Assembly: GCA_963792515.1 (NCBI GenBank)
Contig: CAWBWG010000007.1
Coordinates: 48,171 to 112,170 of the forward strand
From: an uncultured Acidobacteriota bacterium
Lineage (GTDB): Bacteria; Acidobacteriota; Terriglobia; Acidiferrales; UBA7541
Reading direction: 5' to 3'
Length of the DNA: 64,000 nucleotides
The notes below the pieces were generated by a model that ran no database searches, was not told the DNA's origin, and saw nothing but the letters and a program-made list of their open reading frames with translations. This document shows, in pieces, positions 1 to 64,000 of this stretch (positions are counted from its first letter, which is position 1; each line of letters opens with the position of its first letter). Both the position numbers and the translations under genes were made by a program.

Positions 1-326
1 GTGACGCTCACCGTTCCGTTGTCCGATATCGTAGTGCAAGGCTGCCCCGGCGAGGGGCGGCTCGGTGGGATCACAGCCAGTGGATTCCGCGCCAGTGATC
101 GCGACAGAGCCGGTGGCAGCTGTGCCTGGCGGAGTGTCACTCTGCTCCGCACCTCCGATTACTACCGATCCGGTTCCAGGGGTGCCCTGAGTGGTAGTGA
201 CTGTGAGCCCGCCTGCTTCCAAGGACGTCAACCATGCACGAGAATTATAGGCGAGAGCTTCGGTGACCCCGTTGCCGAGCGCTCGTTGGGTGGGCGAACC
301 GAATGCGCTGTACTGCACTTCCCGAG
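1..326 (-). other. continuation of the RHS coding sequence in another frame, open to the left window edge
   Basis: My translation of the reverse complement of 1-360, in the frame whose last codon is 3..1, gives ..EVQYSAFGSPTQRALGNGVTEALAYNSRAWLTSLEAGGLTVTTTQGTPGTGSVVIGGAEQSD.. with no stop. It joins the 245..3688 frame at about 308-325 if one base is removed. Confidence 0.7.
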
Positions 327-3300
327 AGGAGGTTCGCGGGGTGATTCGCGTCTGAAAGGCTGCTGGTGAGGCTTTGTATCCGGGTGGCGCCATCGTAAAC
401 GGAGGTAAGGGTTACGCCAAAGCCGTTTGTTTCTGAGGTGACATCGCTCGCGAGATCGTATCCAAAAACTAGCGGAACATAGCTCGTGCCACAATTTGTG
501 GGCGTACATTGCCACTCGTTTAGAGTCCTGCCGAGCTTGTCATAGCTGAAGTATGTCTGCGCACCGGTAGTGGTTGCCGCGACCATGCGCCCGACTGCGA
601 ACGCAGGAGTGATACCACTCGGGCAACCTCCGAACGGGCAAGCGTCATATGAGAATGCAACCGATGGAGTTGAGCCGTCATTGTAGCTTTTAGCCGACAA
701 CCGATTGAGTTGCTCATAGGTGTAAGTCGTCTTGATTCCGCGAGCATCGGTCTTTGTTGCTAAATTGCCATCGGCGTCATACGTGTAGGTGGTCGGAGTG
801 GTGGGAGTGTTGGATTCCGGATTAACGGAACTCGTCAATTCGCCGAGGGAGTCGAAAACAAAAGATCGTGCGACGAGGCCGCCCTGGGACGCCGCAGTCA
901 AGTTGTTAAGGACGTCATAGCCGTAGGTAGTGAGGAATCCGGTGCCAGAAATGAGCAGCCCGCAGGACGCAGGAGTGCCTCCGGTTCCCATTTGGGTCGC
1001 GCTGCTGATTTCGCAGACGTTGGTGAGGCGGCCCAAGCCGTCGGTCTGAGAGATGCGCTGGACGGAACTGGTGCCGTTGCCCTCGTCAGTGACTTGGGTG
1101 GCTGAGCCCTTATTCGCGGTGGTGATGAAGCTCCCGTCTGGGTGGGTCACCTGAATGACGCGTCCTAACGGGTCGTAGGTGTACGCGGTGAATCCGTCGG
1201 TTGATGAACCCGTGCTGCGATAGGGGTTTGTAACGGTGGCCCTCCGGCCCAGAGGATCGTAGGTGGTATCGACGTAGTCGGTGCCTTGGGGGTCTGATGT
1301 GAGCTCGGTCCGAGTTACCCTTCCGAGGCCATCCACGACGACAATCGTCACGAGATTGGAAGTAGAGGTGATTTTTTTCGTGGTGGTGACGCTAAGAGGC
1401 ACGGTGGATTCGTTGTAAGTGATGTTTGTTTGGGGGATAAGGCCGGTGGAATCGGGTGGATAGGTAGTCTGAGTGAGGCGGGACAACAAGTCGTACGTGA
1501 AGGTCGTCGTTTGAGTGTTGGCGTCGATCGCTGACGCGCGGGTTCCAGTGCAAGAGTTATAGGTGCTTTTGGTCATCTGGTTAAGGGGATTCGTGATGGT
1601 TGTGACGTACGCGGCGGAGACGGCGGGTGCGCAGGTAGCGTTCGACCAGGAATCGGCGTAACTGTATTTGGTAAGTAGGCCGCGAGGATCCGTCGTTTGG
1701 ACGATATTTCCTGAGTCGTCGTATTGATGGCGAGTTGTGAGTGTGGCGCCGTCGGTACTGCGCCATTTTTGGACGGCGGTGACATTTCCGCGGGTAGTGA
1801 CGGAGGAGCTAAATGCCGTATCGTGTTGAACTGCGCCGCTCGCAGCGATTGAAGTCGTGTAATTGTCATACTCGTACGTTGTCTTCGCGAATTGGGTGGT
1901 GCCCGAACCCACGTAAACTATCTCCGAAGCTTTGCGGTCTAGGATATTCAGGCTCGTCGAGGTGTAATCGACCGAGTTGATCGGATTGACGGCCAACCAG
2001 GTGTAGTCCGTGCAGCGGGTAGGAGAGCTCGCACCGAAATCGTACTCGCATTTCGCGAGGACGTTGTCGAAAAGGACGGTCCCCACATAGAGCGTAGCGG
2101 TGTTGTAGCTATAAGTGACTTTGGAGACCTGGTTTGGACTAACGTCAGCCAAGGTAGTGGTTTCCTGAATTGGGAGTGAGCCCGGAGTCGGACGCCCATT
2201 GCCGTCGAGCGCGGAATATGTGGTCACGATTGACCGCAGCAGTGTGGAGGAACCCTGGTAGATCGAACGCGACATCTCCCGCGGGAACTGGAAGGACGGG
2301 AAAATGACAGGAGGGTCGGAGCTGTTACGTGAACTAAAACCATAAAGTGTTTTGTTTCCGAGAGCGTCCACGACGGACTCGGCCGAGTTACTTACCGTTG
2401 TGCTTCCAATCGCCGGGGTGTAGGTGGTAGTGGCCTCCTCACCTGTTGTGCAACCTCCGGAAGGATCGGAGCAAACGTGGCGGGCAATGACTTCCCGATA
2501 TGACGCCGCGACGCTCGGGGGAGCGGTGCAGCCGTCGGGGCATTGAGCGACAGTTTGTAGAGGAGCTTCCCACCAGTGGGTGAAGGTTTGGAAGTCGTAG
2601 CGCGTGTACCCGCCCGTCGGATATGTGATCTTGTTCAGTTCGCCGTCGGCGGAATTGTATGTAAACGTGTAGGATCTGCCATTTGGTAGGCGCACCGAGC
2701 TGAGAGCGCTGAACGAAGTCGGACCAACCCCACCTGCAACGCTGGGCAACGAAAGGTCTAAATTTACATTCTGCGTGGCGTATGTGAAGGAGATGGTCCG
2801 GACCGTTCCGCTCGAGTCTTTATAGGTGAAGCCGGTTGGTATGGTTTGGTTAAAGGTCGCGGTAAGAGTGCGGTTAAGGCTGTCTGTGATGGTTGACACG
2901 GAGACGCCGTTACTTGCTGCTATCGTGATCCAATTGCCGTTGGTGTCCTCTATTTTGCTTGCCATGACATCGAAATTCCCGATCTGGTCCGTACTGTAAG
3001 AGACTGGAAACTGAATTATCGTGCCGTCTTTCAGGCGCGCAATGGCGACAGTAGAACCAGTTGTGTCGAGGACGATATAGGAATTGTCGGCCGTCTTTAC
3101 TGGGCCGGGTGAGTTGCCCGCAGGGTAGGCGATACTTCCGCCGGCCGCGCTATAAGTAAAACAAGCCGCTTGGTCATCGAGACTCGCCGGCACATGCTTA
3201 CTTCCATCGGGGAGAACGAGAACAAAGTTGGTCCAGCAAAACTCCTTCGCTGCGCCGATGGTGGCGATGTATTTCACCGAGGCGCTGAGGACGGGGATGT

Positions 3301-3688
3301 TGAGACGCCACATTCCGTCGATATAGGGTAATTGGTTTTCGCCCTGCGGTTGCCATTCATACAGCGGAGGATTGGTCTTGCCCGTGATCTGATTATTGCC
3401 GATCAAGTTATAGAAGCTGCTGTCGTATTCCAGCGCGAGAGTGAGATCGTGACCGTTCCGTCCGGGCAGCGAGATGAGAGGAACCTGAAGGTTTAAATTA
3501 CCTGACGCGAGAGAAATATTCTCTCTCACGCCACCGTACGATTGGTAGGGCGAGACGCCGGTTTGATCATTAAGCGGCGCGACGGCCTGGCCAAATGCCG
3601 GGGTTGTCGGGGTCAACGCGGTGATTACTATTAAACAGAACGCTGCGACGAAATATCGAGTTCGTGCGGTCATCTTGATCGCCCCCAA
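245..3688 (-). CDS. RHS / YD-repeat family protein (secreted, polymorphic-toxin-type shell); frame broken near its 3' part
   Basis: 1147-aa ORF. Signal-like N-terminus MTARTRYFVAAFCLIVITALTPTTPAFGQA. Many YD-type repeats, e.g. TYTYDADGNLATKTDARGIKTTYTYEQLNRL, YTYDPLGRV, FSYDKLGR. Motif recognition only. Confidence 0.85.
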   Translation of the reverse strand: MGAIKMTARTRYFVAAFCLIVITALTPTTPAFGQAVAPLNDQTGVSPYQSYGGVRENISLASGNLNLQVPLISLPGRNGHDLTLALEYDSSFYNLIGNNQITGKTNPPLYEWQPQGENQLPYIDGMWRLNIPVLSASVKYIATIGAAKEFCWTNFVLVLPDGSKHVPASLDDQAACFTYSAAGGSIAYPAGNSPGPVKTADNSYIVLDTTGSTVAIARLKDGTIIQFPVSYSTDQIGNFDVMASKIEDTNGNWITIAASNGVSVSTITDSLNRTLTATFNQTIPTGFTYKDSSGTVRTISFTYATQNVNLDLSLPSVAGGVGPTSFSALSSVRLPNGRSYTFTYNSADGELNKITYPTGGYTRYDFQTFTHWWEAPLQTVAQCPDGCTAPPSVAASYREVIARHVCSDPSGGCTTGEEATTTYTPAIGSTTVSNSAESVVDALGNKTLYGFSSRNSSDPPVIFPSFQFPREMSRSIYQGSSTLLRSIVTTYSALDGNGRPTPGSLPIQETTTLADVSPNQVSKVTYSYNTATLYVGTVLFDNVLAKCEYDFGASSPTRCTDYTWLAVNPINSVDYTSTSLNILDRKASEIVYVGSGTTQFAKTTYEYDNYTTSIAASGAVQHDTAFSSSVTTRGNVTAVQKWRSTDGATLTTRHQYDDSGNIVQTTDPRGLLTKYSYADSWSNATCAPAVSAAYVTTITNPLNQMTKSTYNSCTGTRASAIDANTQTTTFTYDLLSRLTQTTYPPDSTGLIPQTNITYNESTVPLSVTTTKKITSTSNLVTIVVVDGLGRVTRTELTSDPQGTDYVDTTYDPLGRRATVTNPYRSTGSSTDGFTAYTYDPLGRVIQVTHPDGSFITTANKGSATQVTDEGNGTSSVQRISQTDGLGRLTNVCEISSATQMGTGGTPASCGLLISGTGFLTTYGYDVLNNLTAASQGGLVARSFVFDSLGELTSSVNPESNTPTTPTTYTYDADGNLATKTDARGIKTTYTYEQLNRLSAKSYNDGSTPSVAFSYDACPFGGCPSGITPAFAVGRMVAATTTGAQTYFSYDKLGRTLNEWQCTPTNCGTSYVPLVFGYDLASDVTSETNGFGVTLTSVYDGATRIQSLTSSLSDANHPANLLSGSAVQRIRFAHPTSARQRGHRSSRL

Positions 3689-4052
3689 TCAAGCTCGGCA
3701 GACCCAAACTATTAGATCAATAACGCAATCGCCGTGTACTTTATCTCAGGTTACTTGACAGTCAAGTGAATTCTGCCGAAGTGCGTTATATCGGCAATAG
3801 ATAACCAGTTCTTGCTATGGCGCGTCGAATTCTACTTCGGGGTTAAATCAGGAGGTAAGCGTATAAATCGGAGGCCGAAGAGTTGCTCTGGTGTCTTCAG
3901 CTAGTCTACGCCCCGTGCAAATTCTCCGATAACATGGTCAGTTGCTCAGCCGTCTTGTTTTTGTCCAGCTAATTGAATGCAATGACCGAATGCAGTTTCA
4001 ACAATCAGTTGATTGTTGAACGCGTCGCCGCGCGACTTTCCGTCGCGTCGAA

Positions 4053-4668
4053 TCAGTCGTTTACGGGAGCGATTTCAGAGGGGATTTTTGAACGCACTGG
4101 AACGGCCGCGTGGACCGTGCCGACCGAAACACCCAGCGTCTTGGCAATCGCGCGCCACGGCTGGCCGGACGCGCGCAGCACGGCAATCCTCGAAGCATCG
4201 ACGGCGACGCGCGGCCGTCCGAGTGTTTTCCCTTTGGCGCGTGCGTTCCGCAGTCCGGCTCGGACGCGTTCCACGATCAGGCTGCGTTCTAGCTCGGCCA
4301 CGGCGCCCAGGACGGTGAAGACCATCTTGCCGGCGGGAGTCGACGTGTCCATCTGCTCCGAGAAGGAAACGAAGTCGATCCCGAGGGCCTTGAACGTCTC
4401 AAGCGCCCGCAGCAAGTGAGAGACGGAGCGAGCGAACCTGTCGAATCGCCAGACGCACACGACATCGAATCGCCGCTTGTGGGCGTCGGCGATCAAACGG
4501 TTGAGCTCCGGCCGGGAATCCTTCGTGCCGCTCACGCCCGCGTCAACGTACTCGCCCGCGATCTCCCAGCCGCGTGCCTGCGGCGAATTGCTGTAGCTCG
4601 CGCGTCTGTAGCGTCACGTCCTGGCCGTGGTTCGTCGTCGAGACTCGCGCGTAGATTGCGGCTCTCAT
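4053..4668 (-). pseudogene. serine recombinase (resolvase/invertase family), single frameshift
   Basis: ATG at 4668 gives MRAAIYARVSTTNHGQDVTLQTRELQQFAA (catalytic-Ser motif YARVST), then a premature stop. ORF 4053..4535 supplies the rest (..GVSGTKDSRPELNRLIADAHKRRFDVVCVWRFDRFARS..RAGLRNARAKGKTLGRP.. plus a C-terminal HTH). Total length is 616 nt = 3n+1, with the junction near 4576-4582. Confidence 0.8.
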
Positions 4669-4901
4669 TTGGCGTCCGCCTTCGGGCCGGGCTTCTGCGT
4701 GGCCTTGACCTTGCGGCCTTTGGCGATGTCCGCGTCCGTCCAGCGCCAGAGCGTGCGGCCGCCGCCCATCGGCGAGTACCTTCGACGGCGCGAATCAATC
4801 CGAGAGCAAGCCATCGGTTGAGCGTCCGAAACGAGACGCCAATCTTCGTCGGCCGCGGCTTTCGTGCTGTACGTCTTCTGCATCGTTGTCCCTCTCCGGC
4901 C

Positions 4902-5538
4902 CTACAGCGCCATTAGCTCGACTTCCAGTCGCCCCAGGCAATCGCGGACGTTGTTGCGGCATTCTTTCGAGAGCCGCGCGAAGTCTGGCCCGTTCCCGTT
5001 TCCGCCTTCCGCGTGCCACACCTTGTCGAGATACTCGGCGATCTCTCCGGCCATCCCGTAGCTTGAGAAGTCTATCGGTAGGCATCGGCTCAGGAATCGC
5101 GGCTCTAGTCCGTCCGTCGAATTGCAGGTGAACACAAACACGGTTCCCTTGGGCGCGTCCGTCGAGTCGAGTTTCGAGAGCAAGGCGAGTTGCGCCGCGC
5201 GGGACGCGGAATCCACTTCGTCGATCAGCACAAAATGGAATCCGCCAGTCAGCGGAACGTACTGGCAGATGCGGCAGATTTCCTCAAGGTTCTCCAGGTT
5301 GCACTTCTGCGAGCCCAGATGATGGAACTCCGCGCCCATTTCCTCGGCCATAGCCATCGCCATCGAAGTCTTGCCGACTCCCGGCGGCCCGAAGAATAGA
5401 AACGAGCACGCGTAGGGATTGCGCCGCAAACTTGGCCAGGACGCGCTTGGCCTTGGAGAGTCCGACAAACTCCGCCACCTTGCGCGGACGATACTTCTCG
5501 CTCAGGCGAACGGGAAACGCAAACGTGGGGGTGGTCAT
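4902..5538 (-). pseudogene. AAA+ ATPase, clamp-loader/RFC-small-subunit-like, single frameshift
   Basis: ORF 5284..5538 starts MTTPTFAFPVRLSEKYRPRKVAEFVGLSKAKRVLAKFAA. ORF 4902..5468 continues ..NPYACSFLFFGPPGVGKTS (Walker A), FVLIDEVD (Walker B) and FLSRC (SRC arginine-finger box). Span is 637 nt = 3n+1, junction near 5421-5425. Confidence 0.75.
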
Positions 5539-5910
5539 TGGCCACCCCCCTTGAGTGCTTCCGTCTGCGAGACGTGAAACACGGTCGTCGTCCAGGGACG
5601 GCGGATAACCTTGCGCTCGCCAGTGTCCTGGTCGATTTCCTTGCTGCGGCAGTCAATGAACGTCACGACCTTGACGCCATGCTCGCCGCGACGCACGACA
5701 CGTCCTAGTGCTTTCCATGCGTCGAACGTGAACACGTTCTCTCGCGGCTTGATCTCAGACTCGGGAATACCTTTCGCCGCGAATCCCTGGAAGATCGCGG
5801 GAAAGTTAGTGAGCGATTGGCCGGAGACAGCGCGCGTGAGTGCTTCTTGTCGGTGACTGCGATTCCTTGCCTTGCGGATGGACGGTTGATAGATTCGGGC
5901 TAGCTTCCAT
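5535..5910 (-). pseudogene. ArdC-N-terminal-like (DUF1738-type ssDNA-binding) small protein, probably frame-broken
   Basis: ORF 5535..5735 reads FTFDAWKALGRVVRRGEHGVKVVTFIDCRSKE.., which resembles the ArdC N-domain. That frame stays open upstream (..QEALTRAVSGQSLTNFPAIFQGFAAKGIPESEIKPRENV) but has no start codon. An ATG at 5910 lies in another frame. Span is 376 nt = 3n+1. Its stop overlaps the AAA+ start (ATGA at 5535-5538). Confidence 0.45.
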
Positions 5911-6262
5911 TGTGACTCACCTCACTTTGGGAGTTAGGCTCTGTCGGATGTTGCTAGCATCCGGCGGAGCCGTTCTGTTTCTAACACTACATATGCCACA
6001 ATGTACGGAAACGTGTCAAGAGAAAAATGGCGACGCGCGAAAAATAGTTGAGAGCCGCGCAAACTTTCGCGCGATCTTACGGGGATTTTCGGCGGAGTTT
6101 ACGGAGCACCGTAAATGCGGTTTGCGCGCGAAATCAAAATGCGAAATGGCGTGCGGTCGGCGATGGCTGAGTTGTCCGGCGCGGGGGCATGGCGACGACG
6201 GGGACATCTCCGCGGCCTGCGAGCCACTTTCATTTTTTATTTTTTCCGCGAGCTTGGAGGTC

Positions 6263-7805
6263 CTACTTTGTTTTGCGTCTCAGCGGCTTCCCAACCGCAA
6301 GCAGAAAGATAGCGCTCTTGCCTTGCGCTTGCGGCGAAAAGAAGCTAATCACGTCATCGTCGAAGAAGGTCAGTCCGGTCGCACCCAGGTGCTGAGCATA
6401 CGCAGCCAGGTATATCCGACCGCCGATGGCGCCCGCCTCCAGCTGGACGGCGCGGTAGCCGCGGTTCCCGTAGCGCTCTAGGATGCGTTTCAAATCGGCG
6501 AGAAAGAAAATGTCTACGCAGGCGTCCGCCGGCAGCTCCTGCTGTAACCCCAAATAGCCGGCCTCGGCGCGGAAGTCGCCCTGTTTCAGAAGTTCCAAAG
6601 TGTTCCCCTCACGCCGGAAGAAGTAGGCGCCGGGCTTGAGCCCTGCACCGAATGCACGATCAGGTAAAGATCGTTGAGTTGGGTGCCGCGCGGTTCAAGG
6701 AAGTCGGCCAGAAGACCTCGCGTGGCGCGGTCTAAAATGGATGAGAGTTGTGCCGTTGTGATCGACGCCGTCTTATCGAACGTTCGAGTGGAGCCGCGGC
6801 GCAGGATGACCTGTTCGATCGTGTCCTTCGATTGTTCCTCTTCCGGCGGTGGCTGGAGGCGAACTTCCTCGCCCGCCGAAGCGGAAGATCGAAGCGTCGG
6901 TTGTTTTCTCACGCCACTGGCGGACTTCCTCTTCAGATTCAAGCGATGACGCGTCGTGCATCTGAAGCATCGCTGGATATTCGACCTCGCTCCGCGAAAG
7001 TGGGATCGTCTCCAGGCCGAGCGCCGGAGCCTCTCTGGGGCTGGCAGCGAACTCTCCGATGTGCGCCCGATCGGCACGAGGCAGAGTGAAACCTCACGCC
7101 GCGTATCGAGATCAAGCAAGCGGTTCACATCGGCGTCCACGAATCCAAGCACGATCTCAGCCGGCAGCCCCGAAGCCGCGGAAACGGCGAGCATATTCGC
7201 CAGCAGCGTGCCGTTGTCCCAACCGAAATGGCGATAGGTGCGCGCCTGGTACTTCCAAGCGTTCCGCCAGTACGTTCCGGTGCAGATTATCGTCGCGGGT
7301 GCGTGAGCCACCGCGTCTTCCTGTGCCGTCGCCTCGAGCCAGGTTCCCGCGAAAGTCACCTCTTCGCAGAAGCCGCAGCGATACATCCGCCGGATTGAAG
7401 TGATAGACACCGGCATCCAGGCCTGGGAGATCGCCAGCCACGACATACAGCTCGATCTCGTAGAGAGCTCCGGTGCAGGCTGCAGCGCGAAAGTAGATTT
7501 CTCCGTCTGGATATGCGCGCTGTTCGTAATCCCCGCCGAGAAATGGAGGATGCGCGCCAGGTCCTGAGGTCAGGGACCGCATCGGGCCGCGACGAGGGCA
7601 CTGGCTCTGAGATCGCGGAGAGCGCGGCCACCCCTGTTTGCGGCACGTCCCGCGGCAGGGGGACCGGCTCTATCGTCGGATAGACTTTGAAAGGCCGCGG
7701 CCGATTCGCCCAGTCCAGGAAATGACGATTGTTACGAATACTTGAGTATGAGTGCTTCGTGCCATCGTGGTACTGCCAAGTCGCCTCGATGTCGCGGTTT
7801 CTCAT
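6263..7805 (-). pseudogene. SagB/ThcOx-type (double nitroreductase-fold) dehydrogenase, shattered by at least 6 frame changes
   Basis: Recognisable pieces lie in alternating frames:
- MRNRDIEATWQYHDGTKHSYSSIRNNRHFLDWANRPRPFKVYP..
- LARILHFSAGIT
- QRAYPDGEIYFRAAACTGALYEIELYVVAGDLPGLDAGVYHFNPADVSLRLLRRGDFRGNLA
- EATAQEDAVAHAPATIICTGTYWRNAWKYQARTYRHFGWDNGTLLANMLAVSAASGLPAEIVLGFVD..
- MLQMHDASSLESEEEVRQWREK
- TIEQVILRRGSTRTFDK..
- LKQGDFRAEAGYLGLQQEL..YRAVQLEAGAIGGRIYLAAYAQHLGATGLTFFDDDV. Confidence 0.75.
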
Positions 7806-7988
7806 TACCGCGTCAGACTACCACCTGCAGCGGAACACGCGCGAACGAATGAACCGGCGACTGCGTATTGTGCCCGGATCACGGTGCACTCGGAAGTGCT
7901 CCCGCCAGCTGGGGCCCGCTCGGCGCTTGACGGCAACGCGGCTAGAAGTTCTGTTCGAGTAGGCGAAACCTATTCGTGGACCGCCACG

Positions 7989-8025
7989 GGCACTTGTCCG
8001 GTAAGGCGACTTACCGGGACTTTGG
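7989..8025 (+). repeat. array-specific hairpin repeat, copy A
   Basis: GGCACTTGTCCGGTAAGGCGACTTACCGGGACTTTGG. The stem GTCCGGTAAG/CTTACCGGGAC has one bulged G. It lies about 70 nt upstream of the 8098 gene. Confidence 0.8.
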
Positions 8026-8097
8026 ACCATTGCCGAACAAATAGCAGGCGTGGTCTAATTTGGGCCCTAGTCAGTAGACAATTCCAAGGTCCGGAAC

Positions 8098-8556
8098 ATG
8101 AACAAAAATGACATTCTCATCAATCTGTCCGAGTCTGAAAATACGAGATTTGGCAACGAAGAAGACTTTGCCCTTCAAACTCTTCCTCAGAAAGTCTTTT
8201 CGGCCATTTGGGCTGTCGAATCGGAAGTCAATAACGGCGGATTCTCCCAATACTTTTCCAACGACAGCGCGGAATCAGCATCATTCGTTGTGCAAGCTCT
8301 CGAAACAGTTGGTGCTCCGAGAACCGCGAATATTTGCAATCGCGCGATAGTCACGGCTTTTCCTGGTGGACTGCCAACGACGGTGGAAACTATACGCTCG
8401 GTCGCAGATAAATTCTCCAAAGAAATTCTCGCTGAGTTGGAGCCTCTAGACCAAGAGTTTTTCTCATACCCTCACAACTTGACAGACTTGCTTTTTACAT
8501 ATGTAAGTGCGCGCCCGGAGGAGTTCGGCCCACTGACGAAACCAGATGACGCTTAG
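8098..8556 (+). CDS. DUF4375 / DMP19-like domain protein (possible immunity-type protein)
   Basis: 152 aa. The core IWAVESEVNNGGFSQYFSNDSAESASFVVQALETVGAPRTANICNRAI matches the family hallmark as I recall it (NNGGF.QYF). The gene is low in GC. Confidence 0.6.
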   Translation: MNKNDILINLSESENTRFGNEEDFALQTLPQKVFSAIWAVESEVNNGGFSQYFSNDSAESASFVVQALETVGAPRTANICNRAIVTAFPGGLPTTVETIRSVADKFSKEILAELEPLDQEFFSYPHNLTDLLFTYVSARPEEFGPLTKPDDA

Positions 8557-8572
8557 ACGCTGCTGCTCAACT

Positions 8573-8647
8573 CCTGGTTAACGCGCTTACCGGAGAAGTG
8601 GAGTACCAGAATCCAGATGTCCGGTTAGGCGACTACCCGGACTTGAG
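8573..8647. repeat. array-specific hairpin repeat, inverted doublet B
   Basis: CCTGGTTAACGCGCTTACCGGAGAAGTG (a reverse-orientation unit), 15 nt, then GATGTCCGGTTAGGCGACTACCCGGACTTGAG (a forward unit). It sits between the stop at 8556 and the next gene. Confidence 0.75.
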
Positions 8648-8672
8648 AATCCATTCTTTTCATTTCGTCGGA

Positions 8673-9068
8673 ATGCGCATACGCTCGACTGCCGTGCCGC
8701 CCTACATAAAACCTATTCCATTACTCACTTCTCTACTATTTTGGGGCTATGTCGTCTGGGCGTGGGTTGTTTGGCGCGGATCGGCCGAAACCGTTCGGCC
8801 GAGATGGAGAGCAATCACAGTGGTTGCAGGGCTATATTGCGCCACAGCATCTACTATTCTTAATGCGTTTATGTTTGTCCATGCCGTCATCACTGGAGGC
8901 TACCCTTTCTATCATCCAGTGGAGCTGTTCTGTATTCGCGTCGGCAGCCTTACGGCCTTGCTCGGAGTCACGTGCTCGATTATTGGAAGAGGGAAACCCA
9001 GACTCCACATCGCCGTAATCTCGGTCCTGAACTTCCTGGTCTGGTTCGCGGACGCGATGGCGCAGTAG
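8673..9068 (+). CDS. small integral membrane protein, hypothetical
   Basis: ORF 8598..9068. The first 25 codons are translated repeat B, so the ATG at 8673 (MRIRSTAVPPYIKP..) is preferred. About four hydrophobic segments. Confidence 0.5.
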   Translation: MRIRSTAVPPYIKPIPLLTSLLFWGYVVWAWVVWRGSAETVRPRWRAITVVAGLYCATASTILNAFMFVHAVITGGYPFYHPVELFCIRVGSLTALLGVTCSIIGRGKPRLHIAVISVLNFLVWFADAMAQ

Positions 9069-9084
9069 GCTTCTGCCCTAATTC

Positions 9085-9160
9085 CTGAATAACGCGTAAA
9101 TCGGACATGAGGAGTGCTGGTACCGCAGTGTCCGGTAAGGCGACTTACCAGGCACTTGGT
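9085..9160. repeat. array-specific hairpin repeat, inverted doublet C
   Basis: CCTGAATAACGCGTAAATCGGACATGAG .. CAGTGTCCGGTAAGGCGACTTACCAGGCACTTGG, lying between convergent genes. Confidence 0.75.
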
Positions 9161-9173
9161 AACGAGGGATTCT

Positions 9174-9836
9174 TCATGACACCCATGTGCTGCGGCGATC
9201 AATAACATGCCACACGCCGCCTGTCCTGCGCATTAGAACGTACTCGCCACTACCACACAATCCCCCGCAAAAGTGGTCAACGTACAGTAGTGCCTCGGTC
9301 TTCCTCAGATTTAGCCCAACGTGCGAGACAACAAAATACCCAAAATTGTTCGGGAATCTCGCTTCAAAGTCGTTTGTTTTAGTCCATAAGATGTCGCTCG
9401 GGTTAACGAAAACCGCCCGAGCCCCGCTTGGCAGACGCAAGTTTGCGCTGATGTTTGTCGAAAATACGCTGTTCAGGAAGAAACTGGTTCGGGTAATTCG
9501 TGATGATTGTGCAAACCAGGCGTCTGAGACGGAACTCCATCGCGATTTCAATGATTGTCCAAACCAGGATAGTCTGTCGGGCCCATTTCCATCCACAGAA
9601 CAAATGAGACAAGCTGGATTGCGCAGAACGATAATCTCGATTGTGCGCCCTGCACCCCACTGGTCCATGTCGTGCAGGACTTCTTGCGAGAAAAATGCCG
9701 AGAGAACCTCACCCGTTTCTGCTTGTGTTCGCCTCTGCTCAACAGCAAAGAGGAGTCCAGCAACCGCAAGCAGGAGACCAATTCCAGTAGTCGCGTAAAG
9801 CACAATCCTTCTAAAGCGATTTAGGCTCATGGTCAT
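9174..9836 (-). CDS. hypothetical N-terminally membrane-anchored protein
   Basis: 220-aa ORF with a TM segment IVLYATTGIGLLLAVAGLLFAV. No recognisable domain. Confidence 0.5.
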   Translation of the reverse strand: MTMSLNRFRRIVLYATTGIGLLLAVAGLLFAVEQRRTQAETGEVLSAFFSQEVLHDMDQWGAGRTIEIIVLRNPACLICSVDGNGPDRLSWFGQSLKSRWSSVSDAWFAQSSRITRTSFFLNSVFSTNISANLRLPSGARAVFVNPSDILWTKTNDFEARFPNNFGYFVVSHVGLNLRKTEALLYVDHFCGGLCGSGEYVLMRRTGGVWHVIDRRSTWVS

Positions 9837-9884
9837 AAGACTGCAGCTTGGAGTGCCATTTTACCGCTCTTAGTCCTGTCAGTG

Positions 9885-9912
9885 CCTGATAAACGCGCAA
9901 ACCGGACAAGTG
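9885..9912 (-). repeat. array-specific hairpin repeat, copy D
   Basis: CCTGATAAACGCGCAAACCGGACAAGTG. Its reverse complement CACTTGTCCGGTTTGCGCGTTTATCAGG aligns with units A-C. Confidence 0.7.
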
Positions 9913-9917
9913 AAGTT

Positions 9918-10094
9918 TTAGCCGAGGGTCTTGGCATTGAAGGTGGCGAGTTCGTCATCTTCCACGGTAAAGCTGATCTCGATTGGTTTGCAGCATACCT
10001 CGCAGTCTTCGATGTAGGTTTGGCGGCCGACCGACAAGTCCAACACCATCGAAATTTCTTCCCCACAATATGGACAGGTGAATTCGTGTTCCAC
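9918..10094 (-). CDS. CPXCG motif-containing cysteine-rich small protein
   Basis: GTG start at 10094 gives a 58-aa protein: VEHEFTCPYCGEEISMVLDLSVGRQTYIEDCEVCCKPIEISFTVEDDELATFNAKTLG. The upstream part of track ORF 9918..10337 is Arg-rich and reads through repeat E. Confidence 0.75.
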   Translation of the reverse strand: MEHEFTCPYCGEEISMVLDLSVGRQTYIEDCEVCCKPIEISFTVEDDELATFNAKTLG

Positions 10095-10154
10095 TGAACG
10101 AGAAGATACTGCAATCGATCCGGCAGGACAACGGAAGCAGCAGTCGGCCAAGTG

Positions 10155-10219
10155 CCTGATTAACCTGCAACCGGACAAGTGCCAGCTGACTCCGCCTACG
10201 GGGCGTCTCCGGAAGTTGC
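10155..10219. repeat. array-specific hairpin repeat, copy E with a degenerate partner
   Basis: CCTGATTAACCTGCAACCGGACAAGTG (reverse complement CACTTGTCCGGTTGCAGGTTAATCAGG), followed by GGGGCGTCTCCGGAAGTTGC. Confidence 0.6.
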
Positions 10220-10290
10220 AAGCTCCATTAGGGACCCTTCGGTTGTGGAACGGTACCTGTCGAGGTGCGCGGAAACGTGGTACCAGATTC

Positions 10291-10974
10291 TTAGCAGAAC
10301 TTCGCGATAGCCCGGTAGGTTGCTTCGACGTGCTCAATTGAATTGGCTATAAACGGAAGCACTGATTGTCCGCCCTCGCGAAACCTAAAATCCACCCACG
10401 TCGTGACTTTAGTTGTGGCCACGCCGTTAGGCACCGGTAGTTGGGTTGTCGGGTCAATTGGAACGCCCATTACTTTGACATCGCCAGTAAAGGTCACTCC
10501 AGATCCCCACGATACCTCACCGCTCCCAGGCCGCGTGACCGTGACGCGTCGGGATTCCGTTCTGCTTTGTTCCACGAGGTCTTGGTGCTTGTTTTTATTG
10601 TTGAGGGCGTTGAACTGGCCAAGCCAAGGATCTCGGAACGGCTGCAGTGATTCGATGATTTCGAAGACGGGCTTGCAATTCGCTGCTAGTCCCGGATAGT
10701 CGTGCCCCATCACCTGCGCAAACTGGGTCGCATTGTGCTGGATCGGAAAGTACAGCCGGCGCGGTGTCCCCCCGGCTTTGCAGAATGCCTCATGCAACTC
10801 TTGGGCTAAATAATCAAGACACGAACGAAGGTCTTCGAAAATGTGTTTGATCTCGACCTTGAGGTCTTTGCGGACGACCTGTTCATGCAGCGACGCTTCG
10901 TAGGCTGCCTTCAGCTGAGCAAAATCCCCGCGCGACTTCCGGAGCAGGGCTTCGATACTCGTTTTACGTCTCAT
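10291..10974 (-). CDS. hypothetical protein
   Basis: 227-aa ORF with non-biased composition. No domain recognised. Confidence 0.5.
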   Translation of the reverse strand: MRRKTSIEALLRKSRGDFAQLKAAYEASLHEQVVRKDLKVEIKHIFEDLRSCLDYLAQELHEAFCKAGGTPRRLYFPIQHNATQFAQVMGHDYPGLAANCKPVFEIIESLQPFRDPWLGQFNALNNKNKHQDLVEQSRTESRRVTVTRPGSGEVSWGSGVTFTGDVKVMGVPIDPTTQLPVPNGVATTKVTTWVDFRFREGGQSVLPFIANSIEHVEATYRAIAKFC

Positions 10975-11113
10975 CTATCCCAAGTCCTCTGCGGAACTAC
11001 GGCAGGCTTGAATATTGCTCCAGGAGATGAGCGCCAGAAATTCACTTCGTCCGCGGCAACTTTGGACGCGTGCAATCGGAACCAATCATAATCGGTGACC
11101 GCGACAAAGAAAT

Positions 11114-12094
11114 TCATCGAGCGACTCTCAGCAAAACGGCGTTGCGGTGAAAGTCAAGAAATTGTCGCTGGCCCTCAGTGAAGGTTCCGACGTTGATCAG
11201 CCGCTCGGTCTCGACTCCCATACTCTGCAACGAAGGTTTGTGAGCGACCGGCGAGATGATGAGAGTTCCGGAATCCTCAAACCCGATAAATCCGCGGTCG
11301 AACAAATGGTCGATACTAGGCGTCAAGAGTAGGCCGTTCTCGCCATTGAGACGCTCTTCGTTTGAGGAATCCCGCCAGGGCTTGCAGTGGCTGGCCAGAA
11401 GGTGAATCGGATTATCAACACCCGTGATGCGGCAGCGGGTTTCAATTCGCATAACACGCTGCTTAAAAAGGCCTTGGCCACGCCGGGCCCGCACAATCGC
11501 CTCTCTGTCGGTCTCTTTCACGGATGTATCGCTTTCGACTTGTTGTTCGAGCTTGCGTTCCCAAACGTCCAGGTCGTCACCCGTCACGATTCTGCCACTT
11601 TCAAGGGCGACAGGAGACTCGGCAGCGGCGATCAGTGAGCGTGCCTCTTCTCCGATCAAACCGGCGAGGACCTCCGCGAAGCTCTGAGACAGCTCTGTCA
11701 AATAGATTGACTGGATGCCGTTTCCGTTAGGCTGGAGCGGTGAGTAGCGATCCGGCAAAACAGCTCTCAAAACCCCCATGTGATCTTTGGGGCGGATTTT
11801 GTTCAAGACCTGAGAAAACGAAACGTTCACTCTCCATCCGATATTTTCCCAATTCTGCCCCACAGAGCCAAACTCAGTTGGTTTCGGACACTCCCAGCAA
11901 TAGGATTTGGCGATTCCGATGGCGGCGACTCGAGTATCTGCGAAAGAAAAGATCAGGTCGCCCGGCGAAACCTCTCGCATCGACTCGTAGAATGGATTGC
12001 GAGCGCCGTTAGCGTTGCGTTTTGGAGACCAGAGATAGCCGCCCGCGATCTCTTGGCGGAATGTTTGATTCTGGTTGACCCACCAATAACGCAT
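11114..12094 (-). CDS. HNH endonuclease (HNH_2-type) with an N-terminal PUA/EVE-like module; candidate modification-dependent restriction enzyme
   Basis: The ATG at 12094 (MRYWWVNQNQTFRQEIAGGYLWSPKRN..) is preferred over the 12280 extension. The C-terminus reads RCRITGVDNPIHLLASHCKPWRDSSNEERLNGENGLLLTPSIDHLFDRGFIGF, an HNH_2-like pattern. Confidence 0.7.
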   Translation of the reverse strand: MRYWWVNQNQTFRQEIAGGYLWSPKRNANGARNPFYESMREVSPGDLIFSFADTRVAAIGIAKSYCWECPKPTEFGSVGQNWENIGWRVNVSFSQVLNKIRPKDHMGVLRAVLPDRYSPLQPNGNGIQSIYLTELSQSFAEVLAGLIGEEARSLIAAAESPVALESGRIVTGDDLDVWERKLEQQVESDTSVKETDREAIVRARRGQGLFKQRVMRIETRCRITGVDNPIHLLASHCKPWRDSSNEERLNGENGLLLTPSIDHLFDRGFIGFEDSGTLIISPVAHKPSLQSMGVETERLINVGTFTEGQRQFLDFHRNAVLLRVAR

Positions 12095-12307
12095 CCCGAC
12101 TCCGTGCGTCGAAGGAAGCAAGGATTTCCATCTCGGGCTCTCGGCCGACTTTGGAGAATACACTACATGAACTCTTGGTGGACACATGTAGGGCAGCAGT
12201 GAAAGACACCGATGTTCGACTTGTCCGGCCGACAGAACCGCACGGCTGCTGATCCTCCATACAGTGCGGCAGAGTAGCACGACCGTTAATATCCGCCCGC
12301 CTGTATA

Positions 12308-12990
12308 ATGGCCGTCGTGAAGCTCGAACAGATCGAGGAGTTACTGGCGGCGGAAGAGTCCGAAACGTTGGAGCGAAAGCAGGGCCTGGACAGAGAGGGC
12401 CTTTGCAAATCGATGATCGCTTTCGCAAATGACATGTACGGACGCGGTTGTGGCTGGGTGATCGTTGGGCAGGCACCGGATAAATCCTTCGCTGGTCTTC
12501 AGGTGGGAGACGACGAAGCGCAGCGGATCATTTCAGACATCGCGAGAGACCGATGCACGCCAGCTATTCCCGTGTCTGTTGAATGTTTCCTGAAAGATGG
12601 TAAGAGGCTCGCAATCGTCGAAGTTCGCGCGAGTCCTGCGCGGCCTCATTTCGCCGGTAAAGCGTGGGTACGGATGGGCAGCACCACCCGTCAAGCCACG
12701 GACGCTGAGATTATTCTTCTCCGGGCGGTTGAGGAGAATCGCAAGATCGCTATACTGAAACGATGGTTCGACGAAGGCAAGACTACGGTTGTTCTCTGGC
12801 AAATGGCCGCACCGGGTCAAGACTTCGCGCGGTCACCTGGGTACAGCAGGTAAAACTGTTGGAAGTCAATCAGAACTGGATCGTGGTTTACGCCGGCAGC
12901 ACGAGGCGCGCTTTTCCATACGATGAATTTAACGTCGGCTGGGATCCGGAGCAAGACCTTCCCCAGATCCGATACCACGGTGGACGGTAG
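12308..12990 (+). pseudogene. AlbA_2 (Schlafen-type) DNA-binding domain protein, probable frameshift near 12825-12835
   Basis: ORF 12308..12853 reads EESETLERKQGLDREGLCKSMIAFANDMYGRGCGWVIVG.. . ORF 12763..12990 continues plausibly as VTWVQQVKLLEVNQNWIVVYAGSTRRAFPYDEFNVGWDPEQD. Span is 683 nt = 3n+2. Confidence 0.6.
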
Positions 12991-13046
12991 CTGGAGCTTA
13001 GGTCCCATCGTTCGGCGGAGTCTCGAATCGACGGCGGCGCTTATGG

Positions 13047-13316
13047 TCAGATATGACCAAATAGGTCCGACAGGCTCTTCCTCAGTCCCTTGGCGATCTT
13101 CTCGATATTCACGAGCGACACGTTCCTGATCCCGCGCTCGACGCCGCTGTAGTACGTCCGATGCAACCCGCATCGCTCCGCAGCCTCTTCCTGATTGATC
13201 TTCTGCTCTTCGCGTATGCGGCGGATCGGGCGGCCGCAAACGGCTGCAGACACTCTAGTGGTATCGCGTCCGAACTGCGACCGACGATGATTGCTGTCAG
13301 AAGAACGCGCGACCAA
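13047..13316 (-). CDS. XRE-family helix-turn-helix transcriptional regulator
   Basis: ..IRRIREEQKINQEEAAERCGLHRTYYSGVERGIRNVSLVNIEKIAKGL.. Confidence 0.75.
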   Translation of the reverse strand: MVARSSDSNHRRSQFGRDTTRVSAAVCGRPIRRIREEQKINQEEAAERCGLHRTYYSGVERGIRNVSLVNIEKIAKGLRKSLSDLFGHI

Positions 13317-13328
13317 GAACGCAGGATT

Positions 13329-13544
13329 TCACAGGCGCGACATGAGTTTTGAGATGGTCATGCCGAAAGCAGAGGCGAGTAGTTCGAGATTGCGAATACA
13401 AATTTCTTTTCTGCCATTTTCCAGATCCGAGATGAAACTGCGGTCCATACCGACATACTCCGCCATGTAGACCTGTGTCCACTCCCTCTGCTTGCGAAGG
13501 GTGCGTATCCGCTTTCCAAATCGGACACAGATATCGCTCGACAC
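13329..13544 (-). CDS. XRE-family helix-turn-helix transcriptional regulator
   Basis: FGKRIRTLRKQREWTQVYMAEYVGMDRSFISDLENGRKEICIRNLELLASAFGMT. Confidence 0.8.
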   Translation of the reverse strand: MSSDICVRFGKRIRTLRKQREWTQVYMAEYVGMDRSFISDLENGRKEICIRNLELLASAFGMTISKLMSRL

Positions 13545-13607
13545 GCCTCCAATTATGGCTGTAGGCTTTCGCCGATAAATCGGCTATAGCCGTCAGAGCT
13601 TGCAAGA

Positions 13608-14579
13608 ATGGTGCACGAACCCAAACAACCGCAAGGCCATGGGAATCGGTGGCTCAGAGGTTTGGTGATCGGGCTTGCGGTCGGCGCTGTGCTGGCCTAC
13701 GTCGTGATGTCACGCGCGCGTCGCCCCAACGCGCCTCTCGGGATTGCCGTCGAGAAGTATATTCCTCCACAGACCCTGCGGCTTTTAGACGGGAACATGC
13801 AAGATTTCGGCGAACTCCAGATACTGACGAATGGAGGCGTCATGCTAAGTCTTTGGGACGCGGAGAACGAGCCATTAATAGATTTTGCGGCGATCGAGAC
13901 TGTCATGCTCACCATCCACCAAAGACAGTCGGAATCGTCGCACCTAAGCTATCTTGTCGTCCTCATGGAGCCGGAGCCCAGTTTTTCGATGAGCACTCCG
14001 GACGGAAAACATTTTTCTACACCAAGCAAGAGCCGGGACCGACACTCCTTTCCCGCGGCACTTGCGATCTCGGCTTATCACGGTTTTTTTCCGGAAAAGC
14101 CGGAAACAAGGCTTGATGAAGTCGTGCCTTCTGAAGACCTGCGGCTGGTGAACAGGAATCATGAGCTGCTCGCGGTATTAGGGCTATCGGAGGCGGGGGA
14201 ACCTTCCATAGCCTTGACTCACAGTGACGGGCGCTTGCTCGCAGTTTTGTCTATCACTTCGCCTGACCCTTTGGGGCTAGGCGGGCCTAAAGAGTGGCCC
14301 ACGTTAGTTCTGTACGACAGGCACGGCAGCCAGCGTGTAGAAGTGGACTTGGGACCGGATGCAACGCCCGCGGTTATGATTTCAGAAAAATCGGACCCGA
14401 AAAATCGAACGGATTTGGGGGCGTACGCACTTGATCCGCAATCTGGCAAAGAAGTTTCTGTAGGACTTTTCGACCACAAGGCGGCCGCTATTCCTTGGCT
14501 GTCACATGCGATGCGCCGCATCCCCCTGCCTGTGGTGGTCGTTGACGAGCGCGGCCAAGCCCTTTGGAGGACGCATTAA
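13608..14579 (+). CDS. hypothetical membrane-anchored protein
   Basis: 323-aa ORF with a TM segment LRGLVIGLAVGAVLAYVVM. Lower-GC region, no domain recognised. Confidence 0.5.
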   Translation: MVHEPKQPQGHGNRWLRGLVIGLAVGAVLAYVVMSRARRPNAPLGIAVEKYIPPQTLRLLDGNMQDFGELQILTNGGVMLSLWDAENEPLIDFAAIETVMLTIHQRQSESSHLSYLVVLMEPEPSFSMSTPDGKHFSTPSKSRDRHSFPAALAISAYHGFFPEKPETRLDEVVPSEDLRLVNRNHELLAVLGLSEAGEPSIALTHSDGRLLAVLSITSPDPLGLGGPKEWPTLVLYDRHGSQRVEVDLGPDATPAVMISEKSDPKNRTDLGAYALDPQSGKEVSVGLFDHKAAAIPWLSHAMRRIPLPVVVVDERGQALWRTH

Positions 14580-14633
14580 GGAGCCGATTTCTTCATGTCA
14601 AGTGCTCAGGCCTCGGTCGATTTGTGAAGGTTG

Positions 14634-15023
14634 ATGAAGGCTAACAGCGCGATGAAAAGGAGTCCGCTAGTAAAGGTTGTATCGCTACTCGGAGGCTTAT
14701 TAGCCCTTTGGAGCGGGCCGCGCATCTGGGAGTATCTAAACGAATCTGTCATCCAGCATGACAAGTTGGCGACGGTTTATAGCCGCGACTGGGCGAACGG
14801 CGAATACAAGCAGTGCACCAACGTCAACGCCAAAACCGAAGAGCCATATCTGCAATGCGACGATTTAACTCTCACTGAGAAAGGGAAGGTATTTAAAGTC
14901 CGCTTTTACGGTCAGACTTACGTTGCTGAAAACCGAATCGAGACTCTTCATTACTGGAGATGTCGCAAGAACGGCTACGAAGACCCTGCAATCACCTGCG
15001 ATGCAGTTAAGAAGCCTGAGTGA
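14634..15023 (+). CDS. hypothetical secreted/anchored small protein
   Basis: ORF with an ATG at 14634 and a hydrophobic N-terminus VKVVSLLGGLLALW. Confidence 0.45.
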   Translation: MKANSAMKRSPLVKVVSLLGGLLALWSGPRIWEYLNESVIQHDKLATVYSRDWANGEYKQCTNVNAKTEEPYLQCDDLTLTEKGKVFKVRFYGQTYVAENRIETLHYWRCRKNGYEDPAITCDAVKKPE

Positions 15024-15298
15024 AACCTCGCGATTGAGAGTTGCGCGAAGTGTGGTTCTGGGGCCGGACAAAGATTAAAACCGAGCCGTGCGTCTCGAGA
15101 GCAACCAACGCTGAAACTTTCGGGGGTGCCGTTCTGCGGACTACATGTCGGTACTATCCTGACCTGAAACATTGCGGGAAATCGTCAGGTGAGAACAAAG
15201 GGTGATTGCTGCGGGCCAGGTTAGGCATTCAAGCGGACATAGCCGAGGATTATCCGGGAACCTTGAGACAGGCAGCAACACGACGTTATGAAAGAGCA

Positions 15299-15562
15299 AT
15301 GGAGGCCGTCATGGGAATCGCGTTCTTGATCGTTGCCGCTGCCATCATGTTCCACCGTTCGGCTTGGGAGATATGCCTACTCCTTATCGGATACTGGAGT
15401 TTCACGCGGCTCGATCAATGGCTGGCCAAACGAACAAAACGAAAAGAGATTGATTACGAAACAGATGGGTGGGAAACAGACCCTTCTGACCCGGGGTACG
15501 AAACAAAGGGTAATCTCGCACGCGCGAAGCTCGCAGGTGGAGGGGCAAATCATTGTGACTAG
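15299..15562 (+). CDS. hypothetical small membrane protein
   Basis: ATG at 15299 within ORF 15206..15562: MEAVMGIAFLIVAAAIMF..ICLLLIGYWSF. Confidence 0.35.
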   Translation: MEAVMGIAFLIVAAAIMFHRSAWEICLLLIGYWSFTRLDQWLAKRTKRKEIDYETDGWETDPSDPGYETKGNLARAKLAGGGANHCD

Positions 15563-15921
15563 GATTGCGGAGCTACTCAGACGGACGGCGTGAGCGGCCA
15601 TCGTCGAGACTCACGCTTAAACTCGAACGAATTCGGCCAGAAGTTATAAGTTGGCTGCTGAGTGCTACGGCCAACGCTTTAGATCGCGGGTGGCTCACCG
15701 GTCGCCGGTACCCGGAGAGTCGCTGTCAACTCTTCCGCTTTTGGCCGGTAGGAACCGAGCGATTCGATAATCGCGAGCGCGGTTTTCACGTCGAGCAACA
15801 TATGTAGCGACCAGCGTGTCGAGCGCGTTCCAGACATTCCGATGGAGGCCGCAATTCGCGGGGCCTGCTAGGCGCTTCGATTCTCATTCGATCCGTCGGG
15901 ACATCGCAGTACAATCTGCTT

Positions 15922-16636
15922 GTGTCAAATGAACTCGCAAAGGCTCGGCGCAGTGGGGAACCTATTGGCAGCGAGAATGGGAAGCTGTCCGCGCGTGACG
16001 TACAGCGCGCGTTCGACGGCACGATCGCGTCGGCCTGTGCGCTCGGGATCAGCCTCGAAGACTTCCTCGAACTGGTTCGGTTGGCCCGAACCAGCGATCC
16101 GAGAGCTGCGCGATTCCTTGAAGCCTGGGAGACTCTCGACGCCTCCGAACAGCAGTCTAGCGGAGCGGCCGACGCGGTGTGCGGACAGATTGGGCTCAAT
16201 CCCGCCGAGCTGCTCCGGACCGTGGCGCACGAGGCGATCAACTTCTCGAAGTGCGTAGCCGAGACTGTGACCGCTCTGGCCCTGCCATCTGTAGTCGCAT
16301 GCAGCGAGTTCAGGATGGCTCTGACTGACGACGGAACTGCCGACCGCAAGATGCTGTTCCAGCACACGGGCTTTTTGCCGACGCCCAGGGGCTGGCGCAC
16401 CAACGTCTTCATCGCGCAGAACGGTCAGTCAGCCGGGACGCCCGTATCGTTGCGGCACCGCAGCCAGAACATACGATTCGACAGTTGGCTGAGGCGTTCA
16501 ACAGGTCGCGCGGGATGCCCTCCACCGCACGGATGCCGGCGCCGATGGCAGACCCTACGACTCTCCTCGGTGCGACACCCGCTCGCGAGGATGTCGCTTC
16601 CTTCGACACTGACTGCGAAGACGACGATGGCACATA
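15922..16636 (+). pseudogene. hypothetical (phage/plasmid-like) protein, probable frameshift near 16420
   Basis: MSNELAKARRSGEPIGSENGKLSARDVQRAF.. reads well up to ..FIAQNGQS. Another frame then continues as VSRDARIVAAPQPEHTIRQLAEAFNRSRGMPSTA..DVASFDTDCEDDDGT to a stop near 16634-16636. Confidence 0.3.
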
Positions 16637-17473
16637 GGCGGGAGCCCAGAGAGAGGAGCCTTCCGTGCGCAGCGAGATGAACTGGAACCGCGTGCGCCGA
16701 GCTGGGAAACTGCTCCGCGACGAGGTAGCGGGGGATCTGCCGCCGATGCTGCGTGGCCTAGCGTGGCAACAATTCCAGCAGCTACCGTTGGCGCGCGCTG
16801 CCTGCCGGCTGATGGAGCTCCTGGAGCCGCCGCGATCGGCAACGCCGGCCTCTATTGCCGGAGCCCCCACCGCCCTGCCGACGCAGGCCTTTTCGCGGAC
16901 ATCCCATCGCTCGATCAACGTGGAACCGCCGAGAAAATTTAGCCGAACTGTGTAAGCGCCACGCTGACCGCCTCCCATCCAGCCCTTGGCTACTTCCCAT
17001 CCTGGCTGGCCGAGCGCGCGACCTCGCGCTTCACCCGGACGCGCACGGTTCCGATCGCGGCCGTCGAATGCGCCGCATCAAGGGCGGCAAACATGTTCAG
17101 CGCCGCTACCGTGAAAAGGGTTGGCACCCGCTCGCGTCGGTGCGGAAGGCTTGGGGATTGAGCGCGGAACGCCCGGCGATGGACGCGGACGAGTCAACCG
17201 CGGCCAAGCTATGACGAAACGTCGTCTAGGCCTACTTCGCCCCGTATGCGCGGTGAAACAGGACTGCGCGAGGTTTCCGGGTGACCCATTACCGTAGGTG
17301 TGGCCACCTGTCCGGGATGAGTGAGACGATGTCTTAGGGCATGCCGCGGCCTTCGGCACGTCAATTTTCGAAGATGTGGCTGACACGGTTCGTGAGCCCG
17401 ATCCGGCCTGGAACGGCGCCCAGGTTCACTGGACCGCGGGGGATGTAATCGTGCGGACTCTATGCCTCGCGAT

Positions 17474-17626
17474 CTAGCTTTGTGGCGGCGTCTGCGGCGC
17501 CGGCGGTGCGCTCGGTGATGCGGGAGTCGCCGGCGGGCGTCGGTACGGTGATTTCTCGGGCGCCGGTTTGACCTTGTCCCGTTTCGGCTTCTTTACCTCG
17601 CGGCCTCGCTTATCTCGGTTGCCCAT
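17474..17626 (-). CDS. small Lys/Pro-rich basic protein (50 aa), hypothetical
   Basis: Not in the ORF track because it is under 60 aa. ATG at 17626 preceded by GAGGAG. Sequence MGNRDKRGREVKKPKRDKVKPAPEKSPYRRPPATPASPSAPPAPQTPPQS; TAG stop codon at 17476-17474 on the minus strand. Confidence 0.35.
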   Translation of the reverse strand: MGNRDKRGREVKKPKRDKVKPAPEKSPYRRPPATPASPSAPPAPQTPPQS

Positions 17627-17810
17627 GACTCACTCCTCGTCGTGCTTGATGTGATCCCATGATACTCGCGATTCCGAAGGCCTGCCCCACGGGACTCCGG
17701 AGAGTGGGTGAAGCGCAGCCAAATAACGGAATAGCTTCCGTCGCGATTCAGCCATCAGAACCGCGATGTGAAACCGCCTGTAAGCTCTGATGGAGAACAT
17801 CGCGACATTC

Positions 17811-17999
17811 TGGAACCGAATTCGGATCCTCTTCGTTCTTCGTCGTTTATGAGTTTATATACCCTGGAACTTGCGGCGAAACGCTTCTGGAACTTGGAAC
17901 CTGTGAAGTTCCACGTTCCACCGACCGTTCCAACTCAATCGGAACCTCTCAGGTAATTGATTTCGTTCGAGTTTCGCTCAAAAGTACGTCCGGGTTCCA
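17811..17999. repeat. TGGAAC/GTTCCA site array (iteron-like; candidate replication origin or operator)
   Basis: Perfect TGGAAC at 17811, 17865, 17888 and 17895. Perfect GTTCCA at 17908, 17915, 17927 and 17994. A CGGAAC variant is at 17940. The core 17888-17920 is a 33-nt inverted repeat, TGGAACTTGGAAC-ctgtgaa-GTTCCACGTTCCA. An AT-rich stretch cgtcgtttatgagtttatata lies at 17841-17861. Confidence 0.75.
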
Positions 18000-18008
18000 G
18001 CCCAACCG

Positions 18009-19007
18009 CTACCCGACCTTCTTGAACGTCCCATTGTCGCACCTTACAAGTATGCCGAGGCTCAACGTGGCCTTCGTGAGTCGGGACAAGCTTGAGCGTG
18101 GCACGGTTTTATCCGCGATGTCTTCAAATTTGAACTCTTTCGGCAGTTTGTCCCAATAATTTCTTTGAGCCTGCGAGAGGCTCCGAAGCAAATTGAATTG
18201 ATCCGCGGTGACTTGCTCAAAGCCAGCGAGTTGATCGTCCTTGTCCGCGACGGGTCGAATCAAGATTGGGTGCATTTCTCGCCCGCGAACGATGCCATTT
18301 ATCACTCGAACCTCGTCGTCCAGCATGTCGATCCCCAGCCGTGCGTCGGATCGGTTCACTATATCTAGCGAGCCGGACACTTCTTCGAGCCAATCCCTCG
18401 CGTCCGAAAGCAAGTCTGCCTTTACGCCCCTCCGGTCCTTCTTGCGAAGATTGAACGTACCGAGGATTGCCCCGTGCGGAAACCTAGCCAGGATTTCTCT
18501 CAATTTTCGAAAGAGCCTTAGGACCTCCGGTTTTTTCGTGGTATCCAGTTGGAAGAGCATTTCCACGGGATCTACCAGAACGATTGCATTGGGCTTCGAT
18601 CTGAGCGCCCTCTCGATCAAGGCCAGTTTCGAATCGTGTCCCGGCTCAGTTGTGGCCTTCAACAGTGCCTCTGTACTCGATTCGGTTAGGTAGTCACGCT
18701 CTAGGTACACATCCAGTTCACTGGGCACGCGAGGTACGGGGACTCCGAGTCTGCCCGCGATAACTTCGATCGTTTTCTTGTAGTCTGGACCGGGAGTTTC
18801 GCAGTCGAAGACGATGACAGGCCGTCGCTGCACCCTCCGGCCGCACCAGTTTAGGCCGTGGACTAGTCTGACGGTGAGATCAGCTAAAACCGGGGATTTG
18901 CCCATCCCAAAAGGGCCGGCAAAGGCGGCTAGCTCACCTTCGCGAAGCAATCCGTCGATCAACTCAGGTCGTTCTTCACGGTTCCGCTCAAAAAAGGATC
19001 TGGCCAC
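18009..19007 (-). CDS. RecA-fold AAA ATPase (AAA_25 / RepA-like)
   Basis: ..ELAAFAGPFGMGKSPVLADLTVRLVHGLNWCGRRV (Walker A), PVIVFDCE, NAIVLVDPVEMLF. A GTG start at 19007 is preferred, because the first 56 codons of track ORF 18009..19175 overlap a clear HTH gene in another frame. Confidence 0.7.
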   Translation of the reverse strand: MARSFFERNREERPELIDGLLREGELAAFAGPFGMGKSPVLADLTVRLVHGLNWCGRRVQRRPVIVFDCETPGPDYKKTIEVIAGRLGVPVPRVPSELDVYLERDYLTESSTEALLKATTEPGHDSKLALIERALRSKPNAIVLVDPVEMLFQLDTTKKPEVLRLFRKLREILARFPHGAILGTFNLRKKDRRGVKADLLSDARDWLEEVSGSLDIVNRSDARLGIDMLDDEVRVINGIVRGREMHPILIRPVADKDDQLAGFEQVTADQFNLLRSLSQAQRNYWDKLPKEFKFEDIADKTVPRSSLSRLTKATLSLGILVRCDNGTFKKVG

Positions 19008-19008
19008 G

Positions 19009-19185
19009 TCACTTGAACCTTGAGAGAAACTGACGAACAACGTCGGGGTCGAACAATAAGCGACGGCAAATTCGAGTAGGTTTGAGCGCACCTTTTCGGA
19101 CCCAGGCTCTGACTGTATGGGGCGATACTCGAAGTCTGTCAGCGAGATCACGCAAGGTGAGCAGTTGGGGAACACCGTCAGACAT
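19009..19185 (-). CDS. HTH_17 / excisionase-AlpA-like DNA-binding protein (58 aa)
   Basis: My translation from the ATG at 19185: MSDGVPQLLTLRDLADRLRVSPHTVRAWVRKGALKPTRICRRLLFDPDVVRQFLSRFK; TGA stop codon at 19011-19009 on the minus strand. Confidence 0.7.
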   Translation of the reverse strand: MSDGVPQLLTLRDLADRLRVSPHTVRAWVRKGALKPTRICRRLLFDPDVVRQFLSRFK

Positions 19186-19188
19186 CGC

Positions 19189-19359
19189 TCAATCCTTTGT
19201 TTTCAGCCTGGCTTCGACCGCCTCAACAGGAATGCGCCAACGCTTTCCGACCTTGCGGCCCACCAGCTTTCCAGTCCAAAGCAGCGAGTACAAATAATCG
19301 AGCCCGACGCCGAGTCTGCGGGCCGCTTCGATTGCGCTCATTTCTGTTTGTTTTGTCAT
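19189..19359 (-). CDS. HTH_17 / excisionase-AlpA-like DNA-binding protein (56 aa)
   Basis: ATG at 19359 preceded by AAGGAGG: MTKQTEMSAIEAARRLGVGLDYLYSLLWTGKLVGRKVGKRWRIPVEAVEARLKTKD. Confidence 0.7.
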   Translation of the reverse strand: MTKQTEMSAIEAARRLGVGLDYLYSLLWTGKLVGRKVGKRWRIPVEAVEARLKTKD

Positions 19360-19584
19360 ATTCCTCCTTGACAGTCGCGATGCTACTCCTTACCCTAATG
19401 CTCGTGCAACGTGGCCATATCAAGACCGTAACAGAACTTGCCGTTCTGGTGCCCTGCGATGCGAAGGACAAAGACGGCTTAGCGACATTTCTGTCGGAGT
19501 TGGCCGGAACTCAGCCGGTCCGAGTTGTTACTCTGGGTGATCTCAAGTCCGATCCACGCAAAATTTAAGCAAGCGCTGAGTACG

Positions 19585-20193
19585 ATGTGGGACTACGAAC
19601 GGGTGCAGTTCGAAGCGGTGGTCGCCTTACTCAGCGCGTTGCGAAGAAAAGACAAGCTGGCAATCAGCCGCGCCCGAGGCTTCGTCACGAACGCACTCGC
19701 GCTCAAGCGAGAAGGGGACAGGAGACTCGGCATTAGCCCGGCGCTAGATGATGACCTAGATTTTGGGCGGGTTCTTATTCATGTTTTTGGCCTGGAGCCG
19801 GGACAGGAGAAGGAAGCCATTGAGCGGTGGAACGGTTACCGTCACGGTCCGAAAGCGGATGCAAACCATCGGTGGCTACTATCGCAGCTAATGTCTGAAG
19901 CGCTCGATTCTGTGCGTTTGGTGCTCTGGTCGTCGGGAAAGCATCTTCGACCTGCGCTCTACTGCCCTCAGGCCAAGGCCGCTCTTTACGCGATGCTCTT
20001 GATGAAGATCGCCGCTGGGCGGGGATGGGGAGTGTGTCCGTATTGCGGTCAGTTCTTTGCTCAAAAGCGTTCCGACCAGAATTACTGCACGATTGCACAT
20101 CGTGAGGCGCATCGAGTAGCACGGTGGCGTGCAGCGAGAGTATCGCAATCGAAACAGAGAGGCGGGTCATATGGCACTCGTAAAACGCGGTAG
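19585..20193 (+). CDS. hypothetical protein with a C-terminal CPYCG..C..AH zinc-ribbon-like motif
   Basis: ATG at 19585 within ORF 19525..20193. The C-terminus reads WGVCPYCGQFFAQKRSDQNYCTIAHREAHRVARW. It overlaps the integrase start by 23 nt. Confidence 0.5.
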   Translation: MWDYERVQFEAVVALLSALRRKDKLAISRARGFVTNALALKREGDRRLGISPALDDDLDFGRVLIHVFGLEPGQEKEAIERWNGYRHGPKADANHRWLLSQLMSEALDSVRLVLWSSGKHLRPALYCPQAKAALYAMLLMKIAAGRGWGVCPYCGQFFAQKRSDQNYCTIAHREAHRVARWRAARVSQSKQRGGSYGTRKTR

Positions 20194-21400
20194 GACGTGG
20201 CACACACAATTCTACGTTAACGGTGCTCGCTACCGACAGTCGCTTCGCACAACCGACTGGCGCGAAGCGCTTCAGCGCGAGAAAGAACTGATCTCGCAGG
20301 CGAGTGTCGGGAAGCTCGCGCCGTCGAGTCAGCAGTTCGCCCGACTCGCCTTTTCCGTGGCGGCGGATCGATACATCGAAGATCGTAAGGCCTATCTGGC
20401 GCCTCGAAGCGTGCGTACAGAACAAGAGCGCCTGAAGGGTCTGCGATTATTCTTTGGTGCGACGCCGTTAACCCGCATCAGTTCGGACTCGGTTCGAGAA
20501 TATGTCGCCAAGCGCAAGAACGCGGGACTGAGCAATCGCACGGTGAATATGGAGACTGGCTGCCTTGCTCGCGTTCTAAAGAGGGCGAAACGTTGGCATC
20601 TGATCGCAGAGGATATAAAGCCGCTGCCCGAGGGACGGAGCGTGGGTAGGGCATTGACGCATGAAGAGAAAGTGAAGCTACTAAAAGCTGCTGCTCGCAA
20701 ACCAGAGTGGATGCTTGCGCGGCTTGCTGCAATCTTGGCACTGAATACCACGATGCGAGGGTGCGAGATCCGCGGACTACGATGGTGCGACGTCGATTTC
20801 ATAGAACGGACACTCACCGTGCGCCGAAGTAAAACACAGGCGGGGGAGCGCGTGATTCCGCTCAACGGCGACGGGTGGGGAGCGATTCTCGAGTTACGGG
20901 AGAGAGCAAAACAGCTTCTCGGCGTCGAGCCGCGCTCCCAGTGGTTTGTATTTCCTCATGGGGAGGGGCAAGGGCCCGTTACCCACACGAAAACGAGACC
21001 TGGGCCAAAATCGGTAACTGTGAAACCCGACCCAACCAAGCCTATGATTTCGTGGCGGACGGCATGGCGAAAAATTGCCAAGGAAGCCGGACTCCCCGGG
21101 CTGCGGTTTCATGATCTCCGGCACCACGCCGTGACAGAGCTTGCCGAGGGGCAGGCCAGCGATCAAATAATACGGTCGATTGCGGGGCACGTTTCACTTC
21201 GAATGCTAGAGCATTATTCTCATATCAGGTTGGACGCCAAGCGCAAGGCGCTTGATGCTCTCTCAGGTGGACCACCGGACTCAGTTACGACACAACTCAC
21301 GACACAAATTTCGAATCGATCGCCGCAAGCGATTGAAAAGAATGGCGGGGCCGACGGGGTTCGAACCCGCGACCTCCTGCGTGACAGGCAGGCGTTCTAA
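20171..21400 (+). CDS. tyrosine recombinase / phage-type integrase
   Basis: The ATG at 20171 gives MALVKRGRTWHTQFYVNGARYRQSL (typical integrase N-terminus). Catalytic pattern: CEIRGLRWCDVDF (Arg), LRFHDLRHHAVT (HxxR), GHVSLRMLEHYSHI (Tyr). The last 58 nt of the ORF run into tRNA-Asp on the opposite strand. Confidence 0.9.
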   Translation: MALVKRGRTWHTQFYVNGARYRQSLRTTDWREALQREKELISQASVGKLAPSSQQFARLAFSVAADRYIEDRKAYLAPRSVRTEQERLKGLRLFFGATPLTRISSDSVREYVAKRKNAGLSNRTVNMETGCLARVLKRAKRWHLIAEDIKPLPEGRSVGRALTHEEKVKLLKAAARKPEWMLARLAAILALNTTMRGCEIRGLRWCDVDFIERTLTVRRSKTQAGERVIPLNGDGWGAILELRERAKQLLGVEPRSQWFVFPHGEGQGPVTHTKTRPGPKSVTVKPDPTKPMISWRTAWRKIAKEAGLPGLRFHDLRHHAVTELAEGQASDQIIRSIAGHVSLRMLEHYSHIRLDAKRKALDALSGGPPDSVTTQLTTQISNRSPQAIEKNGGADGVRTRDLLRDRQAF

Positions 21401-21420
21401 CCAAGCTGAACTACGGCCCC
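21343..21420 (-). tRNA. tRNA-Asp (anticodon GTC)
   Basis: The reverse complement folds as GGGGCCG TA GTTC AGCTTGGTTA GAAC G CCTGC CTGTCAC GCAGG AGGTC GCGGG TTCGAAC CCCGT CGGCCCC G CCA. Confidence 0.9.
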
Positions 21421-21452
21421 GTTGTACTTGTACGGCGTCACTTTTGCGGTGA

Positions 21453-21528
21453 TGGTGGGCGGTCAGCGATTTGAACGCTGGACCTTCCCGGTGTAAGCGG
21501 GATGCTCTAACCGCTGAGCTAACCGCCC
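21453..21528 (-). tRNA. tRNA-Val (anticodon TAC)
   Basis: The reverse complement folds as GGGCGGT TA GCTC AGCGGTTA GAGC A TCCCG CTTACAC CGGGA AGGTC CAGCG TTCAAAT CGCTG ACCGCCC A CCA. Confidence 0.9.
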
Positions 21529-21674
21529 TCGTGATGCGAACGCATTCTGCATGCAACGAATTTAGATTACAGGTTATTCGGCCGGTCCGCAACTGAGTCG
21601 CGTCTCCTTAAAGCCCGGAACGGACTGCGACAACACAGCGGAATGGCTGCGAATGTGCAGAGATTCTATCCATT

Positions 21675-23045
21675 GTGAAAGCCAGATCATATTTCGGGCT
21701 ATTGTCGCTCCTTGCGCTGCTAGCTTGGTCTCAAGCGCCGGCGCATTCCGTTTACATTTCCTGGAGCGAGGCGCAGCCGGCCCTCGCCGCTTATCAGGAT
21801 GCTTTGCCGGAGCGATTGCGAAGCGCCGCGCCGCTCGACGAATCGAAATGGGCGGCATGGGTTGCGGCCAGCGATCGCGAAGTGCGCGCGCGCCTCGATC
21901 GTGGGCAGGAAGATACTCTTAGCAATTTGCTGCGCTTTGGCGTCACCTTCACGCAGGAATACCGCATTGATGATGAATACTTGCCTAAATTTGGGCGCAG
22001 CACGCTGGTGGATTCCTTCGCCGGGCAACGCGCCGGCGATTTGGTCCGCGCGCTCGCTTCGCCGCACTCGGCGGAAGGATTCCGGGAAATGCGCGCATTT
22101 CTCGAGAAGCAGGGCTATTCGTTTGACACTCCGGCAGCGCGCCTAAAAGTAAAAAAGCATCTGCTCGAAAATCTGGCGCGGCTGCGCGACGATTTCGTGA
22201 ACGCTCATTCCGAGGCCGCCAAGGAAAATCGCTGGCAATCCTTCGAAGCGCGCGGGATTTCACTCGATACGAATCTGTGGCCCGACTATGACGTTGACGC
22301 CCATCTGCGCGCCCTGCTGCAAAACGGCTCGCTCAAGCCGGGCAGCGTGCGCCGGATTGCGATCGTCGGCCCGGGGCTTGATTTCGTAAACAAGCAGCAG
22401 GGCTATGATTTTTATCCGCCGCAGACCATCCAGCCCTTTGCGGTGCTCGATAGCCTGGTCCGTCTGAAACTTTCGGATCCTGCGTCGATCGAGATCTATA
22501 CGATGGATATCAGCTCGAGTGTGAACGTGCATATCGAGCGGGCGCTCAAAAATGCGGTCGACGGTAAATCGTACGTGCTGCAATTGCCGTGGTATCAGGC
22601 GGGCCGGTGGAGCGATGAATTCCGTGCAGCGTTCGTTTCCTATTGGCAAAATCTTGGATTGTCGATCGGCAAGCCCGTGCCGGCAATTCCGGTGCCGCAG
22701 GGCGCCGAGGGGATTGAATCTCGCGCCATAGCCGTTCCGCCCGCCATCGTTCGCCGCATTACGCCGTTGGATTTGAACATCGTCTATCAACGGATCGAGC
22801 TGGCTCCCGATCAACGCTTCGATTTGATCATCGGCACGAATGTGTTCGTCTACTATGGCGCGTTTGAGCAGTCGCTGGTGCGCGCGAATGTGGCGAGCAT
22901 GCTTAGACCCGGTGGATTTTTGCTTTCATCGGAGAAACTGGCGGATCGCATCGAGAATGGATTGGCGCCGGAGACGACCACCGAAATTCCTATGACTGGG
23001 CCGCCCGTGATGACGGACTACATTTTCGGCTATCGGCGAAAGTAA
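21675..23045 (+). CDS. secreted protein with a class I SAM-methyltransferase-like C-terminal half
   Basis: GTG start with signal-like MKARSYFGLLSLLALLAWSQAPAHS. Methyltransferase-like blocks RRIAIVGPGLDF, FDLIIGTNVFVYY and MLRPGGFLL. Confidence 0.55.
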   Translation: MKARSYFGLLSLLALLAWSQAPAHSVYISWSEAQPALAAYQDALPERLRSAAPLDESKWAAWVAASDREVRARLDRGQEDTLSNLLRFGVTFTQEYRIDDEYLPKFGRSTLVDSFAGQRAGDLVRALASPHSAEGFREMRAFLEKQGYSFDTPAARLKVKKHLLENLARLRDDFVNAHSEAAKENRWQSFEARGISLDTNLWPDYDVDAHLRALLQNGSLKPGSVRRIAIVGPGLDFVNKQQGYDFYPPQTIQPFAVLDSLVRLKLSDPASIEIYTMDISSSVNVHIERALKNAVDGKSYVLQLPWYQAGRWSDEFRAAFVSYWQNLGLSIGKPVPAIPVPQGAEGIESRAIAVPPAIVRRITPLDLNIVYQRIELAPDQRFDLIIGTNVFVYYGAFEQSLVRANVASMLRPGGFLLSSEKLADRIENGLAPETTTEIPMTGPPVMTDYIFGYRRK

Positions 23046-23069
23046 TCGGTGCGGAAATTACGCCGCCCG

Positions 23070-25067
23070 CTAAGCTAGATCGGATTCCCGGCGGCAGAAG
23101 CAACGAGGGCGCCGGACACCCGCAGCTATGCTGGACGGACAGTAAACTTCCGCCCCTACCGCGGGCGAGGCAACGGCTGCGTCCATGGTTGCGGCAAAGG
23201 TTGCGGCGTGGCGTGCTTTCCTGGTTACCGACGGAGTGCTCAGTGAATGTGCTTGTCCGTGGCAGGTCAGCGCGCAGGAATTCGTGGCCCGGCTATAGGA
23301 AACTGGACCGCCGTTTGGCGCGACTACGTTGACATCAAAGTTGACCAGCCGCTCGCCGGAAACAGTGGCGCTAGTCGCGCCCATTCCATGCGGAGTATGG
23401 CAAACCGAGCAGGAGAACCCATCGTTAATATGACGGGCGTGCTCGCTGAAGCTGGCGTTCGACACCACGTTGGCAAGACTGTGGCACTTGCCGCACAACG
23501 CGTACGGGCCGCTCACCGTGAGATCGGGATTCGGATTCAGATTGGTGATGAGTTGGCCTGGAGCCGTCGTCTCGCTGGCTATGTATTGCCGCTCCAGAAT
23601 GTGCGTCCACTTCGTTCCATGCGGGCCATTCGGTCCCGTGCCGCCGAATTCGCGATTGTCATCGCTGTTGTGGCAATCGGAGCAGAAAATTTGGACGCCC
23701 ATGCTGCGTCCCTGGGTCACGCCATCGAGATTCAGCATGTTGGCGAGCAAGCTGGGCTGCGGCAAAGCGCTATTGCTGACGTGCGTTACGGGATGACTCG
23801 AAGTGCTGCTGATGGCGAATTGCGGAATGACGTTGAGAATATCGCCCGAGGACACCAGCCGATTGGGCAAGTACCCGTAGATCGGATTGACAACTTTTCC
23901 CGCGCTCGTGCCATGGCAACGCAAGCAGTTGTCGTACTCGTTTACGGCGGGATACACGGTGCTCACGCCGTCTGCCGCGCTGACTCCGGCGATGCCATTC
24001 TGCGAGGGCCGAATGAGCGGCGGAGGCGTGAAACTCGTGACTTGATTGGCGGGATGGCCGTTGTGGCAATCGACGCAGGTGGCGTGACGATTGTTGTTGA
24101 GCACCACGCTTTCGGCGGCATCGTGCGTGTTCACGCCGGCGGGAAATGGGTGGCCGACCTTGGCGAATTCCGCGAACACATTGGGAATTCCGGGAGAAAT
24201 ATTCGATCCGCCGCTGTGACACGCGAGGCAGTCTTGCTCGTTCGGTGCGCGCAGCAATCGCGCGGGGCCCTGGCCGTTGTGAGGTTCATGGCAGGAGAGG
24301 CATGCGTTCTGCCCTACGTTCGAGTAGCTCCCCACTCCGGACTGCAGCGTGGTCTTATTCGCGGCGGTGGCGTGAATTCCCGTCGGCCAGCCAGCGAGAT
24401 GGTTGATCTGCCCGGTTAAAGCGCGCGTCGGATCATGACAGGCGAGGCACATCTGGCCACTCGAGCTATCGCGCACCAGAAAATTCTGAGAAATGGTGTC
24501 CTTGGCTTGCACGTGCGGGTCGTGGCAGGAAGTGCATTCGATATTTCCCTGCACCAGATGCACCGCTCCAGTGGGGTCCGCCGTTTTTCCCTGAGAAACC
24601 AGCGTCGCCGCTATTTCGACGGTATCTTTTAGCGGCAGCACCAGGCTGAACGGATGCGAGTTCTGCAGGTTCGTGCCGAACACATCGACGGCAGACATCG
24701 AACCCGTCATGGTCACGGCGCCGTACACGATGGTTTGTCCGGGTGCGACGGTTCCATCATGGCAGCTCAGGCAAAGGCTGCTATCTCCTCCGAGCGGAGG
24801 GATGGTGTTTCCGGTCTGATGATAGGTTGTGCTGGTGTAGGTCGTGTAGGTCTGCGTCGAGAAGGTTTGGTTCCAAAGCGGCGCCGGCGCGAATCCGGAA
24901 TGTGGTGCATGGCAATACGTGCAGGAACCGGGCCGCGCGCCGGTTACCGGCGACTTGCTGCCAGTGGTCAAATCGTGGACGCCGATTACATCGCCAGTCA
25001 CCTGCGCGCGCATCGCGGCTGGAGCCATCATCACCAGGGCGCACATCAGCAGGAACCGCGGCCTCAC
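23070..25067 (-). CDS. multiheme c-type cytochrome (11 CXXCH + 1 CX3CH), secreted
   Basis: Signal-like MRPRFLLMCALVMMAPAAMRAQ. Motifs counted by eye: CTYCH, CLSCH, CTSCH, CLACH, CLSCH, CLACH, CVDCH, CLRCH, CSDCH, CGKCH, CSVCH, CALTCH. The GTG start overlaps the upstream stop (GTGA at 25064-25067). Confidence 0.9.
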   Translation of the reverse strand: MRPRFLLMCALVMMAPAAMRAQVTGDVIGVHDLTTGSKSPVTGARPGSCTYCHAPHSGFAPAPLWNQTFSTQTYTTYTSTTYHQTGNTIPPLGGDSSLCLSCHDGTVAPGQTIVYGAVTMTGSMSAVDVFGTNLQNSHPFSLVLPLKDTVEIAATLVSQGKTADPTGAVHLVQGNIECTSCHDPHVQAKDTISQNFLVRDSSSGQMCLACHDPTRALTGQINHLAGWPTGIHATAANKTTLQSGVGSYSNVGQNACLSCHEPHNGQGPARLLRAPNEQDCLACHSGGSNISPGIPNVFAEFAKVGHPFPAGVNTHDAAESVVLNNNRHATCVDCHNGHPANQVTSFTPPPLIRPSQNGIAGVSAADGVSTVYPAVNEYDNCLRCHGTSAGKVVNPIYGYLPNRLVSSGDILNVIPQFAISSTSSHPVTHVSNSALPQPSLLANMLNLDGVTQGRSMGVQIFCSDCHNSDDNREFGGTGPNGPHGTKWTHILERQYIASETTAPGQLITNLNPNPDLTVSGPYALCGKCHSLANVVSNASFSEHARHINDGFSCSVCHTPHGMGATSATVSGERLVNFDVNVVAPNGGPVSYSRATNSCALTCHGQAHSLSTPSVTRKARHAATFAATMDAAVASPAVGAEVYCPSSIAAGVRRPRCFCRRESDLA

Positions 25068-26134
25068 TGATTTCCTCCCGCCGATTGTTTCGGCAAACCG
25101 TAATAGTGAAATACTTGCACGCGGCGGTTCAGGGAATCGACCACGAAAACGCGATCGTTGTGATCGATAAATAATCCGGACGGCAATTGGAATTGCGCGA
25201 CGGCTGTGCCGCGTTGCCCGAAGTAGTAAAGAAGCTGGCCTTTGCGGTTGAAAACCTGCACGGCGCCCCGAAGCCCGTCCACCACGTAGAGATCGCCCTC
25301 GGAATCAATGGCGATTCCCTTGGGACGGAACATCGCGGCGTTATCGTCTCCGATGTGGCCAATGGAGTATTGAAATGCTCCCGTGCGATCGAGCACCTGC
25401 ACGCGGAAATTCATCGCATCGACCACAAATAAGTCGCCGCCATCCAGCCGAAGCTCGGTGGGGAAGTTGAACTCCAGTTCGCCGGATCCTTCTTTGCCAA
25501 TGGTCTGCAGCACATTGCCGGCTAGATCCATTACGAAGATTTTGTCGCGCAATGTGTCGGTGACATAAATGCGGTTGGCTGCCGAGTCCACGGCGATTCC
25601 GGTGGGGCGCTTGAAGAAGCCTTCGCCGTATTTCAAGCTTCCGATCACCCGGCTGAATTTGCCGCTGGGCTCAAATACAAAAACTTTCCCGCCTTCCGAA
25701 TCGGTGACGTAGATGTTGTCCTGAGCATCGACGGCCACGCATTGCGGCGCGAGCAGATGGTCTTTGCCTTTATCGCGGCGGGAAATGAATTTGTATTTCT
25801 GCTGGGCGAAATCGAAGATGTGGATCCCGTAGGCGCCCGGGTCGGTCACAATCACGCGCCCGTGCGAATCCGCGACGATGCCGTAGGGGCGAATCAACGA
25901 ATGAAATTCCGGCTCGCCCGCCACCACATCCAGCACTTTGTTCCAGAAGCCGCGCTTGGGCTTGACGTCGCGCTCCCAAGTGAAATTTCGTTCGTAGCTC
26001 AGCTTGCGCCCGCCCTCGAGCAGCAAATCGGGAACCGGTTGGTCTTCCGGCTTTTTCTTGTCCTTCCGCGAGCCCCAGGCAGGAATCAGCAGCAAAAGGG
26101 CAAACACGGTCGCGGTCACCGCGCGTAGTTTCAA
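25064..26134 (-). CDS. NHL-repeat six-bladed beta-propeller protein
   Basis: Repeated blocks PYGIVADSHGRVIVTD, PQCVAVDAQDNIYVTD, PTGIAVDSAANRIYVTD, FPTELRLDGGDLFVVD, PKGIAIDSEGDLYVVD, PSGLFIDHNDRVFVVD. A TTG start at 26134 (MKLRAVTATVFALLLLIPAWG) is preferred, because the track ORF extension to 26764 overlaps the barrel gene. The start is uncertain. Confidence 0.8.
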   Translation of the reverse strand: MKLRAVTATVFALLLLIPAWGSRKDKKKPEDQPVPDLLLEGGRKLSYERNFTWERDVKPKRGFWNKVLDVVAGEPEFHSLIRPYGIVADSHGRVIVTDPGAYGIHIFDFAQQKYKFISRRDKGKDHLLAPQCVAVDAQDNIYVTDSEGGKVFVFEPSGKFSRVIGSLKYGEGFFKRPTGIAVDSAANRIYVTDTLRDKIFVMDLAGNVLQTIGKEGSGELEFNFPTELRLDGGDLFVVDAMNFRVQVLDRTGAFQYSIGHIGDDNAAMFRPKGIAIDSEGDLYVVDGLRGAVQVFNRKGQLLYYFGQRGTAVAQFQLPSGLFIDHNDRVFVVDSLNRRVQVFHYYGLPKQSAGGNQ

Positions 26135-26148
26135 TCGCGATGCGCGGA

Positions 26149-27990
26149 TCAGAAAAATTTGAACCACCGTGAAACTCCGAAGTAATAAGTAGAAACGTTG
26201 GCAGCGGGAAGCGGCGAGGCGCTGAAGCTTTGCTCCAGCCGGGCATAGCCACCCGTCAGGTACACTTTGCGGAACTGATATTGGGTGTAAACGGTGAGCT
26301 GCAAGTTCTTGTTCGAGGATGCCTGCGTGTCTCCGCCTGTATCGCTGGTGGACTTCGAGAAGCTCGCGCCGATCGTAAGTCTTCGCACCGGCGAAGCCCC
26401 CAGCCCGAAAGAATAACTCCTGCCGCCGTACAGAATGATGAGGCTCGAAGGTATAACCGGCGTAGGCACCGGCGTGACGACCAGCCCGGCTCCGGTCTGC
26501 ACTGCATTGCCATTGGCGGCGGCGTAGCTTCCCGTTAGGCTGGCCCAGCGTCCGAAGGTGAATCCGGTGGAATAGCTCTGACTGCGGCTTTCGGTTCCTG
26601 CTTGCTGCGTCAATGCAGTGCGTGATCCGGACGCGCTGGCGCTCCAATACACCGAACCGAAACGGCGTCTTACATTGCCAGAATAGTTGTAGTAACCGGT
26701 CGTGTAGGTCACCAGCAACGTCTGCGCGTTCTGCGCGTAGCTGAACGACGCGCCAAAAAACCATTTATGGATGCGCCGCGAGAAGTTAACCGTGCCGATC
26801 AGCCCGATGGTATTGACGTCCATGTTGTCGAGCCGCGTGTCATTCACGGTTCCGGACACGTTGAACGAACCACCCAGCAACGGCCGCGTGTAGAGAATAC
26901 TGCCGCCCGCGGAAGTTGCGCCCACGCTTTCGCCGAGGAAGGATTGATCGCGGCGCTCGACATCGCCGAGCAATTGCAGGTTCGGCAAAATCGCGTAACT
27001 GGCCACGCCCAACGCATCGAAGGAATCGGATTTCTCGTTACCGTTAGGAGGCAGTGGAACGCCCCCGCTCGAGGAAGCCGCTTCGAACAGCGTTCCGCCC
27101 AGATTATCCGAGTAATTCAGCCCCACTGACAGATGCAGCTTGTTGCTGGGCTGGATTCCGGCGTTTGCGGTGATGGAATCAACGGTGCCATTGAAGCTGA
27201 AGCCCTGATCGTCGGTGCTAAAAGACGAGCGCGTGAAAGTGGCGGAAAACCCACCGCGCATTGGCAGAGCGTGCGAAATATTGAATCCGAATCCATCCGT
27301 GCCCGTATCCGAGTTTACCGATTGATCGGTAGCAGTGAACAATTGCGGGATCACCGAATTGGACGTTCCATACTGAAAGAACGCGCCCATGGCGTATCCG
27401 TGCGTCAAATATCCCGAATGAATATTGATGGAATCAAAAGTCGTGCTTCCCGTGTCATTCGCGCCGTAAACTGAATAATCCGTGCTTCCTCTTTGAAATC
27501 CAAAAGTGAGGCTGGGCATATCCGGAACGTTTTCCGACCAATTGACGCCGAATGAATCGCTGTTTCCGTGCGTCGTGTAACTGGGCAGCCCCGGCAGCGC
27601 GAAATTCCCTTCGCTGTTATACGACCTCGAATAATTGACGGAACCCGGATAATTGCTGCCATTGAAAATTCCCGCGGCGAAATTCACACCACTGGCGTCG
27701 GAGATGGATTGATAATTGGAATCGGCGCGCGACTGATTCAGGTACGGCGTCACAGTGAACGATAGAAAATTGGGATCGTAAAAGTATCCTGCGAGAGTCG
27801 CCGTCCCGCCGAAATTCAAGCTGTGCTCCGAGGCCGTCTGATTCCCGTAGTCCGCGGAATATCCTCCCGAAACTACCCCGGTCAGGTTCATATTGACGTC
27901 GCCGGCTTGCACCTGCGCGGCCGCCGGGCGAGCCCAGAAAAGCAGCAGCCCCGCGGCTAGGCAATACGCGACTCGAGAAATCCGAAGCAA
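26149..27990 (-). CDS. outer-membrane beta-barrel-like protein (porin-like partner of the cytochromes)
   Basis: 613 aa. Signal peptide MLRISRVAYCLAAGLLLFWARPAAAQ. The sequence is Gly/Ser/Thr/Tyr/Asn-rich with alternating patterns, and ends ..YYFGVSRWFKFF (aromatic terminal residue). Confidence 0.7.
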   Translation of the reverse strand: MLRISRVAYCLAAGLLLFWARPAAAQVQAGDVNMNLTGVVSGGYSADYGNQTASEHSLNFGGTATLAGYFYDPNFLSFTVTPYLNQSRADSNYQSISDASGVNFAAGIFNGSNYPGSVNYSRSYNSEGNFALPGLPSYTTHGNSDSFGVNWSENVPDMPSLTFGFQRGSTDYSVYGANDTGSTTFDSINIHSGYLTHGYAMGAFFQYGTSNSVIPQLFTATDQSVNSDTGTDGFGFNISHALPMRGGFSATFTRSSFSTDDQGFSFNGTVDSITANAGIQPSNKLHLSVGLNYSDNLGGTLFEAASSSGGVPLPPNGNEKSDSFDALGVASYAILPNLQLLGDVERRDQSFLGESVGATSAGGSILYTRPLLGGSFNVSGTVNDTRLDNMDVNTIGLIGTVNFSRRIHKWFFGASFSYAQNAQTLLVTYTTGYYNYSGNVRRRFGSVYWSASASGSRTALTQQAGTESRSQSYSTGFTFGRWASLTGSYAAANGNAVQTGAGLVVTPVPTPVIPSSLIILYGGRSYSFGLGASPVRRLTIGASFSKSTSDTGGDTQASSNKNLQLTVYTQYQFRKVYLTGGYARLEQSFSASPLPAANVSTYYFGVSRWFKFF

Positions 27991-28005
27991 GTCCCCCTGC
28001 TCTCT

Positions 28006-29001
28006 TTACAGCACTTCGACCTTGGCCTTGCGCCGCAGGGCCTGATCCAGCGCGGCACGGAGCTGGTTGGTCTTCTTGCTTTCCAGCTCCTTGCGCAACT
28101 CGTTTTTTACGTCGGCAAATTTCGCCTTGCCCGCCGTTACGTGCTGGTTCAGCCGCACGATGGTGAAGGCTTGCTCGATTTGAATGATGCTGGTGATCTG
28201 CCCTGGCTGCATGGAGAGTAAGGCATGCACTACGGCGGGATCGAGCTTGGCACGCTCGACGAGCTTGTGGTCGCCCATCATTACCCGGTAGTCATCGTCC
28301 GATATTTTTTCGGCGAGCATTCCGAATTCTTCGTAGCTTTTGGTGGCCTTGGCCTGCCGCAACGCCTCTTCGGCGCGCCGGCGCCCTTCTTTCAATTGGT
28401 CGGCAGTCTGGTTCTTGGGCGGCAGAACCGAGATGGTCTGAAACGCGAAGGATTCCGGGTGCTCGAATCGCGCGGGGTTTTTGTCGTAGTAGGATCGCAG
28501 TTCCGCGTCCGACACGGTCGATTTCTGTTGCACCTCAATTTTCAGCAAGTCATCGATCAACAGGGAGCGGCGCACCCGCTGACGCACCAGTTCTTCCGAG
28601 TCGTGGAATTCCGTGTGGACGAATTCTTGATACAGAGCTGGACTGGCGAACTGGGCCCGGAAGTCCGCTTCGGCCTTTTGCAATTTCGAGGCGGGCACTG
28701 TCATTCCGCGGCGCAAAGCTTCCTGATATACCAGCTCCTCGAAAATAATCATTTTCATGGCGCCGTCGCGGATGCTTTCTTCCATTTCTTTGGGGAACCC
28801 GCCATTGTGCTGGCGCGCGTAGGGAAAGATCGCGAACATCTCGCGCAACAGGTCGCCATCGGTGAGAACGGTGCCGTTTACCCGAGCCACGGGCCGGCCC
28901 GTCGCGTGTATCTGCACGCTCTGCGACGGTGCTGAGTCTTGAGCAGACGCTGTCCCGAGCGCCGCTAGCACGAGCACGCCGACACCCAATTGAAAGTTCA
29001 T
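28006..29001 (-). CDS. periplasmic peptidyl-prolyl cis-trans isomerase (PpiC/parvulin, SurA/PrsA-like)
   Basis: Signal MNFQLGVGVLVLAALGTASAQ. SurA-N-like ARVNGTVLTDGDLLREM, and a rotamase-like block FEHPESFAFQTISVL..EFGMLAEKISDD..GDHKLVERAKLDPAV. Confidence 0.75.
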   Translation of the reverse strand: MNFQLGVGVLVLAALGTASAQDSAPSQSVQIHATGRPVARVNGTVLTDGDLLREMFAIFPYARQHNGGFPKEMEESIRDGAMKMIIFEELVYQEALRRGMTVPASKLQKAEADFRAQFASPALYQEFVHTEFHDSEELVRQRVRRSLLIDDLLKIEVQQKSTVSDAELRSYYDKNPARFEHPESFAFQTISVLPPKNQTADQLKEGRRRAEEALRQAKATKSYEEFGMLAEKISDDDYRVMMGDHKLVERAKLDPAVVHALLSMQPGQITSIIQIEQAFTIVRLNQHVTAGKAKFADVKNELRKELESKKTNQLRAALDQALRRKAKVEVL

Positions 29002-29067
29002 AGCGTTTTCAGGCTACTGACTGAGAAAACAAGAGGAGAGATTTCGCTCTCCCCTCGTAGGTTGAAG

Positions 29068-29946
29068 TTAGAAAGTGGTCCCCGCCGTACCGTTGTTCGA
29101 CTCGTTCGCTTCGCCGCCATGGCACTGACGGCAAAATTGCGCGTTCTGGTTCGAACCAGCGGTGGTTGAGGCCGGGTTATAAGGCGCCAGGATGAAAAAC
29201 ATCGTCTGGTAATAACCCGACGGCAGTCCAGTCTTCGGTCCGTTGGTGACCTTCACCACGTTCATCAGGTGCTGGTTGTGGCAGGTCGTGCAGACGACGA
29301 CTGGCGAAGTGTTGTTGTAGTTCCCAGGTGCGACAAAAAAGCCATAGTTCGTGATGAACTTGGCGAAATTGGTGCCCGAGGGAACGTTAATCGCTCCGGC
29401 GGTAATGGTGCAATCCCAGTTGTACTGTCCGCCGCAACCAATGATGGCGTTCAGTCCGACTGGATGGTCGTTGAGGTACCCCAGACTATCGGCGCCCAGT
29501 AACGTAGGAATTTCGTTAAAGGTACCGTAAGTGGATGGGAGCGTCTCATAGACCTGGTTCTTCATCATCGCGCCCGTGGCATAGTTGCCGTCATGGCAAC
29601 TGAGACAGGTCAACAGCCCCAAGACATCGGGGGTGGTGGCCGTTAGGCTGGCCGGCAGAGTCTCGACGTAAAACGTGCCGGCTCGTGACTGGCCAGTGTT
29701 GATGACCTTGTTGTACAGATTGCCGACATCCTGGCCCCAGAGCGCAACCGCTCCGGCATTTGGGTCGCCGGATTTGTTGGCTCCGTTGCCCGATGCGCCG
29801 CTATGCGGAGCATGGCAAGCCGTGCAACCACGGCCATAGTTAAGGTGGGCGCCGAGGACGTCCGTCGACGGCGAAAAGCCGGACTGGGCTGCAGCAATTC
29901 CTGCACTGCCCAGCACGACGATTAGGGTTAACAATACTTTCTTCAT
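29068..29946 (-). CDS. tetraheme c-type cytochrome (292 aa), secreted
   Basis: ATG at 29946 preceded by GGGAGG. Signal MKKVLLTLIVVLGSAGIAAAQ. Motifs CTACH, CLSCH, CTTCH, CRQCH. The N-terminal module GCTACHAPHSG..ALWGQ resembles SCTYCHAPHSG..PLWNQ of the 665-aa cytochrome. Confidence 0.85.
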   Translation of the reverse strand: MKKVLLTLIVVLGSAGIAAAQSGFSPSTDVLGAHLNYGRGCTACHAPHSGASGNGANKSGDPNAGAVALWGQDVGNLYNKVINTGQSRAGTFYVETLPASLTATTPDVLGLLTCLSCHDGNYATGAMMKNQVYETLPSTYGTFNEIPTLLGADSLGYLNDHPVGLNAIIGCGGQYNWDCTITAGAINVPSGTNFAKFITNYGFFVAPGNYNNTSPVVVCTTCHNQHLMNVVKVTNGPKTGLPSGYYQTMFFILAPYNPASTTAGSNQNAQFCRQCHGGEANESNNGTAGTTF

Positions 29947-30083
29947 GAACAAACCTCCCAATCGTGCTGCAGCACTTCCATTGCTACTGAAACTGCTGCT
30001 ACGAAAGCCGGACAAGTAGGCCTGCTCTTGTTCGTCTCTCTTCTTGGTTGTCACCCGACCAACCAAAAACTCTTGCCCGCCGG

Positions 30084-31358
30084 TTACTGCGCGGTGGAAC
30101 TCTGTGCCTTGGCGGACGGGTCAGCCTTCGGCGACGCCGAATCGGCCGGCTTTGGCGCGGCCTGTTGCGGCGACGCTTCGCGGCGCGCTTTCTCCGCCGC
30201 GGCTTCCGCATCCGTCACGTACTGAAACATCTGCATCCGGCCCGGATATTGTTCGCTGGTGAAGACGTGGTTCTGTTTGTCGATGGCGATGCCCACCAGC
30301 GCTCCGAATTGTCCGGGAAAATTTCCGTGCCCGCCGATCCAGGTGAGCAACTGCCCCTCACGGTTGAAGACCTGCACGCGATCCTGATACGCGTCCGCGA
30401 TCCAGATGTGCCCGTCGGAATCGATGGCGATTCCTTTCGGCCGCGCCAGGTATCCCGGTCCATCGCCGTGCTGTCCGAACATGCCGATGAACTTCCCGTC
30501 GGCATCGAACATTTCCACGCGGTTGTTCATCGTGTCGGTCACATACACATTGCGGTCTTTGTCCAACGCCACATTCGATGGCGCGCCAAAATCTCCCGGC
30601 GTGGTGAGCCAATGGTTTTTGCCCGCGGTGCCGATTTTGCGCACCAGCTTCAAAGTGTCTGCGTCGAACACGATCACCTGGTCTTGCTGCGTATCCACTA
30701 CGTACAGATAGCGGTTCTCCGTGTCGATCGCCAGGCCCACGGGATCCACGAGTCCTTCGTCGATCTTGTTGATCACTTGATGCTTTCCATCAAACACCAG
30801 CACGCGGTGCAGCTTGCCATCCGAGACGAACAGGCGATCGTCATCGTCAATTGCCAGTCCGTTGACCAACCCGAAATGCGCTTCATAGCCGTTGCGGATC
30901 AGTTGCACGTCGCGCGTATCGGTATTAAATATGAAAACGGCTCCCACTTTCTGATCGGCGACGTACACCAGACCCTTGGAATCGATGGCAATCCCGTAGG
31001 GCGAGATCATTTGGAACGGAAACGTCTTCACATCGAATTTCTCGGTCTGTGGCTGCTCGCCTGCTAAACGGTCCATCCAACTCTGCTTTTTCTTCTTAGG
31101 TGCGGGACTCGTGTCGATCTTTTCGCCCGCGAAGTAATTCAGGTAACGCACGCGCGCGATCGATGGAGGGCTGGGCCACACCAGCATCGATAAATCGATC
31201 TGCACTTTCGGCTTGGCCGCCTGGTCGGCCGCCGTATCGGCCTTCTTCTTCTTTTGGTTATCGGCAAAATTGGCGAACGGTAAAGCCAGTACTACCGCCA
31301 GCAGCCCCGCGATGGCTGCTCCGTTTCGGCACGCCGCTCGTATCGCAATCCTTTTCAT
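30084..31358 (-). CDS. NHL-repeat beta-propeller protein with a Lys/Pro/Ala-rich C-terminal tail
   Basis: Anchor or signal AIAGLLAVVLALPFANFA. Blades PYGIAIDSKGLVYVAD, VNGLAIDDDDRLFVSD, PVGLAIDTENRYLYVVD, PSNVALDKDRNVYVTD, PKGIAIDSDGHIWIAD, LVGIAIDKQNHVF. Confidence 0.85.
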   Translation of the reverse strand: MKRIAIRAACRNGAAIAGLLAVVLALPFANFADNQKKKKADTAADQAAKPKVQIDLSMLVWPSPPSIARVRYLNYFAGEKIDTSPAPKKKKQSWMDRLAGEQPQTEKFDVKTFPFQMISPYGIAIDSKGLVYVADQKVGAVFIFNTDTRDVQLIRNGYEAHFGLVNGLAIDDDDRLFVSDGKLHRVLVFDGKHQVINKIDEGLVDPVGLAIDTENRYLYVVDTQQDQVIVFDADTLKLVRKIGTAGKNHWLTTPGDFGAPSNVALDKDRNVYVTDTMNNRVEMFDADGKFIGMFGQHGDGPGYLARPKGIAIDSDGHIWIADAYQDRVQVFNREGQLLTWIGGHGNFPGQFGALVGIAIDKQNHVFTSEQYPGRMQMFQYVTDAEAAAEKARREASPQQAAPKPADSASPKADPSAKAQSSTAQ

Positions 31359-31372
31359 TGCTTCACTCCAAA

Positions 31373-32812
31373 TTATCGGCTCATGTCGATCCGGTTTCTG
31401 TGACAGCCGTCACAGAAGGCCATATTGTTTTCCTGGTCTTTCACCAGTAGTCCGGCGTGCGCCGAGGAGTGCGGCTGGTGGCAGCTCATGCAACTCAGCG
31501 AGAAACGCACTTTGGTGATGTCTTTCGGATCGGGCACATCCGAAACCGGATGCCCGTCGACGGGATGGCCAAATCCGAATCGCAGCGGCAGGATCGGTAC
31601 GCGGTTCTTCTTGTAATAGTCATCCGGAAGCTTCACGGCCCCGTTGAAAATGGTCAGCACGTGCTCCGCTTCCAGCTTCTGGGGCACCGAATCGGGGCCA
31701 TGGCACTCGAGGCAGAGCGCATCGCCTTGCGCGCGCAGTAGATGTTCGCTGTCGTTGCCGTGAGGGTCGTGACAGGTCGCGCAGCCCTGCTGGTATGCCG
31801 GCTGATGCAACACGCGCTTTTTGCCCTCGTCGGCTTGCGTGATATGGCAGCCCAGACACACGTTCACGGCATCCGGCTTCGGAAAGCCGGGCGACGCTCC
31901 GGCATGCGGGTTGTGGCAGTCCGTGCAATCCCCCTGCGCCCCGGGATGCTGCACTTTTGCCGTTTCGATCTGCTTGGCTTTGTCCGCGTGGCACGTGACG
32001 CACAGTTCCTTGGCCGACGCCTGCGTCAACACCACTTTCCCGTCTTTAGCCGGCTGGTGGCAAAGCTCGCATTGCTTTTCCGCGAACGGCGGGTGAACGA
32101 ATGCCTGCATCAGCTTGGGCCGCTCGGACTCATGTGGGCTATGGCAGGCCAGGCAATCAGCGCTCTCGAACGGCTGATTCTGATGGGCCTTAGCCAGATT
32201 GGCGTCTTTCACGTCATGGCAATCGACGCACAGCGCTGGAACCGTTTTGGTGAGATGAAATTTAAATTCGAGGTTGAGAGGGTCGCCCGTTTTGTGCGTG
32301 ACGTGGCAGGTATCGCAGCCCAGATCGAGTGCGGCATGGCGGCTGCCGGCCGCGGAAGGGTGGGCGCCCGTGGCGTGGCAATCGAGGCAGAGGTTTTCTT
32401 TGGCGCCGCCCGACATGGGCTTCAGCAGTTGAAACTTGTTGTCGGAGGAATGCGGATCATGGCATTTCAGGCAGTCGCGGACTGCTGGCGGATGCACCGC
32501 CCCTTTAATTTGCGTTGCATCCTTATCAACATGGCAGGTCAGACAGAGCCCGTAAACGGTGGTGGTGATCAATTTCACGCGCGTTACGTCGCGATTGACG
32601 CGCACCTCGTGGCACGAAGTGCATCCTAGCGCCATGGCGGAATGTACGGATTTGCCCTTGGTCTGATCAACATGGCATTCCAGGCATTTTGCTGACGGCG
32701 TGTTCTTCTCGAGCGGAACGGGATGAACATCGGCGCGTGCCGTCGCGGCGCCGCAGAGCGCGAGGAAGGCATACAACAACGCTCTCAGTCCGCCGGATGC
32801 ACACTGGCGCAC
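31373..32812 (-). CDS. 16-heme c-type cytochrome (c7/c3-type repeats), periplasmic or secreted
   Basis: I counted 16 CXXCH motifs, from CLECH through to CDGCH. A GTG at 32812 gives MRQCASGGLRALLYAFLALCGAATARA (signal-like). The track ORF extension to 33034 has no signal and looks non-coding. Confidence 0.85.
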   Translation of the reverse strand: MRQCASGGLRALLYAFLALCGAATARADVHPVPLEKNTPSAKCLECHVDQTKGKSVHSAMALGCTSCHEVRVNRDVTRVKLITTTVYGLCLTCHVDKDATQIKGAVHPPAVRDCLKCHDPHSSDNKFQLLKPMSGGAKENLCLDCHATGAHPSAAGSRHAALDLGCDTCHVTHKTGDPLNLEFKFHLTKTVPALCVDCHDVKDANLAKAHQNQPFESADCLACHSPHESERPKLMQAFVHPPFAEKQCELCHQPAKDGKVVLTQASAKELCVTCHADKAKQIETAKVQHPGAQGDCTDCHNPHAGASPGFPKPDAVNVCLGCHITQADEGKKRVLHQPAYQQGCATCHDPHGNDSEHLLRAQGDALCLECHGPDSVPQKLEAEHVLTIFNGAVKLPDDYYKKNRVPILPLRFGFGHPVDGHPVSDVPDPKDITKVRFSLSCMSCHQPHSSAHAGLLVKDQENNMAFCDGCHRNRIDMSR

Positions 32813-33090
32813 TGGCGCACCCGCATTGGTGCTATAGCAGAGCCTCGCTCGTCGCACATTGCTCCTGCTGTGAATAGGACGCACGTCCCGCGGAGGGAGA
32901 AATGCTGCCCTAGCGTACTGCGCCGGGGGGATCGTTGCAAGAGCCGTGCCATTTGTGGGTTTCGCCCCGAGGGCTGCTGGCCCACGAACTCCCCTGAAAC
33001 GCTCGCCAGGTTGAAAGTTGCGGAAAGAGGTCAAAGAGGCTCACAGTACCGCAATGGAATTCGGCAACCATGGAATTCCCGAAACGGAAA

Positions 33091-33266
33091 GTAGCGCTGG
33101 CGTCTCTGCCGGCATCTTACGATTACAACTGCAACCACCGGCAACAATCACGGCCGGACCTCGCCGCCCGATCATGTCAACGCATCAGATGTTGTGCCGC
33201 GCCTTTGATCTCAGCCCGTTCGATCACGCATTGCCAAAAGTGCCGGCAGAGACGCCGGCGGTTCGG
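33091..33266. repeat. REP doublet (REPIN-like), family 2
   Basis: GTAGCGCTGGCGTCTCTGCCGGCATCTTAC at 33091-33120, with an inverted partner AAGTGCCGGCAGAGACGCCGGCGGTTCGG at 33238-33266. Confidence 0.7.
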
Positions 33267-33405
33267 AAATCCCACGAAATTCTGTATCAGGCCTGTTAAC
33301 GCAACGCCTTGCTGGCGCGTCTAGCTGCTAGTACGCGAGCATCCCATGCCGGCAAGCCTAGGAAGCCGAGTTGACATTCGCGCGGGAATCGTGGGATTAC
33401 CGGGT

Positions 33406-33984
33406 ATGAGCGATTCGCACGCGCGCGCAGCCGAGCCGCCATCGGACGACGCGATGCTGGTGGAAGCGGCGCGCCGCGGCGATCGCAGCGCCTATGGCCG
33501 TCTCTACGATCGCTATGCGCACATGGTTCACGGGATTCTGCTCGCGCGCGTGCCGCCCAACGAAGTCGACGACCTGACTCAGGATGTGTTTCTGAAAGCC
33601 ATGCCGCGTCTCGGCTCGTTGCGCGAGGCGGCGCGCTTCGGTGCCTGGCTGGCGGCGATCGCTCGCAATCGCGCCAATGATTTCTTCCGGCGGGCGAAGC
33701 CGACTGCGGATTTGAGCGAATCGCTGGTAGTCGAAAAAATCGAAGACCGCGCCGCTAGCAGCGCCCAAATTGCGGAGGCGTCAGCGATTCTGGAAGCCAT
33801 CCGCACGCTGCCCGACGCGTATCGCGAGACGCTAATTTTGCGGCTGGTCGAAGGCATGACCGGCCCCGAAATTGCCGCGCGCACCGGCCTGGCGCCCGGC
33901 TCGGTGCGCGTGAATCTGCATCGCGGGATGCAGCAATTGCGCGAGAAACTCGGTGTCCGTTCGTCACATGCCGCGGCTCTCTAG
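33406..33984 (+). CDS. ECF-type RNA polymerase sigma-70 family factor
   Basis: From the ATG at 33406: ..LVEAARRGDRSAYGRLYDRYAHMVHGILLARVPPNEVDDLTQDVFLKAM (region 2) and ..YRETLILRLVEGMTGPEIAARTGLAPGSVRVNLHRGMQQLR (region 4). Confidence 0.85.
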   Translation: MSDSHARAAEPPSDDAMLVEAARRGDRSAYGRLYDRYAHMVHGILLARVPPNEVDDLTQDVFLKAMPRLGSLREAARFGAWLAAIARNRANDFFRRAKPTADLSESLVVEKIEDRAASSAQIAEASAILEAIRTLPDAYRETLILRLVEGMTGPEIAARTGLAPGSVRVNLHRGMQQLREKLGVRSSHAAAL

Positions 33985-34064
33985 ATGCTTTGCCCGGCAA
34001 TCCCGGACGAAATGAAAAAGCCGTGCGATGCCTGAGTAGGGAATTGGTGCCAGAAGGACAACTT

Positions 34065-35138
34065 ATGAATGATGATTATCTCTGGGATGGCTCAGGTGAG
34101 TCGGATCCCGAAATCCAAAAACTCGAGAGCACGCTGGGACGCTTCCGTCACAATCTTTCAGCGCCGGATTTTCACAATCTGAACGCAGCGACGCAGTCTT
34201 CTCCGCTGCGCCGGCGATTCCGTTTCAGTTTCGCAGTTGCGTCCGCATGTCTCGCAACGGCCGCAGCACTCACGGTAGCGGCTGTGCAGTACGAGAATTA
34301 TTTGCACCGGATCTCGTTGAGCGAGCCCGCCTGGCGCGTCGCAACGCAAGCCGGAATGCCACGGATTGGTTCAAACGGAATCGGCATCGATGGAAAAGCG
34401 GCATCCTTGCGCATTGGAGAAACTCTCGAGACCGATAGCAACTCGCGCGCGTCAATCGTAGACGGTGCGACAGGAGACATCCAGGTCGATCCAGACACGC
34501 GCGTACGCGCCGTCGAATCGCGCTCTGGCACCAAGCGGCTCGCTCTCGACCGCGGCACGATTCACGCGCAAATCTGGGCCCCCGCAGGCCGCTTCGTCGT
34601 CGACACGCCCTCAGCCGTCGCCGTTGATCTCGGCTGCGTCTACACTCTCCACGTAGACGATTCCGGCGCGGGCCTGCTGCAAACTTCCTTCGGCTGGGTC
34701 GGCTTCAAACTCGACGGGCACGAGTCGTTCATTCCGACGGGCGCGGCCTGCGCCACGCATCCGAACTCAGGCCCCGGCACACCGTATTTCGAAGATTCAT
34801 CGCAGAAATTCCGAGAAGCGCTAACTCAATTCGATTCCAGCAGCCCCGCACCAGCCGAACGAGAAGCCGCGCTAAGTGTTGTCCTCGCGGCAGCCCGCAA
34901 ACGCGACGCATTCACCCTATGGCATTTGCTCTCGCGCGTGGACGAATCCGATCGAACTCGCGTCTACGACCGGCTAGCATCTCTCGTTCCTCCTCCGCGC
35001 GAAGTCACCGGCGATGGCATCCTGCGCCTCGATCGCCCCATGCTCGATCGCTGGTGGGACCAGTTGGGTCTCGGCGACATAAAACTCTGGCGCAATTGGG
35101 AGCGCAATTGGCCGGAGGCGTCTCGCGCAGCCAAATAA
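34065..35138 (+). CDS. anti-sigma factor, FecR-like, single-pass membrane protein
   Basis: ATG at 34065 (MNDDYLWDGSGESDPEIQKLE). TM segment FSFAVASACLATAAALTVAAV. FecR-like block LRIGETLETDSNSRASIVDGATGDIQVDPDTRV..GTIHAQIWAPAGRFVVDTPSAVAVDLGCVY. Confidence 0.7.
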   Translation: MNDDYLWDGSGESDPEIQKLESTLGRFRHNLSAPDFHNLNAATQSSPLRRRFRFSFAVASACLATAAALTVAAVQYENYLHRISLSEPAWRVATQAGMPRIGSNGIGIDGKAASLRIGETLETDSNSRASIVDGATGDIQVDPDTRVRAVESRSGTKRLALDRGTIHAQIWAPAGRFVVDTPSAVAVDLGCVYTLHVDDSGAGLLQTSFGWVGFKLDGHESFIPTGAACATHPNSGPGTPYFEDSSQKFREALTQFDSSSPAPAEREAALSVVLAAARKRDAFTLWHLLSRVDESDRTRVYDRLASLVPPPREVTGDGILRLDRPMLDRWWDQLGLGDIKLWRNWERNWPEASRAAK

Positions 35139-35227
35139 ATCCGTCAGATTCTCACCTCCGTTAACGCCAGCATCGCCCCGCGCGTCTTGCCTTTCGTAAC
35201 TCAGCATCTCTCGAAAGGATCTCGCGC

Positions 35228-35932
35228 ATGAAAACCAAAATTCAAAGCTCCACTACGATCCGCGTCGCGGCCGGAATCCTGGCCACGTTATTTTTATTCA
35301 CGCTTGCGGCCTATGCCGGCCCACCACTCATCTGCCATCAATTCGAAATTGGCAACGCAAAATCGCTCCCATGGGTCAGCCATGACTGGAATCTCAGCGG
35401 CGGCGAAAATTACGACACGAAGAATCTGGTTCGCGACACACTTTCGATCCTGGATTCGAATGCTCCCGTCCTCGTCCGCATGGAAACGCTGCGCCGCGCC
35501 ACTCTCTACGCCCGCAAAGATCCGCAAGCCGCGAAGGAATTGCTCACCAAGTTGTACGCCCGCGCCACTGCCGCCGAATTCGCAGGACATTCCGACGCGT
35601 TAGCATGGTTTGATATTGGATATCTCACCGAAACGTACAGGCAATGGATCGGCAAGCAAGCGGACAATCCAGCCGCGGCTCTTGACGGCTACGCGTGGGT
35701 GCAGAAAGCCATCGCGTTGCGCGGCGAGGATCCGCAGATGGAATTCGCAGCCGCGCTGATCACCCTATCAGGTCCGCCGGATAAACATCGCCAGCACGTC
35801 GAAAAAGCCCTGGCCGGCGCGAAATCCGATCCGTTGCTCGGCCAAAATCTATCGGCTCGCTTCATCGGCAGCCAAAGCCCAACGATCGCAGAGCTGTTCG
35901 CGAGTAATCCGGCTGCCAAGAAGGCAAACTAG
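35228..35932 (+). CDS. hypothetical secreted protein (third gene of the ECF unit)
   Basis: 234 aa with signal-like IRVAAGILATLFLFTLAAYA. No domain recognised. Confidence 0.55.
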   Translation: MKTKIQSSTTIRVAAGILATLFLFTLAAYAGPPLICHQFEIGNAKSLPWVSHDWNLSGGENYDTKNLVRDTLSILDSNAPVLVRMETLRRATLYARKDPQAAKELLTKLYARATAAEFAGHSDALAWFDIGYLTETYRQWIGKQADNPAAALDGYAWVQKAIALRGEDPQMEFAAALITLSGPPDKHRQHVEKALAGAKSDPLLGQNLSARFIGSQSPTIAELFASNPAAKKAN

Positions 35933-35940
35933 CGACGCAA

Positions 35941-35978
35941 GAGGAGCCTGCCCAGGTGCTTTGCGGTCGGCTCCTTTT
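35941..35978 (+). terminator. possible intrinsic terminator
   Basis: AGGAGCC, a 20-nt loop, then GGCTCCTTTT, directly after the stop at 35932. The long loop makes it weak. Confidence 0.3.
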
Positions 35979-36108
35979 CCGTTCTGCCACTTCGTTTCCT
36001 CTTCGCCTCAGTCCGCCGCCGAGCGGCCTCCTTCGGCCATTCCTTGACCTCCGGCGAGGCAGACAGTAGACTGAATTTGAATCATCGACAATCCCGGAGA
36101 AGCCGGAA

Positions 36109-36390
36109 ATGCTGCTGCAGCGCGATTTCGTCGGTTACATGGCCAAGGAAGTAGTGAAGCGCCTGGTAGCCGGCGAGATGATCGAAACCAAGACGCCCGA
36201 CACCACCGCGCAATACGTGCGCAAAGCCATGGCCGATGAATTGGGCGTCGAAGATCGCTTGAACGAAGAAGTCCGCGAGATTCTGAATCAGCATTCCGAT
36301 GAAATGCGCCGCACCGGCGTCAGCTACCAGGACATGTACAAGAAAGTGAAAGGGGAATTGGCACGCCAGCGCAAGCTGATCCTGCGCTAG
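36109..36390 (+). CDS. DUF507 family protein
   Basis: MLLQRDFVGYMAKEVVKRLVAGEMIETKTPDTTAQYVRKAMADELGVEDRLNEEVREIL... Family call is from memory. Confidence 0.55.
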   Translation: MLLQRDFVGYMAKEVVKRLVAGEMIETKTPDTTAQYVRKAMADELGVEDRLNEEVREILNQHSDEMRRTGVSYQDMYKKVKGELARQRKLILR

Positions 36391-36423
36391 CGAAGCGTTA
36401 CTCGGCGCCTCGCGCGCCATACG

Positions 36424-36720
36424 ATGAGACTCAGTCGCGAAAAAACGGTCCGCGTTTCGCACAAGATTATTGATGTGCTGGTTTCGCTTGACGAAGTGGA
36501 TTTCATCGAGGACCGTGACACCATTCGCCTCGAAATTGTAAATATCCTCACCGCACTCCTAAAGGTAGAAGAGCAGGTAGACACAGAAGTCCGCACGAAA
36601 ATCACCTCTCAAAAGCGCGAAATCCTCGAAGGTAGCGAAGAGTGGGACGTCCTCTATCGCAAATACTACGCCGAAGGATTAAAGCGCATGGGCGTAGCCG
36701 AAGTGGTCGAACGCTCTTAA
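36424..36720 (+). CDS. DUF507 family protein (tandem paralogue)
   Basis: MRLSREKTVRVSHKIIDVLVSLDEVDFIEDRDTIRLEIVNILTALLKVEEQVDTEVRTKI.. Confidence 0.55.
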   Translation: MRLSREKTVRVSHKIIDVLVSLDEVDFIEDRDTIRLEIVNILTALLKVEEQVDTEVRTKITSQKREILEGSEEWDVLYRKYYAEGLKRMGVAEVVERS

Positions 36721-36793
36721 GTGCCGCCGGCGTCCCTGCCGGCGTCTTTGTGCCAATAAATCCACCCATCAACCACGTGCGCCAATCGGTTTC

Positions 36794-36963
36794 GTAGCGC
36801 TGGCGTCCCGCCGGCTCTGACGAAGACGATCCCGCCAACGGCAACACTCACGGACGGATCTTTCAACCGAATTCCATCAAGGTGTAGCTTCTGCGATCCG
36901 AGCACGATCGGATTCCTTCGCGGCAATCACGCCGGTAAGAGCCGGCGGGGACGCCAGCGGTAC
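36794..36963. repeat. REP doublet (REPIN-like), family 2
   Basis: GTAGCGCTGGCGTCCCGCCGGCTCT at 36794-36818, with an inverted partner GGTAAGAGCCGGCGGGGACGCCAGCGGTAC at 36934-36963. Confidence 0.75.
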
Positions 36964-36970
36964 GTTCCGC

Positions 36971-37007
36971 AAAATAAAAAGGGCGCCCGATTTTTCTGGG
37001 CGCCCTT
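36971..37007 (-). terminator. intrinsic terminator of the M48 protease gene
   Basis: On the minus strand: AAGGGCGCCC-agaaaaatc-GGGCGCCCTT followed by TTTTATTTT, 25 nt after the stop at 37032. Confidence 0.75.
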
Positions 37008-37031
37008 ACTCAAATTGATTGAGTTAAGTTT

Positions 37032-38243
37032 TTAATCCGGGCGGCGCTTCAGCACCGGCCGATCATCATCCGTCGAATCGCCGGTATTGTCCGTCGTGCT
37101 CCCAGTCCCCGTCGTAGTCGGCGGCGTCTGCTCGGTCTTCTTCCGCAGCGTAGGCTTGTCCTTAGCGCTCTTCTTCTCAGTAACTTTCTGTCCCGCCTCA
37201 ATGGCCGCCAAGCGCCTCTTCACCACATCAAACTCCGAAGTGGTAACAATGTACTCATCGCGCGAAGGCAACAACACCGCAATTTCCTTCTGCGTAGCTT
37301 CAATGCGGTCCGGCGTCGGCGGATGCGTCGAGAAAATCTTCGGGATCGTTCCGGGATGCTTCTTCTCGTCGGCCTCGACTTTTTCAAAGAAAGTCACGAA
37401 GGAATTCGGATCGTATCCAGCCTTGTACATATATTGCAGGCCCAGATAGTCGGCCTCGCGTTCGGCATCGCGATTGAATTTCAGGTAGGTCACCGGGATC
37501 AGGAAGTTCAGGCCCTCATACAATCCATATCCCGCCCAGCCGCCAGGCCCCAGCAAAATCAGCGGAATCGTGGCCATTTGCATGATGTTGGCCTTCGTCG
37601 CGTTGCGAGTGCCATGTCGCGCGCAGACATGCGCGATCTCATGCGCCATCACGCCGGCCATCTCCGATTCCTCGTCGGCCCGCAAAATGATGCCGCTATT
37701 CACGTAAAAAAATCCGCCAGGCAGCGCAAACGCATTCACTACATCCGAATCAATCACTTTGATCGAGAAGGGAACCTGCGCGTCCGAGTTGCGCACCAAA
37801 TTCTGCCCCACGCGGTTCACATATTCCGTCACCACGGGATCGGTGATGAATTTCGAGACGCGATCCACTTCCTGCGCCAGCTGCTTGCCCAGCGCAATCT
37901 CATGCTCCATGGAATAGAAGTCCGGCCCGTGCCCAACTTTGCGGTTGCCAATGGCGTTGACATCCGCCTCGCTACCGCCCTTCACTCCCGGTTTCGCGCC
38001 CGGCTCGGAAGGCACATCAGCCTGCGTCGAATCCGGCACGATATCAGGGGGTGGTTGTTGCTGCTGCGATTGTTGCTCGGCTGGCTGCGACTGTGGCGGT
38101 TGCGATTGCGGCGGAGGCTGCTGCTGGCTCTGCTGCTGCCCCGATTGCTGCTGTCCGGACTGCGACTGACCCTGCGCCAATGCCGGATAAACCAGCGCCG
38201 CCGTCAGCAGAAAAGCCCCAATTTGCCTGACCCATGGTTTCAT
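37032..38243 (-). CDS. M48 family zinc metalloprotease (BepA/Ste24-like) with a Gln/Pro-rich N-terminal low-complexity region
   Basis: ATG at 38243 preceded by GGAGG. Signal MKPWVRQIGAFLLTAALVYPALAQ. The HEXXH motif is in AGVMAHEIAHV. Confidence 0.85.
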   Translation of the reverse strand: MKPWVRQIGAFLLTAALVYPALAQGQSQSGQQQSGQQQSQQQPPPQSQPPQSQPAEQQSQQQQPPPDIVPDSTQADVPSEPGAKPGVKGGSEADVNAIGNRKVGHGPDFYSMEHEIALGKQLAQEVDRVSKFITDPVVTEYVNRVGQNLVRNSDAQVPFSIKVIDSDVVNAFALPGGFFYVNSGIILRADEESEMAGVMAHEIAHVCARHGTRNATKANIMQMATIPLILLGPGGWAGYGLYEGLNFLIPVTYLKFNRDAEREADYLGLQYMYKAGYDPNSFVTFFEKVEADEKKHPGTIPKIFSTHPPTPDRIEATQKEIAVLLPSRDEYIVTTSEFDVVKRRLAAIEAGQKVTEKKSAKDKPTLRKKTEQTPPTTTGTGSTTDNTGDSTDDDRPVLKRRPD

Positions 38244-38396
38244 GCGAACCTCCAGCAAGCCTTGACGGCAGTATACACCCGACCAGCCAACCGCACTGGA
38301 TACTTCGATGTCGGCGGGGCCTAAAAGGGTTTCTTTCGCTTGTGCGATTCCTCGGATGCTTATTGACGCACTGCTGGATTCTGTCTAAATTCGTTC

Positions 38397-38627
38397 GTGA
38401 CAACTATGGCGGTGCATAAAATTCAGGTCGGGCAAGTCTGGAAGCAGGACGGAAGCGGCGAAAACTTCCTGGTAACCAAGGTTTACAGCGAAGCGCTGAC
38501 TACTTTCGCTCTGCTGCGCAAAGCCGGCGCCGAAACCGAAGCCCCGCTGCGCGTCCGCGTCGAGCGCAATTCCCAAGGCCAAAAGATTCCCGGCTTCAGC
38601 TACGCCCAAGGCGGCGAAGACTTTTAG
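38397..38627 (+). CDS. hypothetical small protein
   Basis: 76-aa ORF (an alternative ATG is at 38406) with ordinary composition. Confidence 0.4.
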   Translation: MTTMAVHKIQVGQVWKQDGSGENFLVTKVYSEALTTFALLRKAGAETEAPLRVRVERNSQGQKIPGFSYAQGGEDF

Positions 38628-38651
38628 CACCGCACGCTGTCATCCCGTGCC

Positions 38652-38700
38652 TTCGTAGGGGCCGGGGTTTACGACCGGCCCGGTCTAGCTTTGGGTTTTC
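38652..38700 (+). repeat. 49-nt GTAG-headed REP, family 4, copy 1
   Basis: TTCGTAGGGGCCGGGGTTTACGACCGGCCCGGTCTAGCTTTGGGTTTTC. It differs from the copy at 51706-51754 at 3 positions. Confidence 0.85.
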
Positions 38701-38729
38701 CCGCAACCCAACCTGAACTATCAAATCCG

Positions 38730-39449
38730 TTAAACCGACCGCACCGGCATGCTCGCAATATCATCGATCGCCAAAATTTCCCGCGTCAAGAATGGCTCCG
38801 CGTATTTCACATCGATCATCCGCCCGTAATAGCTGGACATCACCGTCATGCGCGTTTCAAGCGCGTCGAGCGGGATGTAGACCTTCGAGCGCTTCTCCTT
38901 CGCCGATGGCGCGAATTGCGATTTGTAAGCCAGAATCGCCCGCCGCCGCCGGTCGAATTCCTTGGTGATATCCACGGCGAAATTCGGCTGCACGCTTTCC
39001 TCATAGGCCATCGAATAAATAATCTTGAACGGCCGAAACGCCTCGCCGCCGATCGGCATCTTCTTCAACCCAGCAAGGAAGCAGCCTTCATAGCCAAGGC
39101 GGCCGGCATTGTAATGATCGGGATGCCGCCCTTCCCAGTAGGGAAGAATCACCGTATGCGGCTGCAGCTCGCGGATCATGCGCGCCAATTCGAGCTTGTA
39201 TTCCTCATTCACCTCGAGGCGCGAATCCGGCAATCCCAGATTCTCGCGCACCTTCACGCCCATGATCTTCGCCGCCGCCGCGGCTTCCCGCGCACGAATC
39301 TCCGGCGTACCGCGCGAGCCCATTTCGCCGCGCGTCAAATCCAAAATCCCGGTGCGATAACCAAGCCCGGCCATCTTGATCAAAGTTCCGCCGCAGGTAA
39401 GCTCCACATCATCGGGGTGCGCCGCAATCGCCAGCACATCAAGTTTCAT
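38730..39449 (-). CDS. bshB1: PIG-L family deacetylase, bacillithiol biosynthesis BshB1-like
   Basis: ATG at 39449 preceded by GGAGG. MKLDVLAIAAHPDDVELTCGGTLIKMAGLGYRTGILDLTRGEMGSRGTPEIRAREAAAAAKIMGV.. Confidence 0.7.
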   Translation of the reverse strand: MKLDVLAIAAHPDDVELTCGGTLIKMAGLGYRTGILDLTRGEMGSRGTPEIRAREAAAAAKIMGVKVRENLGLPDSRLEVNEEYKLELARMIRELQPHTVILPYWEGRHPDHYNAGRLGYEGCFLAGLKKMPIGGEAFRPFKIIYSMAYEESVQPNFAVDITKEFDRRRRAILAYKSQFAPSAKEKRSKVYIPLDALETRMTVMSSYYGRMIDVKYAEPFLTREILAIDDIASMPVRSV

Positions 39450-39683
39450 AAGACCTCCGCAAGCGCAAAGATTGTAGAAGCCGCAAGCAGCACGGTCAAA
39501 CAGCCGCTGAAAGCGGCGAACAACGTAGGGCCCGCGCTTCATGGCGGGCCTCTTCATGCAAGATCAAACCACGAAGCACAATCGCCCCAAAAGAATTCGC
39601 GCGACGCCCTGAGCCGAGATTGACACCTCACGCCGCAATGCTAAGGTGAAATCGCAACGCGATCACATCCCGGAGCGAACTCA

Positions 39684-40421
39684 ATGCCCGAATCTTCACT
39701 CGCAGGCCAAGTAGCAGTAATTACCGGCGCCGCGAAACGCATTGGACGCAGCATCGCTCTGCGCCTGGCCGCCGAGGGCGCCGATATCGTAGTGAACTAC
39801 GACACGTCGAAAGCGGAAGCCGATGACGTAGTTGCCACGATAAGCGCGACAGGCCGGCGCGCGATCGCCATCCAAGCCGACGTCACGAAAAAAGCCGAGG
39901 TCGCCAAGCTTTTCAGCGCAATCGAGAAAAAATTCCCGCGCCTCGACATCCTAGTCAACAACGTCGGCACATTCTTCCACGCCGATTTCGAAACGCTCAC
40001 CGAAGAACAATGGGACCGCATCATGAACATCAATCTAAAATCCCAATTCCTATGCGCCCAAGCGGCCCTTCCGCTGCTACGCCGCAGTCCCAGCCCGCCG
40101 GCCCACATCATAAATCTGTCCTCACTCGGCGGCCTGCTCGCCTGGCCGGGCTACATACATTACTGCGTCTCAAAAGCAGGCGTAATTCACCTAACGCATT
40201 GTCTCGCTCGCGCGCTAGGACCGCAGATTCTGGTGAATAGCATCGCCCCAGGCACAATCCAATTCCCAGGTGAAGCCCGCGATGAGGATTACATTCGCCG
40301 CGTCCCAGTTCATCACACGGGAAAAGGCGACGACATAGCCGACGCGGTAGTGTATTTCGCAAAATCGAATTTCGTAACGGGACAAATCCTAGCGGTGGAT
40401 GGCGGCAGAGTGCTGGCGTAA
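39684..40421 (+). CDS. short-chain dehydrogenase/reductase (SDR)
   Basis: VITGAAKRIGRSIA (cofactor-binding motif), NNVG, and YCVSK (YxxxK). Confidence 0.85.
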   Translation: MPESSLAGQVAVITGAAKRIGRSIALRLAAEGADIVVNYDTSKAEADDVVATISATGRRAIAIQADVTKKAEVAKLFSAIEKKFPRLDILVNNVGTFFHADFETLTEEQWDRIMNINLKSQFLCAQAALPLLRRSPSPPAHIINLSSLGGLLAWPGYIHYCVSKAGVIHLTHCLARALGPQILVNSIAPGTIQFPGEARDEDYIRRVPVHHTGKGDDIADAVVYFAKSNFVTGQILAVDGGRVLA

Positions 40422-40442
40422 ATCGCAGCCGCGCAGCCTCAC

Positions 40443-40602
40443 GTAGCGCAGGCTGCCTGCCGGCGTTTTTGACTGTCCTCGGCAAAGCCTGGGCCGCTCA
40501 ATCGGCTCCGACTGCCGCCAATCCGTGCCGTTCCGAACACGAGCCAGGCATCGACGCATTCGCCATCGCCACACAAAAACGCCGGCAGGCTGCCTGCGCT
40601 AC
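40443..40602. repeat. about 160-nt REPIN/MITE-like element, family 1, copy 1
   Basis: Terminal inverted units GTAGCGCAGGCTGCCTGCCGGCGTTTTTG (40443-40471) and CAAAAACGCCGGCAGGCTGCCTGCGCTAC (40574-40602). The interior is about 75% similar by eye to the copy at 45019-45172. Confidence 0.75.
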
Positions 40603-40640
40603 AAATGCTTGCCGCTACCGCTTTTCATTTCGTAGCAGAA

Positions 40641-40670
40641 ATAAAAAAGGGGCGGCCAAATGGCCGCCCG
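40641..40670 (-). terminator. intrinsic terminator of the E1 beta gene
   Basis: On the minus strand: GGGCGGCC-attt-GGCCGCCCC followed by TTTTTTAT, 26 nt after the stop at 40696. Confidence 0.75.
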
Positions 40671-40695
40671 GAGAAATCCAATGCGGCGTTCCCGA

Positions 40696-41682
40696 TTAAT
40701 ACGCCGCTAGCTTTTCCATCCCCGCGACAATTTTCTCGGTGTTGACCTGCCAGGCTTTTTCCAGCGGCGGGCTGAACGGCATTGCCGGAATGTCGGGGCC
40801 GGTGATGCGCATTATGGGGCCGTCGAGATCATCGAAGGCTTCTTCGCCGACGATGGCGGCTAGTTCTGCGCCTATGCCCATAGTGCGCTTGTCTTCGTGA
40901 ACGATCAGGCATTTGCTGGTCTTCCGCACGCTCGTCAGAATCGTGTCCTTATCAAGCGGATTGAGCGTGCGCAAATCGATCACTTCGGTTTCCACGCCGT
41001 TCTTCGCCATCTGCTCGGCGGCTTCCATCGAAAGTTGCAGCATCGAGCCGTAAGTCAAAATCGTCATGTCGCGCCCTTCGCGGCGAATCGCAGCCTTGCC
41101 GAGAGGCACAATGTAATCATCATCGGGCACTTCGCCCTTGATCGAGCGATACAGCTTCTTGTGCTCGAAGTACAGCACCGGATTCGGATCGCGAATCGCG
41201 GCGAGCAGCAATCCCTTCGCGTCGTACGCCGTCGCCGGCATCACCACTTTCAATCCCGGCTCGTGCGTGAACCACGCGGCATTTTCCTGCGAGTGATAAA
41301 GCCCGCTGCCGGAACTGCCGCCGCAACAGATGCGCACAGTAATCGGCACCTTGAAAGCGCCATTGCTGCGGTAATGAATCTTCGCCGCCTGCTGAACAAT
41401 CGTATCCATCGCCGGCGTAATGAAATCCGCAAACTGAATTTCCGGCACCGGACGCAACCCGACCATCGCCGCCCCAAGCGCCGAGGCGATAATGTTGTTC
41501 TCCGCCAGCGGCGTATCGAGCACCCGCTCTTCGCCGTATTTTTCCCACAGCCCAGCGGTAGCCTTAAAAACGCCGCCCGACGGGCCGATATCCTCGCCCA
41601 TGATGAAGACGCGATCGTCGCGCTCCATTTCCTGATCGAGCGCTTCGGTGATTGCTTCAATATATGTAATCGTTCGTGACAT
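40696..41682 (-). CDS. 2-oxoacid (pyruvate/branched-chain/acetoin) dehydrogenase E1 component, beta subunit
   Basis: MSRTITYIEAITEALDQEMERDDRVFIMGEDIG..VLDTPLAENNIIASALGAAMVGLRPVPEIQFADF.., a transketolase-like fold pattern. Confidence 0.85.
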   Translation of the reverse strand: MSRTITYIEAITEALDQEMERDDRVFIMGEDIGPSGGVFKATAGLWEKYGEERVLDTPLAENNIIASALGAAMVGLRPVPEIQFADFITPAMDTIVQQAAKIHYRSNGAFKVPITVRICCGGSSGSGLYHSQENAAWFTHEPGLKVVMPATAYDAKGLLLAAIRDPNPVLYFEHKKLYRSIKGEVPDDDYIVPLGKAAIRREGRDMTILTYGSMLQLSMEAAEQMAKNGVETEVIDLRTLNPLDKDTILTSVRKTSKCLIVHEDKRTMGIGAELAAIVGEEAFDDLDGPIMRITGPDIPAMPFSPPLEKAWQVNTEKIVAGMEKLAAY

Positions 41683-41702
41683 TCTTCCTCGATTTCCTGC
41701 CG

Positions 41703-42712
41703 CTAGTCGGCCCAGACGAACTTGCCAATTTCCGACGCGTCGGGGAAAGGACTCTTCTCTGCAAACTCGACGGCTTCATCAATCTCGTGGTTGATTTCAG
41801 TCACGATCTGTTTTTCTTGGCTTCGGTCAGAACCTTCTTGTCCATCAAGTATTTTTCGAAGTTCGCCACCGGGCAGCGTTTCTTCCAGGCTTCCACTTCT
41901 TCCTTGGAGCGGTACTTGGCCGGATCGATTTCCGAGTGCCCGTACCAGCGATAGGTGCGGCACTCGAGCATGGTGGGGCCTTCGCCGGCGCGCGCTCGCG
42001 CGATGGCTTTGGTTGCAGCTTCATAGACGGCTAGGACGTCGTTTCCATCGATGCTGTAGCCGGGGAAGCCGTAAGCCTTGGCGCGATCCGAGAGGCGTTC
42101 CAGCGCCGTTTGCAGCCGCAGGGGCACGGATTCCGCCCAATAATTATTTTGGCAGACGTAAACGATCGGAAGCTTATGCACGCCCGCGAAATTCAGCGCC
42201 TCGTGGAAGCCGCCGATGCTGGTGGCGCCGTCGCCGAAGTACGATACGACGATGGAATCCTTCTTCAACCGCTTCAAGCCAAAAGCGACGCCCGTCCCGA
42301 CCGCCAACTGCCCGGCAATGCTGCTGGCCGGCGTTATCACATTCAGTTCGGGGTAACCCATATGCGCCGGCGAGGAACGCCCGCGATCCGGGCTGGTAGC
42401 CCGGGCAAAAAGCTGGGCATAGCAGTACTTCAAAGGCGCGCCCTTAATAATGTTCGAGGTCCAATCGCGGTGGGAGGGGGCGATCCAGTCGTCCTTGCGC
42501 AGGGTGTAGGCGGCGCCGACTTCGGTGGCTTCCTGCCCGGCGCCCGAATAGAAGTTTCCGCCGAACTTGCTCTGGCGAAAGAGGATGCGCGCTTTTTCGT
42601 CGCACATCCGGCACTTCTGCAGCATGGTATAAAGGCCGATCAGCAATTCATTCGAGTAGGCTGGTTTTTCCGTTTCGGGCTCAAGGACGGCCCGGCTACC
42701 TTTCGACGCCAT
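41703..42712 (-). pseudogene. 2-oxoacid dehydrogenase E1 component, alpha subunit (TPP-binding); frame broken in an A5 run near its 3' end
   Basis: ATG at 42712 preceded by AGGAG. ..VSYFGDGATSIGGFHEALNFAGVHKLPIVYVCQNNYWAES... The ORF stops at ..LTEAKKNRS, but one extra A in the run at 41811-41815 would give AKKKQIVTEINHEIDEAVEFAEKSPFPDASEIGKFVWAD (ORF 41703..41963). Span is 1010 nt = 3n+2. Confidence 0.8.
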
Positions 42713-43151
42713 CTTCAAAACTCCTGTCAAACGCGCGGGCTGAAAAAATTCTTCAAGAAGAATATAGCACGAATGCGAATCTCTGTGGAAATCGGCAGTT
42801 GAGATGGGCGGCTTCCGGCTGGGTTGCCGGTGGCCGCTGGGGGGCAAGGGTGATTTGAGGGGCATCGGAAGCGCCCTTTAATATCGTTTTAACGCGATTA
42901 GAAATGGGCTGCGGCGTTTGTTTTCATGGGGTTACGGTGATTTCTAATCATTTCGCACGCGATTAGAAATTGTGGTTTTGGCGGGTTGGCGGAGGCCTTT
43001 CAGCTCCATCTTTGCGCCGAATTGGGCGAGGATCGCCATGGCAGCCGCTTCGCTTGGCAGATTAATGACTTTCGTAAGCGAAGTCGATGGAACCGGACGC
43101 TTAACTACTATGATGTTATTTGAATCAACCGAGGCCCAAGGGCAAACGATC

Positions 43152-43475
43152 ATGGCGAAGAAACTTACGTCCAGCCGGAGGAATAAAGCACGTCGATTGG
43201 CGCAGAGGGCAGTCCAACGCGCGGCTCTGGCGGTCCCCGATGCGCAACCTTTGAGCGTCGCTGATTTGAAGCGCATGAAGCGGACGCCACAGGCAAAAAT
43301 TATTCGGCGGGCTTTGGGTCTGACGCAGGAGGAATTTGCCGCGCGGTATCATATTCCTCTAGGTACTCTACGGGATTGGGAACAAGGCCGTGCAATGCCC
43401 GACCGGCCCACGCAGGCCTATCTGACGGTGATTGCTCGCAGCCCGGAAGATGTGCAACACGCCCTGGAGCGATAA
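43152..43475 (+). CDS. XRE/MqsA-like helix-turn-helix protein (antitoxin-like, no toxin partner seen)
   Basis: ATG at 43152. ..RTPQAKIIRRALGLTQEEFAARYHIPLGTLRDWEQGRAMPDRPTQAYLTVIARSPEDV. Confidence 0.65.
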   Translation: MAKKLTSSRRNKARRLAQRAVQRAALAVPDAQPLSVADLKRMKRTPQAKIIRRALGLTQEEFAARYHIPLGTLRDWEQGRAMPDRPTQAYLTVIARSPEDVQHALER

Positions 43476-43494
43476 ACCGGCTGAGGCCAGCATC

Positions 43495-43523
43495 GTAGCG
43501 CTGGCGTCCCGCCGGCTCTTACC
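43495..43523 (+). repeat. REP unit, family 2 (single)
   Basis: GTAGCGCTGGCGTCCCGCCGGCTCTTACC. Confidence 0.7.
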
Positions 43524-43573
43524 AGCGAAACGGTCGGCGCACAGTAACAAACTCAAGCCGGAGTGTGAGTTGT

Positions 43574-43648
43574 TTCGTAGCGGCGCGCTTTAGCTTGGCA
43601 TCTTCTCTCGGCTCCATTGGATGCCACCCTGAAGGGCGCCGCTACGAA
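43574..43648. repeat. GTAG-headed inverted repeat pair, family 5
   Basis: TTCGTAGCGGCGC (43574-43586) and GCGCCGCTACGAA (43636-43648), a perfect 13-nt inverted repeat. Confidence 0.7.
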
Positions 43649-43753
43649 TTCGCTCTCGGCACAATGTAGTCCGCGCGCAGCCCCAGCACCTGGCGAATTT
43701 CGCAATTGGAAGAGCCGGTAATGACGCCATCGGCCCGGGTCGCGGGCTCGCTC

Positions 43754-44199
43754 TCAGCCTGTGGTTCGGCGCGCGAGCATCGCGACGAATTCTCGATCGG
43801 CGGGGAGGAAGTCCAGTGCCGGCCAATTCTGCCAGGCGCAATCCAGCGCATCTGCTCGAAAGCCAAATTGTGCATTTTGTTCCTGTCAGCGCGCGCGTCG
43901 AAGAAAATCAATTCAATTTCCCGCGCTAGCTCGGCGTAACGGTGACGGGTGCGGTAGATTTCCTCGCCAATGGTCGCGTCGACGCCCAGCTCTTCCTTTA
44001 ATTCGCGTGCCAGAGCGTCAGCCGGAGCTTCATTTTTGCGCGCCTTACCGCCGGGAAATTCCCACTTGAGCCCGAAGACATCGTTCTTGCGCCGCTGGCA
44101 GGCTAAAATGCGGCCGTCGGATTCGATCAGCGCGGCGACGACGATGAGAGCTTCAGTCGTGTGCGCCGCCGCGCGCGATTTCGCTCCGCGCGGCTTCAT
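43754..44199 (-). pseudogene. NUDIX hydrolase (MutT-like), frame broken near 43833-43840
   Basis: The NUDIX box is GGKARKNEAPADALARELKEELGV. After ..FEQMRWIAP the track ORF turns Arg/Ser-rich. A second frame reads WQNWPALDFLPADREFVAMLARRTTG to a stop at 43754. The start overlaps the upstream stop (ATGA at 44196-44199). Confidence 0.7.
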
Positions 44200-44975
44200 C
44201 GCTCAAGCTCCGGATGAATCGCGCGAAGCAGCGCCCGAGCGCCATCAACAAGCGGCGGCCCCGGCGTGTTCAGCAATTCATCGCGGATTACGATCACGCG
44301 GCGATTCTTAATGGCGGGCACATCGCGCCAGCGCGGATTTCCGAGCGCGCGGCTAGGATCGGCGCGTTCGCCCGTCGCGGTCCATGCCAAAATGATTATA
44401 TCCGGCGCGGCCTTCGCCACCTGCGCGTCACTCACGCGCTCGCCGGCCGGCACCACCATTCCGCCGCCAGCGAGTTTCACAAGTTCCGCCACCCACGGCG
44501 GCGAACTGATTCGCGGATTGGGCCAAGCCTCGCAATAAACGCGCGGCCGCGATTTTGCCCGCACTGCCCGGCGGCTGATTTCAGCAAATTGTTTCTGCAT
44601 CCGCGAAACAACTTTCGCTGCGGCTGCTGTGCGATTCGTCAGGCCGCCAACGCGATAAATATCAGCGTAAATATTTTCGAGGCTGCGAGGATTTAGGGCG
44701 ACGAATGTGGCCGGAAGTTTCAGTAACTCCGAAACGACTTCCGGACGGAAGGGAACTGAGCCAATGATTATGCTCGGGCGCAGGGCTGCGACCTCGCGGA
44801 TATCCAGGGTCCAGCAATCACCGACGCGCCGCAATCGGCTGATGGGAGCAACATCGGCGCACCACTTGCTGACGCCGGCCAAATTTCGTCCCGCACCGAT
44901 CGCAAACAGAATGGAAGTCGCATCGGGTGCGAGCGAGACAATTCGTTCTTCAAATTTTCCGTGGCGGCGGGCCAT
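44196..44975 (-). CDS. periplasmic-binding-protein fold (BtuF/cobalamin- or siderophore-type) protein
   Basis: ATG at 44975 (MARRHGKFEERIVSLAPDATSILFAIGAGRNLAGVSKWC..PDIIILAWTATGERAD..). The track ORF extension to 45206 is translated REP sequence. Confidence 0.6.
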   Translation of the reverse strand: MARRHGKFEERIVSLAPDATSILFAIGAGRNLAGVSKWCADVAPISRLRRVGDCWTLDIREVAALRPSIIIGSVPFRPEVVSELLKLPATFVALNPRSLENIYADIYRVGGLTNRTAAAAKVVSRMQKQFAEISRRAVRAKSRPRVYCEAWPNPRISSPPWVAELVKLAGGGMVVPAGERVSDAQVAKAAPDIIILAWTATGERADPSRALGNPRWRDVPAIKNRRVIVIRDELLNTPGPPLVDGARALLRAIHPELER

Positions 44976-45018
44976 GACGGTTTTGATTTTACCCACAAGC
45001 CGCCGAATCGCGCACTCG

Positions 45019-45172
45019 TAGCGCAGGCAGCCTGCCGGCGTTTTTGATTTTTCGCCGCAATGCTCCAGCGCTCCGCCATCAATGCGACCGCCGTCATACC
45101 GCGCCGTCCCGACCACGCTCCACGCACCAACGCCATCGCCGCGCAAAAACGTCGGCGGGCCGCCTGCGCCAC
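45019..45172. repeat. about 155-nt REPIN/MITE-like element, family 1, copy 2
   Basis: GTAGCGCAGGCAGCCTGCCGGCGTTTTTG (45019-45047) and a degenerate inverted end CAAAAACGTCGGCGGGCCGCCTGCGCCAC (45144-45172). Confidence 0.7.
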
Positions 45173-45213
45173 GAAGCCGCGGCGCGGCGGAGGTGAAAGT
45201 CGACATGCAAATA

Positions 45214-45699
45214 CTACATTTGGCGGCGCGGCTTCTGTTTTTTCGAGATGGAACGAATGATGAGCTTGCCTTTTCCGCTGCGTGGCAAGGGCGTCTCGCC
45301 CTGGGCTATCGCGGCGGCGATCAATTCCTCCACCTCGGCACGCGCCAGTGTGGCCGTGGACTCAAGCCGGATAAATCGATTCTGGCTGCCGCCGCCTTGC
45401 AGCAACTTATGCGGATCGGGAAGCGTCGCGCCATAGTAGAACGACAGGCCCTCTCCGTGCGCTGCGGCCGCGATGGAGACGATGCAATCCGAAGGCCGCT
45501 CCGTCGAACAATACCCGATTACGAAAAAATTGTAATTGTCATAAACTAGTTCATTGGCTGTCGGCAGCCGTTTGCGCAGCGCCTTGCGCACCGAGCGAAT
45601 CAACGCGGCGTTCTTCGCGTCGAACTTGCCGATGAATCCCGCGAGCTGTTTCTCGTTCGAGGCTGCCGGTTTCGAAACTGCTTTTGTGGCGCTCGACAT
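45214..45699 (-). CDS. DUF1801-like (YdhG-like) domain protein
   Basis: ATG at 45699. ..QLAGFIGKFDAKNAALIRSVRKALRKRLPTANELVYDNYNFFVIGY... Family call is from memory. Confidence 0.45.
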   Translation of the reverse strand: MSSATKAVSKPAASNEKQLAGFIGKFDAKNAALIRSVRKALRKRLPTANELVYDNYNFFVIGYCSTERPSDCIVSIAAAAHGEGLSFYYGATLPDPHKLLQGGGSQNRFIRLESTATLARAEVEELIAAAIAQGETPLPRSGKGKLIIRSISKKQKPRRQM

Positions 45700-45776
45700 G
45701 TTTGCGCACCCGCCTTTTAAGTCCCGCCCCAATGGCGGTTAGTATAAGGCCTTTTGCGCGCTTCGAGATTCCGCAA

Positions 45777-46550
45777 CTAAGTTCGTTCTGCCGCGAGCCG
45801 TGGTGAATCGAGCTGCGCCGCAGTGTGAGCCTGACGCAGTTTATAAAGCGACGCGAGGTGGAACAAAATCGAAAGCGGCACCAGGAACACTGGAATGATC
45901 ACCAACGGAAATGCGCCGATGAGCGTATTCGGCCTATCGAACGCCAGTCTCTGGAGCTGCGAGGGCGCCGACAGGAAACCGGTGGTCAACGCCACGGTCA
46001 AATCGGCGAGGCCCAGGAAATTCCAGGCGCGCACAAGGCCCGCCGCATTGCCCCGCCGCCGCGCGTAGACGATGGCGGCGATCGGCGCGAGGAGCCCGAC
46101 GGCTATGTCGCCGAAGCCGGCCGGCAGAGCGAATTCCGCCGGCGCGAGGCCCAGCGCAAAAACGACGAGAAAAAGTAATCCCTCCACGCGGTACAATTGC
46201 ACTCCGACGAGCCACTCTTGCGGAACCGCTTCAACGGCACGCTTCAGCAGCGGCCAGCGCCAGAAAAGAATAAGTCCCACGACGATCGGAATCAGCAGGC
46301 CGTATTGAATTGTGGGTATACGGAAAGAGGCTGTGCGGAAAAACCCGTAGGTGGAGAGCAGCAGCTCTGCCACGAACCAAACGCTCAGGAGCGCCATAAT
46401 CCCCACCGTTGCTCGCGTGCGATCGCGATGCGGCCATTGCGCTGCGGTGAGTGCGCGTTGCAAGCCATAGGCTATCGCGGCCAGAACGGCCACGGCGCCT
46501 GCCACTATCGTCAAAGTGAAAGTCCCGAACAGCGCGTTGTTCATATTCAC
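45777..46550 (-). CDS. integral membrane protein, hypothetical (about 7 TM segments)
   Basis: 257-aa hydrophobic ORF. AAAGGAGG precedes the ATG at 46550. Confidence 0.6.
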   Translation of the reverse strand: MNMNNALFGTFTLTIVAGAVAVLAAIAYGLQRALTAAQWPHRDRTRATVGIMALLSVWFVAELLLSTYGFFRTASFRIPTIQYGLLIPIVVGLILFWRWPLLKRAVEAVPQEWLVGVQLYRVEGLLFLVVFALGLAPAEFALPAGFGDIAVGLLAPIAAIVYARRRGNAAGLVRAWNFLGLADLTVALTTGFLSAPSQLQRLAFDRPNTLIGAFPLVIIPVFLVPLSILFHLASLYKLRQAHTAAQLDSPRLAAERT

Positions 46551-46725
46551 GACCTCCTTTGATTCTCCGCCCCTACCTACATAGATGTATATACATCTAT
46601 CTGGGGTTCAGGAAAGTTCATCGAAGATCCCGCTCTGTTGGCAGCTCGAGTAGCACATGAACTCTTGCGTGTGCCGGTCGCCGCGGTAGCAGGGGAAACT
46701 CAGAAGGCTGAAATGACGCAGTCAG

Positions 46726-47838
46726 TCAATTCGCGAGAAGCAAAACCCGCTCCAACAATTCATCCGCAAATTTCTGCCGTTCCTCGAAAAATGGAAAATG
46801 TCCCGAATGCTTGAACCAAACCACTTCCTTCTGCGGCGCATTGATGCTTTCACTGTATTCCTGAGTTAGCGAGGAAAGGCAGAAGGTATCGTGGCGTCCT
46901 TCAAAAAAGAAAATCGGCGTTCGAAAATCGGGGCCGAGTTTCTCGAGATCGACATTCATCAATTGCGGAAGCATCGGGCTGCCGGACATCTGGACGCCTC
47001 GGACAAAGCTGAAATCATCGCGGAGAGAATATTCAGGTGTCGACACCACGTCCTTTAGAATGCGCGGTAGGTCGGTGAAGTCGGGGGTGTCGGCAGGGGG
47101 CCCGAGCAACTGCGCCTCCCACCCTCTGGCGATGCTTTGTTTTTTGAAGTCCACGCTCGGCGGAGGATATGGTGCGATGCTTTCCAGTTCCGTCACCGCT
47201 TGTTCATTGTGATTTTCGCGTGCTTGCCGCAGAGCTTCCTCATAGCCCGTTGCGTCATTTTTCGCCATGCTCACGACTTGCCCCGTGCCAACATACGCGT
47301 AAATCAGTTCCGGGTGCTGGTGCGCGAGCCAGAGACCGAGAATACTGCCCCAGGAGTGGCCGACGATAAATATTTTCTCGCGTTTGAATCGTGCGCGAAG
47401 ATAGTTCACCACTTCGAGGGTGTCTTGTTCCATTTGGGGGATATTCATGGTGCTGCGTAGTGCTTCTCTATCGCTGGAAGTGTAAGTCTTGCCTGCTCCG
47501 CGTTGATCCCATTGCACGACGGTGAAGTGTTTTTCCCATTCGCCATCAAACGAGCCGGCCAGTGGAATGAAAGCGATTCCAGGGCCGCCGTGGATGAAAA
47601 GAAGAATTGGATTGTTGACGTCTTGCCCGCGCACTTCGATCCATTGTTCGATGCCGCCGATGCGCACCGCCTCGAGGCTGTCGATGCCGTTTGCGGAAGT
47701 GATGGCGCGGGCTTCGGCGGTTTTGTGTTGCAGATATTTTCGATAGAGCAGGGCAGAGGAAAGCAGCGCGACGACGAAAACGGCTATGGTAATGGCGGCA
47801 TACTTGAGAATCTTTTTGATCATGCGTCGCGTCCTCAC
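46726..47838 (-). CDS. alpha/beta hydrolase (proline iminopeptidase-like), N-terminally anchored
   Basis: HGGPG oxyanion-type motif (LFIHGGPGIAF), nucleophile elbow GHSWGS, and an N-terminal TM segment. Confidence 0.8.
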   Translation of the reverse strand: MRTRRMIKKILKYAAITIAVFVVALLSSALLYRKYLQHKTAEARAITSANGIDSLEAVRIGGIEQWIEVRGQDVNNPILLFIHGGPGIAFIPLAGSFDGEWEKHFTVVQWDQRGAGKTYTSSDREALRSTMNIPQMEQDTLEVVNYLRARFKREKIFIVGHSWGSILGLWLAHQHPELIYAYVGTGQVVSMAKNDATGYEEALRQARENHNEQAVTELESIAPYPPPSVDFKKQSIARGWEAQLLGPPADTPDFTDLPRILKDVVSTPEYSLRDDFSFVRGVQMSGSPMLPQLMNVDLEKLGPDFRTPIFFFEGRHDTFCLSSLTQEYSESINAPQKEVVWFKHSGHFPFFEERQKFADELLERVLLLAN

Positions 47839-47995
47839 TTTTTCATACGCAGGGACTGACGGATTAGTTCCACTGGCAAATTGATTGAGCGCGAGGCGGC
47901 GGTTTTAGTACCACAGGCACCCTTAGACTGTGGATTTTTTGCGATTTGACGCAGCGGTGGATATTAGGGCGCGCTTAGGCGAAAATTGCTGCGGA

Positions 47996-48019
47996 CACAG
48001 CCAGGAGTGGCTGTGCTAC
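47996..48019 (-). repeat. REP unit, family 3 (single)
   Basis: The reverse complement is GTAGCACAGCCACTCCTGGCTGTG (hairpin CACAGCC/GGCTGTG). It is translated as the spurious N-terminus of track ORF 47986..48414. Confidence 0.75.
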
Positions 48020-48021
48020 AA

Positions 48022-48414
48022 ATGCCAAAGCAAAGCGGCGTCATAAACTTCGATACGGTGCGAAAGGTTGGGTTGACTCTGCCCGGAGTGGAGGAGAGCA
48101 CCTGTTACGGACAACCCGCGCTGAAAATTCACGGCAACCTACTAGCCTGTCTGCCGTCCCATCGCTCGGTCGAACCCGGCACGCTTGTGGTTCGCGTAGA
48201 CTTCGCGGATCGCGCCCAATTACTGGCTGAGGCTCCGGACGTCTACTATCTGACGGACCACTACGTGGATTACAACGGAGTGCTCGTTCGATTTTCGCGC
48301 ATCAATCCCGATGTACTGCGCGACCTGCTAGGCATGGCCTACAAATTTGTGACCCGCAAGGCGGCAGCCAAATCGGCGGCACCGAAAAGTCGAAAACCGA
48401 AGGCAAGAAAATAA
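48022..48414 (+). CDS. MmcQ/YjbR family protein
   Basis: ATG at 48022. ..VRKVGLTLPGVEESTCYGQPALKIHGNLLACLP..LVVRVDF..VYYLTDHYVDYNGVLVRFSRI... Family call is from memory. Confidence 0.5.
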   Translation: MPKQSGVINFDTVRKVGLTLPGVEESTCYGQPALKIHGNLLACLPSHRSVEPGTLVVRVDFADRAQLLAEAPDVYYLTDHYVDYNGVLVRFSRINPDVLRDLLGMAYKFVTRKAAAKSAAPKSRKPKARK

Positions 48415-48577
48415 ACTTTTGATTTCCTTCGCACTACGGAGGACTGCCGAGTCTGTCTGCGAGCGCCAGCAGCAGGCCCTCAGCGGCTAAAGCCGGACTA
48501 ATTTTTGCGGCGGTTGCGGCATGGCTAAAGTCATGCCCTGACAAAACTGGCAAGGCTTTACGCGGACTCTCTCGTGT

Positions 48578-51286
48578 TTATTCCTCGCGCAGGGCTTGTA
48601 GTGGATCGATCGTGGCCGACCTGCGAGCCGGCAAGTAGCACGCGAGCATAGCCACCCCAGCAAGCAGCAGCGGTGCGCCAATCAGCAACAACGGATCGGT
48701 CGTGCCGAAGCGAAGTGCGTCCACAAACATGCTGGCCAGCGCAGCCAGAACTTTTGCCATCGCGATCGCTCCCAAAAATCCCAGCACCGTTCCCACCGTG
48801 ACAAGCGCCGCACCTTCGCGAAGCACCAACCGCACCACCTGCCCGCGCGTCGCGCCCAGCGCCGTCCGGATGGCGATTTCCTTGCGCCGTTGCGCAACTG
48901 CGTACGCGGTAATCCCGGCGAGTCCGATGGCGGCCAACACCAAGCCGAACACTCCGATCCCCGCATAAGATTGCGCGGAGAAGCGCAGCGAAGCCCGGCT
49001 GCGATCCAGATAATCGCTCAGCGTTTGCACATTCAAGATATTCAGATTCGGATCGATGAATTCGATTTCCTTACGAATGCCGCTCAGCGCATCCGCGCGG
49101 GCATCCGAGCGCACCAGAACCGTGATTCCGCCGGCCGACGGCCGCGCAAAATCGCGAGGCGTCAACGGCAAATAAATGATGGATTCGCTCACGCCCTGGA
49201 CATCTTTCATGTCGCGAACCACGCCCACGATTTCATAGGATTGCTTGTCGTCGCGAACGCGCTTGCCGATCGCATTTTCATTTCCGAAAAGCCGGTGTTC
49301 CGCGCGCTCGTTCAGCACCGCGGGCAAGGTGATCGCCGGCGATCCATCCGGCTGGCCGCGTTGATCGCGCTCCTCAAACTCGCGCCCGGCCAGCATCGAC
49401 TCGCCCAGCACGCCGAAATAGCCCGCGCCCACAATTTGTTCCTCCACCGGCTGCTGCACGCGCGTGGAGTCCGTCGAACTTAAGGTGCTCAGCGGCGTGA
49501 CATCAATGCCCGCCGAAAACGGAGGTTCCGCCGTCAGCGCGATGCTGCTCACCGGCGCGGAAGCCTTGAGCCGGTCAGTCAGTTTCGCGAACAGCGCCTG
49601 CGCTTTTTCCGGCGCGTAGCCGTCGCGCACCGGATCGAGAGACAAAAGATACATCGAGTGCGGATCAACTTTAGTTTCGATGCTGGTTCCTTTGCTGATT
49701 CCGATAACCAGGAATCCAGTCATCAACAAGAGCATGAGCGACGCCGCCACCTGCGACACCATCAGCAAATTGCGCAGACCAAATCGCCGGTGCCCCGGCA
49801 ATCGCAGCGCCGATCCTTCTTTCAGCGCCGGCACCACTTCGGCTTTCGTCGCTTGCAGAGCAGGGAATAGGGAGAATCCAATGCCACAGAGAATCGCCAC
49901 GCCAAAGGCAAAAAATGCCGCGCGCCATCCGAGACTGAAATCGGACTCGATCGGTATCGTCAACGGCGGCGCAAAATGAGAATTCAACACCGAGAGCCCG
50001 TACGCCAGCACGAATCCGGCGATGCCACCGAGCAGCGAAAGCAAGATGCCCTCGCTGATCATCTGCCGCACCAAACGAAATCGGCTGGCTCCTACCGCCA
50101 GACGAATCGCAAATTCCTTTCGCCGGTTGGCCCCGCGCGCAATGAGCATATTCGCCAGATTCATGCACGCCAGCGCAATTACCAATCCCATCAGCGCCAG
50201 AAAAAATCCCATGATCACGGGCTTCAATTTTCGCGGAACCGGCGCGCTGGTTCCTCCGAACAGCAGCGCAATGCGCCGCCCCTTGTCAATTCGCGATGAA
50301 TAAGCGGGATCCTGCTCATCCATCCGGCGAATGATCGCGTCGAGCCCGGCTTCTGCGGACTCAATCGTGACCCCCGGCGCAAGGCACAGGATCGGCAAGA
50401 ATTCCCGGGCGTAAGGCTGCTGTAACACGTCGTTGGCCAGTTCCGGAGCGATCCCGGCAGGCGCGGTCGTCGGGACAAATAGCTCGGACGGGTTCACCGC
50501 CAACACGCCATTGAAATTCTTCGGAGTGATTCCCACGATGGTAGCCAATTGCCCATTCACGCGCAGGATTTGCCCCACGGCGTTCGGAGAAGAGTTCAGG
50601 CGATTGCGCCAGAAACGATCGCTGATCACCACTACGGGCTCTTCGCCGCTCTTGTCGATCGCGTCGTTCAGCACTCGACCTTGCTGCGCTTGCACGCCCA
50701 GCACCGAAAAATAATCCGGCGAAACAATTTGCCCGAATACGCGCTCAGGCTTCGCATTCAAATCGCCTTGAAACGTCACATTGAACGGCACGCCAGTCTT
50801 GATTGCAGCCGCACCGCTGAAAAGACTCTTCTGTTGGCGAAACTGCTCGATGTAGTAATACGACTGGGGAGCGAGGTCAGCATCCTCCGACGCCTGAATC
50901 AACACCACGCGTTCGGCATTTGCCGCCGCAGGCATCTCGCGAAATAGCAGCATCCATTTCGTGCTGTAGACGTTGGTGGTCAGCCCAATTCCCAGTCCCA
51001 TCGAAATAATCCCGACGAGCGCAAATCCCGGCGACTTGAGCAGCGCCCGCCATCCATAACGCATGTCGCCGCGCATCTCGCTCAAGTATTCGATCGGCAC
51101 GCGAATCGCGATGTCAGCGATCAACCGGGTCAGCCCGAAAATTCCGTGCCTCTTGGCGATTTCTTCCACGACGTCCTCCCCGAGCTGCATCATCTCGGGC
51201 CCGTAAGCCAATTTGAATTCGTGGGGAAAAGCCTGCGCCAGCCGGCGGTAAATCCGCAGCGCAAGATTCATCCCGTCGCCGCTCAT
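48578..51286 (-). CDS. duplicated FtsX/MacB-type ABC permease (ADOP family)
   Basis: About 900 aa with two FtsX-like 4-TM modules. N-terminal block RIYRRLAQAFPHEFKLAYGPEMMQ..DMRYGWRALLKSPGFALVGIISMGLGIG. The ATG at 51286 overlaps the PadR stop (ATGA). Confidence 0.85.
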   Translation of the reverse strand: MSGDGMNLALRIYRRLAQAFPHEFKLAYGPEMMQLGEDVVEEIAKRHGIFGLTRLIADIAIRVPIEYLSEMRGDMRYGWRALLKSPGFALVGIISMGLGIGLTTNVYSTKWMLLFREMPAAANAERVVLIQASEDADLAPQSYYYIEQFRQQKSLFSGAAAIKTGVPFNVTFQGDLNAKPERVFGQIVSPDYFSVLGVQAQQGRVLNDAIDKSGEEPVVVISDRFWRNRLNSSPNAVGQILRVNGQLATIVGITPKNFNGVLAVNPSELFVPTTAPAGIAPELANDVLQQPYAREFLPILCLAPGVTIESAEAGLDAIIRRMDEQDPAYSSRIDKGRRIALLFGGTSAPVPRKLKPVIMGFFLALMGLVIALACMNLANMLIARGANRRKEFAIRLAVGASRFRLVRQMISEGILLSLLGGIAGFVLAYGLSVLNSHFAPPLTIPIESDFSLGWRAAFFAFGVAILCGIGFSLFPALQATKAEVVPALKEGSALRLPGHRRFGLRNLLMVSQVAASLMLLLMTGFLVIGISKGTSIETKVDPHSMYLLSLDPVRDGYAPEKAQALFAKLTDRLKASAPVSSIALTAEPPFSAGIDVTPLSTLSSTDSTRVQQPVEEQIVGAGYFGVLGESMLAGREFEERDQRGQPDGSPAITLPAVLNERAEHRLFGNENAIGKRVRDDKQSYEIVGVVRDMKDVQGVSESIIYLPLTPRDFARPSAGGITVLVRSDARADALSGIRKEIEFIDPNLNILNVQTLSDYLDRSRASLRFSAQSYAGIGVFGLVLAAIGLAGITAYAVAQRRKEIAIRTALGATRGQVVRLVLREGAALVTVGTVLGFLGAIAMAKVLAALASMFVDALRFGTTDPLLLIGAPLLLAGVAMLACYLPARRSATIDPLQALREE

Positions 51287-51636
51287 TCCGTCACCGGCGC
51301 TTGCGTCATGCGGATACTGTGAACTAATTCCTGCAAGCGCTGGCATTCCGCGTCGAGGACGTTCTTGCCAAGCGCTGTCAGCCGGTAATAGCGCCGCCGC
51401 GCGTCGTCCAGTTCGGGAGCGGGCCGTTCGTCGGATTCCACGATCAGCTCGGCCTCAATCAGCCGCTTAATCGACCCATATAAGGTAGCGGGCCAAAGCC
51501 GCACTTTGCCGCGCGTGCGATGCAGGACGTCCTGCATGATCCCGTAACCATGCTGCTCCCCACCGGCGAGGGACAGCAAAATGTGGAACCACTGCGGTTT
51601 AAGTGGCAGAAAACGCTGGATATTGGCATCAGTCAT
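51283..51636 (-). CDS. PadR family transcriptional regulator
   Basis: LKPQWFHILLSLAGGEQHGYGIMQDVLHRTRGKVRLWPATLYGSIKRLIEAELI. Confidence 0.85.
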   Translation of the reverse strand: MTDANIQRFLPLKPQWFHILLSLAGGEQHGYGIMQDVLHRTRGKVRLWPATLYGSIKRLIEAELIVESDERPAPELDDARRRYYRLTALGKNVLDAECQRLQELVHSIRMTQAPVTE

Positions 51637-51643
51637 GAGAGTA

Positions 51644-51673
51644 TCTATATCGTATCATATATATACGTGTCAA
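51644..51673 (-). promoter_or_regulatory. candidate sigma-70-type promoter giving a leaderless PadR-ADOP transcript
   Basis: On the minus strand: TTGACA (51673-51668), an 18-nt spacer, TATAGA (51649-51644), 7 nt, then the ATG at 51636. No Shine-Dalgarno sequence is visible. Confidence 0.35.
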
Positions 51674-51705
51674 GAGGAGATTTGGCCAGGCATGAGAGAT
51701 CTATA

Positions 51706-51754
51706 TTCGTAGGGGCCGGGGTTTACTACCGGCCCGCTCTGGCTTTGGGTTTTC
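51706..51754 (+). repeat. 49-nt GTAG-headed REP, family 4, copy 2
   Basis: TTCGTAGGGGCCGGGGTTTACTACCGGCCCGCTCTGGCTTTGGGTTTTC. Confidence 0.85.
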
Positions 51755-51958
51755 GCATTTGACGTTTCCGTAGCAGGGGAGCTCGGTCGATCCGAACGCA
51801 GCCGGGACCGGCAACACCCGACTTCTCCTGCAACCTCTGTAGCCGCTGAAACACGCTCTCCGCGAACAACTCGACAAACTCCGCTCTAGTCGATTTAAAC
51901 CGCTCTGGCCCCCAAAATCCCTACAATATTCGCGCCCGTCACCCGTCTTCAGGAGTAG

Positions 51959-52540
51959 ATGGATGAATCATCGAGCATCGCCGCGATGACCGAGCAAGAC
52001 CGACGCATCTCCGAAGTCGTCGCGGGACAAGAGTCGCGGCTTCGCAATTTCATCCGCCGGCGCGTGCCCAATCCCGCCGACGCCGAAGACATCGTGCAGG
52101 AGGTCTTCTACGAACTGGTGGAAGCCAATCGCCTGCTGATGCCCATCGAGCACGTAACCGGCTGGCTGTTCCGCGTAGCCCGAAATCGCATCATCGATCT
52201 TTTCCGCAAAAGGAAGCCGGAGACATCCAGCGATGCATCGATCGCGGACGAAGAAGGCGAGCTACTCCGAATTGAAGACTTGTTGCCGTCGCCCGATGCC
52301 GGCCCGGAAGCGCAATACGCCCGCAACGTGCTGCTGGATGAACTGGAGTTTGCGTTGAGCGAATTGCCGGATGACCAGCGCGAAGTATTTGTCGCGCATG
52401 AGCTCGAAGGGCGCAGCTTCAAAGAGCTATCGGCAGAAAGCGGCGTGAGCGTCAACACGCTACTTTCCCGCAAGCGCTATGCGGTGCTGCAGCTTCGCGA
52501 ACATTTGCGGAATGTTTACGACGAGTTCACCAGGAAATAA
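51959..52540 (+). CDS. ECF-type RNA polymerase sigma-70 family factor
   Basis: ..RLRNFIRRRVPNPADAEDIVQEVFYELV (region 2) and ..QREVFVAHELEGRSFKELSAESGVSVNTLLSRKRYAVLQLR (region 4). Confidence 0.85.
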   Translation: MDESSSIAAMTEQDRRISEVVAGQESRLRNFIRRRVPNPADAEDIVQEVFYELVEANRLLMPIEHVTGWLFRVARNRIIDLFRKRKPETSSDASIADEEGELLRIEDLLPSPDAGPEAQYARNVLLDELEFALSELPDDQREVFVAHELEGRSFKELSAESGVSVNTLLSRKRYAVLQLREHLRNVYDEFTRK

Positions 52541-52550
52541 GGAAGGTCAC

Positions 52551-52892
52551 ATGAGAAAACGAAAGTTGTTATTCATTGTGCTGGCTCCCTTCGCACTCGC
52601 GCTGTTCATCTTCATCGGCGGCGAAGTAGTCATGCGTTTGTGGAACTGGCTCGCACCGACACTCTTTGGATGGCGGCAAATGACTTTTTGGCAAGCCTTC
52701 GGGCTGCTGGCGCTTTGCCGCATCTTGTTCGGAGGCGTCAGTGGCCGCGGCGTTGGGCGGCGGGGATTTCGGGGGCGCATAGATGAACGGTGGGAGCGAA
52801 TGACGCCGGAAGAGCGCGAGAAATTCCGCCAAGGCATGCGCGCCCGCTGCGGCTTCGGCGAACCGGAAAGCGGAACGAAAGCGCCGGCGTGA
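52551..52892 (+). CDS. small membrane protein co-transcribed with the ECF sigma gene (possible anti-sigma or accessory protein)
   Basis: ATG at 52551 preceded by AAGGAAGG. Two hydrophobic segments and an Arg/Gly-rich tail. Confidence 0.5.
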   Translation: MRKRKLLFIVLAPFALALFIFIGGEVVMRLWNWLAPTLFGWRQMTFWQAFGLLALCRILFGGVSGRGVGRRGFRGRIDERWERMTPEEREKFRQGMRARCGFGEPESGTKAPA

Positions 52893-53095
52893 CGGTCTCG
52901 CGTTGCGTCACGCCCGTGTTCAGGTATCGCGCGACTTCGCTTTGTTTTATACCGTGGGAGCCGCCAAATTTATGCGGGGGAAGGAGCGCTTCGGCGCTTC
53001 GGAAATAGCGCCACAGCACTGAGATGCGCTTTAGCGCTGGGCCTGATGTCGCCAACTCGAACGTGCGACTCACATCGCATCGCACATTCGCTAAA

Positions 53096-53719
53096 TCAAT
53101 AAAGCCGTTCCGATTCGTCTTGCTTAATAATTTCGTCCAATTCCTTAACCGTCATCGTCAGCTTGGCTTCATCGACCATCACTTGCGCAAGATTTGCAAG
53201 TCCGTCAAGCGAAGGCCAGTCCTTCGGATTCCACAAGCTCGAGCGAATGATGCATTTCGAGCAGTGAAAAAACACTTCCTGAACCTCGACCACCAGCGCA
53301 AAATCCGGCACCTTGCCGCGCACAGTCATCGATTCGCGCAGCTCGCTATCGCGCACGATCTTGGCTCTTCCACTCACGCGCAGCGTCTCGCTTTTCCCGG
53401 GAAGAAGAAAGATCAAGCCCACGCGCGGATTTTCCAGAATATTCGTGAAAGTGTCGGCGCGTCGATTGCCCGGCCGATCCGGAATCGCCAGCGTCGAATC
53501 ATCGAGCACGCGCACGAATCCCGGGGCATCACCCTTCGGCGAAATATCCATCTGTCCGTGAAGGTTCGAAGAGGCAATCAGGATAAACGGTGACTTGGCA
53601 ATGAAGTCGCGGCAATGCTTGTCGAGCGCCGCGATGGTTTTCGCCAGGCAGGCCGGAGGCGGTTCCCCCATGACTTCACGGAACCGCGCCCGGTCGGTGA
53701 TGACGTCTTTAAATTGCAT
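53096..53719 (-). CDS. pyridoxamine 5'-phosphate oxidase (PPOX)-type FMN-binding flavoprotein family
   Basis: ..PFILIASSNLHGQMDISPKGDAPGFVRVLDDSTLAIPDRPGNRRADTFTNILENPRVGLIFLLPGKSETLRVSGRA.. Confidence 0.65.
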   Translation of the reverse strand: MQFKDVITDRARFREVMGEPPPACLAKTIAALDKHCRDFIAKSPFILIASSNLHGQMDISPKGDAPGFVRVLDDSTLAIPDRPGNRRADTFTNILENPRVGLIFLLPGKSETLRVSGRAKIVRDSELRESMTVRGKVPDFALVVEVQEVFFHCSKCIIRSSLWNPKDWPSLDGLANLAQVMVDEAKLTMTVKELDEIIKQDESERLY

Positions 53720-53732
53720 TGCCGTATCCAGT

Positions 53733-54839
53733 TTAGAAGCTGATCTTCAGGATCTGTCCATTGTTTCCGACGAACCATCCCGCATGCGGATTCGCGAAAG
53801 CCACGGCCCAATATCCGCTCACGTTAGGCAGTGTAAACCACGTGCGGCCTTCATCGGGAGTCCATGCAGCTTCGCCGGAGGAATAATCCGGCTCGGTTTC
53901 CGTGGTGATCACCACGGCGCGATCGTGCTCACTGTCGCGGTGATCGTCATTATCGCTCAGCGTCATGCCGCGGACGTAGGCAAGGCAGAAAATTGCACCC
54001 TGCACCGGCGGCGCGTTCGTAAGCGTCCAAGTCTGCCCGCCATCGTTCGAAGTAGCCGTTTGCGCGCTGGTGTTCGAAGACAAATCCCCTCCGCCGAGAA
54101 TTCCATTGCGATGATCGCGGAAAGCAATGGAAATTCCGCCGGCGCTCGGGTTGCTAACGAGCGGCGTGTCGTACGCGTTCCAGTTGTCACCGCCATCGCG
54201 TGTGGCTAGAACTCTCGCAACGGTTGCGCCGCCAGTGGTAACCCAGGCATTCTTTTCGCCTTCGGTCGTAGCGCAGGTCCCGCTCGCTGCGAAAGAAGCT
54301 TCGCCATCAAGCGCCGGCGGCATATTTGCAGAAATCGATTCCCAGTTTTTTCCATCGGTAGTTCGAATGTCCGGAAACACTCCGTTCACCGAATCGCTAT
54401 GCGCGATCCCGCGATGCGGGCCCCAGAAAGCCATGCAATCGTAGAAAGCATTCTCAGTCTCATTGGTGAACTCGATCGTCCAGTTCGCGCCGCCGTCGGT
54501 GGTCTTGTAGATTTTGAAGTCGGTGGTGTTGTCGCCAATGGACATGAGATAAGCGACTCGATCGCTGACGCCTTGCACATCGCGGAACTCATCGTTTTCA
54601 GCGCCGGGAACGACGCCGGAGGTCCATGTGTCGCCGCCGTCTTTGGTCACTACGAAGGTGCCGCCCGTTCCGGCGGCCCACACCACGCGCGAATTCACCG
54701 GACTCACGGCGATGAGCAGTTGCGTGGTGTTACTTTGCTGCGGCGTGAATTTGGGACCGTGATGATCCCCATGTTCTTGTGCAAAGCAGAAGGATGCAGA
54801 CGATAAAATCAGCAACGCGACAAGCGGAAATTTGGACAT
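53733..54839 (-). CDS. BNR/Asp-box repeat beta-propeller protein (Ycf48/sialidase-like), secreted
   Basis: Signal MSKFPLVALLILSSASFCFA. Asp-boxes TKDGGDTW, TTDGGANW, TRDGGDNW, SNDGGQTW, TPDEGRTW. Confidence 0.75.
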   Translation of the reverse strand: MSKFPLVALLILSSASFCFAQEHGDHHGPKFTPQQSNTTQLLIAVSPVNSRVVWAAGTGGTFVVTKDGGDTWTSGVVPGAENDEFRDVQGVSDRVAYLMSIGDNTTDFKIYKTTDGGANWTIEFTNETENAFYDCMAFWGPHRGIAHSDSVNGVFPDIRTTDGKNWESISANMPPALDGEASFAASGTCATTEGEKNAWVTTGGATVARVLATRDGGDNWNAYDTPLVSNPSAGGISIAFRDHRNGILGGGDLSSNTSAQTATSNDGGQTWTLTNAPPVQGAIFCLAYVRGMTLSDNDDHRDSEHDRAVVITTETEPDYSSGEAAWTPDEGRTWFTLPNVSGYWAVAFANPHAGWFVGNNGQILKISF

Positions 54840-54924
54840 CGAGTCCCCCCAAGAAAAAGTTCGTGGCGCGGGGGAGTATAGGAACGCGAGGCAGGGGAGT
54901 CAAGCAGGCAACGCGAGCGTTCTA

Positions 54925-55030
54925 GTAGCACAGCCACTCTTGGCTGTGTCGAGGTCCGAGTGCCACGATGTGAGATCGTAGTTGAGATTCTTGAAGCTTG
55001 AGCCGAAACAGCGAAGAGTGGCTGTGCTGC
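54925..55030. repeat. REP doublet, family 3, upstream of the methyltransferase gene
   Basis: GTAGCACAGCCACTCTTGGCTGTGTC (54925-54950) and an inverted ACAGCGAAGAGTGGCTGTGCTGC (55008-55030). Confidence 0.75.
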
Positions 55031-55075
55031 ATAAGGCGCAAAACATAAGCGCGAGGAAGCTGATAATCTTTCTAT

Positions 55076-55915
55076 ATGCGATCGGGAATGCCAAGCCGCA
55101 CTGCGTTCGCCGCAGCCTCGCACCGCGCCGCGCATCAAATTCTGGAGAAGGGAAGCATCTTCACCGATCCGCTCGCTGTGCGTATCCTCGGCATGGACGC
55201 GGAGACCGTGGCACGCGAGGCCGAAGCGCTGCCGTTGCGCAAAGGCATGCGAATGTTCATCGCGGCGCGCACGCGCTTCGCCGAAGACGCCCTCGCCGCA
55301 GCCGTCGAACGAGGCGTGCGCCAACTAGTAGTTCTCGGCGCCGGGCTCGACACCTACGCCTACCGCAGCAACTTGCGCGACCGCCTGCGAATTTTCGAAG
55401 TCGATCATCCCGCCACGCAAGAATGGAAACGCCGGCGCCTGGCAGATGCCGCGATCCCTATTCCAGATGTACTTACATTCGCTCCCACCGATTTCGAGCG
55501 CCAAAGTTTGTCGGATGGACTCGCGGCAGCCGGCTTCGATTCCTCGCAGCAAACTTTTTTCACCTGGCTCGGCGTTGTTCCATATCTCACCGCGGAAGCT
55601 TTCTGGGCCACGCTCCGTTTTATCGTCGGCCTGCCAAACGGCGCGCACGTAGTCTTCGATTACAGCAATCCGCCCTCATCATTTTCCGCAGAAGCCCGCG
55701 CGAATTACGAGAAACGCGCCGCACGCGTAGCCGAACTAGGCGAAGCCTGGCTCACCCACTTCGAAACCGACGATCTCTGCGTCAAGCTCCGCGAAGTCGG
55801 CTTCACCGAAATCGAAGATATCGGCCCGCAAGCAATGGCCGCTCGCTATTTTCCAGGCGCGGCGAAGTCGGTTCCAGAAAAAGGCGGCCACGTCCTGCGC
55901 GCAACAAAATTCTGA
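55076..55915 (+). CDS. class I SAM-dependent methyltransferase (LCM / O-methyltransferase family)
   Basis: MRSGMPSRTAFAAASHRAAHQ..RQLVVLGAGLDTYAYR..FEVDHPATQEWKRRRL.. Confidence 0.75.
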   Translation: MRSGMPSRTAFAAASHRAAHQILEKGSIFTDPLAVRILGMDAETVAREAEALPLRKGMRMFIAARTRFAEDALAAAVERGVRQLVVLGAGLDTYAYRSNLRDRLRIFEVDHPATQEWKRRRLADAAIPIPDVLTFAPTDFERQSLSDGLAAAGFDSSQQTFFTWLGVVPYLTAEAFWATLRFIVGLPNGAHVVFDYSNPPSSFSAEARANYEKRAARVAELGEAWLTHFETDDLCVKLREVGFTEIEDIGPQAMAARYFPGAAKSVPEKGGHVLRATKF

Positions 55916-55939
55916 GAATGCGCGATATGGCAGGCTCGT

Positions 55940-56041
55940 GTCGCACAGCCACTCCTGGCTGTGTCCGCTTGCGCTCGCAGAAGCTCCGCAAACCACTGGC
56001 GAACTGCGGCGCGCCAGCACGACCAAGAGTGGCTGTGCTAA
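55940..56041. repeat. REP doublet, family 3, downstream of the methyltransferase gene
   Basis: GTCGCACAGCCACTCCTGGCTGTG (55940-55963) and an inverted GACCAAGAGTGGCTGTGCTAA (56021-56041). Confidence 0.75.
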
Positions 56042-56099
56042 TCGACTCGTTGACTTGATTCAACTCGCGACCTAATATTGCGCGGCGCTCGCGCAAATT

Positions 56100-56549
56100 A
56101 TGATTGGCGAAACGATTTCGCATTACCGCATTATCGAAAAGCTCGGCGGCGGCGGCATGGGCGTCGTCTACAAAGCCGAAGATACGCGCCTCGGCCGCAT
56201 GGTGGCGCTGAAGTTTCTGCCGGATGAAACGGCGCGCGATCCGATCGCCCTCGACCGTTTCCGCCGCGAAGCCCGCGCAGCTTCAGCCCTAAATCACGCC
56301 AACATCTGCACCATTTACGACATCGGCGACGCCAGCGGCAAGCCATTCCTGTGCATGGAGCTGCTCGAAGGCTCCACGCTCAAGCATGCCATCCTCGGCC
56401 GCCCAATGGATATCGAGCGTCTGCTCGACATCGCGCTCGAAGTCACCGATGCGCTAGAAGCAGCACACGAGCGGGGCATCGTCCATCGCGATATCAAGCC
56501 TGCGAATATTTTCATCACCTCGAAAGGTCACGCCCTGCCGCAATGGTAA
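56100..56549 (+). pseudogene. Ser/Thr protein kinase, N-terminal fragment only
   Basis: [11 protein letters not shown] (Gly loop), VALKFL (Lys), [10 protein letters not shown] (catalytic loop). The ORF stops at ..[11 protein letters not shown], before any DFG or APE motif. Confidence 0.8.
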
Positions 56550-56593
56550 AGTCCTCTACTTTCTCAATCGTCAGACCTTCGACAGCTCTTATA

Positions 56594-58089
56594 TTAGTGC
56601 GGCTGAGTCCATTGCGCGTCGCTCAGATTCCATCCGCCGCCGAGCGCCTTGTAGAGACTGACGACCACAAGCAGTTGATCGCGCTGAGTTTGAGCGAGTG
56701 CGTCTTCCGCCGGAAACAGCAACTGCTCCGCTTCCAGCACTTCGAAGTAGCTCGCCCGTCCCGCGTTATACCGAAGTCAGCGACAGCTCCACCGATTCCC
56801 GCAAGGAGAGCGACCTGATGCTTCAAGCGCTGCCGCTGGTCGACCAGGGTCGTCTGTGCGATGAGTGCGTCGGACACTTCGCGGAACGCCACGATGATCG
56901 TCTGCTTGTACTGCGCGATGGTTCCTTCCCACAGGGCTTGTTGCGCGTAATAGGTTTCGAGTATCTGTCCACCCTGGAAGATCGGACCCGCCAGGCCGCC
57001 AGCGATGTTCCAGATGCTGAAGCTGTTGTCCAACAAGTGATTCATATTCGGACTCTGCGCACCGTACAGCGCAGAAAGTCCGATACGCGGAAAGAAACTC
57101 GCCACCGCGACACCAACCTGAGCGTTTGAGCCGATCACGTTTTGCTCGGCCTGCAAAATATCAGGACGGCGCTGCATGACCTCGGTGGTCAGACCCAAGC
57201 GGCGTGCTGCGGCGTCGCTTGCTCGGTCAGTTGAGCCCCTCGCGGAATCTCTTCGGGGTATGCACCCAACAGAATGCTAATCGCGTTCTCCTGCTGAACG
57301 ATGGCGCGTTTCAGACTCGCAACACTCGCGAGACTGGAATCGTAAGCGGCCTGAGCACGAGCGACCGGCAGCTTGCTGTCCCTGCCGAACTGATAGCGCT
57401 GAGTGAAAAGATCGAGGGTCTGTTTGTAGGTGCGAGAACTTTCTTGCGCGATCGCGAGTTCGCGGTCAAGTTCGAGCAGGCTGAAATAGCTGGCGGCTAC
57501 ATCGCTCACCAGACGTCAGCATGACGCCGCGGCGCACATACTCCTGAGCGAAGAGATTCGCGCGCGCGGCCTCCGTGGAACGCCGAATCCGTCCCCACAC
57601 ATCTAGCTCCCAGACGAGGTTAAGCAAACCTCCAAAAGCATTGAACGTTATGTTTCCTCCTGCTTGTTCGAGAGGCACGAAAGCCTTCTCGCGCCCGGCG
57701 AAGCCCTGATAACCGATCTGCGGATATAATTGCGACGCTGCGACTCCAACCAGTGCGCGCGCCTGCTCGACACGGTCTGCGGCGAGTTCGAGGTCATAGT
57801 TGTGTTCGAGAGCGGTGACAATCAGACTCTGCAGGACCTTGTCGTTGAACACCTGCCACCAAGGCAAGTCGGCGAGTGAGGTCGCCTCTGACGGTCCGAT
57901 CTGCGAGCGGAAATCCTCGACTGGCTTCACTTCCGGGACGTTTGTAGTCCGGGCCGACCTCAATCCCCCACAGCTTGCCCCAGATACCTTTCGGCTCGGC
58001 CGTGGGTGAACATCCCGCGATACAGAGCACCACAGCAAAGAGGCTGACAATCTGATTGCAACGAAAATTGCCGAAGCGCTCGTTTTCAC
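56594..58089 (-). pseudogene. NodT/TolC-family outer-membrane efflux lipoprotein, at least 5 frame changes
   Basis: Pieces lie in alternating frames:
- LFAVVLCIAGCSPTAEP..VGPDYKRP (lipobox)
- EVKPVEDFRSQ..LPWWQVFNDKVLQSLI..
- VSDVAASYFSLLELDRELAIAQ..
- LTTEVMQRRPDILQAEQNV..
- LRESVELSLT
- RYNAGRASYFEVLEAEQLLFPAEDALAQTQRDQLLVVVSLYKALGGGWNLSDAQWTQPH, to a stop at 56594. Confidence 0.8.
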
Positions 58090-58101
58090 CCGACAGTTCC
58101 T

Positions 58102-59230
58102 CTATTGAATTGCCGCTAGCATTTTTCTGAATCTGCTGAGCGAGTAGGTAACGTATGCAGATCCGATCAGAAACATCTTGAGCAGGTCGGGCCACACCAT
58201 ACTCGATGTTGCGTTTCTGAAGAGTACGGCCTGGGAAAAGCTGACGAAGGCCGTCGATGGCACAAACTGCATAAACTTCTGCAGCGGTACCGGCATGCTC
58301 TCGAGCGGGGTCTGACCGCCTGACAGCAGGCTCATCATGATGAACACCGGGAAGGCAAGCAAGCCGAACTGCGGCATCGAGCGGACCAGCGTCGCGAGCA
58401 TGATGCCCAGGGCCGTGACCGAGAAGAGATAGACCACCAGACCGCCGACAAAAAGCGTTATCGAGCCGGCAATCGGCACGCCAAGCGCGCCTTTAACGAC
58501 CAGATATAGCGACAGCATCACCGCTACGACGACGACCAGGCCATTGGCCCAAATCTTCGCAAACATGAGTTCGTAGGGACTCAGCGGCATTACCAGGAGA
58601 TGCTCGATCGTCCCATGCTCGCGCTCGCGCAGGACGGCGGCGCCGGTCAGAAAGATCGCCAGCACTGAGATGTTGTTGATGATCTGGTTGATCGCGACGA
58701 ACCAACCCTGTTGCATGTTCGGGTTGAAGCGAGCTCGGGTGACCAGCTTGACCAGCTCGCGGTTCGAGGATTTGCGAGCGATTGGCCCAGAAAGGTTGAA
58801 CTTCCCTGTTGATGATGTTCTGAATATACGACGGGCCGCGACCCGCCTGGCTCATCGCGGTCGCATCAGTGATTATCTCGACCGTCGGGGTGGCACCCTT
58901 GGTAAGATTCTCCTGAAACTTTGATGGTATATCGATGATGAAGGTATAGAGACCTTCATCCATGGTCCGATTGATTTCACTAAAAGGCAGTTCCACTGCG
59001 GGCAGAAACTGAGGTGGCAGCAGCGAGTCGCGTATCTGTCGCGACGCTGCCGAATGATCCTCATCGACGACCGCGACCGAAGCGTTGACCACATCCATCA
59101 CGGCGCTCTTCGCCGGCGTGTAGACCGAAAACGTGAACGAATAGACAATCAGCAGCAACAAGACCGGGTCACGGAACAAGCTCAGCAGCTCTTTAACGCC
59201 GAGCTGAATGATATGTCTGACGTGCTGCAC
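58102..59230 (-). pseudogene. ABC-2 type transporter permease (YbhR/YhhJ-like), one frameshift near 58787
   Basis: ORF 58493..59230 (MQHVRHIIQLGVKELLSLFRDPVLLLLIVYSFTF..IINREVQPFW) joins ORF 58102..58716 (its upstream frame reads IARKSSNRELVKLVTRARFNPNMQQGWFVAINQIINNISVLAIFLTGAAVLREREHGT..). Span is 1129 nt = 3n+1. Confidence 0.8.
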
Positions 59231-59233
59231 CGC

Positions 59234-60362
59234 CTAGGCTTCCTGCTTCTTCAACAGCACGACTGAAGTAGTGAAGTAGATAAGAGCGAGAATAAGGAGC
59301 GCCACAATGTCGCGCCACAGTGCCGCAAAGCCGAGCGCTTTGGTAAAGGTACCGACGCAGATCGCCTGAAAGTAGGTGCTGGGGAAAATTCGCGCTGCGA
59401 TGCGGGCACCACCGGTGAGCGAGGAAGCCGGCACGAACATCCCGGAAAACTGCGTGGCCGGAAGAATAGTAATGATAGCGGCCGCGAAAATCGCCGCCGT
59501 TTGCGTAGTCGCAAACACCGAAATCAGCAGGCCGAAGCCCGTGCTAGCGAGGACATAGATCACGCCACCCAGCACAAGGGTCGCAAGACTACCCTTGAAT
59601 GGAACCTGGAACATGAAGACTGCGAGTGCGACCAGAGCACTAAACTGAATCAGCGCAACCGCGAGGTAGGGCAATTGTTTGCCGAAAAGAAATTCGAGGC
59701 GGGTGGCCGGAGCCGCATAAAAGTTGGCGATCGAGCCCAACTCCTTCTCGCGCACCACGCTTAACGCGGTCAACATGCTGGGAATGAGAATCAGGAGGAG
59801 CATGATATCGCCGGGCACCAGCGCATAGATGCTCTTGAACGCCTGATTGAACAGCGCCCGCGCCTCAAACCGCACAGGTTTCTGGAGCGGTGGAAGCCCG
59901 CGCGCTTTGCGTAGCTGCGTGAGATAATGGTCGTGAACGCTTTCGACGTAGCCGCGAGCCGTCTCGGCCCGAAACGGTATTGCGGCGTCGAGGATCAGGT
60001 TTATCTCCGGCTGTCGGTTGCGCTGTAGGTCGCGCTGGAACGCGGGCGGAATCTCGATCGCAAGGCGCAACTCGCCATTGCGTAGACGACGGTCCAAATC
60101 GCCGTAACTCCGCAATGGTGCATGCTCAGTGAGGTAGTACGAACCGCGATAGCTATCGATATAATCGCGGCTGGCAGGCGTATTATCGGAATCGAAGCAC
60201 CGCAAACGGCAGATGATCGATGTCGAGTGAGATGCCATAGCCAAATACGATCATCAGGAGAATCGGACCAAAAATCGCGAATGAGAGCCGAACGGTGTCG
60301 TGCTGCAGCTCGACCGCTTCACGCCGTGCAAACGCCCATATGCGGCCCAGGCTGAAGCGGCT
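59234..60362 (-). pseudogene. ABC-2 type transporter permease (YbhS-like); N-terminus lies in the tail of the ATPase ORF, frameshift near 60197
   Basis: The tail of ORF 60183..61979 reads [55 protein letters not shown] (a permease N-terminus). ORF 59234..60244 continues [45 protein letters not shown]... No separate start codon was found. Confidence 0.7.
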
Positions 60363-61979
60363 GGGAGTCTCGTCGAGATGACTTGTGGGAGCGGTCGGTT
60401 CCGCTGCGGGCTCGGGTGTCGCCGAGCCAGTGACACTCTTTTCGGCCGCTTCTTCGAGGTAACCGATAAACGCATCTTCGAGGTTCTTGGCCTTGCGTTC
60501 AGCGACCAACTGGGCCGGCGGTCCCTGCGCCAACACTTTGCCCGCGTGCATCATCGACATCCGATCGCAGCGCGCGGCCTCATTCATGAAGTGCGTCGAG
60601 AGAAAGATCGTGACGCCGTTCTCGCGCGACAGCTTGATCAACAATTCCCAGAAGCCATCGCGCGCGACCGGATCAACGCCGGACGTGGGCTCGTCCAGGA
60701 TCAGCATCTCCGGCTGGTGAATCACCGCGACTGCCAGCGAGAGCCGTTGCCGGATACCGAGGGGCAAACTCTCGGCCAAAGTGTCGGCCTCGGACTCGAG
60801 TGCGAAACGTGCCAGCAGCTCGTTTACCCGCTCTGTGGCAGAGGGTTCCGGGATATCGAAAAGGCGCGCGTGGAGCAGCAGATTCTGCCGCACCGTCAAT
60901 TCCGTATATAGCGAGAACGCCTGCGTCATGAAGCCGACGCGTCGCCGCGACTCGACGTCGCCGCCCTTGACCTGCTTGCCCAACAGCAATGCCGTACCTT
61001 CGGTCGGTGGCAGCAATCCGGTCAGCATCTTCATCGTGGTGGTCTTGCCGCAGCCGTTTGAGCCGAGGAAGCCGAAAATCTCACCACGCTCGATCCGGAA
61101 ATTGACGTGATCAACGGCGGTGAACGAACCGAAGCGCTGTGTCAGCCCGTGGGCCTCGATTGCCGGGGTGCCGCCGCTTGGTTTGTAGGGCGTGATCTCC
61201 GGTTCCTTATGGCCGCGGCGGGACTCTTCGGGCAGGAGCTGGATGAAGGCTTTTTCCAGCGTTGGCTGGTTAGTCTTGCCCTTCAGTTCGTCCGGCGTTC
61301 CAGTGGCGAGCACCTTCCCGGCATTCATCGCGACGAGCCAATCAAAACGCTCGGCCTCGTCCATGTAGGCTGTAGCCACCAAAACGCTCATCCCCGGGCG
61401 GCGTAACCGAATGCGATCGATAAGTTCCCAGAATTGCCGCCGCGCCAACGGATCGACGCCAGTAGTGGGCTCGTCGAGGATGAGCAAATCCGGGTCGTGG
61501 ATAAGCGAGCAGCACAGCCCGAGCTTCTGCTTCATGCCGCCCGAGAGCTTGCCGGCCGGACGGTCGCGAAACGGTGACAGGTCGGTGCTGTCGAAGAGGT
61601 CCTTGATCCGCCATTCGCGCTCGTCGCGCGACTGACCAAACAGACGTCCAAAAAAGTCGGCGTTCTCGAAAATTGATAAGGTTGGATAGAGGTTCTTGCC
61701 GAGTCCCTGCGGCAGATAGGCGATGCGGGACGACACTTTATTGCGAAAGCTGGCGTCAGCTATATCGCCGCCTAGAACCCGCACGCTGCCGTGCTGGATC
61801 TTGCGGACACCGGCAATCATGCCGAGCAGCGTCGACTTGCCAACCCCGTCGGGACCGATCAGCCCGATCATTTTCTGGCCGGGAATCTTGAGGTCGATCG
61901 CGTCTAAGGCGATCGCAGCCCCGTAACGCTGGCTGACGTTAGTGACGCTAACGACCGGCTCGAGGATGACGTCGGTCAT
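60183..61979 (-). CDS. ABC transporter ATP-binding protein with two nucleotide-binding domains (YbhF-like)
   Basis: Walker [10 protein letters not shown] and GSNGCGKTT. Signature motifs LSGGMKQK and LPLGIRQR. Walker B LLILDEPT and MLILDEPT. The start overlaps the HlyD stop (ATGA at 61976-61979). The last approximately 59 codons are permease-like. Confidence 0.85.
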
Positions 61980-63028
61980 GAGTTGGAACCGTCGGCAGCG
62001 CTACCGACCGCGCCGGTAGGGTTCCCGAGGTTCGCAGGAACCCCGCGAAACTCCAGCGACGCCGGCCATTGCGCCCCGGCGTCGAGCCGAACGTAGCCCA
62101 TCCCTGGGATCCCGACCTTAACAAAAGGTTCATATTGTCGCAGACGTTCTTTGTTAAGCTGCAGCTTGACCCGGAAAGTTAGATTATGTCGTTCTTCGGC
62201 CGTCTCAACGGTCTTCGGCGTGAATTGTGCGCTGGGCGAAACGTACGACACGAGCGCCCTGACGGGATAGTCAGGGTAAGCGTCCAAAACAATCCTGGCC
62301 TCGGCGCCTAAGGCAATTTTGCCCGCCACCGTTTCCGGCAGGAAGACGTACATATAAACGTTCGACAGATCGACCAGCGCGAAAACTTTGCCACCCGCTG
62401 GAAGGACCTCGCCAGGCTCGGCCAGTCGATTTTGGACGCGCCCCTTAATCGGTGATTTGAGCACGCTGTCCTTGATCTCGGCCTGGATGCGTTCGGCTTC
62501 GGCCGTTGCCGCGTCAATTGCGGATTGGGCACGGACTACCTGGGCTTGCGTGCCGAGCAACGCCGCCCGGCTTGCTTCCGCATGAGCCTGGTCGATATCG
62601 AGTTCCTGCTGGCTGACCGCGCCGCGCGTGACCAGCCCTTTAGATCGGACGTATTGCTTATTCGCGTAGTTAAACTCGGCCTGCTTCACGACAACGTCGG
62701 CTTGCGCGGTCCGCTTGTTATCCTCGGCCTCGCGAATCCTTGCCTGCGCGTTCCGCAACTGGGCTTCGAGCACGTCGGTGTCCATCCGCGCGACGACCTG
62801 GCCCTCGGCGACGTTATCCCCCTCATCGGCGAGAACTTCGGCGATCCGACCCTCGTACTTGGTCGCGACGTCGACCTGCTTCGCCTCGAGGCGACCGTTT
62901 GCGCCCGCAAAGCCCGGCGGTAGGGCGGGCTTAGAAAGTATCAGCCAGGCAACGCCGCCTCCCGCCAGGGCGAGGGCAACGATTGCGATAATGATCACTT
63001 TTCTCGACATCGCTATGATTCCATCCAA
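61976..63028 (-). CDS. HlyD-family membrane fusion protein (YbhG-like)
   Basis: TM segment [21 protein letters not shown], coiled-coil region, and ..[44 protein letters not shown]... An alternative ATG is at 63010. Confidence 0.85.
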
Positions 63029-63232
63029 AATTTCTCGTTAGCTCAAACCCATTTGTTTTTGGATCTCATGTCTCCGCCAGCCTTCGCGTACGGCAAGAGC
63101 CGTGCCTTGCCACACACCCCAAAGCAAGGGTTCTCTGTTTTCGCTGCACACAACGGTGTCTCCAATCGCGCCAGCTCCTGAGCATTGAGCGCATCCGAAC
63201 ACTTTGCTCTGTTCGCGGCCGTGGATGACCGC

Positions 63233-63952
63233 TTAATGTTCGTCCACAGACTCGGACAGGATCTCTCTTTGAGGTAAGTAGGAGAATGAAGTGCAATCTT
63301 CTCCGCACGACCGATTCAGAATAGCGAGATTACTTCGAGCCGGAGCGTAGTCTGGCGCTGTCTGGACGAGCTGTATCCAGATATCGCGAGCACCCACGAG
63401 ATTTCCCATTCTCGCGTAGATGATCGCGTGGGTATTGGCTGCATCCATATCTTTTGGCTCTAGAACCAGCGCTGCGGTAATCTCCTGCAGCGCCTCCGGC
63501 AATCTGTTCTCCTTTTCATAGATCACCGCCAGATTAAAATGAGTCTCGGCGTGTTCCGGGCCGAGTAATACTGCGGTCCCCAAAGCTGCCGTTGCGCCAG
63601 GGAGATCGCGCTGGTCGTAGTAAGCAAGTCCCAAGTTCAAGAAAAGGTCCCACGCGTTGAGCCCGAGATTGATGGCTGTGCGGTACTCACTGATTTCTTT
63701 AGATACATTCCCTGTCATCCCGTACGCAAAACCCAGATGATAATGCGCCAGCGCGTTGTTTTTCTCCAACCGCAGAAGTTTGCGATGCAGGTCTATGGCG
63801 GTTGGGTAATCCTGGGCTTCCAGTGCGATATCCGCGGCAACATCGCATACTAGCTTATCCGCTGTTCTCGCCGGCGGCCCGGAAGCGATCGCGGAAGAGC
63901 ATACGAGCAGCGCTGCCGCGAGAATGCTGATATTTGCGCCAAGCTTTGGCAT
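63233..63952 (-). CDS. tetratricopeptide (TPR) repeat protein, secreted
   Basis: Signal MPKLGANISILAAALLVCSSAIA, plus several 34-aa TPR-like units (..ALAHYHLGFAYGMTGN.., ..ETHFNLAVIYEKENRLPEA..). Confidence 0.7.
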   Translation of the reverse strand: MPKLGANISILAAALLVCSSAIASGPPARTADKLVCDVAADIALEAQDYPTAIDLHRKLLRLEKNNALAHYHLGFAYGMTGNVSKEISEYRTAINLGLNAWDLFLNLGLAYYDQRDLPGATAALGTAVLLGPEHAETHFNLAVIYEKENRLPEALQEITAALVLEPKDMDAANTHAIIYARMGNLVGARDIWIQLVQTAPDYAPARSNLAILNRSCGEDCTSFSYLPQREILSESVDEH

Positions 63953-64000
63953 CGCCTACGAAACAACAGAACCGCTTATAGCGAAGAAGGTCCACCTACG

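Follow-up and report, generated by a model that had tools for sequence, protein, structure and literature searches.

Five small genes in the 64,000-nt stretch of DNA analysed here (the window), from a soil acidobacterium, are separated by short repeats, which raises the question of whether these repeats delimit exchangeable gene cassettes and, if so, of what kind. An earlier note on the sequence had proposed a cassette-like array, and this interpretation was partly supported by our analysis.

Genes and repeat units of the window

Seven copies of a unit of about 35 nt were located inside 7989-10186 (Table 1), with none in the remainder of the 64 kb, as the earlier note had stated. The search profile was built from 140 unit copies from other genomes, and beyond the seven units nothing in the 64 kb scored better than E = 0.3. 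Allowing up to three mismatches, the 25-nt core of unit A found 2 matches in the window vs 0 in 100 shuffles. A unit was present in each gap separating the five array genes and also upstream of gene 1, in agreement with the earlier description. By profile search no unit was found in any of the window's other intergenic gaps (roughly 55), nor at 10975-11113, where the 227-aa gene is followed by an HNH gene, and neither the decayed copy suggested at 11048-11085 nor the degenerate partner suggested for unit E gained profile support. The region is AT-richer, as had been noticed, with a G+C of 51.4% at 7989-10290 vs 57.9% for the remaining window, and this low-GC stretch is part of a genomic island adjoining a tRNA gene. 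None of the terminator-like features coincided with a unit.

Table 1. Positions of the repeat units and genes that make up the window array
Feature	Position	Strand	Description	Basis
Unit A	7991-8025	+	alpha class, solitary, opens array	profile E = 1e-10
Gene 1	8098-8556	+	152 aa, DMP19-like (DUF4375, PF14300)	Pfam E = 2e-23
Unit B1	8565-8602	-	beta class	profile E = 1e-8
Gene 2	8598-9068	+	small membrane protein, start uncertain	ORF list
Unit B2	8614-8647	+	alpha class, 1-nt loss in tail arm	weak profile match, E = 0.03
Unit C1	9081-9112	-	beta class, degenerate	repeat-family search (family D1), 72% identity
Unit C2	9126-9159	+	alpha class	profile E = 4e-7
Gene 3	9174-9836	-	220 aa, N-terminal membrane anchor; module bounds C2 and D	ORF list
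Unit D	9877-9913	-	beta class, unpartnered	profile E = 1e-10
Gene 4	9918-10097	-	~58 aa, cysteine-rich CPXCG zinc-ribbon protein (PF14255)	Pfam E = 2e-20
Unit E	10147-10183	-	beta class, centre damaged (C-AGGT), closes array	profile E = 8e-7
Gene 5	10291-10974	-	227 aa	ORF list

Units of both classes parse as 11-6-11, i.e. an arm, a 6-bp centre and an inverted arm. The 28-bp core of unit A (7994-8021) reads TTGTCCGGTAA-GGCGAC-TTACCGGGACT, while in unit orientation B1 reads TTCTCCGGTAA-GCGCGT-TAACCAGGAGT and the degenerate C1 reads ATGTCCGATTT-ACGCGT-TATTCAGGAAT; the core of D is TTGTCCGGTTT-GCGCGT-TTATCAGGCAC. C1 had a profile score of E ~1 over 64 kb and 0.06 when the search was limited to the region, and at B2 a sister contig (L001) carries an extra A that restores CAGG. 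The hairpin with a bulged G described earlier was observed for unit A (-8.5 kcal/mol, z = -2.7), and good solo folding was limited to the (+) copies; D, which had no hairpin of its own, and E both folded like shuffled sequence. With a 13-nt spacer between them, B1 and B2 make up doublet B, which folds as a single long hairpin (z = -3.5), and doublet C (C1 and C2) folds no better than shuffles.

The window array is short and partly decayed, comprising three complete modules plus another two beta sites. Unit A, gene 1 and B1, which begins ~10-15 nt past the gene 1 stop codon, form a complete alpha(+)...beta(-) module. The end of C2 is 14 nt from the gene 3 stop codon, D has the gene 3 start on one side and the gene 4 stop codon on the other, and gene 5 has E on its 3' side only, with its 5' side free of units. 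Genes 2 and 5 had no match in Pfam, NCBIfam or PADLOC; the L001 gene call equivalent to gene 2 is 82 aa and has its end at 9068. Gene 3 belongs to no known family, with more than 270 homologues, and in L129 its homologue adjoins a homologue of gene 2 (56% identical). A gene 4 homologue (83% identical) was observed in L052 within a longer repeat-bounded segment.

Site classes, arrangement and module content in related genomes

The earlier note had described the repeat as private. An exact-pattern scan instead found the unit family in more than 120 stretches from ~85 Acidobacteriota (Terriglobia) MAGs, with several dispersed loci per genome, and the cassette-like architecture recurs in many of these genomes. 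Arrangement statistics were taken from 366 units in 121 sequences. Two classes were distinguished by the 6-bp centre, alpha with NSCGAC (GGCGAC in the window) and beta with GCGCGT, so that the (+) and (-) copies, previously taken as one unit in two orientations, are distinct subtypes. All 49 typed close pairs, which lie head to head, were beta(-)/alpha(+), with no alpha/alpha or beta/beta pair among them. Head-to-head intervals were mostly short (61 of 86 within -14 to 20 nt, mode 8-9) and all 91 tail-to-tail intervals were gene-sized, at least 328 nt. Polarity was single in 111 loci and mixed in 6, and adjacent units of opposite polarity were nearly missing (69 vs at most 1). This polarity is local, as L005 and L038 are opposite with just 24 kb between them, and it showed no correspondence with GC skew. 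The order along the DNA is alpha(+), gene, beta(-), a spacer of ~11-16 nt, alpha(+), gene, beta(-), and so on, with the spacer conserved and partly palindromic (0.49 vs 0.26 in shuffles). The distance from unit to stop codon in other genomes had a median of ~30 nt, and the outer arm was missing from 27% of unpartnered vs 25% of paired units. Alpha and beta sites within one genome have sequence variants in common, which indicates concerted evolution.

Most modules contain one gene, with a single ORF spanning a median of 84% of the module, and their functions are highly varied (130 module ORFs in 113 Pfam families). The orientation of module ORFs is random (32 vs 29), and isolated single modules occur, e.g. 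L040 7236-7873. A check proposed in the earlier note was whether content varies while the repeats are kept, and both gene 3 and a long shared segment answer it in the affirmative. Gene 3 is kept with its beta unit upstream and its alpha unit exactly 14 nt past the stop codon in four neighbourhoods (the window, L127, L128 and L129); similarity of the module ends at the outer arm and the neighbours differ. In two species representatives, L029 3059-6491 and L040 3832-7265 are 99% identical over ~3.4 kb, and this identity stops in unit centres, beta at one end and alpha at the opposite end, beyond which the flanks are unrelated. This was the sole near-identical segment found with break-points in unit centres, and homologous recombination across 35-nt repeats could also yield it. 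Gene 1 homologues with matching flanking units were likewise observed in different neighbourhoods (L124/L125 and L122). The L122 module has both inner arms and centres ~95% identical and its outer arms decayed, the upstream one only ~50% identical and the downstream one unrecognisable. Fifty-eight of 80 gene 1 homologues had no units nearby and were in varied neighbourhoods regardless, so varied neighbourhoods alone are weak evidence.

Insertion sequences were observed within the sites. An IS110-family element interrupts the L124 beta site at AACGC^GC, for which L125 provides the empty site, and IS30-family elements lie inside alpha centres in L032, L063 and L100.

Both unit arms are similar to the XerC half of the dif (chromosome-resolution) sites predicted for Acidobacteria. 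For the dif site predicted in Koribacter, the XerC-binding arm (ATGTCCGATAA; PMC3025954 supplement) is identical to the alpha head arm at 9 of 11 positions and fits the head-arm profile with p = 3e-5 among random window 11-mers. Once reverse-complemented, all three acidobacterial XerC arms fit the tail arm (p = 6e-5 to 4e-4), all of these dif sites being computational predictions from distant Acidobacteria outside the Acidiferrales. Neither the XerD arms nor dif of E. coli or B. subtilis gave a match, and since the second arm does not look like a XerD arm, the unit need not be served by a canonical XerC/XerD pair. The lone stem position that varies on both sides (A-T 44, A-A 32, T-A 28, T-T 25) showed no compensatory change, which is more in keeping with a site bound by protein as double-stranded DNA than with a hairpin.

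Proposed recombination of modules and rival explanations

We propose, with a probability of roughly 0.45, that the array is a chromosomal analogue of the "dif modules" known from Acinetobacter, and that a Xer-family recombinase recombines those of its sites that have like centres. This proposal draws on direct observations of site anatomy, arrangement rules, resemblance to dif arms, IS targeting and comparative break-points, from which we infer recombinase binding, the point of strand exchange and the actual mobility of modules. The enzyme, a tyrosine recombinase of the Xer family with its gene at another place in the genome, would bind both arms and exchange strands in the 6-bp centre, with recombination restricted to like centres (alpha x alpha, beta x beta). 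As direct repeats, the alpha sites of an array would all allow a circle of one gene, its beta site and the spacer to be released and then inserted at a different alpha site. Two cross-overs, one alpha and one beta, could exchange one segment between two molecules. An alpha site and the beta site next to it, although inverted, should leave the orientation of the gene unchanged, since their centres differ. The system would operate comparably to the Acinetobacter plasmid dif modules, or to an integron without a dedicated integrase. No recombinase adjoined the arrays in the surveyed loci, and none of the window recombinases was a candidate for acting on the units. That unpartnered units lack the outer arm no more often than paired ones also speaks against the proposal. 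The conserved, partly palindromic spacer and the fixed doublet geometry, which the dif-module model does not need, hint at a folded or composite site. A layout that recurs in ~85 related genomes points to an undescribed way to package and shuffle single genes.

The main rival, still live although we consider it less likely, is a REP/BIME- or REPIN-like family of short extragenic palindromes that spread or are kept as head-to-head heterodimers. Spread might be due to a trans-acting RAYT-type transposase, and host upkeep to mRNA 3'-end protection or nucleoid-protein binding; the arrays would then be repeat-dense accessory regions with break-points from short homology alone. Consistent with this are the form of the units, which are imperfect ~35-nt palindromes all within gaps of the window array genes, their proximity to stop codons in other genomes, their several dispersed loci per genome, the concerted evolution of both classes and the majority of gene 1 homologues that have no units. 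REPs too can pair head to head as heterodimers with conserved spacers, and in enterobacteria no other kind of REP dimer occurs (PMC3733652); IS elements, those of the IS110 family among them, classically target REPs (PMC1525189), as they do the units. However, the GTAG/CGTC tag that marks nearly all described REP families is missing from the units, and no RAYT was observed in the window or in 120 loci. Independent insertion predicts random relative orientation, in conflict with the polarity observed among adjacent units and across loci, and gene-less tail-to-tail pairs are absent, unlike in BIME clusters. The unit-free gaps elsewhere in the window, the stem without compensatory covariation and the lack of a terminator-like feature at any unit also argue against a REP family, which leaves the strict rules on alpha/beta pairing and polarity unexplained.

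It is improbable that the modules are non-autonomous transposons of the mobile-insertion-cassette type, each with one passenger gene, with alpha and beta as terminal inverted repeats (CACTTG ends outward), a transposase encoded elsewhere and insertions stacked beside earlier copies. Module ends are indeed conserved and outward-facing (5'-CACTTGTCCGG...CCGGACAAGTG-3'), genes stay with both units across neighbourhoods with similarity ending at the outer ends, and single modules do occur in isolation. Against this, inspection by eye found no target-site duplications in module flanks, and fixed inter-module spacing with a conserved spacer is not expected of independent insertions. The heads of the L029/L040 segment face inward, with break-points in unit centres and not at the ends, while L122 retains inner arms and loses outer ones, the opposite of what termini would predict. 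No transposase family recurs except in the IS elements interrupting units.

The earlier suggestion of integron attC sites fared poorly. A canonical integron was rejected, with no integron integrase found and attC invariants incomplete on both strands. We also give very little credence to a CALIN, a cluster of attC sites that lacks an integrase, in which each beta/alpha doublet would be one attC with a single-stranded fold and IntI would be encoded elsewhere. The doublets are imperfect palindromes of ~90 nt, inside the attC size range, and fold back as two helices with an internal loop, like the attC R box, unpaired spacer and L box, the loop being due to the unlike alpha and beta centres. The beta arm, GTTAAYC, is similar to the R' consensus GTTRRRY, the arrays show one polarity, gene-sized spacing and diverse content, and Acidobacteria are known to host integrons (PMC8352920). 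Yet the window integrase scored 23 bits vs a TIGR02249 cut-off of 265, and 120 loci held only 5 phage-type tyrosine recombinases, none at an array edge. Neither strand has both invariants (one combines AAC with CTT, its complement AAG with GTT), and the unit is unrelated to the attC model published for Acidobacteria, which begins GCCUAAC-AACUC-GUU.... Arrays start or finish with unpartnered half-sites, genes are randomly oriented, doublet partners do not co-vary beyond lineage effects, and the weak folding of doublet C is a further point against it.

Finally, orphan immunity genes of the nearby RHS polymorphic toxin, or a Bacteroidales-type recombinase-associated immunity island, are largely refuted and most improbable: the RHS-repeat gene (245-3688), the small, mutually unrelated array genes and the defence-type genes of the island (an HNH endonuclease and a Schlafen/AlbA_2 protein) invite the idea, but searches of Pfam, NCBIfam and PADLOC matched no array protein to a family with an immunity or defence role, a check that the earlier note had suggested, with Pfam finding only DMP19 and CPXCG, and units in other genomes bracket genes for enzymes, regulators and transporters that have no toxin in their vicinity. 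The array lies 4.3 kb upstream of the RHS gene 5' end, and as that gene is on the minus strand with its start at 3688, both its toxin end and a cognate immunity gene, if there is one, lie beyond the window's left end, on the other side from the array.

Comparison with known systems

The units share with REP, BIME and REPIN sequences the form of short extragenic imperfect palindromes near stop codons, and they also have lineage-specific variants. They differ in their strict local polarity, in forming no gene-less tandem clusters and in remaining attached to individual genes across different neighbourhoods.

With integron cassettes they share one-polarity arrays of mostly single, very diverse, promoter-less-looking genes, separated by imperfect palindromes of ~60-140 nt as with attC, and the natural excision product would likewise be a circle of one gene and one composite site. 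IS elements of the IS1111-attC group target integron attC sites, and the units are similarly targets of IS110/IS1111-type elements. In contrast to integrons, unit arrays have no intI, attI or Pc, half-sites occur alone, and each half of a doublet is a complete palindromic core site.

The closest likeness is to the pdif sites of Acinetobacter Rep_3/OrfX plasmids, which, like the units, are 28-bp sites with an 11-6-11 structure and TAA and TTA adjoining the centre. In both systems orientation alternates, placing each segment between inverted sites, and modules mostly contain one or a few accessory genes, which can face either way. Which pdif sites recombine is set by the centre (spacer), as it may be for the units, and the exchange of single segments leaves break-points within the sites. 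IS1202-family elements target pdif sites (PMC10132070), in parallel with the IS110 and IS30 insertions in unit centres. Unlike pdif, which is found on Acinetobacter plasmids and served by XerC/XerD, the present arrays are chromosomal and in Acidobacteriota, both unit arms are XerC-like with the XerD-type arm absent, and recombinase dependence is putative. Unit arrays also have just two centre classes in strict alternation, and alternate segments are normally a bare conserved spacer, giving fixed doublets. The rules described for dif modules, namely alternating site orientation, recombination between like spacers only and replacement of single modules by two cross-overs (PMC13141974), are matched by the unit arrays.

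Repeat units and genes of the window array

We observed seven copies of a palindromic unit of ~35 nt within region 7989-10186 of the window. A profile made from the copies of other genomes detected A, B1, C2, D and E at E = 1e-10 to 8e-7; B2 scored weakly (E = 0.03) and C1 was barely detected. No other profile score in the 64 kb was better than E = 0.3, which agrees with the earlier note in placing the repeat array at 7989-10219 and not elsewhere, and units were absent from 21.7-64 kb by the same search. The 25-nt core of A, allowed up to 3 mismatches, had 2 matches in the window against 0 in 100 shuffles. Two further copies that had been proposed, a degenerate partner of E and a decayed copy at 11048-11085, were without profile support. 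The array had also been described as AT-richer, and its G+C was 51.4% against 57.9% elsewhere. The (+) and (-) copies formed two subtypes, alpha with the centre GGCGAC and beta with the centre GCGCGT. Folding into hairpins, also claimed previously, was observed for alpha alone, which folds well by itself, and for doublet B (a doublet being a close beta(-)/alpha(+) pair), which forms one long hairpin (z = -3.5), but not for doublet C. Rfam gave no family at the units at gathering or permissive thresholds, and a promoter and terminator scan gave no feature coinciding with any unit.

Coordinates of the units and of genes in and around the array (window positions)
Feature	Position	Strand	Description
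Unit A	7991-8025	(+)	
Unit B1	8565-8602	(-)	
Unit B2	8614-8647	(+)	
Unit C1	9081-9112	(-)	
Unit C2	9126-9159	(+)	
Unit D	9877-9913	(-)	
Unit E	10147-10183	(-)	
Gene 1	8098-8556	(+)	DMP19/DUF4375
Gene 2	about 8598-9068	(+)	small membrane protein
Gene 3	9174-9836	(-)	220 aa, no family
Gene 4	9918-10097	(-)	CPXCG zinc ribbon
Gene 5	10291-10974	(-)	227 aa, no family
RHS gene, 5' part	245-3688	(-)	toxin end off left window edge
Serine recombinase	4056-4535		truncated
HNH and Schlafen/AlbA_2 genes	11114-12853		directly adjoin array
Tyrosine integrase	20129-21397		generic
tRNA-Asp	21343-21420		
Multihaem cytochrome cluster	23073-33034		

The array sits within a genomic island, as do an RHS gene cut off after its 5' portion by the window edge, a truncated serine recombinase and the HNH and Schlafen/AlbA_2 genes. 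A generic tyrosine integrase abuts tRNA-Asp and tRNA-Val, and a search of 1-21600 gave no direct att repeat of the tRNA. The ORFs scanned at 21.7-64 kb were ordinary chromosomal genes, such as those for multihaem cytochromes, pyruvate dehydrogenase E1 and transporters. Beside the array, an HNH endonuclease (PADLOC HNH model, E = 6e-24) and a divergently transcribed Schlafen/AlbA_2 protein may form a defence gene pair. Further along, large multihaem cytochromes (Paired_CXXCH, MtrC/MtrF-like domains) were observed together with an NHL-repeat protein and a SurA-like chaperone in what may be an extracellular electron-transfer locus.

The sister contig L001 (ENA ERZ25039537, 1.63 Mb) was 98% identical overall to the window and carried the same array, with few small differences inside it, one of which was a base lost from window B2. 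Gene 1 of L001 had 3 nt missing (window 8158-8160) and 1 nt extra (window 8241), and the L001 gene call at this DMP19-like gene was a 103-aa product in a different frame, reflecting either inactivation in that strain or a sequencing error. Window 4002-7801 differed from L001 by ~6-8% with many 1-nt indels, its flanks on both sides being almost identical. A nitroreductase-like gene of the window was split into three overlapping minus-strand ORFs (6586-7446, 7157-7582, 7356-7805) and is either a pseudogene or the product of an assembly indel error. A second divergent block (19500-20540, ~90 mismatches in 1 kb) overlaps the 5' part of the integrase gene that neighbours tRNA-Asp, while the remaining island was nearly identical.

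Arrangement of the units across genomes

The earlier note had called the repeat private to this array. When one genome per species was scanned for an exact pattern, at least 120 stretches were returned instead, nearly all of those listed coming from Terriglobia MAGs (Candidatus Acidiferrales, Acidoferrum, Sulfotelmatobacter and others). The repeats lay on chromosomal contigs from Acidobacteriota, measuring up to 4.5 Mb, and the unit had no match in IMG/VR viral contigs or PLSDB plasmids. Six stretches (L003, L013, L030, L067, L023, L079) came from four MAGs labelled Chthoniobacterales, Dormiibacterota, Baltobacteraceae and Methylomirabilota, on contigs that included two of 374 and 666 kb; these represent either cross-phylum transfer or a binning or labelling error.

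A profile search of the listed loci found 366 units, including 141 alpha and 189 beta. Every typed close pair in these loci (49 of 49) was beta(-)/alpha(+) with the CACTTG ends, or heads, face to face, and neither alpha/alpha nor beta/beta pairs occurred. Neighbours at gene distance in the listed loci formed 69 alpha(+)...gene...beta(-) modules and at most 1 pair of opposite polarity. Head-to-head intervals were mostly short (61 of 86 at -14 to 20 nt, model coordinates) and all 91 tail-to-tail intervals measured at least 328 nt; another 50 same-strand neighbours of the listed loci lay at module distance with the partner missing or undetected. Polarity was single in 111 of these loci and mixed in 6, and was independent of contig position. 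Replichore polarity was ruled out, as there was no link to GC skew and two loci, L005 and L038, were opposite at 24 kb.

Modules in the listed loci were largely filled by a single ORF (median 84% of module length), whose orientation relative to alpha-to-beta was random (32 vs 29) and whose stop codon lay a median of ~30 nt from the unit. The 130 module ORFs of these loci fell into 113 Pfam families, including hydrolases, SpoIIE phosphatases, DinB, SnoaL and TonB_C, and the ORFs at the array edges were ordinary genes. Doublet spacers measured 11-16 nt, were partly palindromic (0.49 vs 0.26 in shuffles) and fell into few sequence classes. Long arrays were also found, with 17 units in 16 kb across the adjacent blocks L009 and L014. 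Outer arms were missing in 27% of unpartnered and 25% of paired units, so that the excess predicted for unpartnered units was not seen.

Site anatomy and possibly exchangeable segments

The unit consensus was CACTTGTCCGGT...CAGGAGTTRR, and both classes parse as 11-6-11, alpha as TTGTCCGGTAA-CCCGAC-TTATCAGGAGT and beta as TTGTCCGGTTA-GCGCGT-TAATCAGGACT. We compared these arms with three predicted dif sites of Acidobacteria (PMC3025954), namely ATGTCCGATAA-CAGATA-TTATGTTAACT, ACTTCCGATAA-CGAATA-TTATGTCAACT and ACGTCTGATAA-TGAATA-TTCTGCATTTC. The XerC-side arms of these sites, which are predictions and not the dif of this lineage, matched the head arm of the unit (p = 3e-5 to 5e-3), with the Koribacter arm identical to the alpha head arm at 9 of 11 positions (p = 3e-5 among random window 11-mers). 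In reverse complement, the XerC-side arms matched the tail arm (p = 6e-5 to 4e-4), whereas the XerD-side arms matched neither (p = 0.05-0.5). Because of this pattern, the unit resembles a core site of dif type in which both arms are XerC-like. Neither the E. coli nor the B. subtilis dif site matched the unit, and no canonical dif site was found in the window or in any related locus retrieved.

The sole stem pair varying on both sides showed no compensatory change, and doublet partners agreed no more than lineage effects explain; these two results, drawn from few variable positions, speak more for a site bound by protein as double-stranded DNA than for a hairpin. The alpha and beta sites of one genome have common arm variants, which points to either co-evolution with one binding protein or ongoing homogenisation.

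The cassette idea of the earlier note implied gene content that varies between kept repeats, and we observed this in two cases. Two species-representative MAGs had 3,434 bp in common at 99% identity (L029 3059-6491, L040 3832-7265), in which one gene encodes a hexapeptide acetyltransferase and the other a PQQ-dependent dehydrogenase that includes a cytochrome c domain. The identity starts in a beta-site centre and ends in an alpha-site centre, beyond which the flanks are unrelated and only repeats are common. Since the MAGs belong to two different species, identity of 99% implies a recent transfer. In the second case, homologues of gene 3 with 75-85% identity were found in three other neighbourhoods (L127, L128, L129), and in these as in the window a beta site lies upstream and an alpha site exactly 14 nt past the stop. 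Their neighbours are unrelated, except that gene 2 is kept in L129, and the similarity ends at the outer arm.

The gene-1 module, with alpha and beta sites, was also observed in L124 and L125, and in L122 its neighbours are a POTRA-domain gene on one side and, on the other, a glmS-like gene (GATase and SIS domains). Its inner arms and centres in L122 were ~95% identical to those of the window; the upstream outer arm was only ~50% identical and the downstream one not recognisable. The gene-1 (DMP19-like) family was rejected as a test of mobility, as 58 of 80 homologues were without units nearby and neighbourhoods varied regardless.

Insertion sequences were observed within the site centres. An IS110-family element of ~1.5 kb occupies AACGC^GC in beta centres twice in L124 (3823-5396, 9034-10653), for which L125 5360-5396 provides an empty site, and members of this family lay beside or inside units in 20 of 120 loci among the matches listed. 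IS30-family elements (HTH_38 and rve) sit in the 6-bp centres of alpha (L032 3826-5143, L063 5906-7178, L100 5448-6713), splitting each unit into two halves.

Recombination sites or a repeat family

In their anatomy and arrangement rules, the units fit best as a chromosomal analogue of Acinetobacter dif modules (PMC13141974, PMC10132070). From the architecture described here we infer a mechanism in which recombination would be confined to sites with like centres, and in which two alternating centre classes would make like sites direct repeats. A gene could therefore be excised and inserted together with its beta site and spacer, and gene inversion would not be expected since inverted neighbours would be heterospecific; the uniform polarity and random gene orientation would both follow from these properties. 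Support for like-spacer recombination from break-points is comparative and consists of the L029/L040 ends in unit centres. The model leaves unexplained the fixed, conserved doublet spacer and the absence of an identified recombinase.

Terriglobia are among the most abundant soil bacteria. We give a probability of about one in three to the proposal that they carry an unrecognised, lineage-wide gene-cassette system, in which single genes lie between heterospecific dif-like sites (XerC-type arm, 6 bp, XerC-type arm) and would be excised, inserted and exchanged by an Xer recombinase of housekeeping type. Such a system would shuffle genes as integrons do but without an integrase of its own, and outside Acinetobacter it would be the first counterpart of plasmid dif modules in a chromosome.

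The main rival is a REP/BIME-like repeat family, which would explain the palindromes, the heterodimers, their closeness to stop codons and the targeting by IS elements (PMC3733652, PMC1525189). As with REPs, the units are short (20-40 nt) imperfect extragenic palindromes, often in inverted dimers. REPs are spread genome-wide in high copy number; for the units, several dispersed loci per MAG were present among the matches listed (six in MFD05521.bin.2.5), with none outside the array in the window. This rival does not account for the polarity or for the absence of gene-less tail-to-tail pairs, and the unit consensus is without the conserved unpaired GTAG or CGTC tetranucleotide found at one end of REPs (PMC3733652). 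A REP family would have a cognate RAYT (Y1 transposase) gene flanked by its repeats, and none was found in the window proteins scanned, in the 130 module ORFs or in the ORF families that recur, a sample of ~1 Mb outside which a single-copy gene could easily lie. Even a REP-like family would be an untagged one, outside the GTAG/CGTC groups that cover most described REPs, and of unusually strict architecture. For a mobile insertion cassette or MITE, inverted ends were present, and no direct repeats indicating target-site duplication were seen by eye at about 40 module flanks and four gene-3 modules.

A canonical integron, as the attC comparison of the earlier note suggested, was excluded on four features: the lack of IntI, the incomplete AAC/GTT invariants, the unrelated attC model and the random gene orientation. 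In an attC site the R'' (RYYYAAC) and R' (GTTRRRY) boxes are complementary and their AAC and GTT do not vary, and an integron cassette has one site at the 3' end of an ORF facing the array direction, a CALIN needing no IntI or attI. Neither doublet strand carries both invariants, one having ...TTAAC with ...CTTAY and the other ...TAAG with GTTAAY, and the doublet is not related to the attC model published for Acidobacteria (consensus GCCUAAC-AACUC-GUUgAAGC...). Unlike one site per cassette, unpartnered half-sites open and close the arrays, and gene orientation is random. No IntI or other integron-type integrase was found beside the arrays: the sole tyrosine recombinase of the window scored 23 bits against a cut-off of 265 (TIGR02249), no recombinase adjoins the window array, and an iterative search of the 120 listed loci for tyrosine recombinases gave one phage-type family of 5 members, none at an array edge. 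An immunity-gene array tied to the RHS gene, also suggested earlier, was excluded by gene position and content: none of genes 1-5 matched a defence or immunity family, and the array lies upstream of the RHS 5' end and is not placed like an orphan-immunity array, because the toxin end is off the left window edge. Nothing relevant on DUF4375 as an immunity protein was found in the literature.

In the literature searched on the motif, acidobacterial repeat families, REPs and MITEs we found no description of the unit. Their architecture was observed here, and it would place the arrays among gene modules bounded by recombination-type sites. Should the units be recombination sites, Acidobacteriota would have a third modular gene-exchange route alongside integron cassettes and plasmid dif modules, one running in chromosomes and borrowing an Xer-type enzyme. 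This could help explain the large, paralogue-rich, poorly syntenic genomes of these hard-to-culture soil bacteria, would make alpha and beta sites a simple sequence signature for accessory genes in soil metagenomes, and would bear on the origin of integrons and dif modules from Xer/dif. The beta centre is a natural, precisely defined target of IS110-family (bridge-RNA type) elements, which may interest genome engineers, and in their strict heterospecific pairing the sites are reminiscent of engineered recombinase-mediated cassette exchange.

Acinetobacter dif modules have 28-bp Xer-type sites, with one XerC-binding and one XerD-binding arm, that alternate in orientation, depend on XerC/XerD to recombine, do so only with sites of like centre and are targeted by site-specific IS elements, and one segment can be replaced through two cross-overs (PMC13141974, PMC10132070). 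Unlike these modules, which lie on Rep_3/OrfX plasmids, the unit arrays were on chromosomal Acidobacteriota contigs, with none in PLSDB. Both unit arms were XerC-like, without an XerD-like arm, when compared with predicted acidobacterial arms, from which the dif of this lineage may differ. Like dif modules, the unit is a 28-bp site (11-bp arm, 6-bp spacer, 11-bp arm), the orientation of sites alternates (91 tail-to-tail and 86 head-to-head intervals in the listed loci), and IS elements sit in the site centres.

Follow-up and report, generated by a model that had tools for sequence, protein, structure and literature searches.

A probable 24.7-kb site-specific integrative genomic island in the single tRNA-Asp(GTC) gene of an uncultured Acidobacteriota bacterium, and its proposed workings

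The locus and the ends of the island

The window analysed here is a 64,000-nt stretch of contig C7 from an uncultured Acidobacteriota bacterium of soil. Coordinates are positions in the window unless prefixed C7 (contig) or L001 (a further locus numbering). A tyrosine integrase gene converges on a tRNA-Asp gene, among the following features:

1..21387, no strand: portion of the island within the window; it extends 3,330 nt further left, to attL
20171..21400, plus strand: tyrosine integrase (int), 409 aa in the integrated state (Pfam Phage_integrase, 2.4e-24)
21343..21387, plus strand: attR identity block, 45 nt (blastn and the context of both copies)
21343..21420, minus strand: tRNA-Asp(GTC), the integration target, regenerated intact (ARAGORN)
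21453..21528, minus strand: tRNA-Val(TAC) (tRNA call)
C7:44795-44839 (L001 8796-8840): attL, a displaced 45-nt fragment of the tRNA-Asp 3' end

ORF and tRNA calls agree with the initial annotation that the integrase converges on, and ends within, tRNA-Asp, and all the other features it listed were recovered where it had placed them. It had left open the left end of the element, having seen no duplicate of the tRNA 3' end. A search of the window itself likewise found none, but blastn of the whole genome identified a perfect 45-nt direct repeat of 21343-21387 beyond it, at C7:44795-44839. This copy is located 3,375 nt to the left of the first window position and is the only second one in the genome. 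The repeated block starts at the 3' end of tRNA-Asp, with its CCA, and takes in the entire anticodon loop (21381-21387). Given this duplicate, the island measures 24.7 kb (24,718 nt repeat-to-repeat, 24,673 nt between the repeats) and not about 4 kb as originally proposed; the 4 kb correspond to a conserved integration and replication core. Its G+C content hardly differs from that of the genome (56.6% versus 57.7%).

Related genomes support insertion at this site. In a congener (G009), the 87-nt flank of attL lies immediately against tRNA-Asp and no integrase occurs in the nearest 3.7 kb, so that the site holds an old scar of about 90 nt and no island; three further genomes (G007, G011 and G014) give short matches spanning the junction. 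An older scar of the same family adjoins attL. The arrangement has the marks used by Islander: a full-length tDNA and a displaced 3' fragment in direct orientation lie at the two ends, the 24.7 kb between them fall within the 2-200 kb range, a tyrosine integrase ORF is contained or overlapped, and related genomes lack the insertion. The earlier view of an integrative element at the tRNA-Asp 3' end is thus borne out both by the att duplication and by congeners that are empty there, and the perfect duplicate disposes of its proviso that the same genes might occur without att duplication. We consider it highly probable that the locus is a 24.7-kb site-specific integrative genomic island in the single tRNA-Asp(GTC) gene, working as proposed below. 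Other integrase lineages also occupy the same tRNA-Asp site.

The integrase and its attachment site

The TAA stop of int (21398-21400) lies 58 nt into tRNA-Asp, with the final 19 codons and the stop being antisense to the tRNA; the stop itself is the antisense of the D-loop in the integrated state. Reconstruction of the excised form gives an integrase of 417 aa. The attP core constitutes int codons 392-406; it therefore sits within the int ORF and integration alters the C-terminus, as in Mx8: the protein ends in RQAF (4 aa) when integrated and in STPPRKTDGDTE (12 aa) when excised. The catalytic residues R196, K221, H314, R317, H340 and Y349 are invariant in an alignment of seven homologues.

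The initial annotation had reserved the case that the integrase might be a housekeeping recombinase of the XerC/D type. Its scores against the NCBIfam Xer profiles (39-58 bits) are well under the cut-offs of 220-335, and for the XerC and XerD equivalogs they are 42.2 and 39.4 bits against 335 and 330, so this assignment was rejected. A suicidal integrase of the SSV type was rejected as well, since the integrated copy keeps the whole catalytic domain and int is not split.

Two pairs of short repeats lie near the ends of the island:

21287..21307, plus strand: P-arm pair of ACGACACAA repeats, 12-nt spacing, in the int codons for VTTQLTTQ
C7:44994-45014 (L001 8995-9015): P' pair of ACGACACAA repeats, at the left end of the island

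Across about 76 kb, ACGACACAA occurs just four times, each copy being at one or the other end of the island, and the island of a sister species (G013) has them at the same four positions. Across the clade the repeats are conserved at an equal distance from different tRNAs while being read in different frames. On these patterns they are probably arm-type sites, and the pairs on both arms would serve for Int binding.

The sequence shows the course of integration. A tyrosine integrase of the heterobivalent type recombined attP with the tRNA-Asp gene, the attP core being a 45-nt copy of the tRNA that begins with the anticodon loop and ends with CCA. This left an attR with an intact tRNA and an attL with the displaced 45-nt fragment. 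AttP is incorporated in the end of int, whose coding tail has the two ACGACACAA repeats followed by the core.

Reading into the tRNA is a trait of the integrase clade. Where a subclade integrase has a tRNA next to it, the two overlap by 50-70 nt in all 23 cases, with five tRNA targets among them, and eight of nine other integrases enter a tRNA gene or a tRNA 3' fragment. Seven of these eight end in or pass through a 3' fragment of 21-47 nt, and the integrase at L052 reads through an entire tRNA-Val. By analogy with Mx8, the placement of arm sites and core in the last 40 int codons might be a functional switch and not mere compaction, such that the 417-aa (STPPRKTDGDTE) and 409-aa forms differ in activity or direction; the last four codons and the stop of the 409-aa form come from the host tRNA. 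As part of the same proposal, expression of int could come under feedback, either from Int binding within its own coding tail or from antisense read-through that enters tRNA-Asp. We offer this switch as a speculative reading that is unlikely to hold.

The conserved core

Next to int lies a set of genes whose order recurs in the family, namely int, a 270-aa gene, divergently one or two HTH_17 genes, a RecA-fold ATPase gene and TGGAAC iterons:

17630..17800, minus strand: small ORF, 56 aa, left edge of the core shared with the sister island (96% identical in G013)
17811..17999, no strand: TGGAAC/GTTCCA cluster with an AT-rich stretch, eight hexamers, four forward and then four reverse
18009..19007, minus strand: RecA-superfamily ATPase, 332 aa (Pfam AAA_25, 6.6e-16)
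19009..19185, minus strand: second HTH_17 (MerR-like) protein, 58 aa (HTH_17, 6.5e-11)
19189..19359, minus strand: first HTH_17 protein, 56 aa ('excise' family; HTH_17, 3.7e-10)
19380..20193, plus strand: int partner gene, about 270 aa, with an ATG at 19380 and a stop that overlaps the int start

Pfam matches establish the two tandem HTH_17 genes of under 60 aa at 19359->19189 and 19185->19009. The NCBIfam 'excise' cut-off of 28.8 bits is exceeded by the first (39.3 bits), which also has a strong Shine-Dalgarno sequence; its start and that of the divergent 270-aa gene are 20 nt apart. The second, at 26.2 bits, is below that cut-off. As sequence comparison detects no mutual similarity between the two, the 'double excisionase' of the initial annotation is only a label for an unrelated pair. 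One or both may act as an excision-directionality factor, as an activator of the leftward operon, or as both.

The ATPase start was read directly from the sequence as TGA (19011-19009), one base, GTG (19007), as first described, and this short start is backed by homologues of 330-350 aa. The name 'RepA-like' is likewise only a label: the best matches of an AF2 model (pLDDT 90.4) are recombinases and not replicative helicases, namely Rad51/RadA and PH0284 (Foldseek, E 1e-11 to 1e-9), and the top 50 consist of Rad51, RadA, DMC1 and PH0284, with neither plasmid RepA (as in RSF1010) nor DnaB among them. No match was found to PDB sequences, to a plasmid collection, or to a primase or recognised initiator domain. 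The C-terminal part of the model is winged-helix-like. The hexamer cluster holds eight copies in 189 nt where about 0.16 would be expected, and such clusters directly follow the ATPase gene at three further loci (L110, L112 and L114; 5-9 copies per 300 nt versus about 0.3 expected), which makes it a candidate origin or ATPase binding site. The ATPase would copy the excised circle from this iteron region, its winged helix reading the iterons.

The 'zinc-ribbon-like' gene reported upstream of int is present, but the ORF at 19525..20193 is merely the 3' part of the 270-aa gene that begins at 19380. Homologues of this gene number more than 171 and measure 250-270 aa. Its product has a CxxC...C...H motif near the C-terminus and gave no Pfam match and, as an AF2 model (pLDDT 79.6), no PDB fold match. 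It may be a family-specific regulator or a cofactor of Int. The roles given here to the HTH_17 proteins, the ATPase, the iterons and the 270-aa gene are suggested by position and fold. Pfam gave no family match for the small ORF at 17630..17800.

Related islands and the state of this copy

The sister species G013 carries a 16.3-kb island at the same tRNA-Asp site with the same repeats. Its core is 97.1% identical to ours over 3.7 kb (17635-21342), and identity rises to 100% across 18200-19400, where the ATPase and HTH genes lie, whereas the chromosomal flanks share 72-90%; the comparison therefore indicates recent horizontal exchange of the core between species. A conspecific strain (L115) has the G013 allele (100%) over 19400-20600, where the present genome differs by 4-12%. 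The core gene order recurs in many Acidobacteriota contigs, in family members of 9-25 kb with different and often defence-like cargo (baeRF, TIR, PNP_UDP and restriction genes at L110/L111, L114, L115 and L118). JGI metagenome contigs yielded neither an attP nor an attL junction.

Several genes are frameshifted in this assembly. An additional T within an A4T3 run near 19563-19566 splits the 270-aa gene, which is intact both in the sister island and in a strain of 99.2% identity; the resolvase and nitroreductase genes of the cargo are frameshifted here and intact in G013, and an RHS gene is also frameshifted. The copy may thus be partly defective, or the assembly may contain indel errors. These lesions in the int partner and three cargo genes could mark a fixed relic of the family that is no longer mobile, and decay does happen at this tRNA-Asp site, because an older same-family scar adjoins attL. 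However, the 45-nt repeats are perfect, and int, both HTH genes and the ATPase gene are intact, matching those of another species at 97-100% identity. Moreover, 21 kb of alignment between the window and L115 contain 18 gap openings (23 gapped positions), two of them in core chromosomal genes outside the island, a pattern that fits assembly error in one or both assemblies. We regard a relic as rather improbable.

Cargo and the kind of element

The remaining ~20 kb of the integrative island are exchangeable cargo, including small cassette genes:

245..3688, minus strand: RHS-repeat protein, N-terminal 1,147 aa (cargo)
3997..8026, minus strand: second block common to the sister island (89% nt identity to G013), with a serine resolvase, a clamp-loader-like AAA ATPase and a 514-aa nitroreductase
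11114..12853, divergent: HNH_2 nuclease and Schlafen/AlbA_2 protein (Pfam); the HNH gene has a PADLOC HNH match (6.4e-24)

The C-terminal 735 aa of the RHS protein are encoded in another frame beyond the left edge of the window, and a 225-aa gene comes next. An XRE regulator is also encoded on the island, as are several conserved backbone ORFs with no known function.

Pfam and PHROGs searches of most ORFs of at least 100 aa and selected small ones found no structural or lytic phage genes. A degraded prophage could account for the integrase at a tRNA, the excisionase-family HTH and the XRE regulator; with no capsid, portal, terminase, tail or lysis match in the ORFs tested, and family members likewise without virion-gene matches, it is extremely improbable. 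The same absence of virion genes agrees with a phage satellite, PICI- or P4-like, that would excise and replicate upon helper infection and be packaged in helper capsids. PICIs are defined by int, a regulator, divergent xis/alpA, pri-rep and ori in about 12-15 kb (PMC6092414). The gene order here is analogous, with int and its adjacent gene opposite a divergent operon of HTH/xis-like gene, replication ATPase and ori, and the defence-type cargo and the 9-25 kb range of the family also fit. On the other hand, the ORFs tested contain no primase domain, no terS, ppi or capsid-remodelling homologue and no PHROG packaging match, and their comparison showed no homology to PICI proteins; the island (24.7 kb here, 16.3 kb in G013) exceeds the typical size, no helper is known, and other integrase lineages use the same tRNA-Asp site. 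The 'satellite-like' of the initial annotation is an analogy, and a satellite seems unlikely to us.

Many tRNA islands without phage genes transfer as integrative mobilizable elements (PMC4383910), using a conjugative system in trans. The island would do so by an unrecognised oriT or relaxase, and it has the conserved backbone ORFs of no known function, but no relaxase, coupling protein or T4SS domain appeared in the ORFs scanned, and we judge this route very unlikely. For the integrative island as such, excision, replication and the transfer route are inferred.

Significance

Acidobacteriota belong to the most abundant bacteria in soil, and since few of them are in culture, their mobile elements have, to our knowledge, hardly been studied. 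For a defined family, the island fixes the ends exactly and supplies both att sites, together with candidates for the arm sites and the origin; the core of this family travels with toxin and defence cargo in hundreds of soil and peat contigs. The near-identity of the core (100% over the ATPase and HTH genes) between species with 10-28% chromosomal difference indicates that gene exchange is ongoing. The compact int-attP module, with several tRNA genes as targets, could become an integration tool for Acidobacteriota, and the island offers a natural test of whether an Mx8-style C-terminal swap matters. If both the int-tail switch and a PICI-like helper-dependent cycle were true, no satellite-type element family would have been described for Acidobacteriota before this one.

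Comparison with known systems

Phage Mx8, whose target is also a tRNA-Asp gene, provides in its IntP the precedent for an int that spans attP. There, attP is inside the integrase gene and integration creates a new 3' end (Tojo et al. 1996; Magrini et al. 1999; as related in PMC4383910 and PMC6070905). Our element shares both properties with Mx8 as these accounts present it, but here the last codons alone change (RQAF versus STPPRKTDGDTE), while Mx8 is described as losing a long C-terminal segment. Furthermore, the present element is not a phage, and the likeness is one of arrangement.

The best phage matches of the integrase are of the P22/HK542 type at thrW, at about 25% identity. These also have a tRNA-like attP directly after int; however, HK542 int stops 2 nt into attP, whereas the present ORF continues 58 nt into the tRNA. 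Archaeal 'suicidal' integrases of the SSV type (PMC8371274) are split into inactive halves on integration; here the catalytic domain and Tyr349 remain intact and the extreme tail alone is swapped.

Gram-negative PICIs such as EcCICFT073 (PMC6092414) resemble the island in their terminal int, divergent small-HTH (AlpA-like) gene, replication ATPase and ori, and in carrying accessory or defence cargo without virion genes. The island differs in being larger, with no primase domain, recognised packaging or interference genes or known helper, and in having a 270-aa protein without family match in the regulator position beside int.

The island corresponds to the anticodon-centred ('A') class of Islander, for which integrase ORFs extending across attP are explicitly allowed (PMC4383910). 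In both, an intact tDNA and a displaced 3' tDNA fragment bracket a tyrosine-integrase island, and the two copies are identical from the anticodon loop onwards, as far as the 3' end. There is no difference in kind, only in the uncultured acidobacterial host and the undescribed core module. The element itself is of an ordinary kind, and it belongs to an undescribed and recently exchanged island family.

Ends and size of the island

The initial annotation had postulated an integrative element of roughly 4 kb at tRNA-Asp. The kind of element stands, and its size had to be revised to 24,718 nt from repeat to repeat. The features first described there (the tRNA, the integrase, the two HTH_17 genes and the AAA_25 gene) were all recovered in place on checking and are listed here together with their neighbours:

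21343..21420, minus strand: tRNA-Asp(GTC), with tRNA-Val(TAC) next
20171..21400, plus strand: tyrosine integrase ORF (Pfam Phage_integrase, 2.4e-24)
ATG at 19380, plus strand: 270-aa gene, its start and that of the divergent first HTH_17 gene being 20 nt apart
19189..19359, minus strand: first HTH_17 gene, above the NCBIfam 'excise' cut-off
19009..19185, minus strand: second HTH_17 gene, just under that cut-off
GTG at 19007, minus strand: ATPase gene (Pfam AAA_25)

As previously reported, no att duplicate lies in the window, where an exact-seed scan and a repeat search returned nothing tRNA-related of at least 10 nt. Extending the direct-repeat search beyond it, by blastn against the whole assembly, revealed a perfect 45-nt copy of 21343-21387 to the left. 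This copy lies on the same strand at C7:44795-44839 (C7 being contig CAWBWG010000007.1), 3,375 nt to the left of where the window starts; the genome contains no further copy of the block. The block spans the encoded CCA end to the complete anticodon loop (21381-21387), which places the island in the 'anticodon-centred' class of tRNA islands (PMC4383910). The G+C content is 56.6% in the island and 57.7% genome-wide. The neighbours of the island on its left are a CsoR/RcnR-like gene and a Cus-type efflux operon.

Reconstruction predicts an attP junction of ...AAGCGATTGAAAAGAA + the 45-nt core + TACTCCGCCGCG... and an attB junction of ...CCGGATTGAAT + core + GCAGGCGTTC.... Exact attP-junction and attL-type patterns had 0 matches in JGI metagenome contigs. 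We infer that the island is excised, replicated and transferred.

The integrase gene and its tRNA target

The integrase TAA stop, at 21398-21400, lies 58 nt within the tRNA-Asp gene, as originally noted. NCBIfam profile scores rule out a XerC/D housekeeping recombinase. Among 80 related loci, nearly all from Acidobacteriota with few exceptions, 34 have an integrase ORF running at least 50 nt antisense into a tRNA. In a tree of 63 integrases, that of the window belongs to a subclade of 32 members. All those with a neighbouring tRNA (23/23) overlap it by 50–70 nt, the targets being Asp-GTC, Val-GAC, Ala-CGC, Ala-TGC and Pro-CGG. Of the nine without a neighbouring tRNA, seven end in or cross a 21–47-nt tRNA 3' fragment and one, L052, reads through a whole tRNA-Val. 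Outside the subclade, 5 integrases overlap a tRNA and 13 stop short of it. SH-aLRT values are 94 and 87 for the two halves of the subclade and 86 for the next node up, which adds L068. By sequence comparison, reading into the tRNA is a trait of the clade, and the stop is in most cases a TAA antisense of the D-loop. Some clade integrases (L017, L018 and L019; alignment columns 310-338) are longer by 29 aa immediately ahead of the RFHDLRHH box, an insertion with a CxxC...C..C pattern that is missing from the Int of the window.

In the reconstructed circle Int has 417 aa and ends ...RDSTPPRKTDGDTE; in the integrated state it has 409 aa and ends ...RDRQAF. Comparison of the two tails therefore indicates that integration exchanges only the last few residues. 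The same C-terminal swap is found in a sister species (G013, MAG MFD01633.bin.1.196), whose own island, 16.3 kb long, is bracketed by the same 45-nt repeats.

Four copies of the 9-mer ACGACACAA are present in the reconstructed attP, in one direction and as two pairs at 12-nt spacing, and they are the only ones in ~76 kb:

21287-21307: ACGACACAA pair 1, inside codons VTTQLTTQ of int
C7:44994-45014: ACGACACAA pair 2, 154–174 nt past the core at the left end of the island

The sister species has four copies at the same positions. An ACGACAC pair is also present in many clade members, where it is equally far from the tRNA of the respective locus. The reading frames differ, xAC GAC ACA (Y-D-T) in those members versus ACG ACA CAA (T-T-Q) here. 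Since the pair is read in different frames, conservation of the tail is at the level of DNA and not of protein, and a protein motif (GYxTKxxTK / VTTQLTTQ) was dropped in favour of a DNA-level repeat. The pairs are putative arm-type Int sites.

The insertion site in relatives

Forty relatives were searched with the two flanks of the island joined. The comparison with an empty tRNA-Asp site proposed in the initial annotation was provided by a congener (G009), which matches across the joined flanks and lacks the island: the 87 nt bordering attL directly abut its tRNA-Asp, and an integrase is absent within 3.7 kb. Islands of ~9, 16, 25 and 35 kb occupy this tRNA in other relatives, and in some of them the integrase is unrelated or broken. 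The tRNA-Asp site is an insertion hot spot, and the island there is an insertion.

The congener does not offer a virgin site, because the ~90 nt beside its tRNA hold a degenerate pair of the putative arm-type repeat (GTTACGTCGCAAACCACGTCAAAA) and match Int residues 372-408. The degenerate pair is equally far from the tRNA in the congener (L026 3621-3707) and outside our attL (L001 8709-8795, that is, C7:44708-44794), and we read it as a probable scar left by a previous member of this island family.

The spacing between tRNA-Asp and tRNA-Val in the window is 32 nt. In several congeners (G002:C43, G006:C11, G008:C131 and G014:C2), 1–11 kb are inserted between the two genes; tRNA-Val(TAC) is a possible further target of integration.

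The core module as a family

Homologues of the ATPase (>100, at 40–70% identity) and of the 270-aa protein (>170) occur in soil and peat metagenomes and in Acidobacteriota MAGs. In the shared gene order, a gene of 210–282 aa overlaps the start of int; on the divergent side, HTH_17 genes (one or two) and AAA_25 are separated by ~0.65 kb from small ORFs. By comparison, orf56 is not homologous to the ORF of 56 aa that L110 has in the corresponding position. TGGAAC/GTTCCA hexamers cluster in the gap after the ATPase in every locus checked, with 8 copies in 189 nt in the window and 5–9 per 300 nt elsewhere, against ~0.3 expected. This clustering is kept although the ATPases are only 44–55% identical.

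The stop of the second HTH_17 gene and the ATPase start read TGA, c, GTG, and the GTG is favoured as the start by homologues of 330–350 aa. The HTH_17 pair show no mutual similarity in sequence comparison. The ATPase model (pLDDT 90) has a RecA-superfamily core, its best structural matches being Rad51/RadA/PH0284 (E 1e-11 to 1e-9); after the core come a beta-rich region and, at the end, a helix-helix-helix-hairpin arrangement that resembles a winged helix in the model. The ATPase had no match in the plasmid collection and no sequence match in the PDB. The 'zinc-ribbon-like' ORF of the initial annotation proved to be the 3' part of the conserved ~270-aa gene, which is split here by a single additional T in an A4T3 stretch (~19563-19566) and is whole in L115, a strain of 99.2% identity, as well as in the sister island. 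It has no match in Pfam, NCBIfam, PHROG or PADLOC, and its confident model (pLDDT 80) no fold match in the PDB.

Cargo varies among contigs of the family and includes baeRF, TIR, PNP_UDP, restriction subunits and a resolvase; genes of the defence type thus seem to travel with the family. TIR_2 and PNP_UDP_1 proteins are encoded at 1-2478 of L118, and a baeRF-family protein at 15198-16418 of L110.

Exchange between species and strains

Between the window and the sister species, the chromosomal flanks are 72–90% identical, the core (17635-21342) 97.1%, with 100% across 18200-19400, and the 229-nt left end ~95%. The conspecific strain L115 differs from the window at 145 positions, 89 of them within 19000-21000. 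Over 19400-20600 it equals the sister species at 100%, while the window genome differs by 4–12%; over the remainder of the 21 kb common to both, L115 and the window are ~99.9% identical. The segment with int and the 270-aa gene is therefore a mosaic patch that arose by recombination. This patch, together with the identity of the core compared with the flanks, shows that the core recently moved between species.

A block at 3997-8026 (resolvase, clamp-loader-like AAA and a nitroreductase of 514 aa) is 89% identical to that of the sister species and could be a separate module or a novel defence system. Its resolvase and nitroreductase genes are whole in the sister species and read in several frames here. 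Small genes at 7989-10219 also lie within the island, where a family of 31-nt repeats has copies at 7995, 8618 and 9129. At the left end, an RHS-repeat gene of ~1,900 codons (window 245-3688 and L001 10116-12323), read in three frames, and a 225-aa gene directly 3' of it (weak DUF4943 match) are predicted to be toxin/immunity-like cargo.

The assembly is 78.5% complete, and several island genes read in more than one frame in it, either as pseudogenes or through assembly errors. Its alignment with L115 over 21 kb contains 18 gap openings, with 23 gapped positions. Outside the island, single-base indels relative to L115 at 23074 and 23216, in a multihaem cytochrome gene, suggest that one of the two assemblies contains indel errors.

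Comparison with known systems

None of the ORFs tested matched virion or lysis proteins, a relaxase or T4SS components, and the lack of virion and lysis matches among them rules out a prophage. The gene order of the core resembles that of PICIs. Unlike them, the island has no primase, packaging gene or helper, and its size is off; satellite behaviour would be a possible, and rather improbable, route of transfer and not a classification. The element is a tRNA island in the sense of Islander and represents a new family of this well-known mobile-island kind.

The best phage matches of Int are integrases of the P22/HK542 type (~25% identity), which do not provide an equal case of overlap, as the int of HK542 already ends 2 nt into attP. 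Archaeal 'suicidal' integrases split their own gene at integration, whereas that of the window does not. The authors of Islander described some integrases (Mx8, SSV) that run across attP (PMC4383910). The nearest precedent is Mx8, a bacterial int with its 3' end altered by integration, although the C-terminal change in the window Int is far smaller. The clade-wide overlap of int and attP has a known precedent.

Follow-up and report, generated by a model that had tools for sequence, protein, structure and literature searches.

A hexamer array at the end of an element-borne ATPase gene

The window (the whole 64-kb stretch of DNA that was analysed) holds an integrated element in which a tyrosine integrase, two HTH_17 genes and an AAA_25 ATPase gene lie beside a tRNA-Asp gene, and a dense array of one hexamer lies just past the stop codon of the ATPase gene. 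The features, in order along the window, are these:

17635..17810, no strand: non-coding stretch distal to the array (176 nt), with an imperfect hairpin at 17740-17806
17811..17999, no strand: iteron array, recognised by its site coordinates, statistics, flank preferences and the same array in relatives
17836..17864, no strand: AT-rich segment, candidate DNA-unwinding element (66-72% A+T; hexamers 17811 and 17865 at its borders)
17888..17920, no strand: palindromic core TGGAACTTGGAAC-N7-GTTCCACGTTCCA, the dyad centre of the array
18009..19007, minus: ATPase gene, 332 aa, Pfam AAA_25 (E 6.6e-16) plus a C-terminal winged helix
18012..18212, minus: C-terminal winged-helix coding region, residues 266-332, secondary-structure order H-E-H-H-E-E
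18060-18098, minus: predicted recognition helix, residues 304-316, containing the specificity-linked S305
19009..19185, minus: HTH_17 / excisionase-family gene, 58 aa (HTH_17 E 6.5e-11, TIGR01764), directly upstream of the ATPase gene
19189..19359, minus: second HTH_17 / excisionase-family gene, 56 aa, the first gene of the operon
20129..21400, plus: tyrosine integrase (Phage_integrase E 2.6e-24), divergent from the HTH-HTH-ATPase operon
21343..21420, minus: tRNA-Asp(GTC), the integration target, with the element on its 3' side; the 3' end of the integrase gene runs into the tRNA

The tRNA-Asp gene is paired with a tRNA-Val gene (together 21343-21528, minus strand). Public gene calls give the ATPase as a 388-aa ORF that masks the 58-aa HTH_17 gene. 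Since the ATPase has a length of 330-350 aa in its homologues, with a start corresponding to the ATG at 19007, the 388-aa ORF is over-extended across the HTH_17 gene.

A related Acidobacteriota MAG (L001) holds the same module, and its sequence is 96.8% identical to the window from 21600 to 17635. The chromosomal flanks of the two match at only 84-90%, and their cargo differs from 17635 to about 8026; in the window, this cargo includes an HNH restriction-like nuclease, a Schlafen AlbA_2 protein and a DMP19-like protein. Neither a copy of at least 11 nt of the tRNA-Asp 3' end anywhere in the window, as expected of an att repeat, nor a clear repeat at the 8026 boundary was found. Hence, the ends of the element are those set by the comparison with L001 only.

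Among the ORFs scanned (Pfam, PHROGs, PADLOC), we found no capsid, terminase, relaxase, coupling-protein or interference genes and no match to a Rep_3-type protein, and the ATPase itself has no PADLOC match. No primase gene was seen in the element or its relatives. We found no Rfam match in 16500-19500 and no sigma-70-like promoter in 17300-18300, and the terminator scan gave a single weak terminator-like hairpin (18005-17990), of which the distal hexamer forms part. No circular contigs were found among complete contigs, and no homologue of the ATPase was found on PLSDB plasmids.

The first-pass annotation of this DNA had reported eight exact hexamers and a CGGAAC variant, and we found all of them where it had placed them: TGGAAC at 17811, 17865, 17888 and 17895, GTTCCA at 17908, 17915, 17927 and 17994, and CGGAAC at 17940. 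To these we add a second one-mismatch site, GTTCGA at 17965, and flank preferences indicate that the repeat unit is really about 8 nt long (bTGRAACY). The annotation had also held that less than one copy would be expected by chance; scaled from the remainder of the window, the expectation for 189 nt is 0.13 copies, and the Poisson probability of at least eight is 2.2e-12. Both strands of the whole window carry 53 copies, compared to 26.4 ± 4.9 in dinucleotide shuffles, and no 189-nt span outside the array has at least three. A further TGGAAC pair, at 59600/59607, is outside the element, within coding sequence, and was taken as chance.

The 33-nt palindromic core, likewise described earlier, was recovered at 17888-17920 as two 13-nt arms that are 92% complementary (one mismatch) around a 7-nt gap. 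The AT-rich patch that had been pointed out at 17841-17861 has 71% A+T (42% for the window), and the most AT-rich 25-mer of 17600-18100, at 72% A+T, starts at 17836. The array had been said to begin 10 nt beyond the ATPase stop, which is essentially right when 'begins' is taken in the direction of the minus-strand gene: the stop codon is at 18009-18011, and the nearest hexamer (17994-17999) is 9 nt past it. Read along the gene, the order is the distal site, GTTCCG, three TGGAAC, GTTCCA-N1-GTTCCA and more GTTCCA.

An ORF that spans the array (17768-17956) was rejected. The sites are spaced by 7, 11 and 13 nt, and since these spacings are not multiples of three, a coding repeat is ruled out. Past the array, the non-coding stretch 17635-17810 stops exactly where the window element and its sister element L001 diverge; the non-coding DNA from 17635 to 18008 is 99% identical in L001, and that from 17215 to 17810 is conserved in the nearest relatives only, not in more distant ones. 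The hairpin at 17740-17806 is not significantly stable (z -1.5). A second ORF, 17630-17800, starting right after the last hexamer, was unsupported, both differences from L001 being non-synonymous and no homologue being found elsewhere.

The same array beside related ATPases

Relatives of the ATPase were gathered by an alignment-based scan of metagenome contigs, which gave 80 loci; two more came from viral contigs, and a scan of genome contigs with the single ATPase protein gave one close relative only. The comparison set had 49 non-redundant loci with 36-69% protein identity, from metagenomes and one Acidobacteriota MAG. The first-pass annotation had suggested looking for the same array beside homologous ATPases, and we found it in 41 of the 49 loci, with layout and AT-rich stretch conserved: these 41 have at least five copies of one hexamer in the 250 nt after the ATPase stop (median 7). 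The density of the hexamer is 26.3 per kb in those 250 nt, compared to 0.63 per kb in the rest of these loci. Of the 1072 control windows of 250 nt from the related loci, any hexamer occurred at least five times in 12, and the commonest hexamer of a control window reached 7 copies only once.

We anchored 39 loci on the dyad and found a common layout. The half on the side of the stop codon has TGxAAC at -100..-80, GTTxCA at -50..-31 and then TGxAAC two or three times; the far half has GTTxCA two or three times, TGxAAC at +30..39 and one or two final GTTxCA at +70..99. Thus, across the dyad, two to three sites in one orientation face two to three in the opposite one. A+T content in these loci rises to 0.61-0.69 at +40..+79 from the dyad, against a background of about 0.41, and this stretch is off-centre and bordered by TGxAAC and GTTxCA. 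Neighbouring sites in the same orientation sharply prefer spacings of 7-8 or 11 nt, and a GTTYCA followed by a TGRAAC is spaced by 13 nt in 37 of 58 cases.

The array of the window departs from the family consensus in that its third right-arm site is displaced and the inverted site before the AT patch is missing; both sites that border its AT-rich segment have the same orientation. Its CGGAAC at 17940 is at the conserved single-site position, 13 nt ahead of the first left-arm site.

The surroundings of the array vary among the relatives. The ATPase gene and the array stay together, the integrase gene is upstream or downstream of them, and the tRNA is next to the integrase in most relatives. 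HTH_17 genes number from none to two, are interspersed with other small genes and vary in number and type; some loci, L068 and L024 among them, have no such gene close to the ATPase. In L006/L007, convergent stop codons flank the array and its AT patch on both sides, which speaks against a simple promoter-operator role. Of the neighbours of the array, the ATPase alone is constant in the relatives, and the array is kept in position and layout beside every branch of the ATPase family.

The ATPase and the hexamer classes

We found 116 clusters of ATPase homologues (39-100% identity), and AAA_25 is the domain in all those with a recorded one. Ten residues are invariant in 34 sequences (G31, G36, K37, D68, E70, D146, N186, R219, D221 and R223), and the motifs kept are the Walker A GxxGxGK, the Asp/Glu of motif 1a, Walker B, the Asn of motif 3 and an R-x-D-x-R block. 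The ATPase thus has the features of an SF4 / RepA-DnaB-like core, namely Walker A, the Glu of motif 1a, Walker B, motif 3 and an Arg finger. An AlphaFold2 model (pLDDT 91.5) predicts a RecA-like core and, C-terminal to it, a canonical winged helix with the elements H279-287, E291-293, H294-297, H304-316, E320-322 and E327-330.

In Foldseek searches, the best PDB matches were RAD51/RadA recombinases, not DnaB or RepA (E about 1e-11, TM about 0.5 for RAD51/RadA), which indicates the RecA fold; a sequence-profile search of the PDB with the ATPase gave no solved helicase, RepA, DnaB or Rep structure. Among viral models, Foldseek matched primase-polymerase/helicase, 'replicative DNA helicase' and Prim-Pol/TOPRIM-AAA proteins (E 1e-17 to 1e-13, TMq ~0.6). 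Similarly, tblastn found 'replicative DNA helicase'/primase genes of streptococcal and enterococcal phages at 23-27% identity, and the PHROG matches of the ATPase were primase/helicase families. Hence, with RAD51/RadA as the best PDB match and no solved helicase, the label 'helicase' comes from viral model neighbours and annotations. AAA_25 groups with RepA/DnaB-like families, and a 2022 study of a related helicase from a lactococcal phage describes AAA_25 proteins as RecA-like and without a described function (PMC8965321). Our literature search on AAA_25 with integrase or excisionase found nothing relevant. A sigma-54 enhancer-binding system was considered and rejected: the ATPase has no Sigma54_activat match and its fold is that of RecA, and since TTGC directly follows TGGAAC at 17865, the spacing is wrong for the sigma-54 GG-N10-GC.

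The hexamer differs between lineages, the words being TGGAAC, TGAAAC, TGACAC (L017), TGAACT (L066 and L077) and GGGAGT (L047, L053 and L054), and the spacing pattern is the same across these classes. All copies within one element change together, which indicates that they are sites for one element-encoded protein, not a host-factor site or an RNA helix. In arrays of the TGAAAC class, one orientation has the G variant far more often than the other (21 of 73 sites, compared to 6 of 98; p 8e-5), a bias that may reflect a position-specific preference.

One set of loci separates the array from most of its module. L021 and L053/L054 have 86-91% DNA identity over tRNA-Leu, the integrase gene and the HTH_17 gene, whose 76-aa protein is identical, and the similarity ends about 40 nt before the ATPase start. 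Beyond this breakpoint, the ATPases are 47% identical, and the arrays are of the TGAAAC class in L021 and of the GGGAGT class in L053/L054. Hence, the array is linked to the ATPase, not to the integrase or HTH_17 genes.

Within the ATPase, the alignment column with the highest mutual information with TGGAAC vs TGAAAC is S305 (z 7.8): Ser is found in 12 of 14 TGGAAC loci, and Ala or Gly in 15 of 18 TGAAAC loci. S305 is at the N-terminus of helix 304-316, the third helix of the predicted winged helix, which reads ...VPRSSLSRL... in the window. The rare hexamer classes have the helices VPH[ST]SLDRL, VPRKTLARI and [IV]PRSSL[DH][GY]L, with changes near residue 305 (R304H, S305K and R309G/Y). On a tree of the core domain, there were about four independent concordant switches, with L006, L025/L032 and L036 as exceptions, each of which has other changes in the same helix. 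This covariation is suggestive only, since it is confounded by relatedness, the independent contrasts are few and there are exceptions. As judged from sequence and the structural model, the protein that binds the array is most likely the ATPase itself, through its C-terminal winged helix, not the HTH_17 proteins.

A candidate replication origin and the alternatives

The array recurs with the same layout beside relatives of the ATPase in soil bacteria, and its hexamer changes with the predicted DNA-reading helix of that protein; for these reasons, the array is most likely the element's own replication origin, a reading drawn from sequence comparison. The first-pass annotation had proposed an origin or a multi-site operator of the integrated element; the occurrence of the array in relatives supports it, but the HTH_17 proteins, which it had named alongside the ATPase, are not the likely binders. 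Stated more fully, the array is probably, in our view, the cis half of a rep-ori cassette on a tRNA-integrating island, with the AAA_25 ATPase as its initiator-helicase.

We infer physical binding, helicase activity, melting and replication as follows. The winged helix of the ATPase, with the predicted recognition helix VPRSSLSRL, would read the ~8-bp iteron bTGRAACY, so that several copies of the ATPase bind the dyad-symmetric cluster of sites. The bound ATPase would oligomerise into rings and melt the AT-rich segment next to the cluster (17836-17864). It would then load itself onto the excised circle of the element and act there as the replicative helicase. Priming and synthesis would fall to the host primase and polymerase; priming is left to the host in this scheme because the element has no primase gene.

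The first-pass annotation had likened the arrangement to the origin of staphylococcal pathogenicity islands (SaPIs), and the likeness stands in part. In SaPIs, 6-12 penta- or hexanucleotide iterons are directly 3' of the rep ORF, the origin has an AT-rich region with iterons on either side in opposite orientations, Rep recognises the iterons through a winged helix of its C-terminal domain, and the iteron sequence varies between islands and is matched to the cognate Rep (PMC9371898). Here, too, there is a chromosomal island that bears an integrase, the initiator would itself be an NTPase with a (predicted) C-terminal winged helix, and 8 exact plus 2 degenerate hexamers start 9 nt past the stop (median 7 in relatives). 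The iteron word likewise differs among islands with the cognate ATPase, and the AT-rich region has iterons on both sides, as seen in the family profile, although the opposite orientations are not found in the window. What does not carry over is the position of the AT-rich stretch, which is beside the main cluster here and central in SaPIs, and the motor: SaPI Rep is an AAA+ superfamily-3 (SF3) helicase, whereas the ATPase here is a RecA-fold AAA_25 protein with no detectable homology to it. We also found no genes for a primase, phage interference or packaging, and the host belongs to the Acidobacteriota. Hence, with a RecA-fold motor in place of an AAA+ SF3 one, the system is an analogue of the SaPI Rep-ori and not a member of its family.

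Other known systems share parts of the design. Phage P4 is an integrative satellite whose alpha protein, like the ATPase proposed here, combines origin recognition by a C-terminal DNA-binding domain with an NTPase motor in one polypeptide. Alpha has a primase domain and an SF3 helicase, whereas our ATPase has a RecA fold and no primase domain, and P4 needs a second repeat cluster (crr) several kb away, whereas there is a single cluster here. Alpha binds to 8-bp type I iterons, direct and inverted, at ori and crr (Ziegelin et al. 1993, cited in PMC8965321).

The RecA-fold NTPase core of the hexameric-helicase type is shared with RepA of RSF1010 (IncQ), gp4 of T7 and GP46 of lactococcal phage F13 (SF4). 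In IncQ plasmids, a separate protein, RepC, recognises the origin at 20-bp iterons and priming needs RepB'; in contrast, the DNA-binding domain here is fused to the ATPase and the iterons are hexameric. In SV40 and papillomaviruses, the DNA-binding domain of the helicase (large T antigen or E1) reads 5-6-bp words and the helicase assembles head-to-head. An inverted cluster of short words beside an AT tract is common to those origins and to the array, but those viruses infect eukaryotes, their motors are of the SF3 AAA+ type and their origin-binding domain is unrelated; the likeness is one of design only. Iteron theta plasmids (Rep_3 / RepA-WH) also have repeated initiator sites by an AT-rich unwinding region and winged-helix recognition (PMC2440964). 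They differ in that their iterons are direct repeats of 17-22 bp, compared to 6-8 bp in both orientations here, and in that their initiator lacks an NTPase and a host helicase is recruited.

Four other explanations were weighed. The main one, which we consider unlikely, is that the array is a multi-site operator or regulatory platform, at which the ATPase or another element protein controls transcription with no start of replication; in variants of this idea, the array might serve to switch downstream cargo or integrase genes off or on, or to terminate the rep operon. Several arrangements would suit such a role: a ribosome-binding site and start codon are within about 50 nt of the last hexamer in L006, L016/L020 and L080, an integrase gene starts 280-650 nt past the ATPase stop in L017, L050 and L059, and, in the window, the AT-rich stretch could contain a -10-like element (TATATAA) and the distal hexamer is within the weak terminator-like hairpin described above. 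However, the gene downstream of the array varies in family and orientation and is convergent in L006/L007 and L086, the 17300-18300 region has no sigma-70-like promoter, and hexamer clusters occur neither at the promoter of the HTH-ATPase operon nor elsewhere in the loci. Moreover, a catalytically conserved RecA-fold NTPase is no known design for a transcription factor, and the relatives of this one are replication proteins. Still less probable is a centromere-like, packaging or transfer site, with the ATPase as a DNA-bound motor or adaptor and not a replicative helicase. Plasmid partition sites are arrays of short repeats bound by a cognate protein beside an NTPase gene, a layout that the array resembles, and the lack of a primase gene would fit as well, but partition NTPases are of the ParA, ParM or TubZ types and the RecA-fold ATPase is unlike these. 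Further, no second partner protein is conserved in the relatives, the scanned ORFs have none of the capsid, terminase, relaxase or coupling-protein genes that packaging or transfer would call for, and the conserved AT-rich segment between sites would have no role.

The presence of two excisionase-family HTH_17 genes and a tyrosine integrase in the same module brings recombination sites to mind, either arm-type sites for the integrase or sites at which HTH_17/excisionase proteins shape the att complex, and excisionases do bind short repeats. Integrase arm sites, however, are within a few hundred bp of the att core, whereas 3.3 kb separate the array from the tRNA-Asp attachment end and about 9.8 kb from the far boundary near 8026; its distance to the tRNA in relatives is 1.6-3.5 kb. 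In addition, L021 and L053/L054 differ in their hexamer although their HTH_17 proteins are identical and their integrases nearly so, and some relatives, such as L068 and L024, have no HTH_17 gene close to the ATPase. This explanation is largely refuted by the distance from att and the swap between L021 and L053/L054, and we give it very little weight. Equally slight is the probability that the nested inverted repeats are a hairpin or cruciform of a structured RNA or single-stranded DNA, with compensatory changes in the arms. The array does fold better than shuffles (z -3.15), its arms are still complementary when the hexamer changes, and the G-variant bias of the TGAAAC class would give G.U pairs on the sense strand. 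Yet all 8-10 sites of an element share one word, same-orientation neighbours and distal copies included, which a helix would not need. In addition, the spacers lack complementarity, folding is equally good for the sense and the antisense strand (43 loci, p 0.22), and there is no Rfam match.

The origin reading may extend beyond this element. It would then describe a new family of self-loading initiator-helicases, in which a RecA-fold AAA_25 motor is joined to an iteron-reading winged helix in Acidobacteriota islands, and for this wider proposal we consider the case to be evenly balanced. Such a family would be convergent with the SF3 Reps (those of SaPIs, P4 and small DNA viruses), and it would have a simple recognition code, readable in part, in which S versus A/G at residue 305 goes with G versus A at iteron position 3. 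Its rep-ori cassettes would be swapped as units between islands, and it would mark a widespread class of replicative tRNA-integrating islands in Acidobacteriota. The origin of the element itself is most likely of a known design, but with another class of motor protein.

If the module is a working replicon, it would provide a first function, origin recognition plus motor, for one branch of AAA_25, a large family that is mostly uncharacterised, and it would indicate that the design of a winged-helix initiator-helicase with hexamer iterons arose on the RecA fold as well as on the AAA+ SF3 scaffold. It would also be a compact Acidobacteriota rep-ori unit, about 1.4 kb in length (17.6-19.0 kb in the window). 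Our literature search on genetic tools for Acidobacteria found nothing relevant, and, to our knowledge, Acidobacteriota have hardly any replicative vectors, so this unit could seed genetic tools for the phylum. The five natural iteron classes and the swap between L021 and L053/L054 are ready material for studying the recognition code and replicon incompatibility. The array is of moderate interest for replication biology and for the genetics of Acidobacteriota.

Start of the ATPase gene and its small neighbours

The proposed Rep protein, an AAA_25 ATPase, lies among several small genes on one side and faces a convergent gene across the iteron array on the other:

18009-19175, minus strand, ATPase in public gene calls (388 aa, GTG start at 19175)
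19009-19185, minus strand, HTH_17/excisionase-family gene (58 aa, in a frame other than that of the ATPase)
19525-20193, plus strand, ORF of 222 aa, flanked by the integrase and HTH genes and carrying the motif CPYC...C...H at its C-terminal end
15922-17214, plus strand, convergent gene, seemingly split into three overlapping frames (15922-16680, 16665-16955 and 16855-17214)
L007 3772-4806, minus strand, counterpart of the convergent gene in this related locus

We found that the public ATPase call engulfs the HTH_17 gene, which is genuine; as homologues show, the true ATPase start is the ATG at 19007. The 222-aa ORF had no family match and is kept in L001 (90%), a related Acidobacteriota genome with a sister element, and in the loci L067 (74%) and L018 (38%); gene calls for L086 and L088 place a domain-less gene of 210-247 aa in the same position. 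Directly upstream of the ATPase gene, many relatives encode a conserved small protein that bears the motif (F/Y)(Y/W)G...(E/I)...F(E)(A/D)G (L011, L017, L021, L029, L033, L053, L059 and L066). A SpoVG-like small protein is encoded as well in some relatives (L018, L024 and L059). Neither protein is present in the window.

The convergent gene has its match in a 344-aa protein that lacks Pfam domains; in some 10 related loci, this protein is encoded directly after the array. The convergent gene may be frameshifted in the window, or else it may be accessory to the module.

Far boundary and cargo of the island

Three copies of a 31-nt hairpin-forming repeat, TGTCCGGTAAGGCGACTTACCGGGACTTTGG, were found in the window (identity 71-100%), and the first stops exactly where homology to L001 restarts, at 8026, the far boundary of the tRNA-Asp-integrated island. 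L001 has a copy of the repeat at the matching position. The island cargo, from 8098 to 14579, looks defence-related.

7995-8025, 8618-8648 and 9129-9159, copies of the 31-nt hairpin repeat
8098-8556, DMP19-like protein
9918-10337, CPXCG zinc-ribbon protein
11114-12280, HNH type II restriction-like nuclease
12308-12853, Schlafen AlbA_2 protein

Surroundings of the array and orientation of iteron variants

Distal to the array lies a stretch shared with L001:

17635-17810, non-coding stretch, 99% identical in L001

This stretch stops precisely where the window and L001 elements diverge, and it is absent in more distant relatives. The imperfect hairpin that it contains (17740-17806) does not fold significantly (z -1.5). 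A second TGGAAC-N1-TGGAAC pair, at 59600-59612, is far from the element within apparent coding sequence and was judged a chance occurrence.

For loci whose array word is TGAAAC (e.g. L074, L052 and L011), we counted iteron variants on the sense strand in the first 260 nt 3' of the ATPase stop and found TGGAAC 21 times vs 52 for TGAAAC, and GTTCCA 6 times vs 92 for GTTTCA (p 8e-5). Hence, the G-variant sites in these loci are orientation-biased; most occupy the two innermost positions of the left arm of the array dyad. RNA folding does not account for the bias.

Exchange of the putative rep-ori cassette

We compared the related locus L021 with L053 and L054 and found 86-91% DNA identity over tRNA-Leu and the integrase and HTH_17 genes. 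Similarity drops abruptly at the ATPase start, and the iteron word differs. Judged from these sequences, the putative rep-ori cassette, ATPase and array together, has evidently been swapped as one unit.
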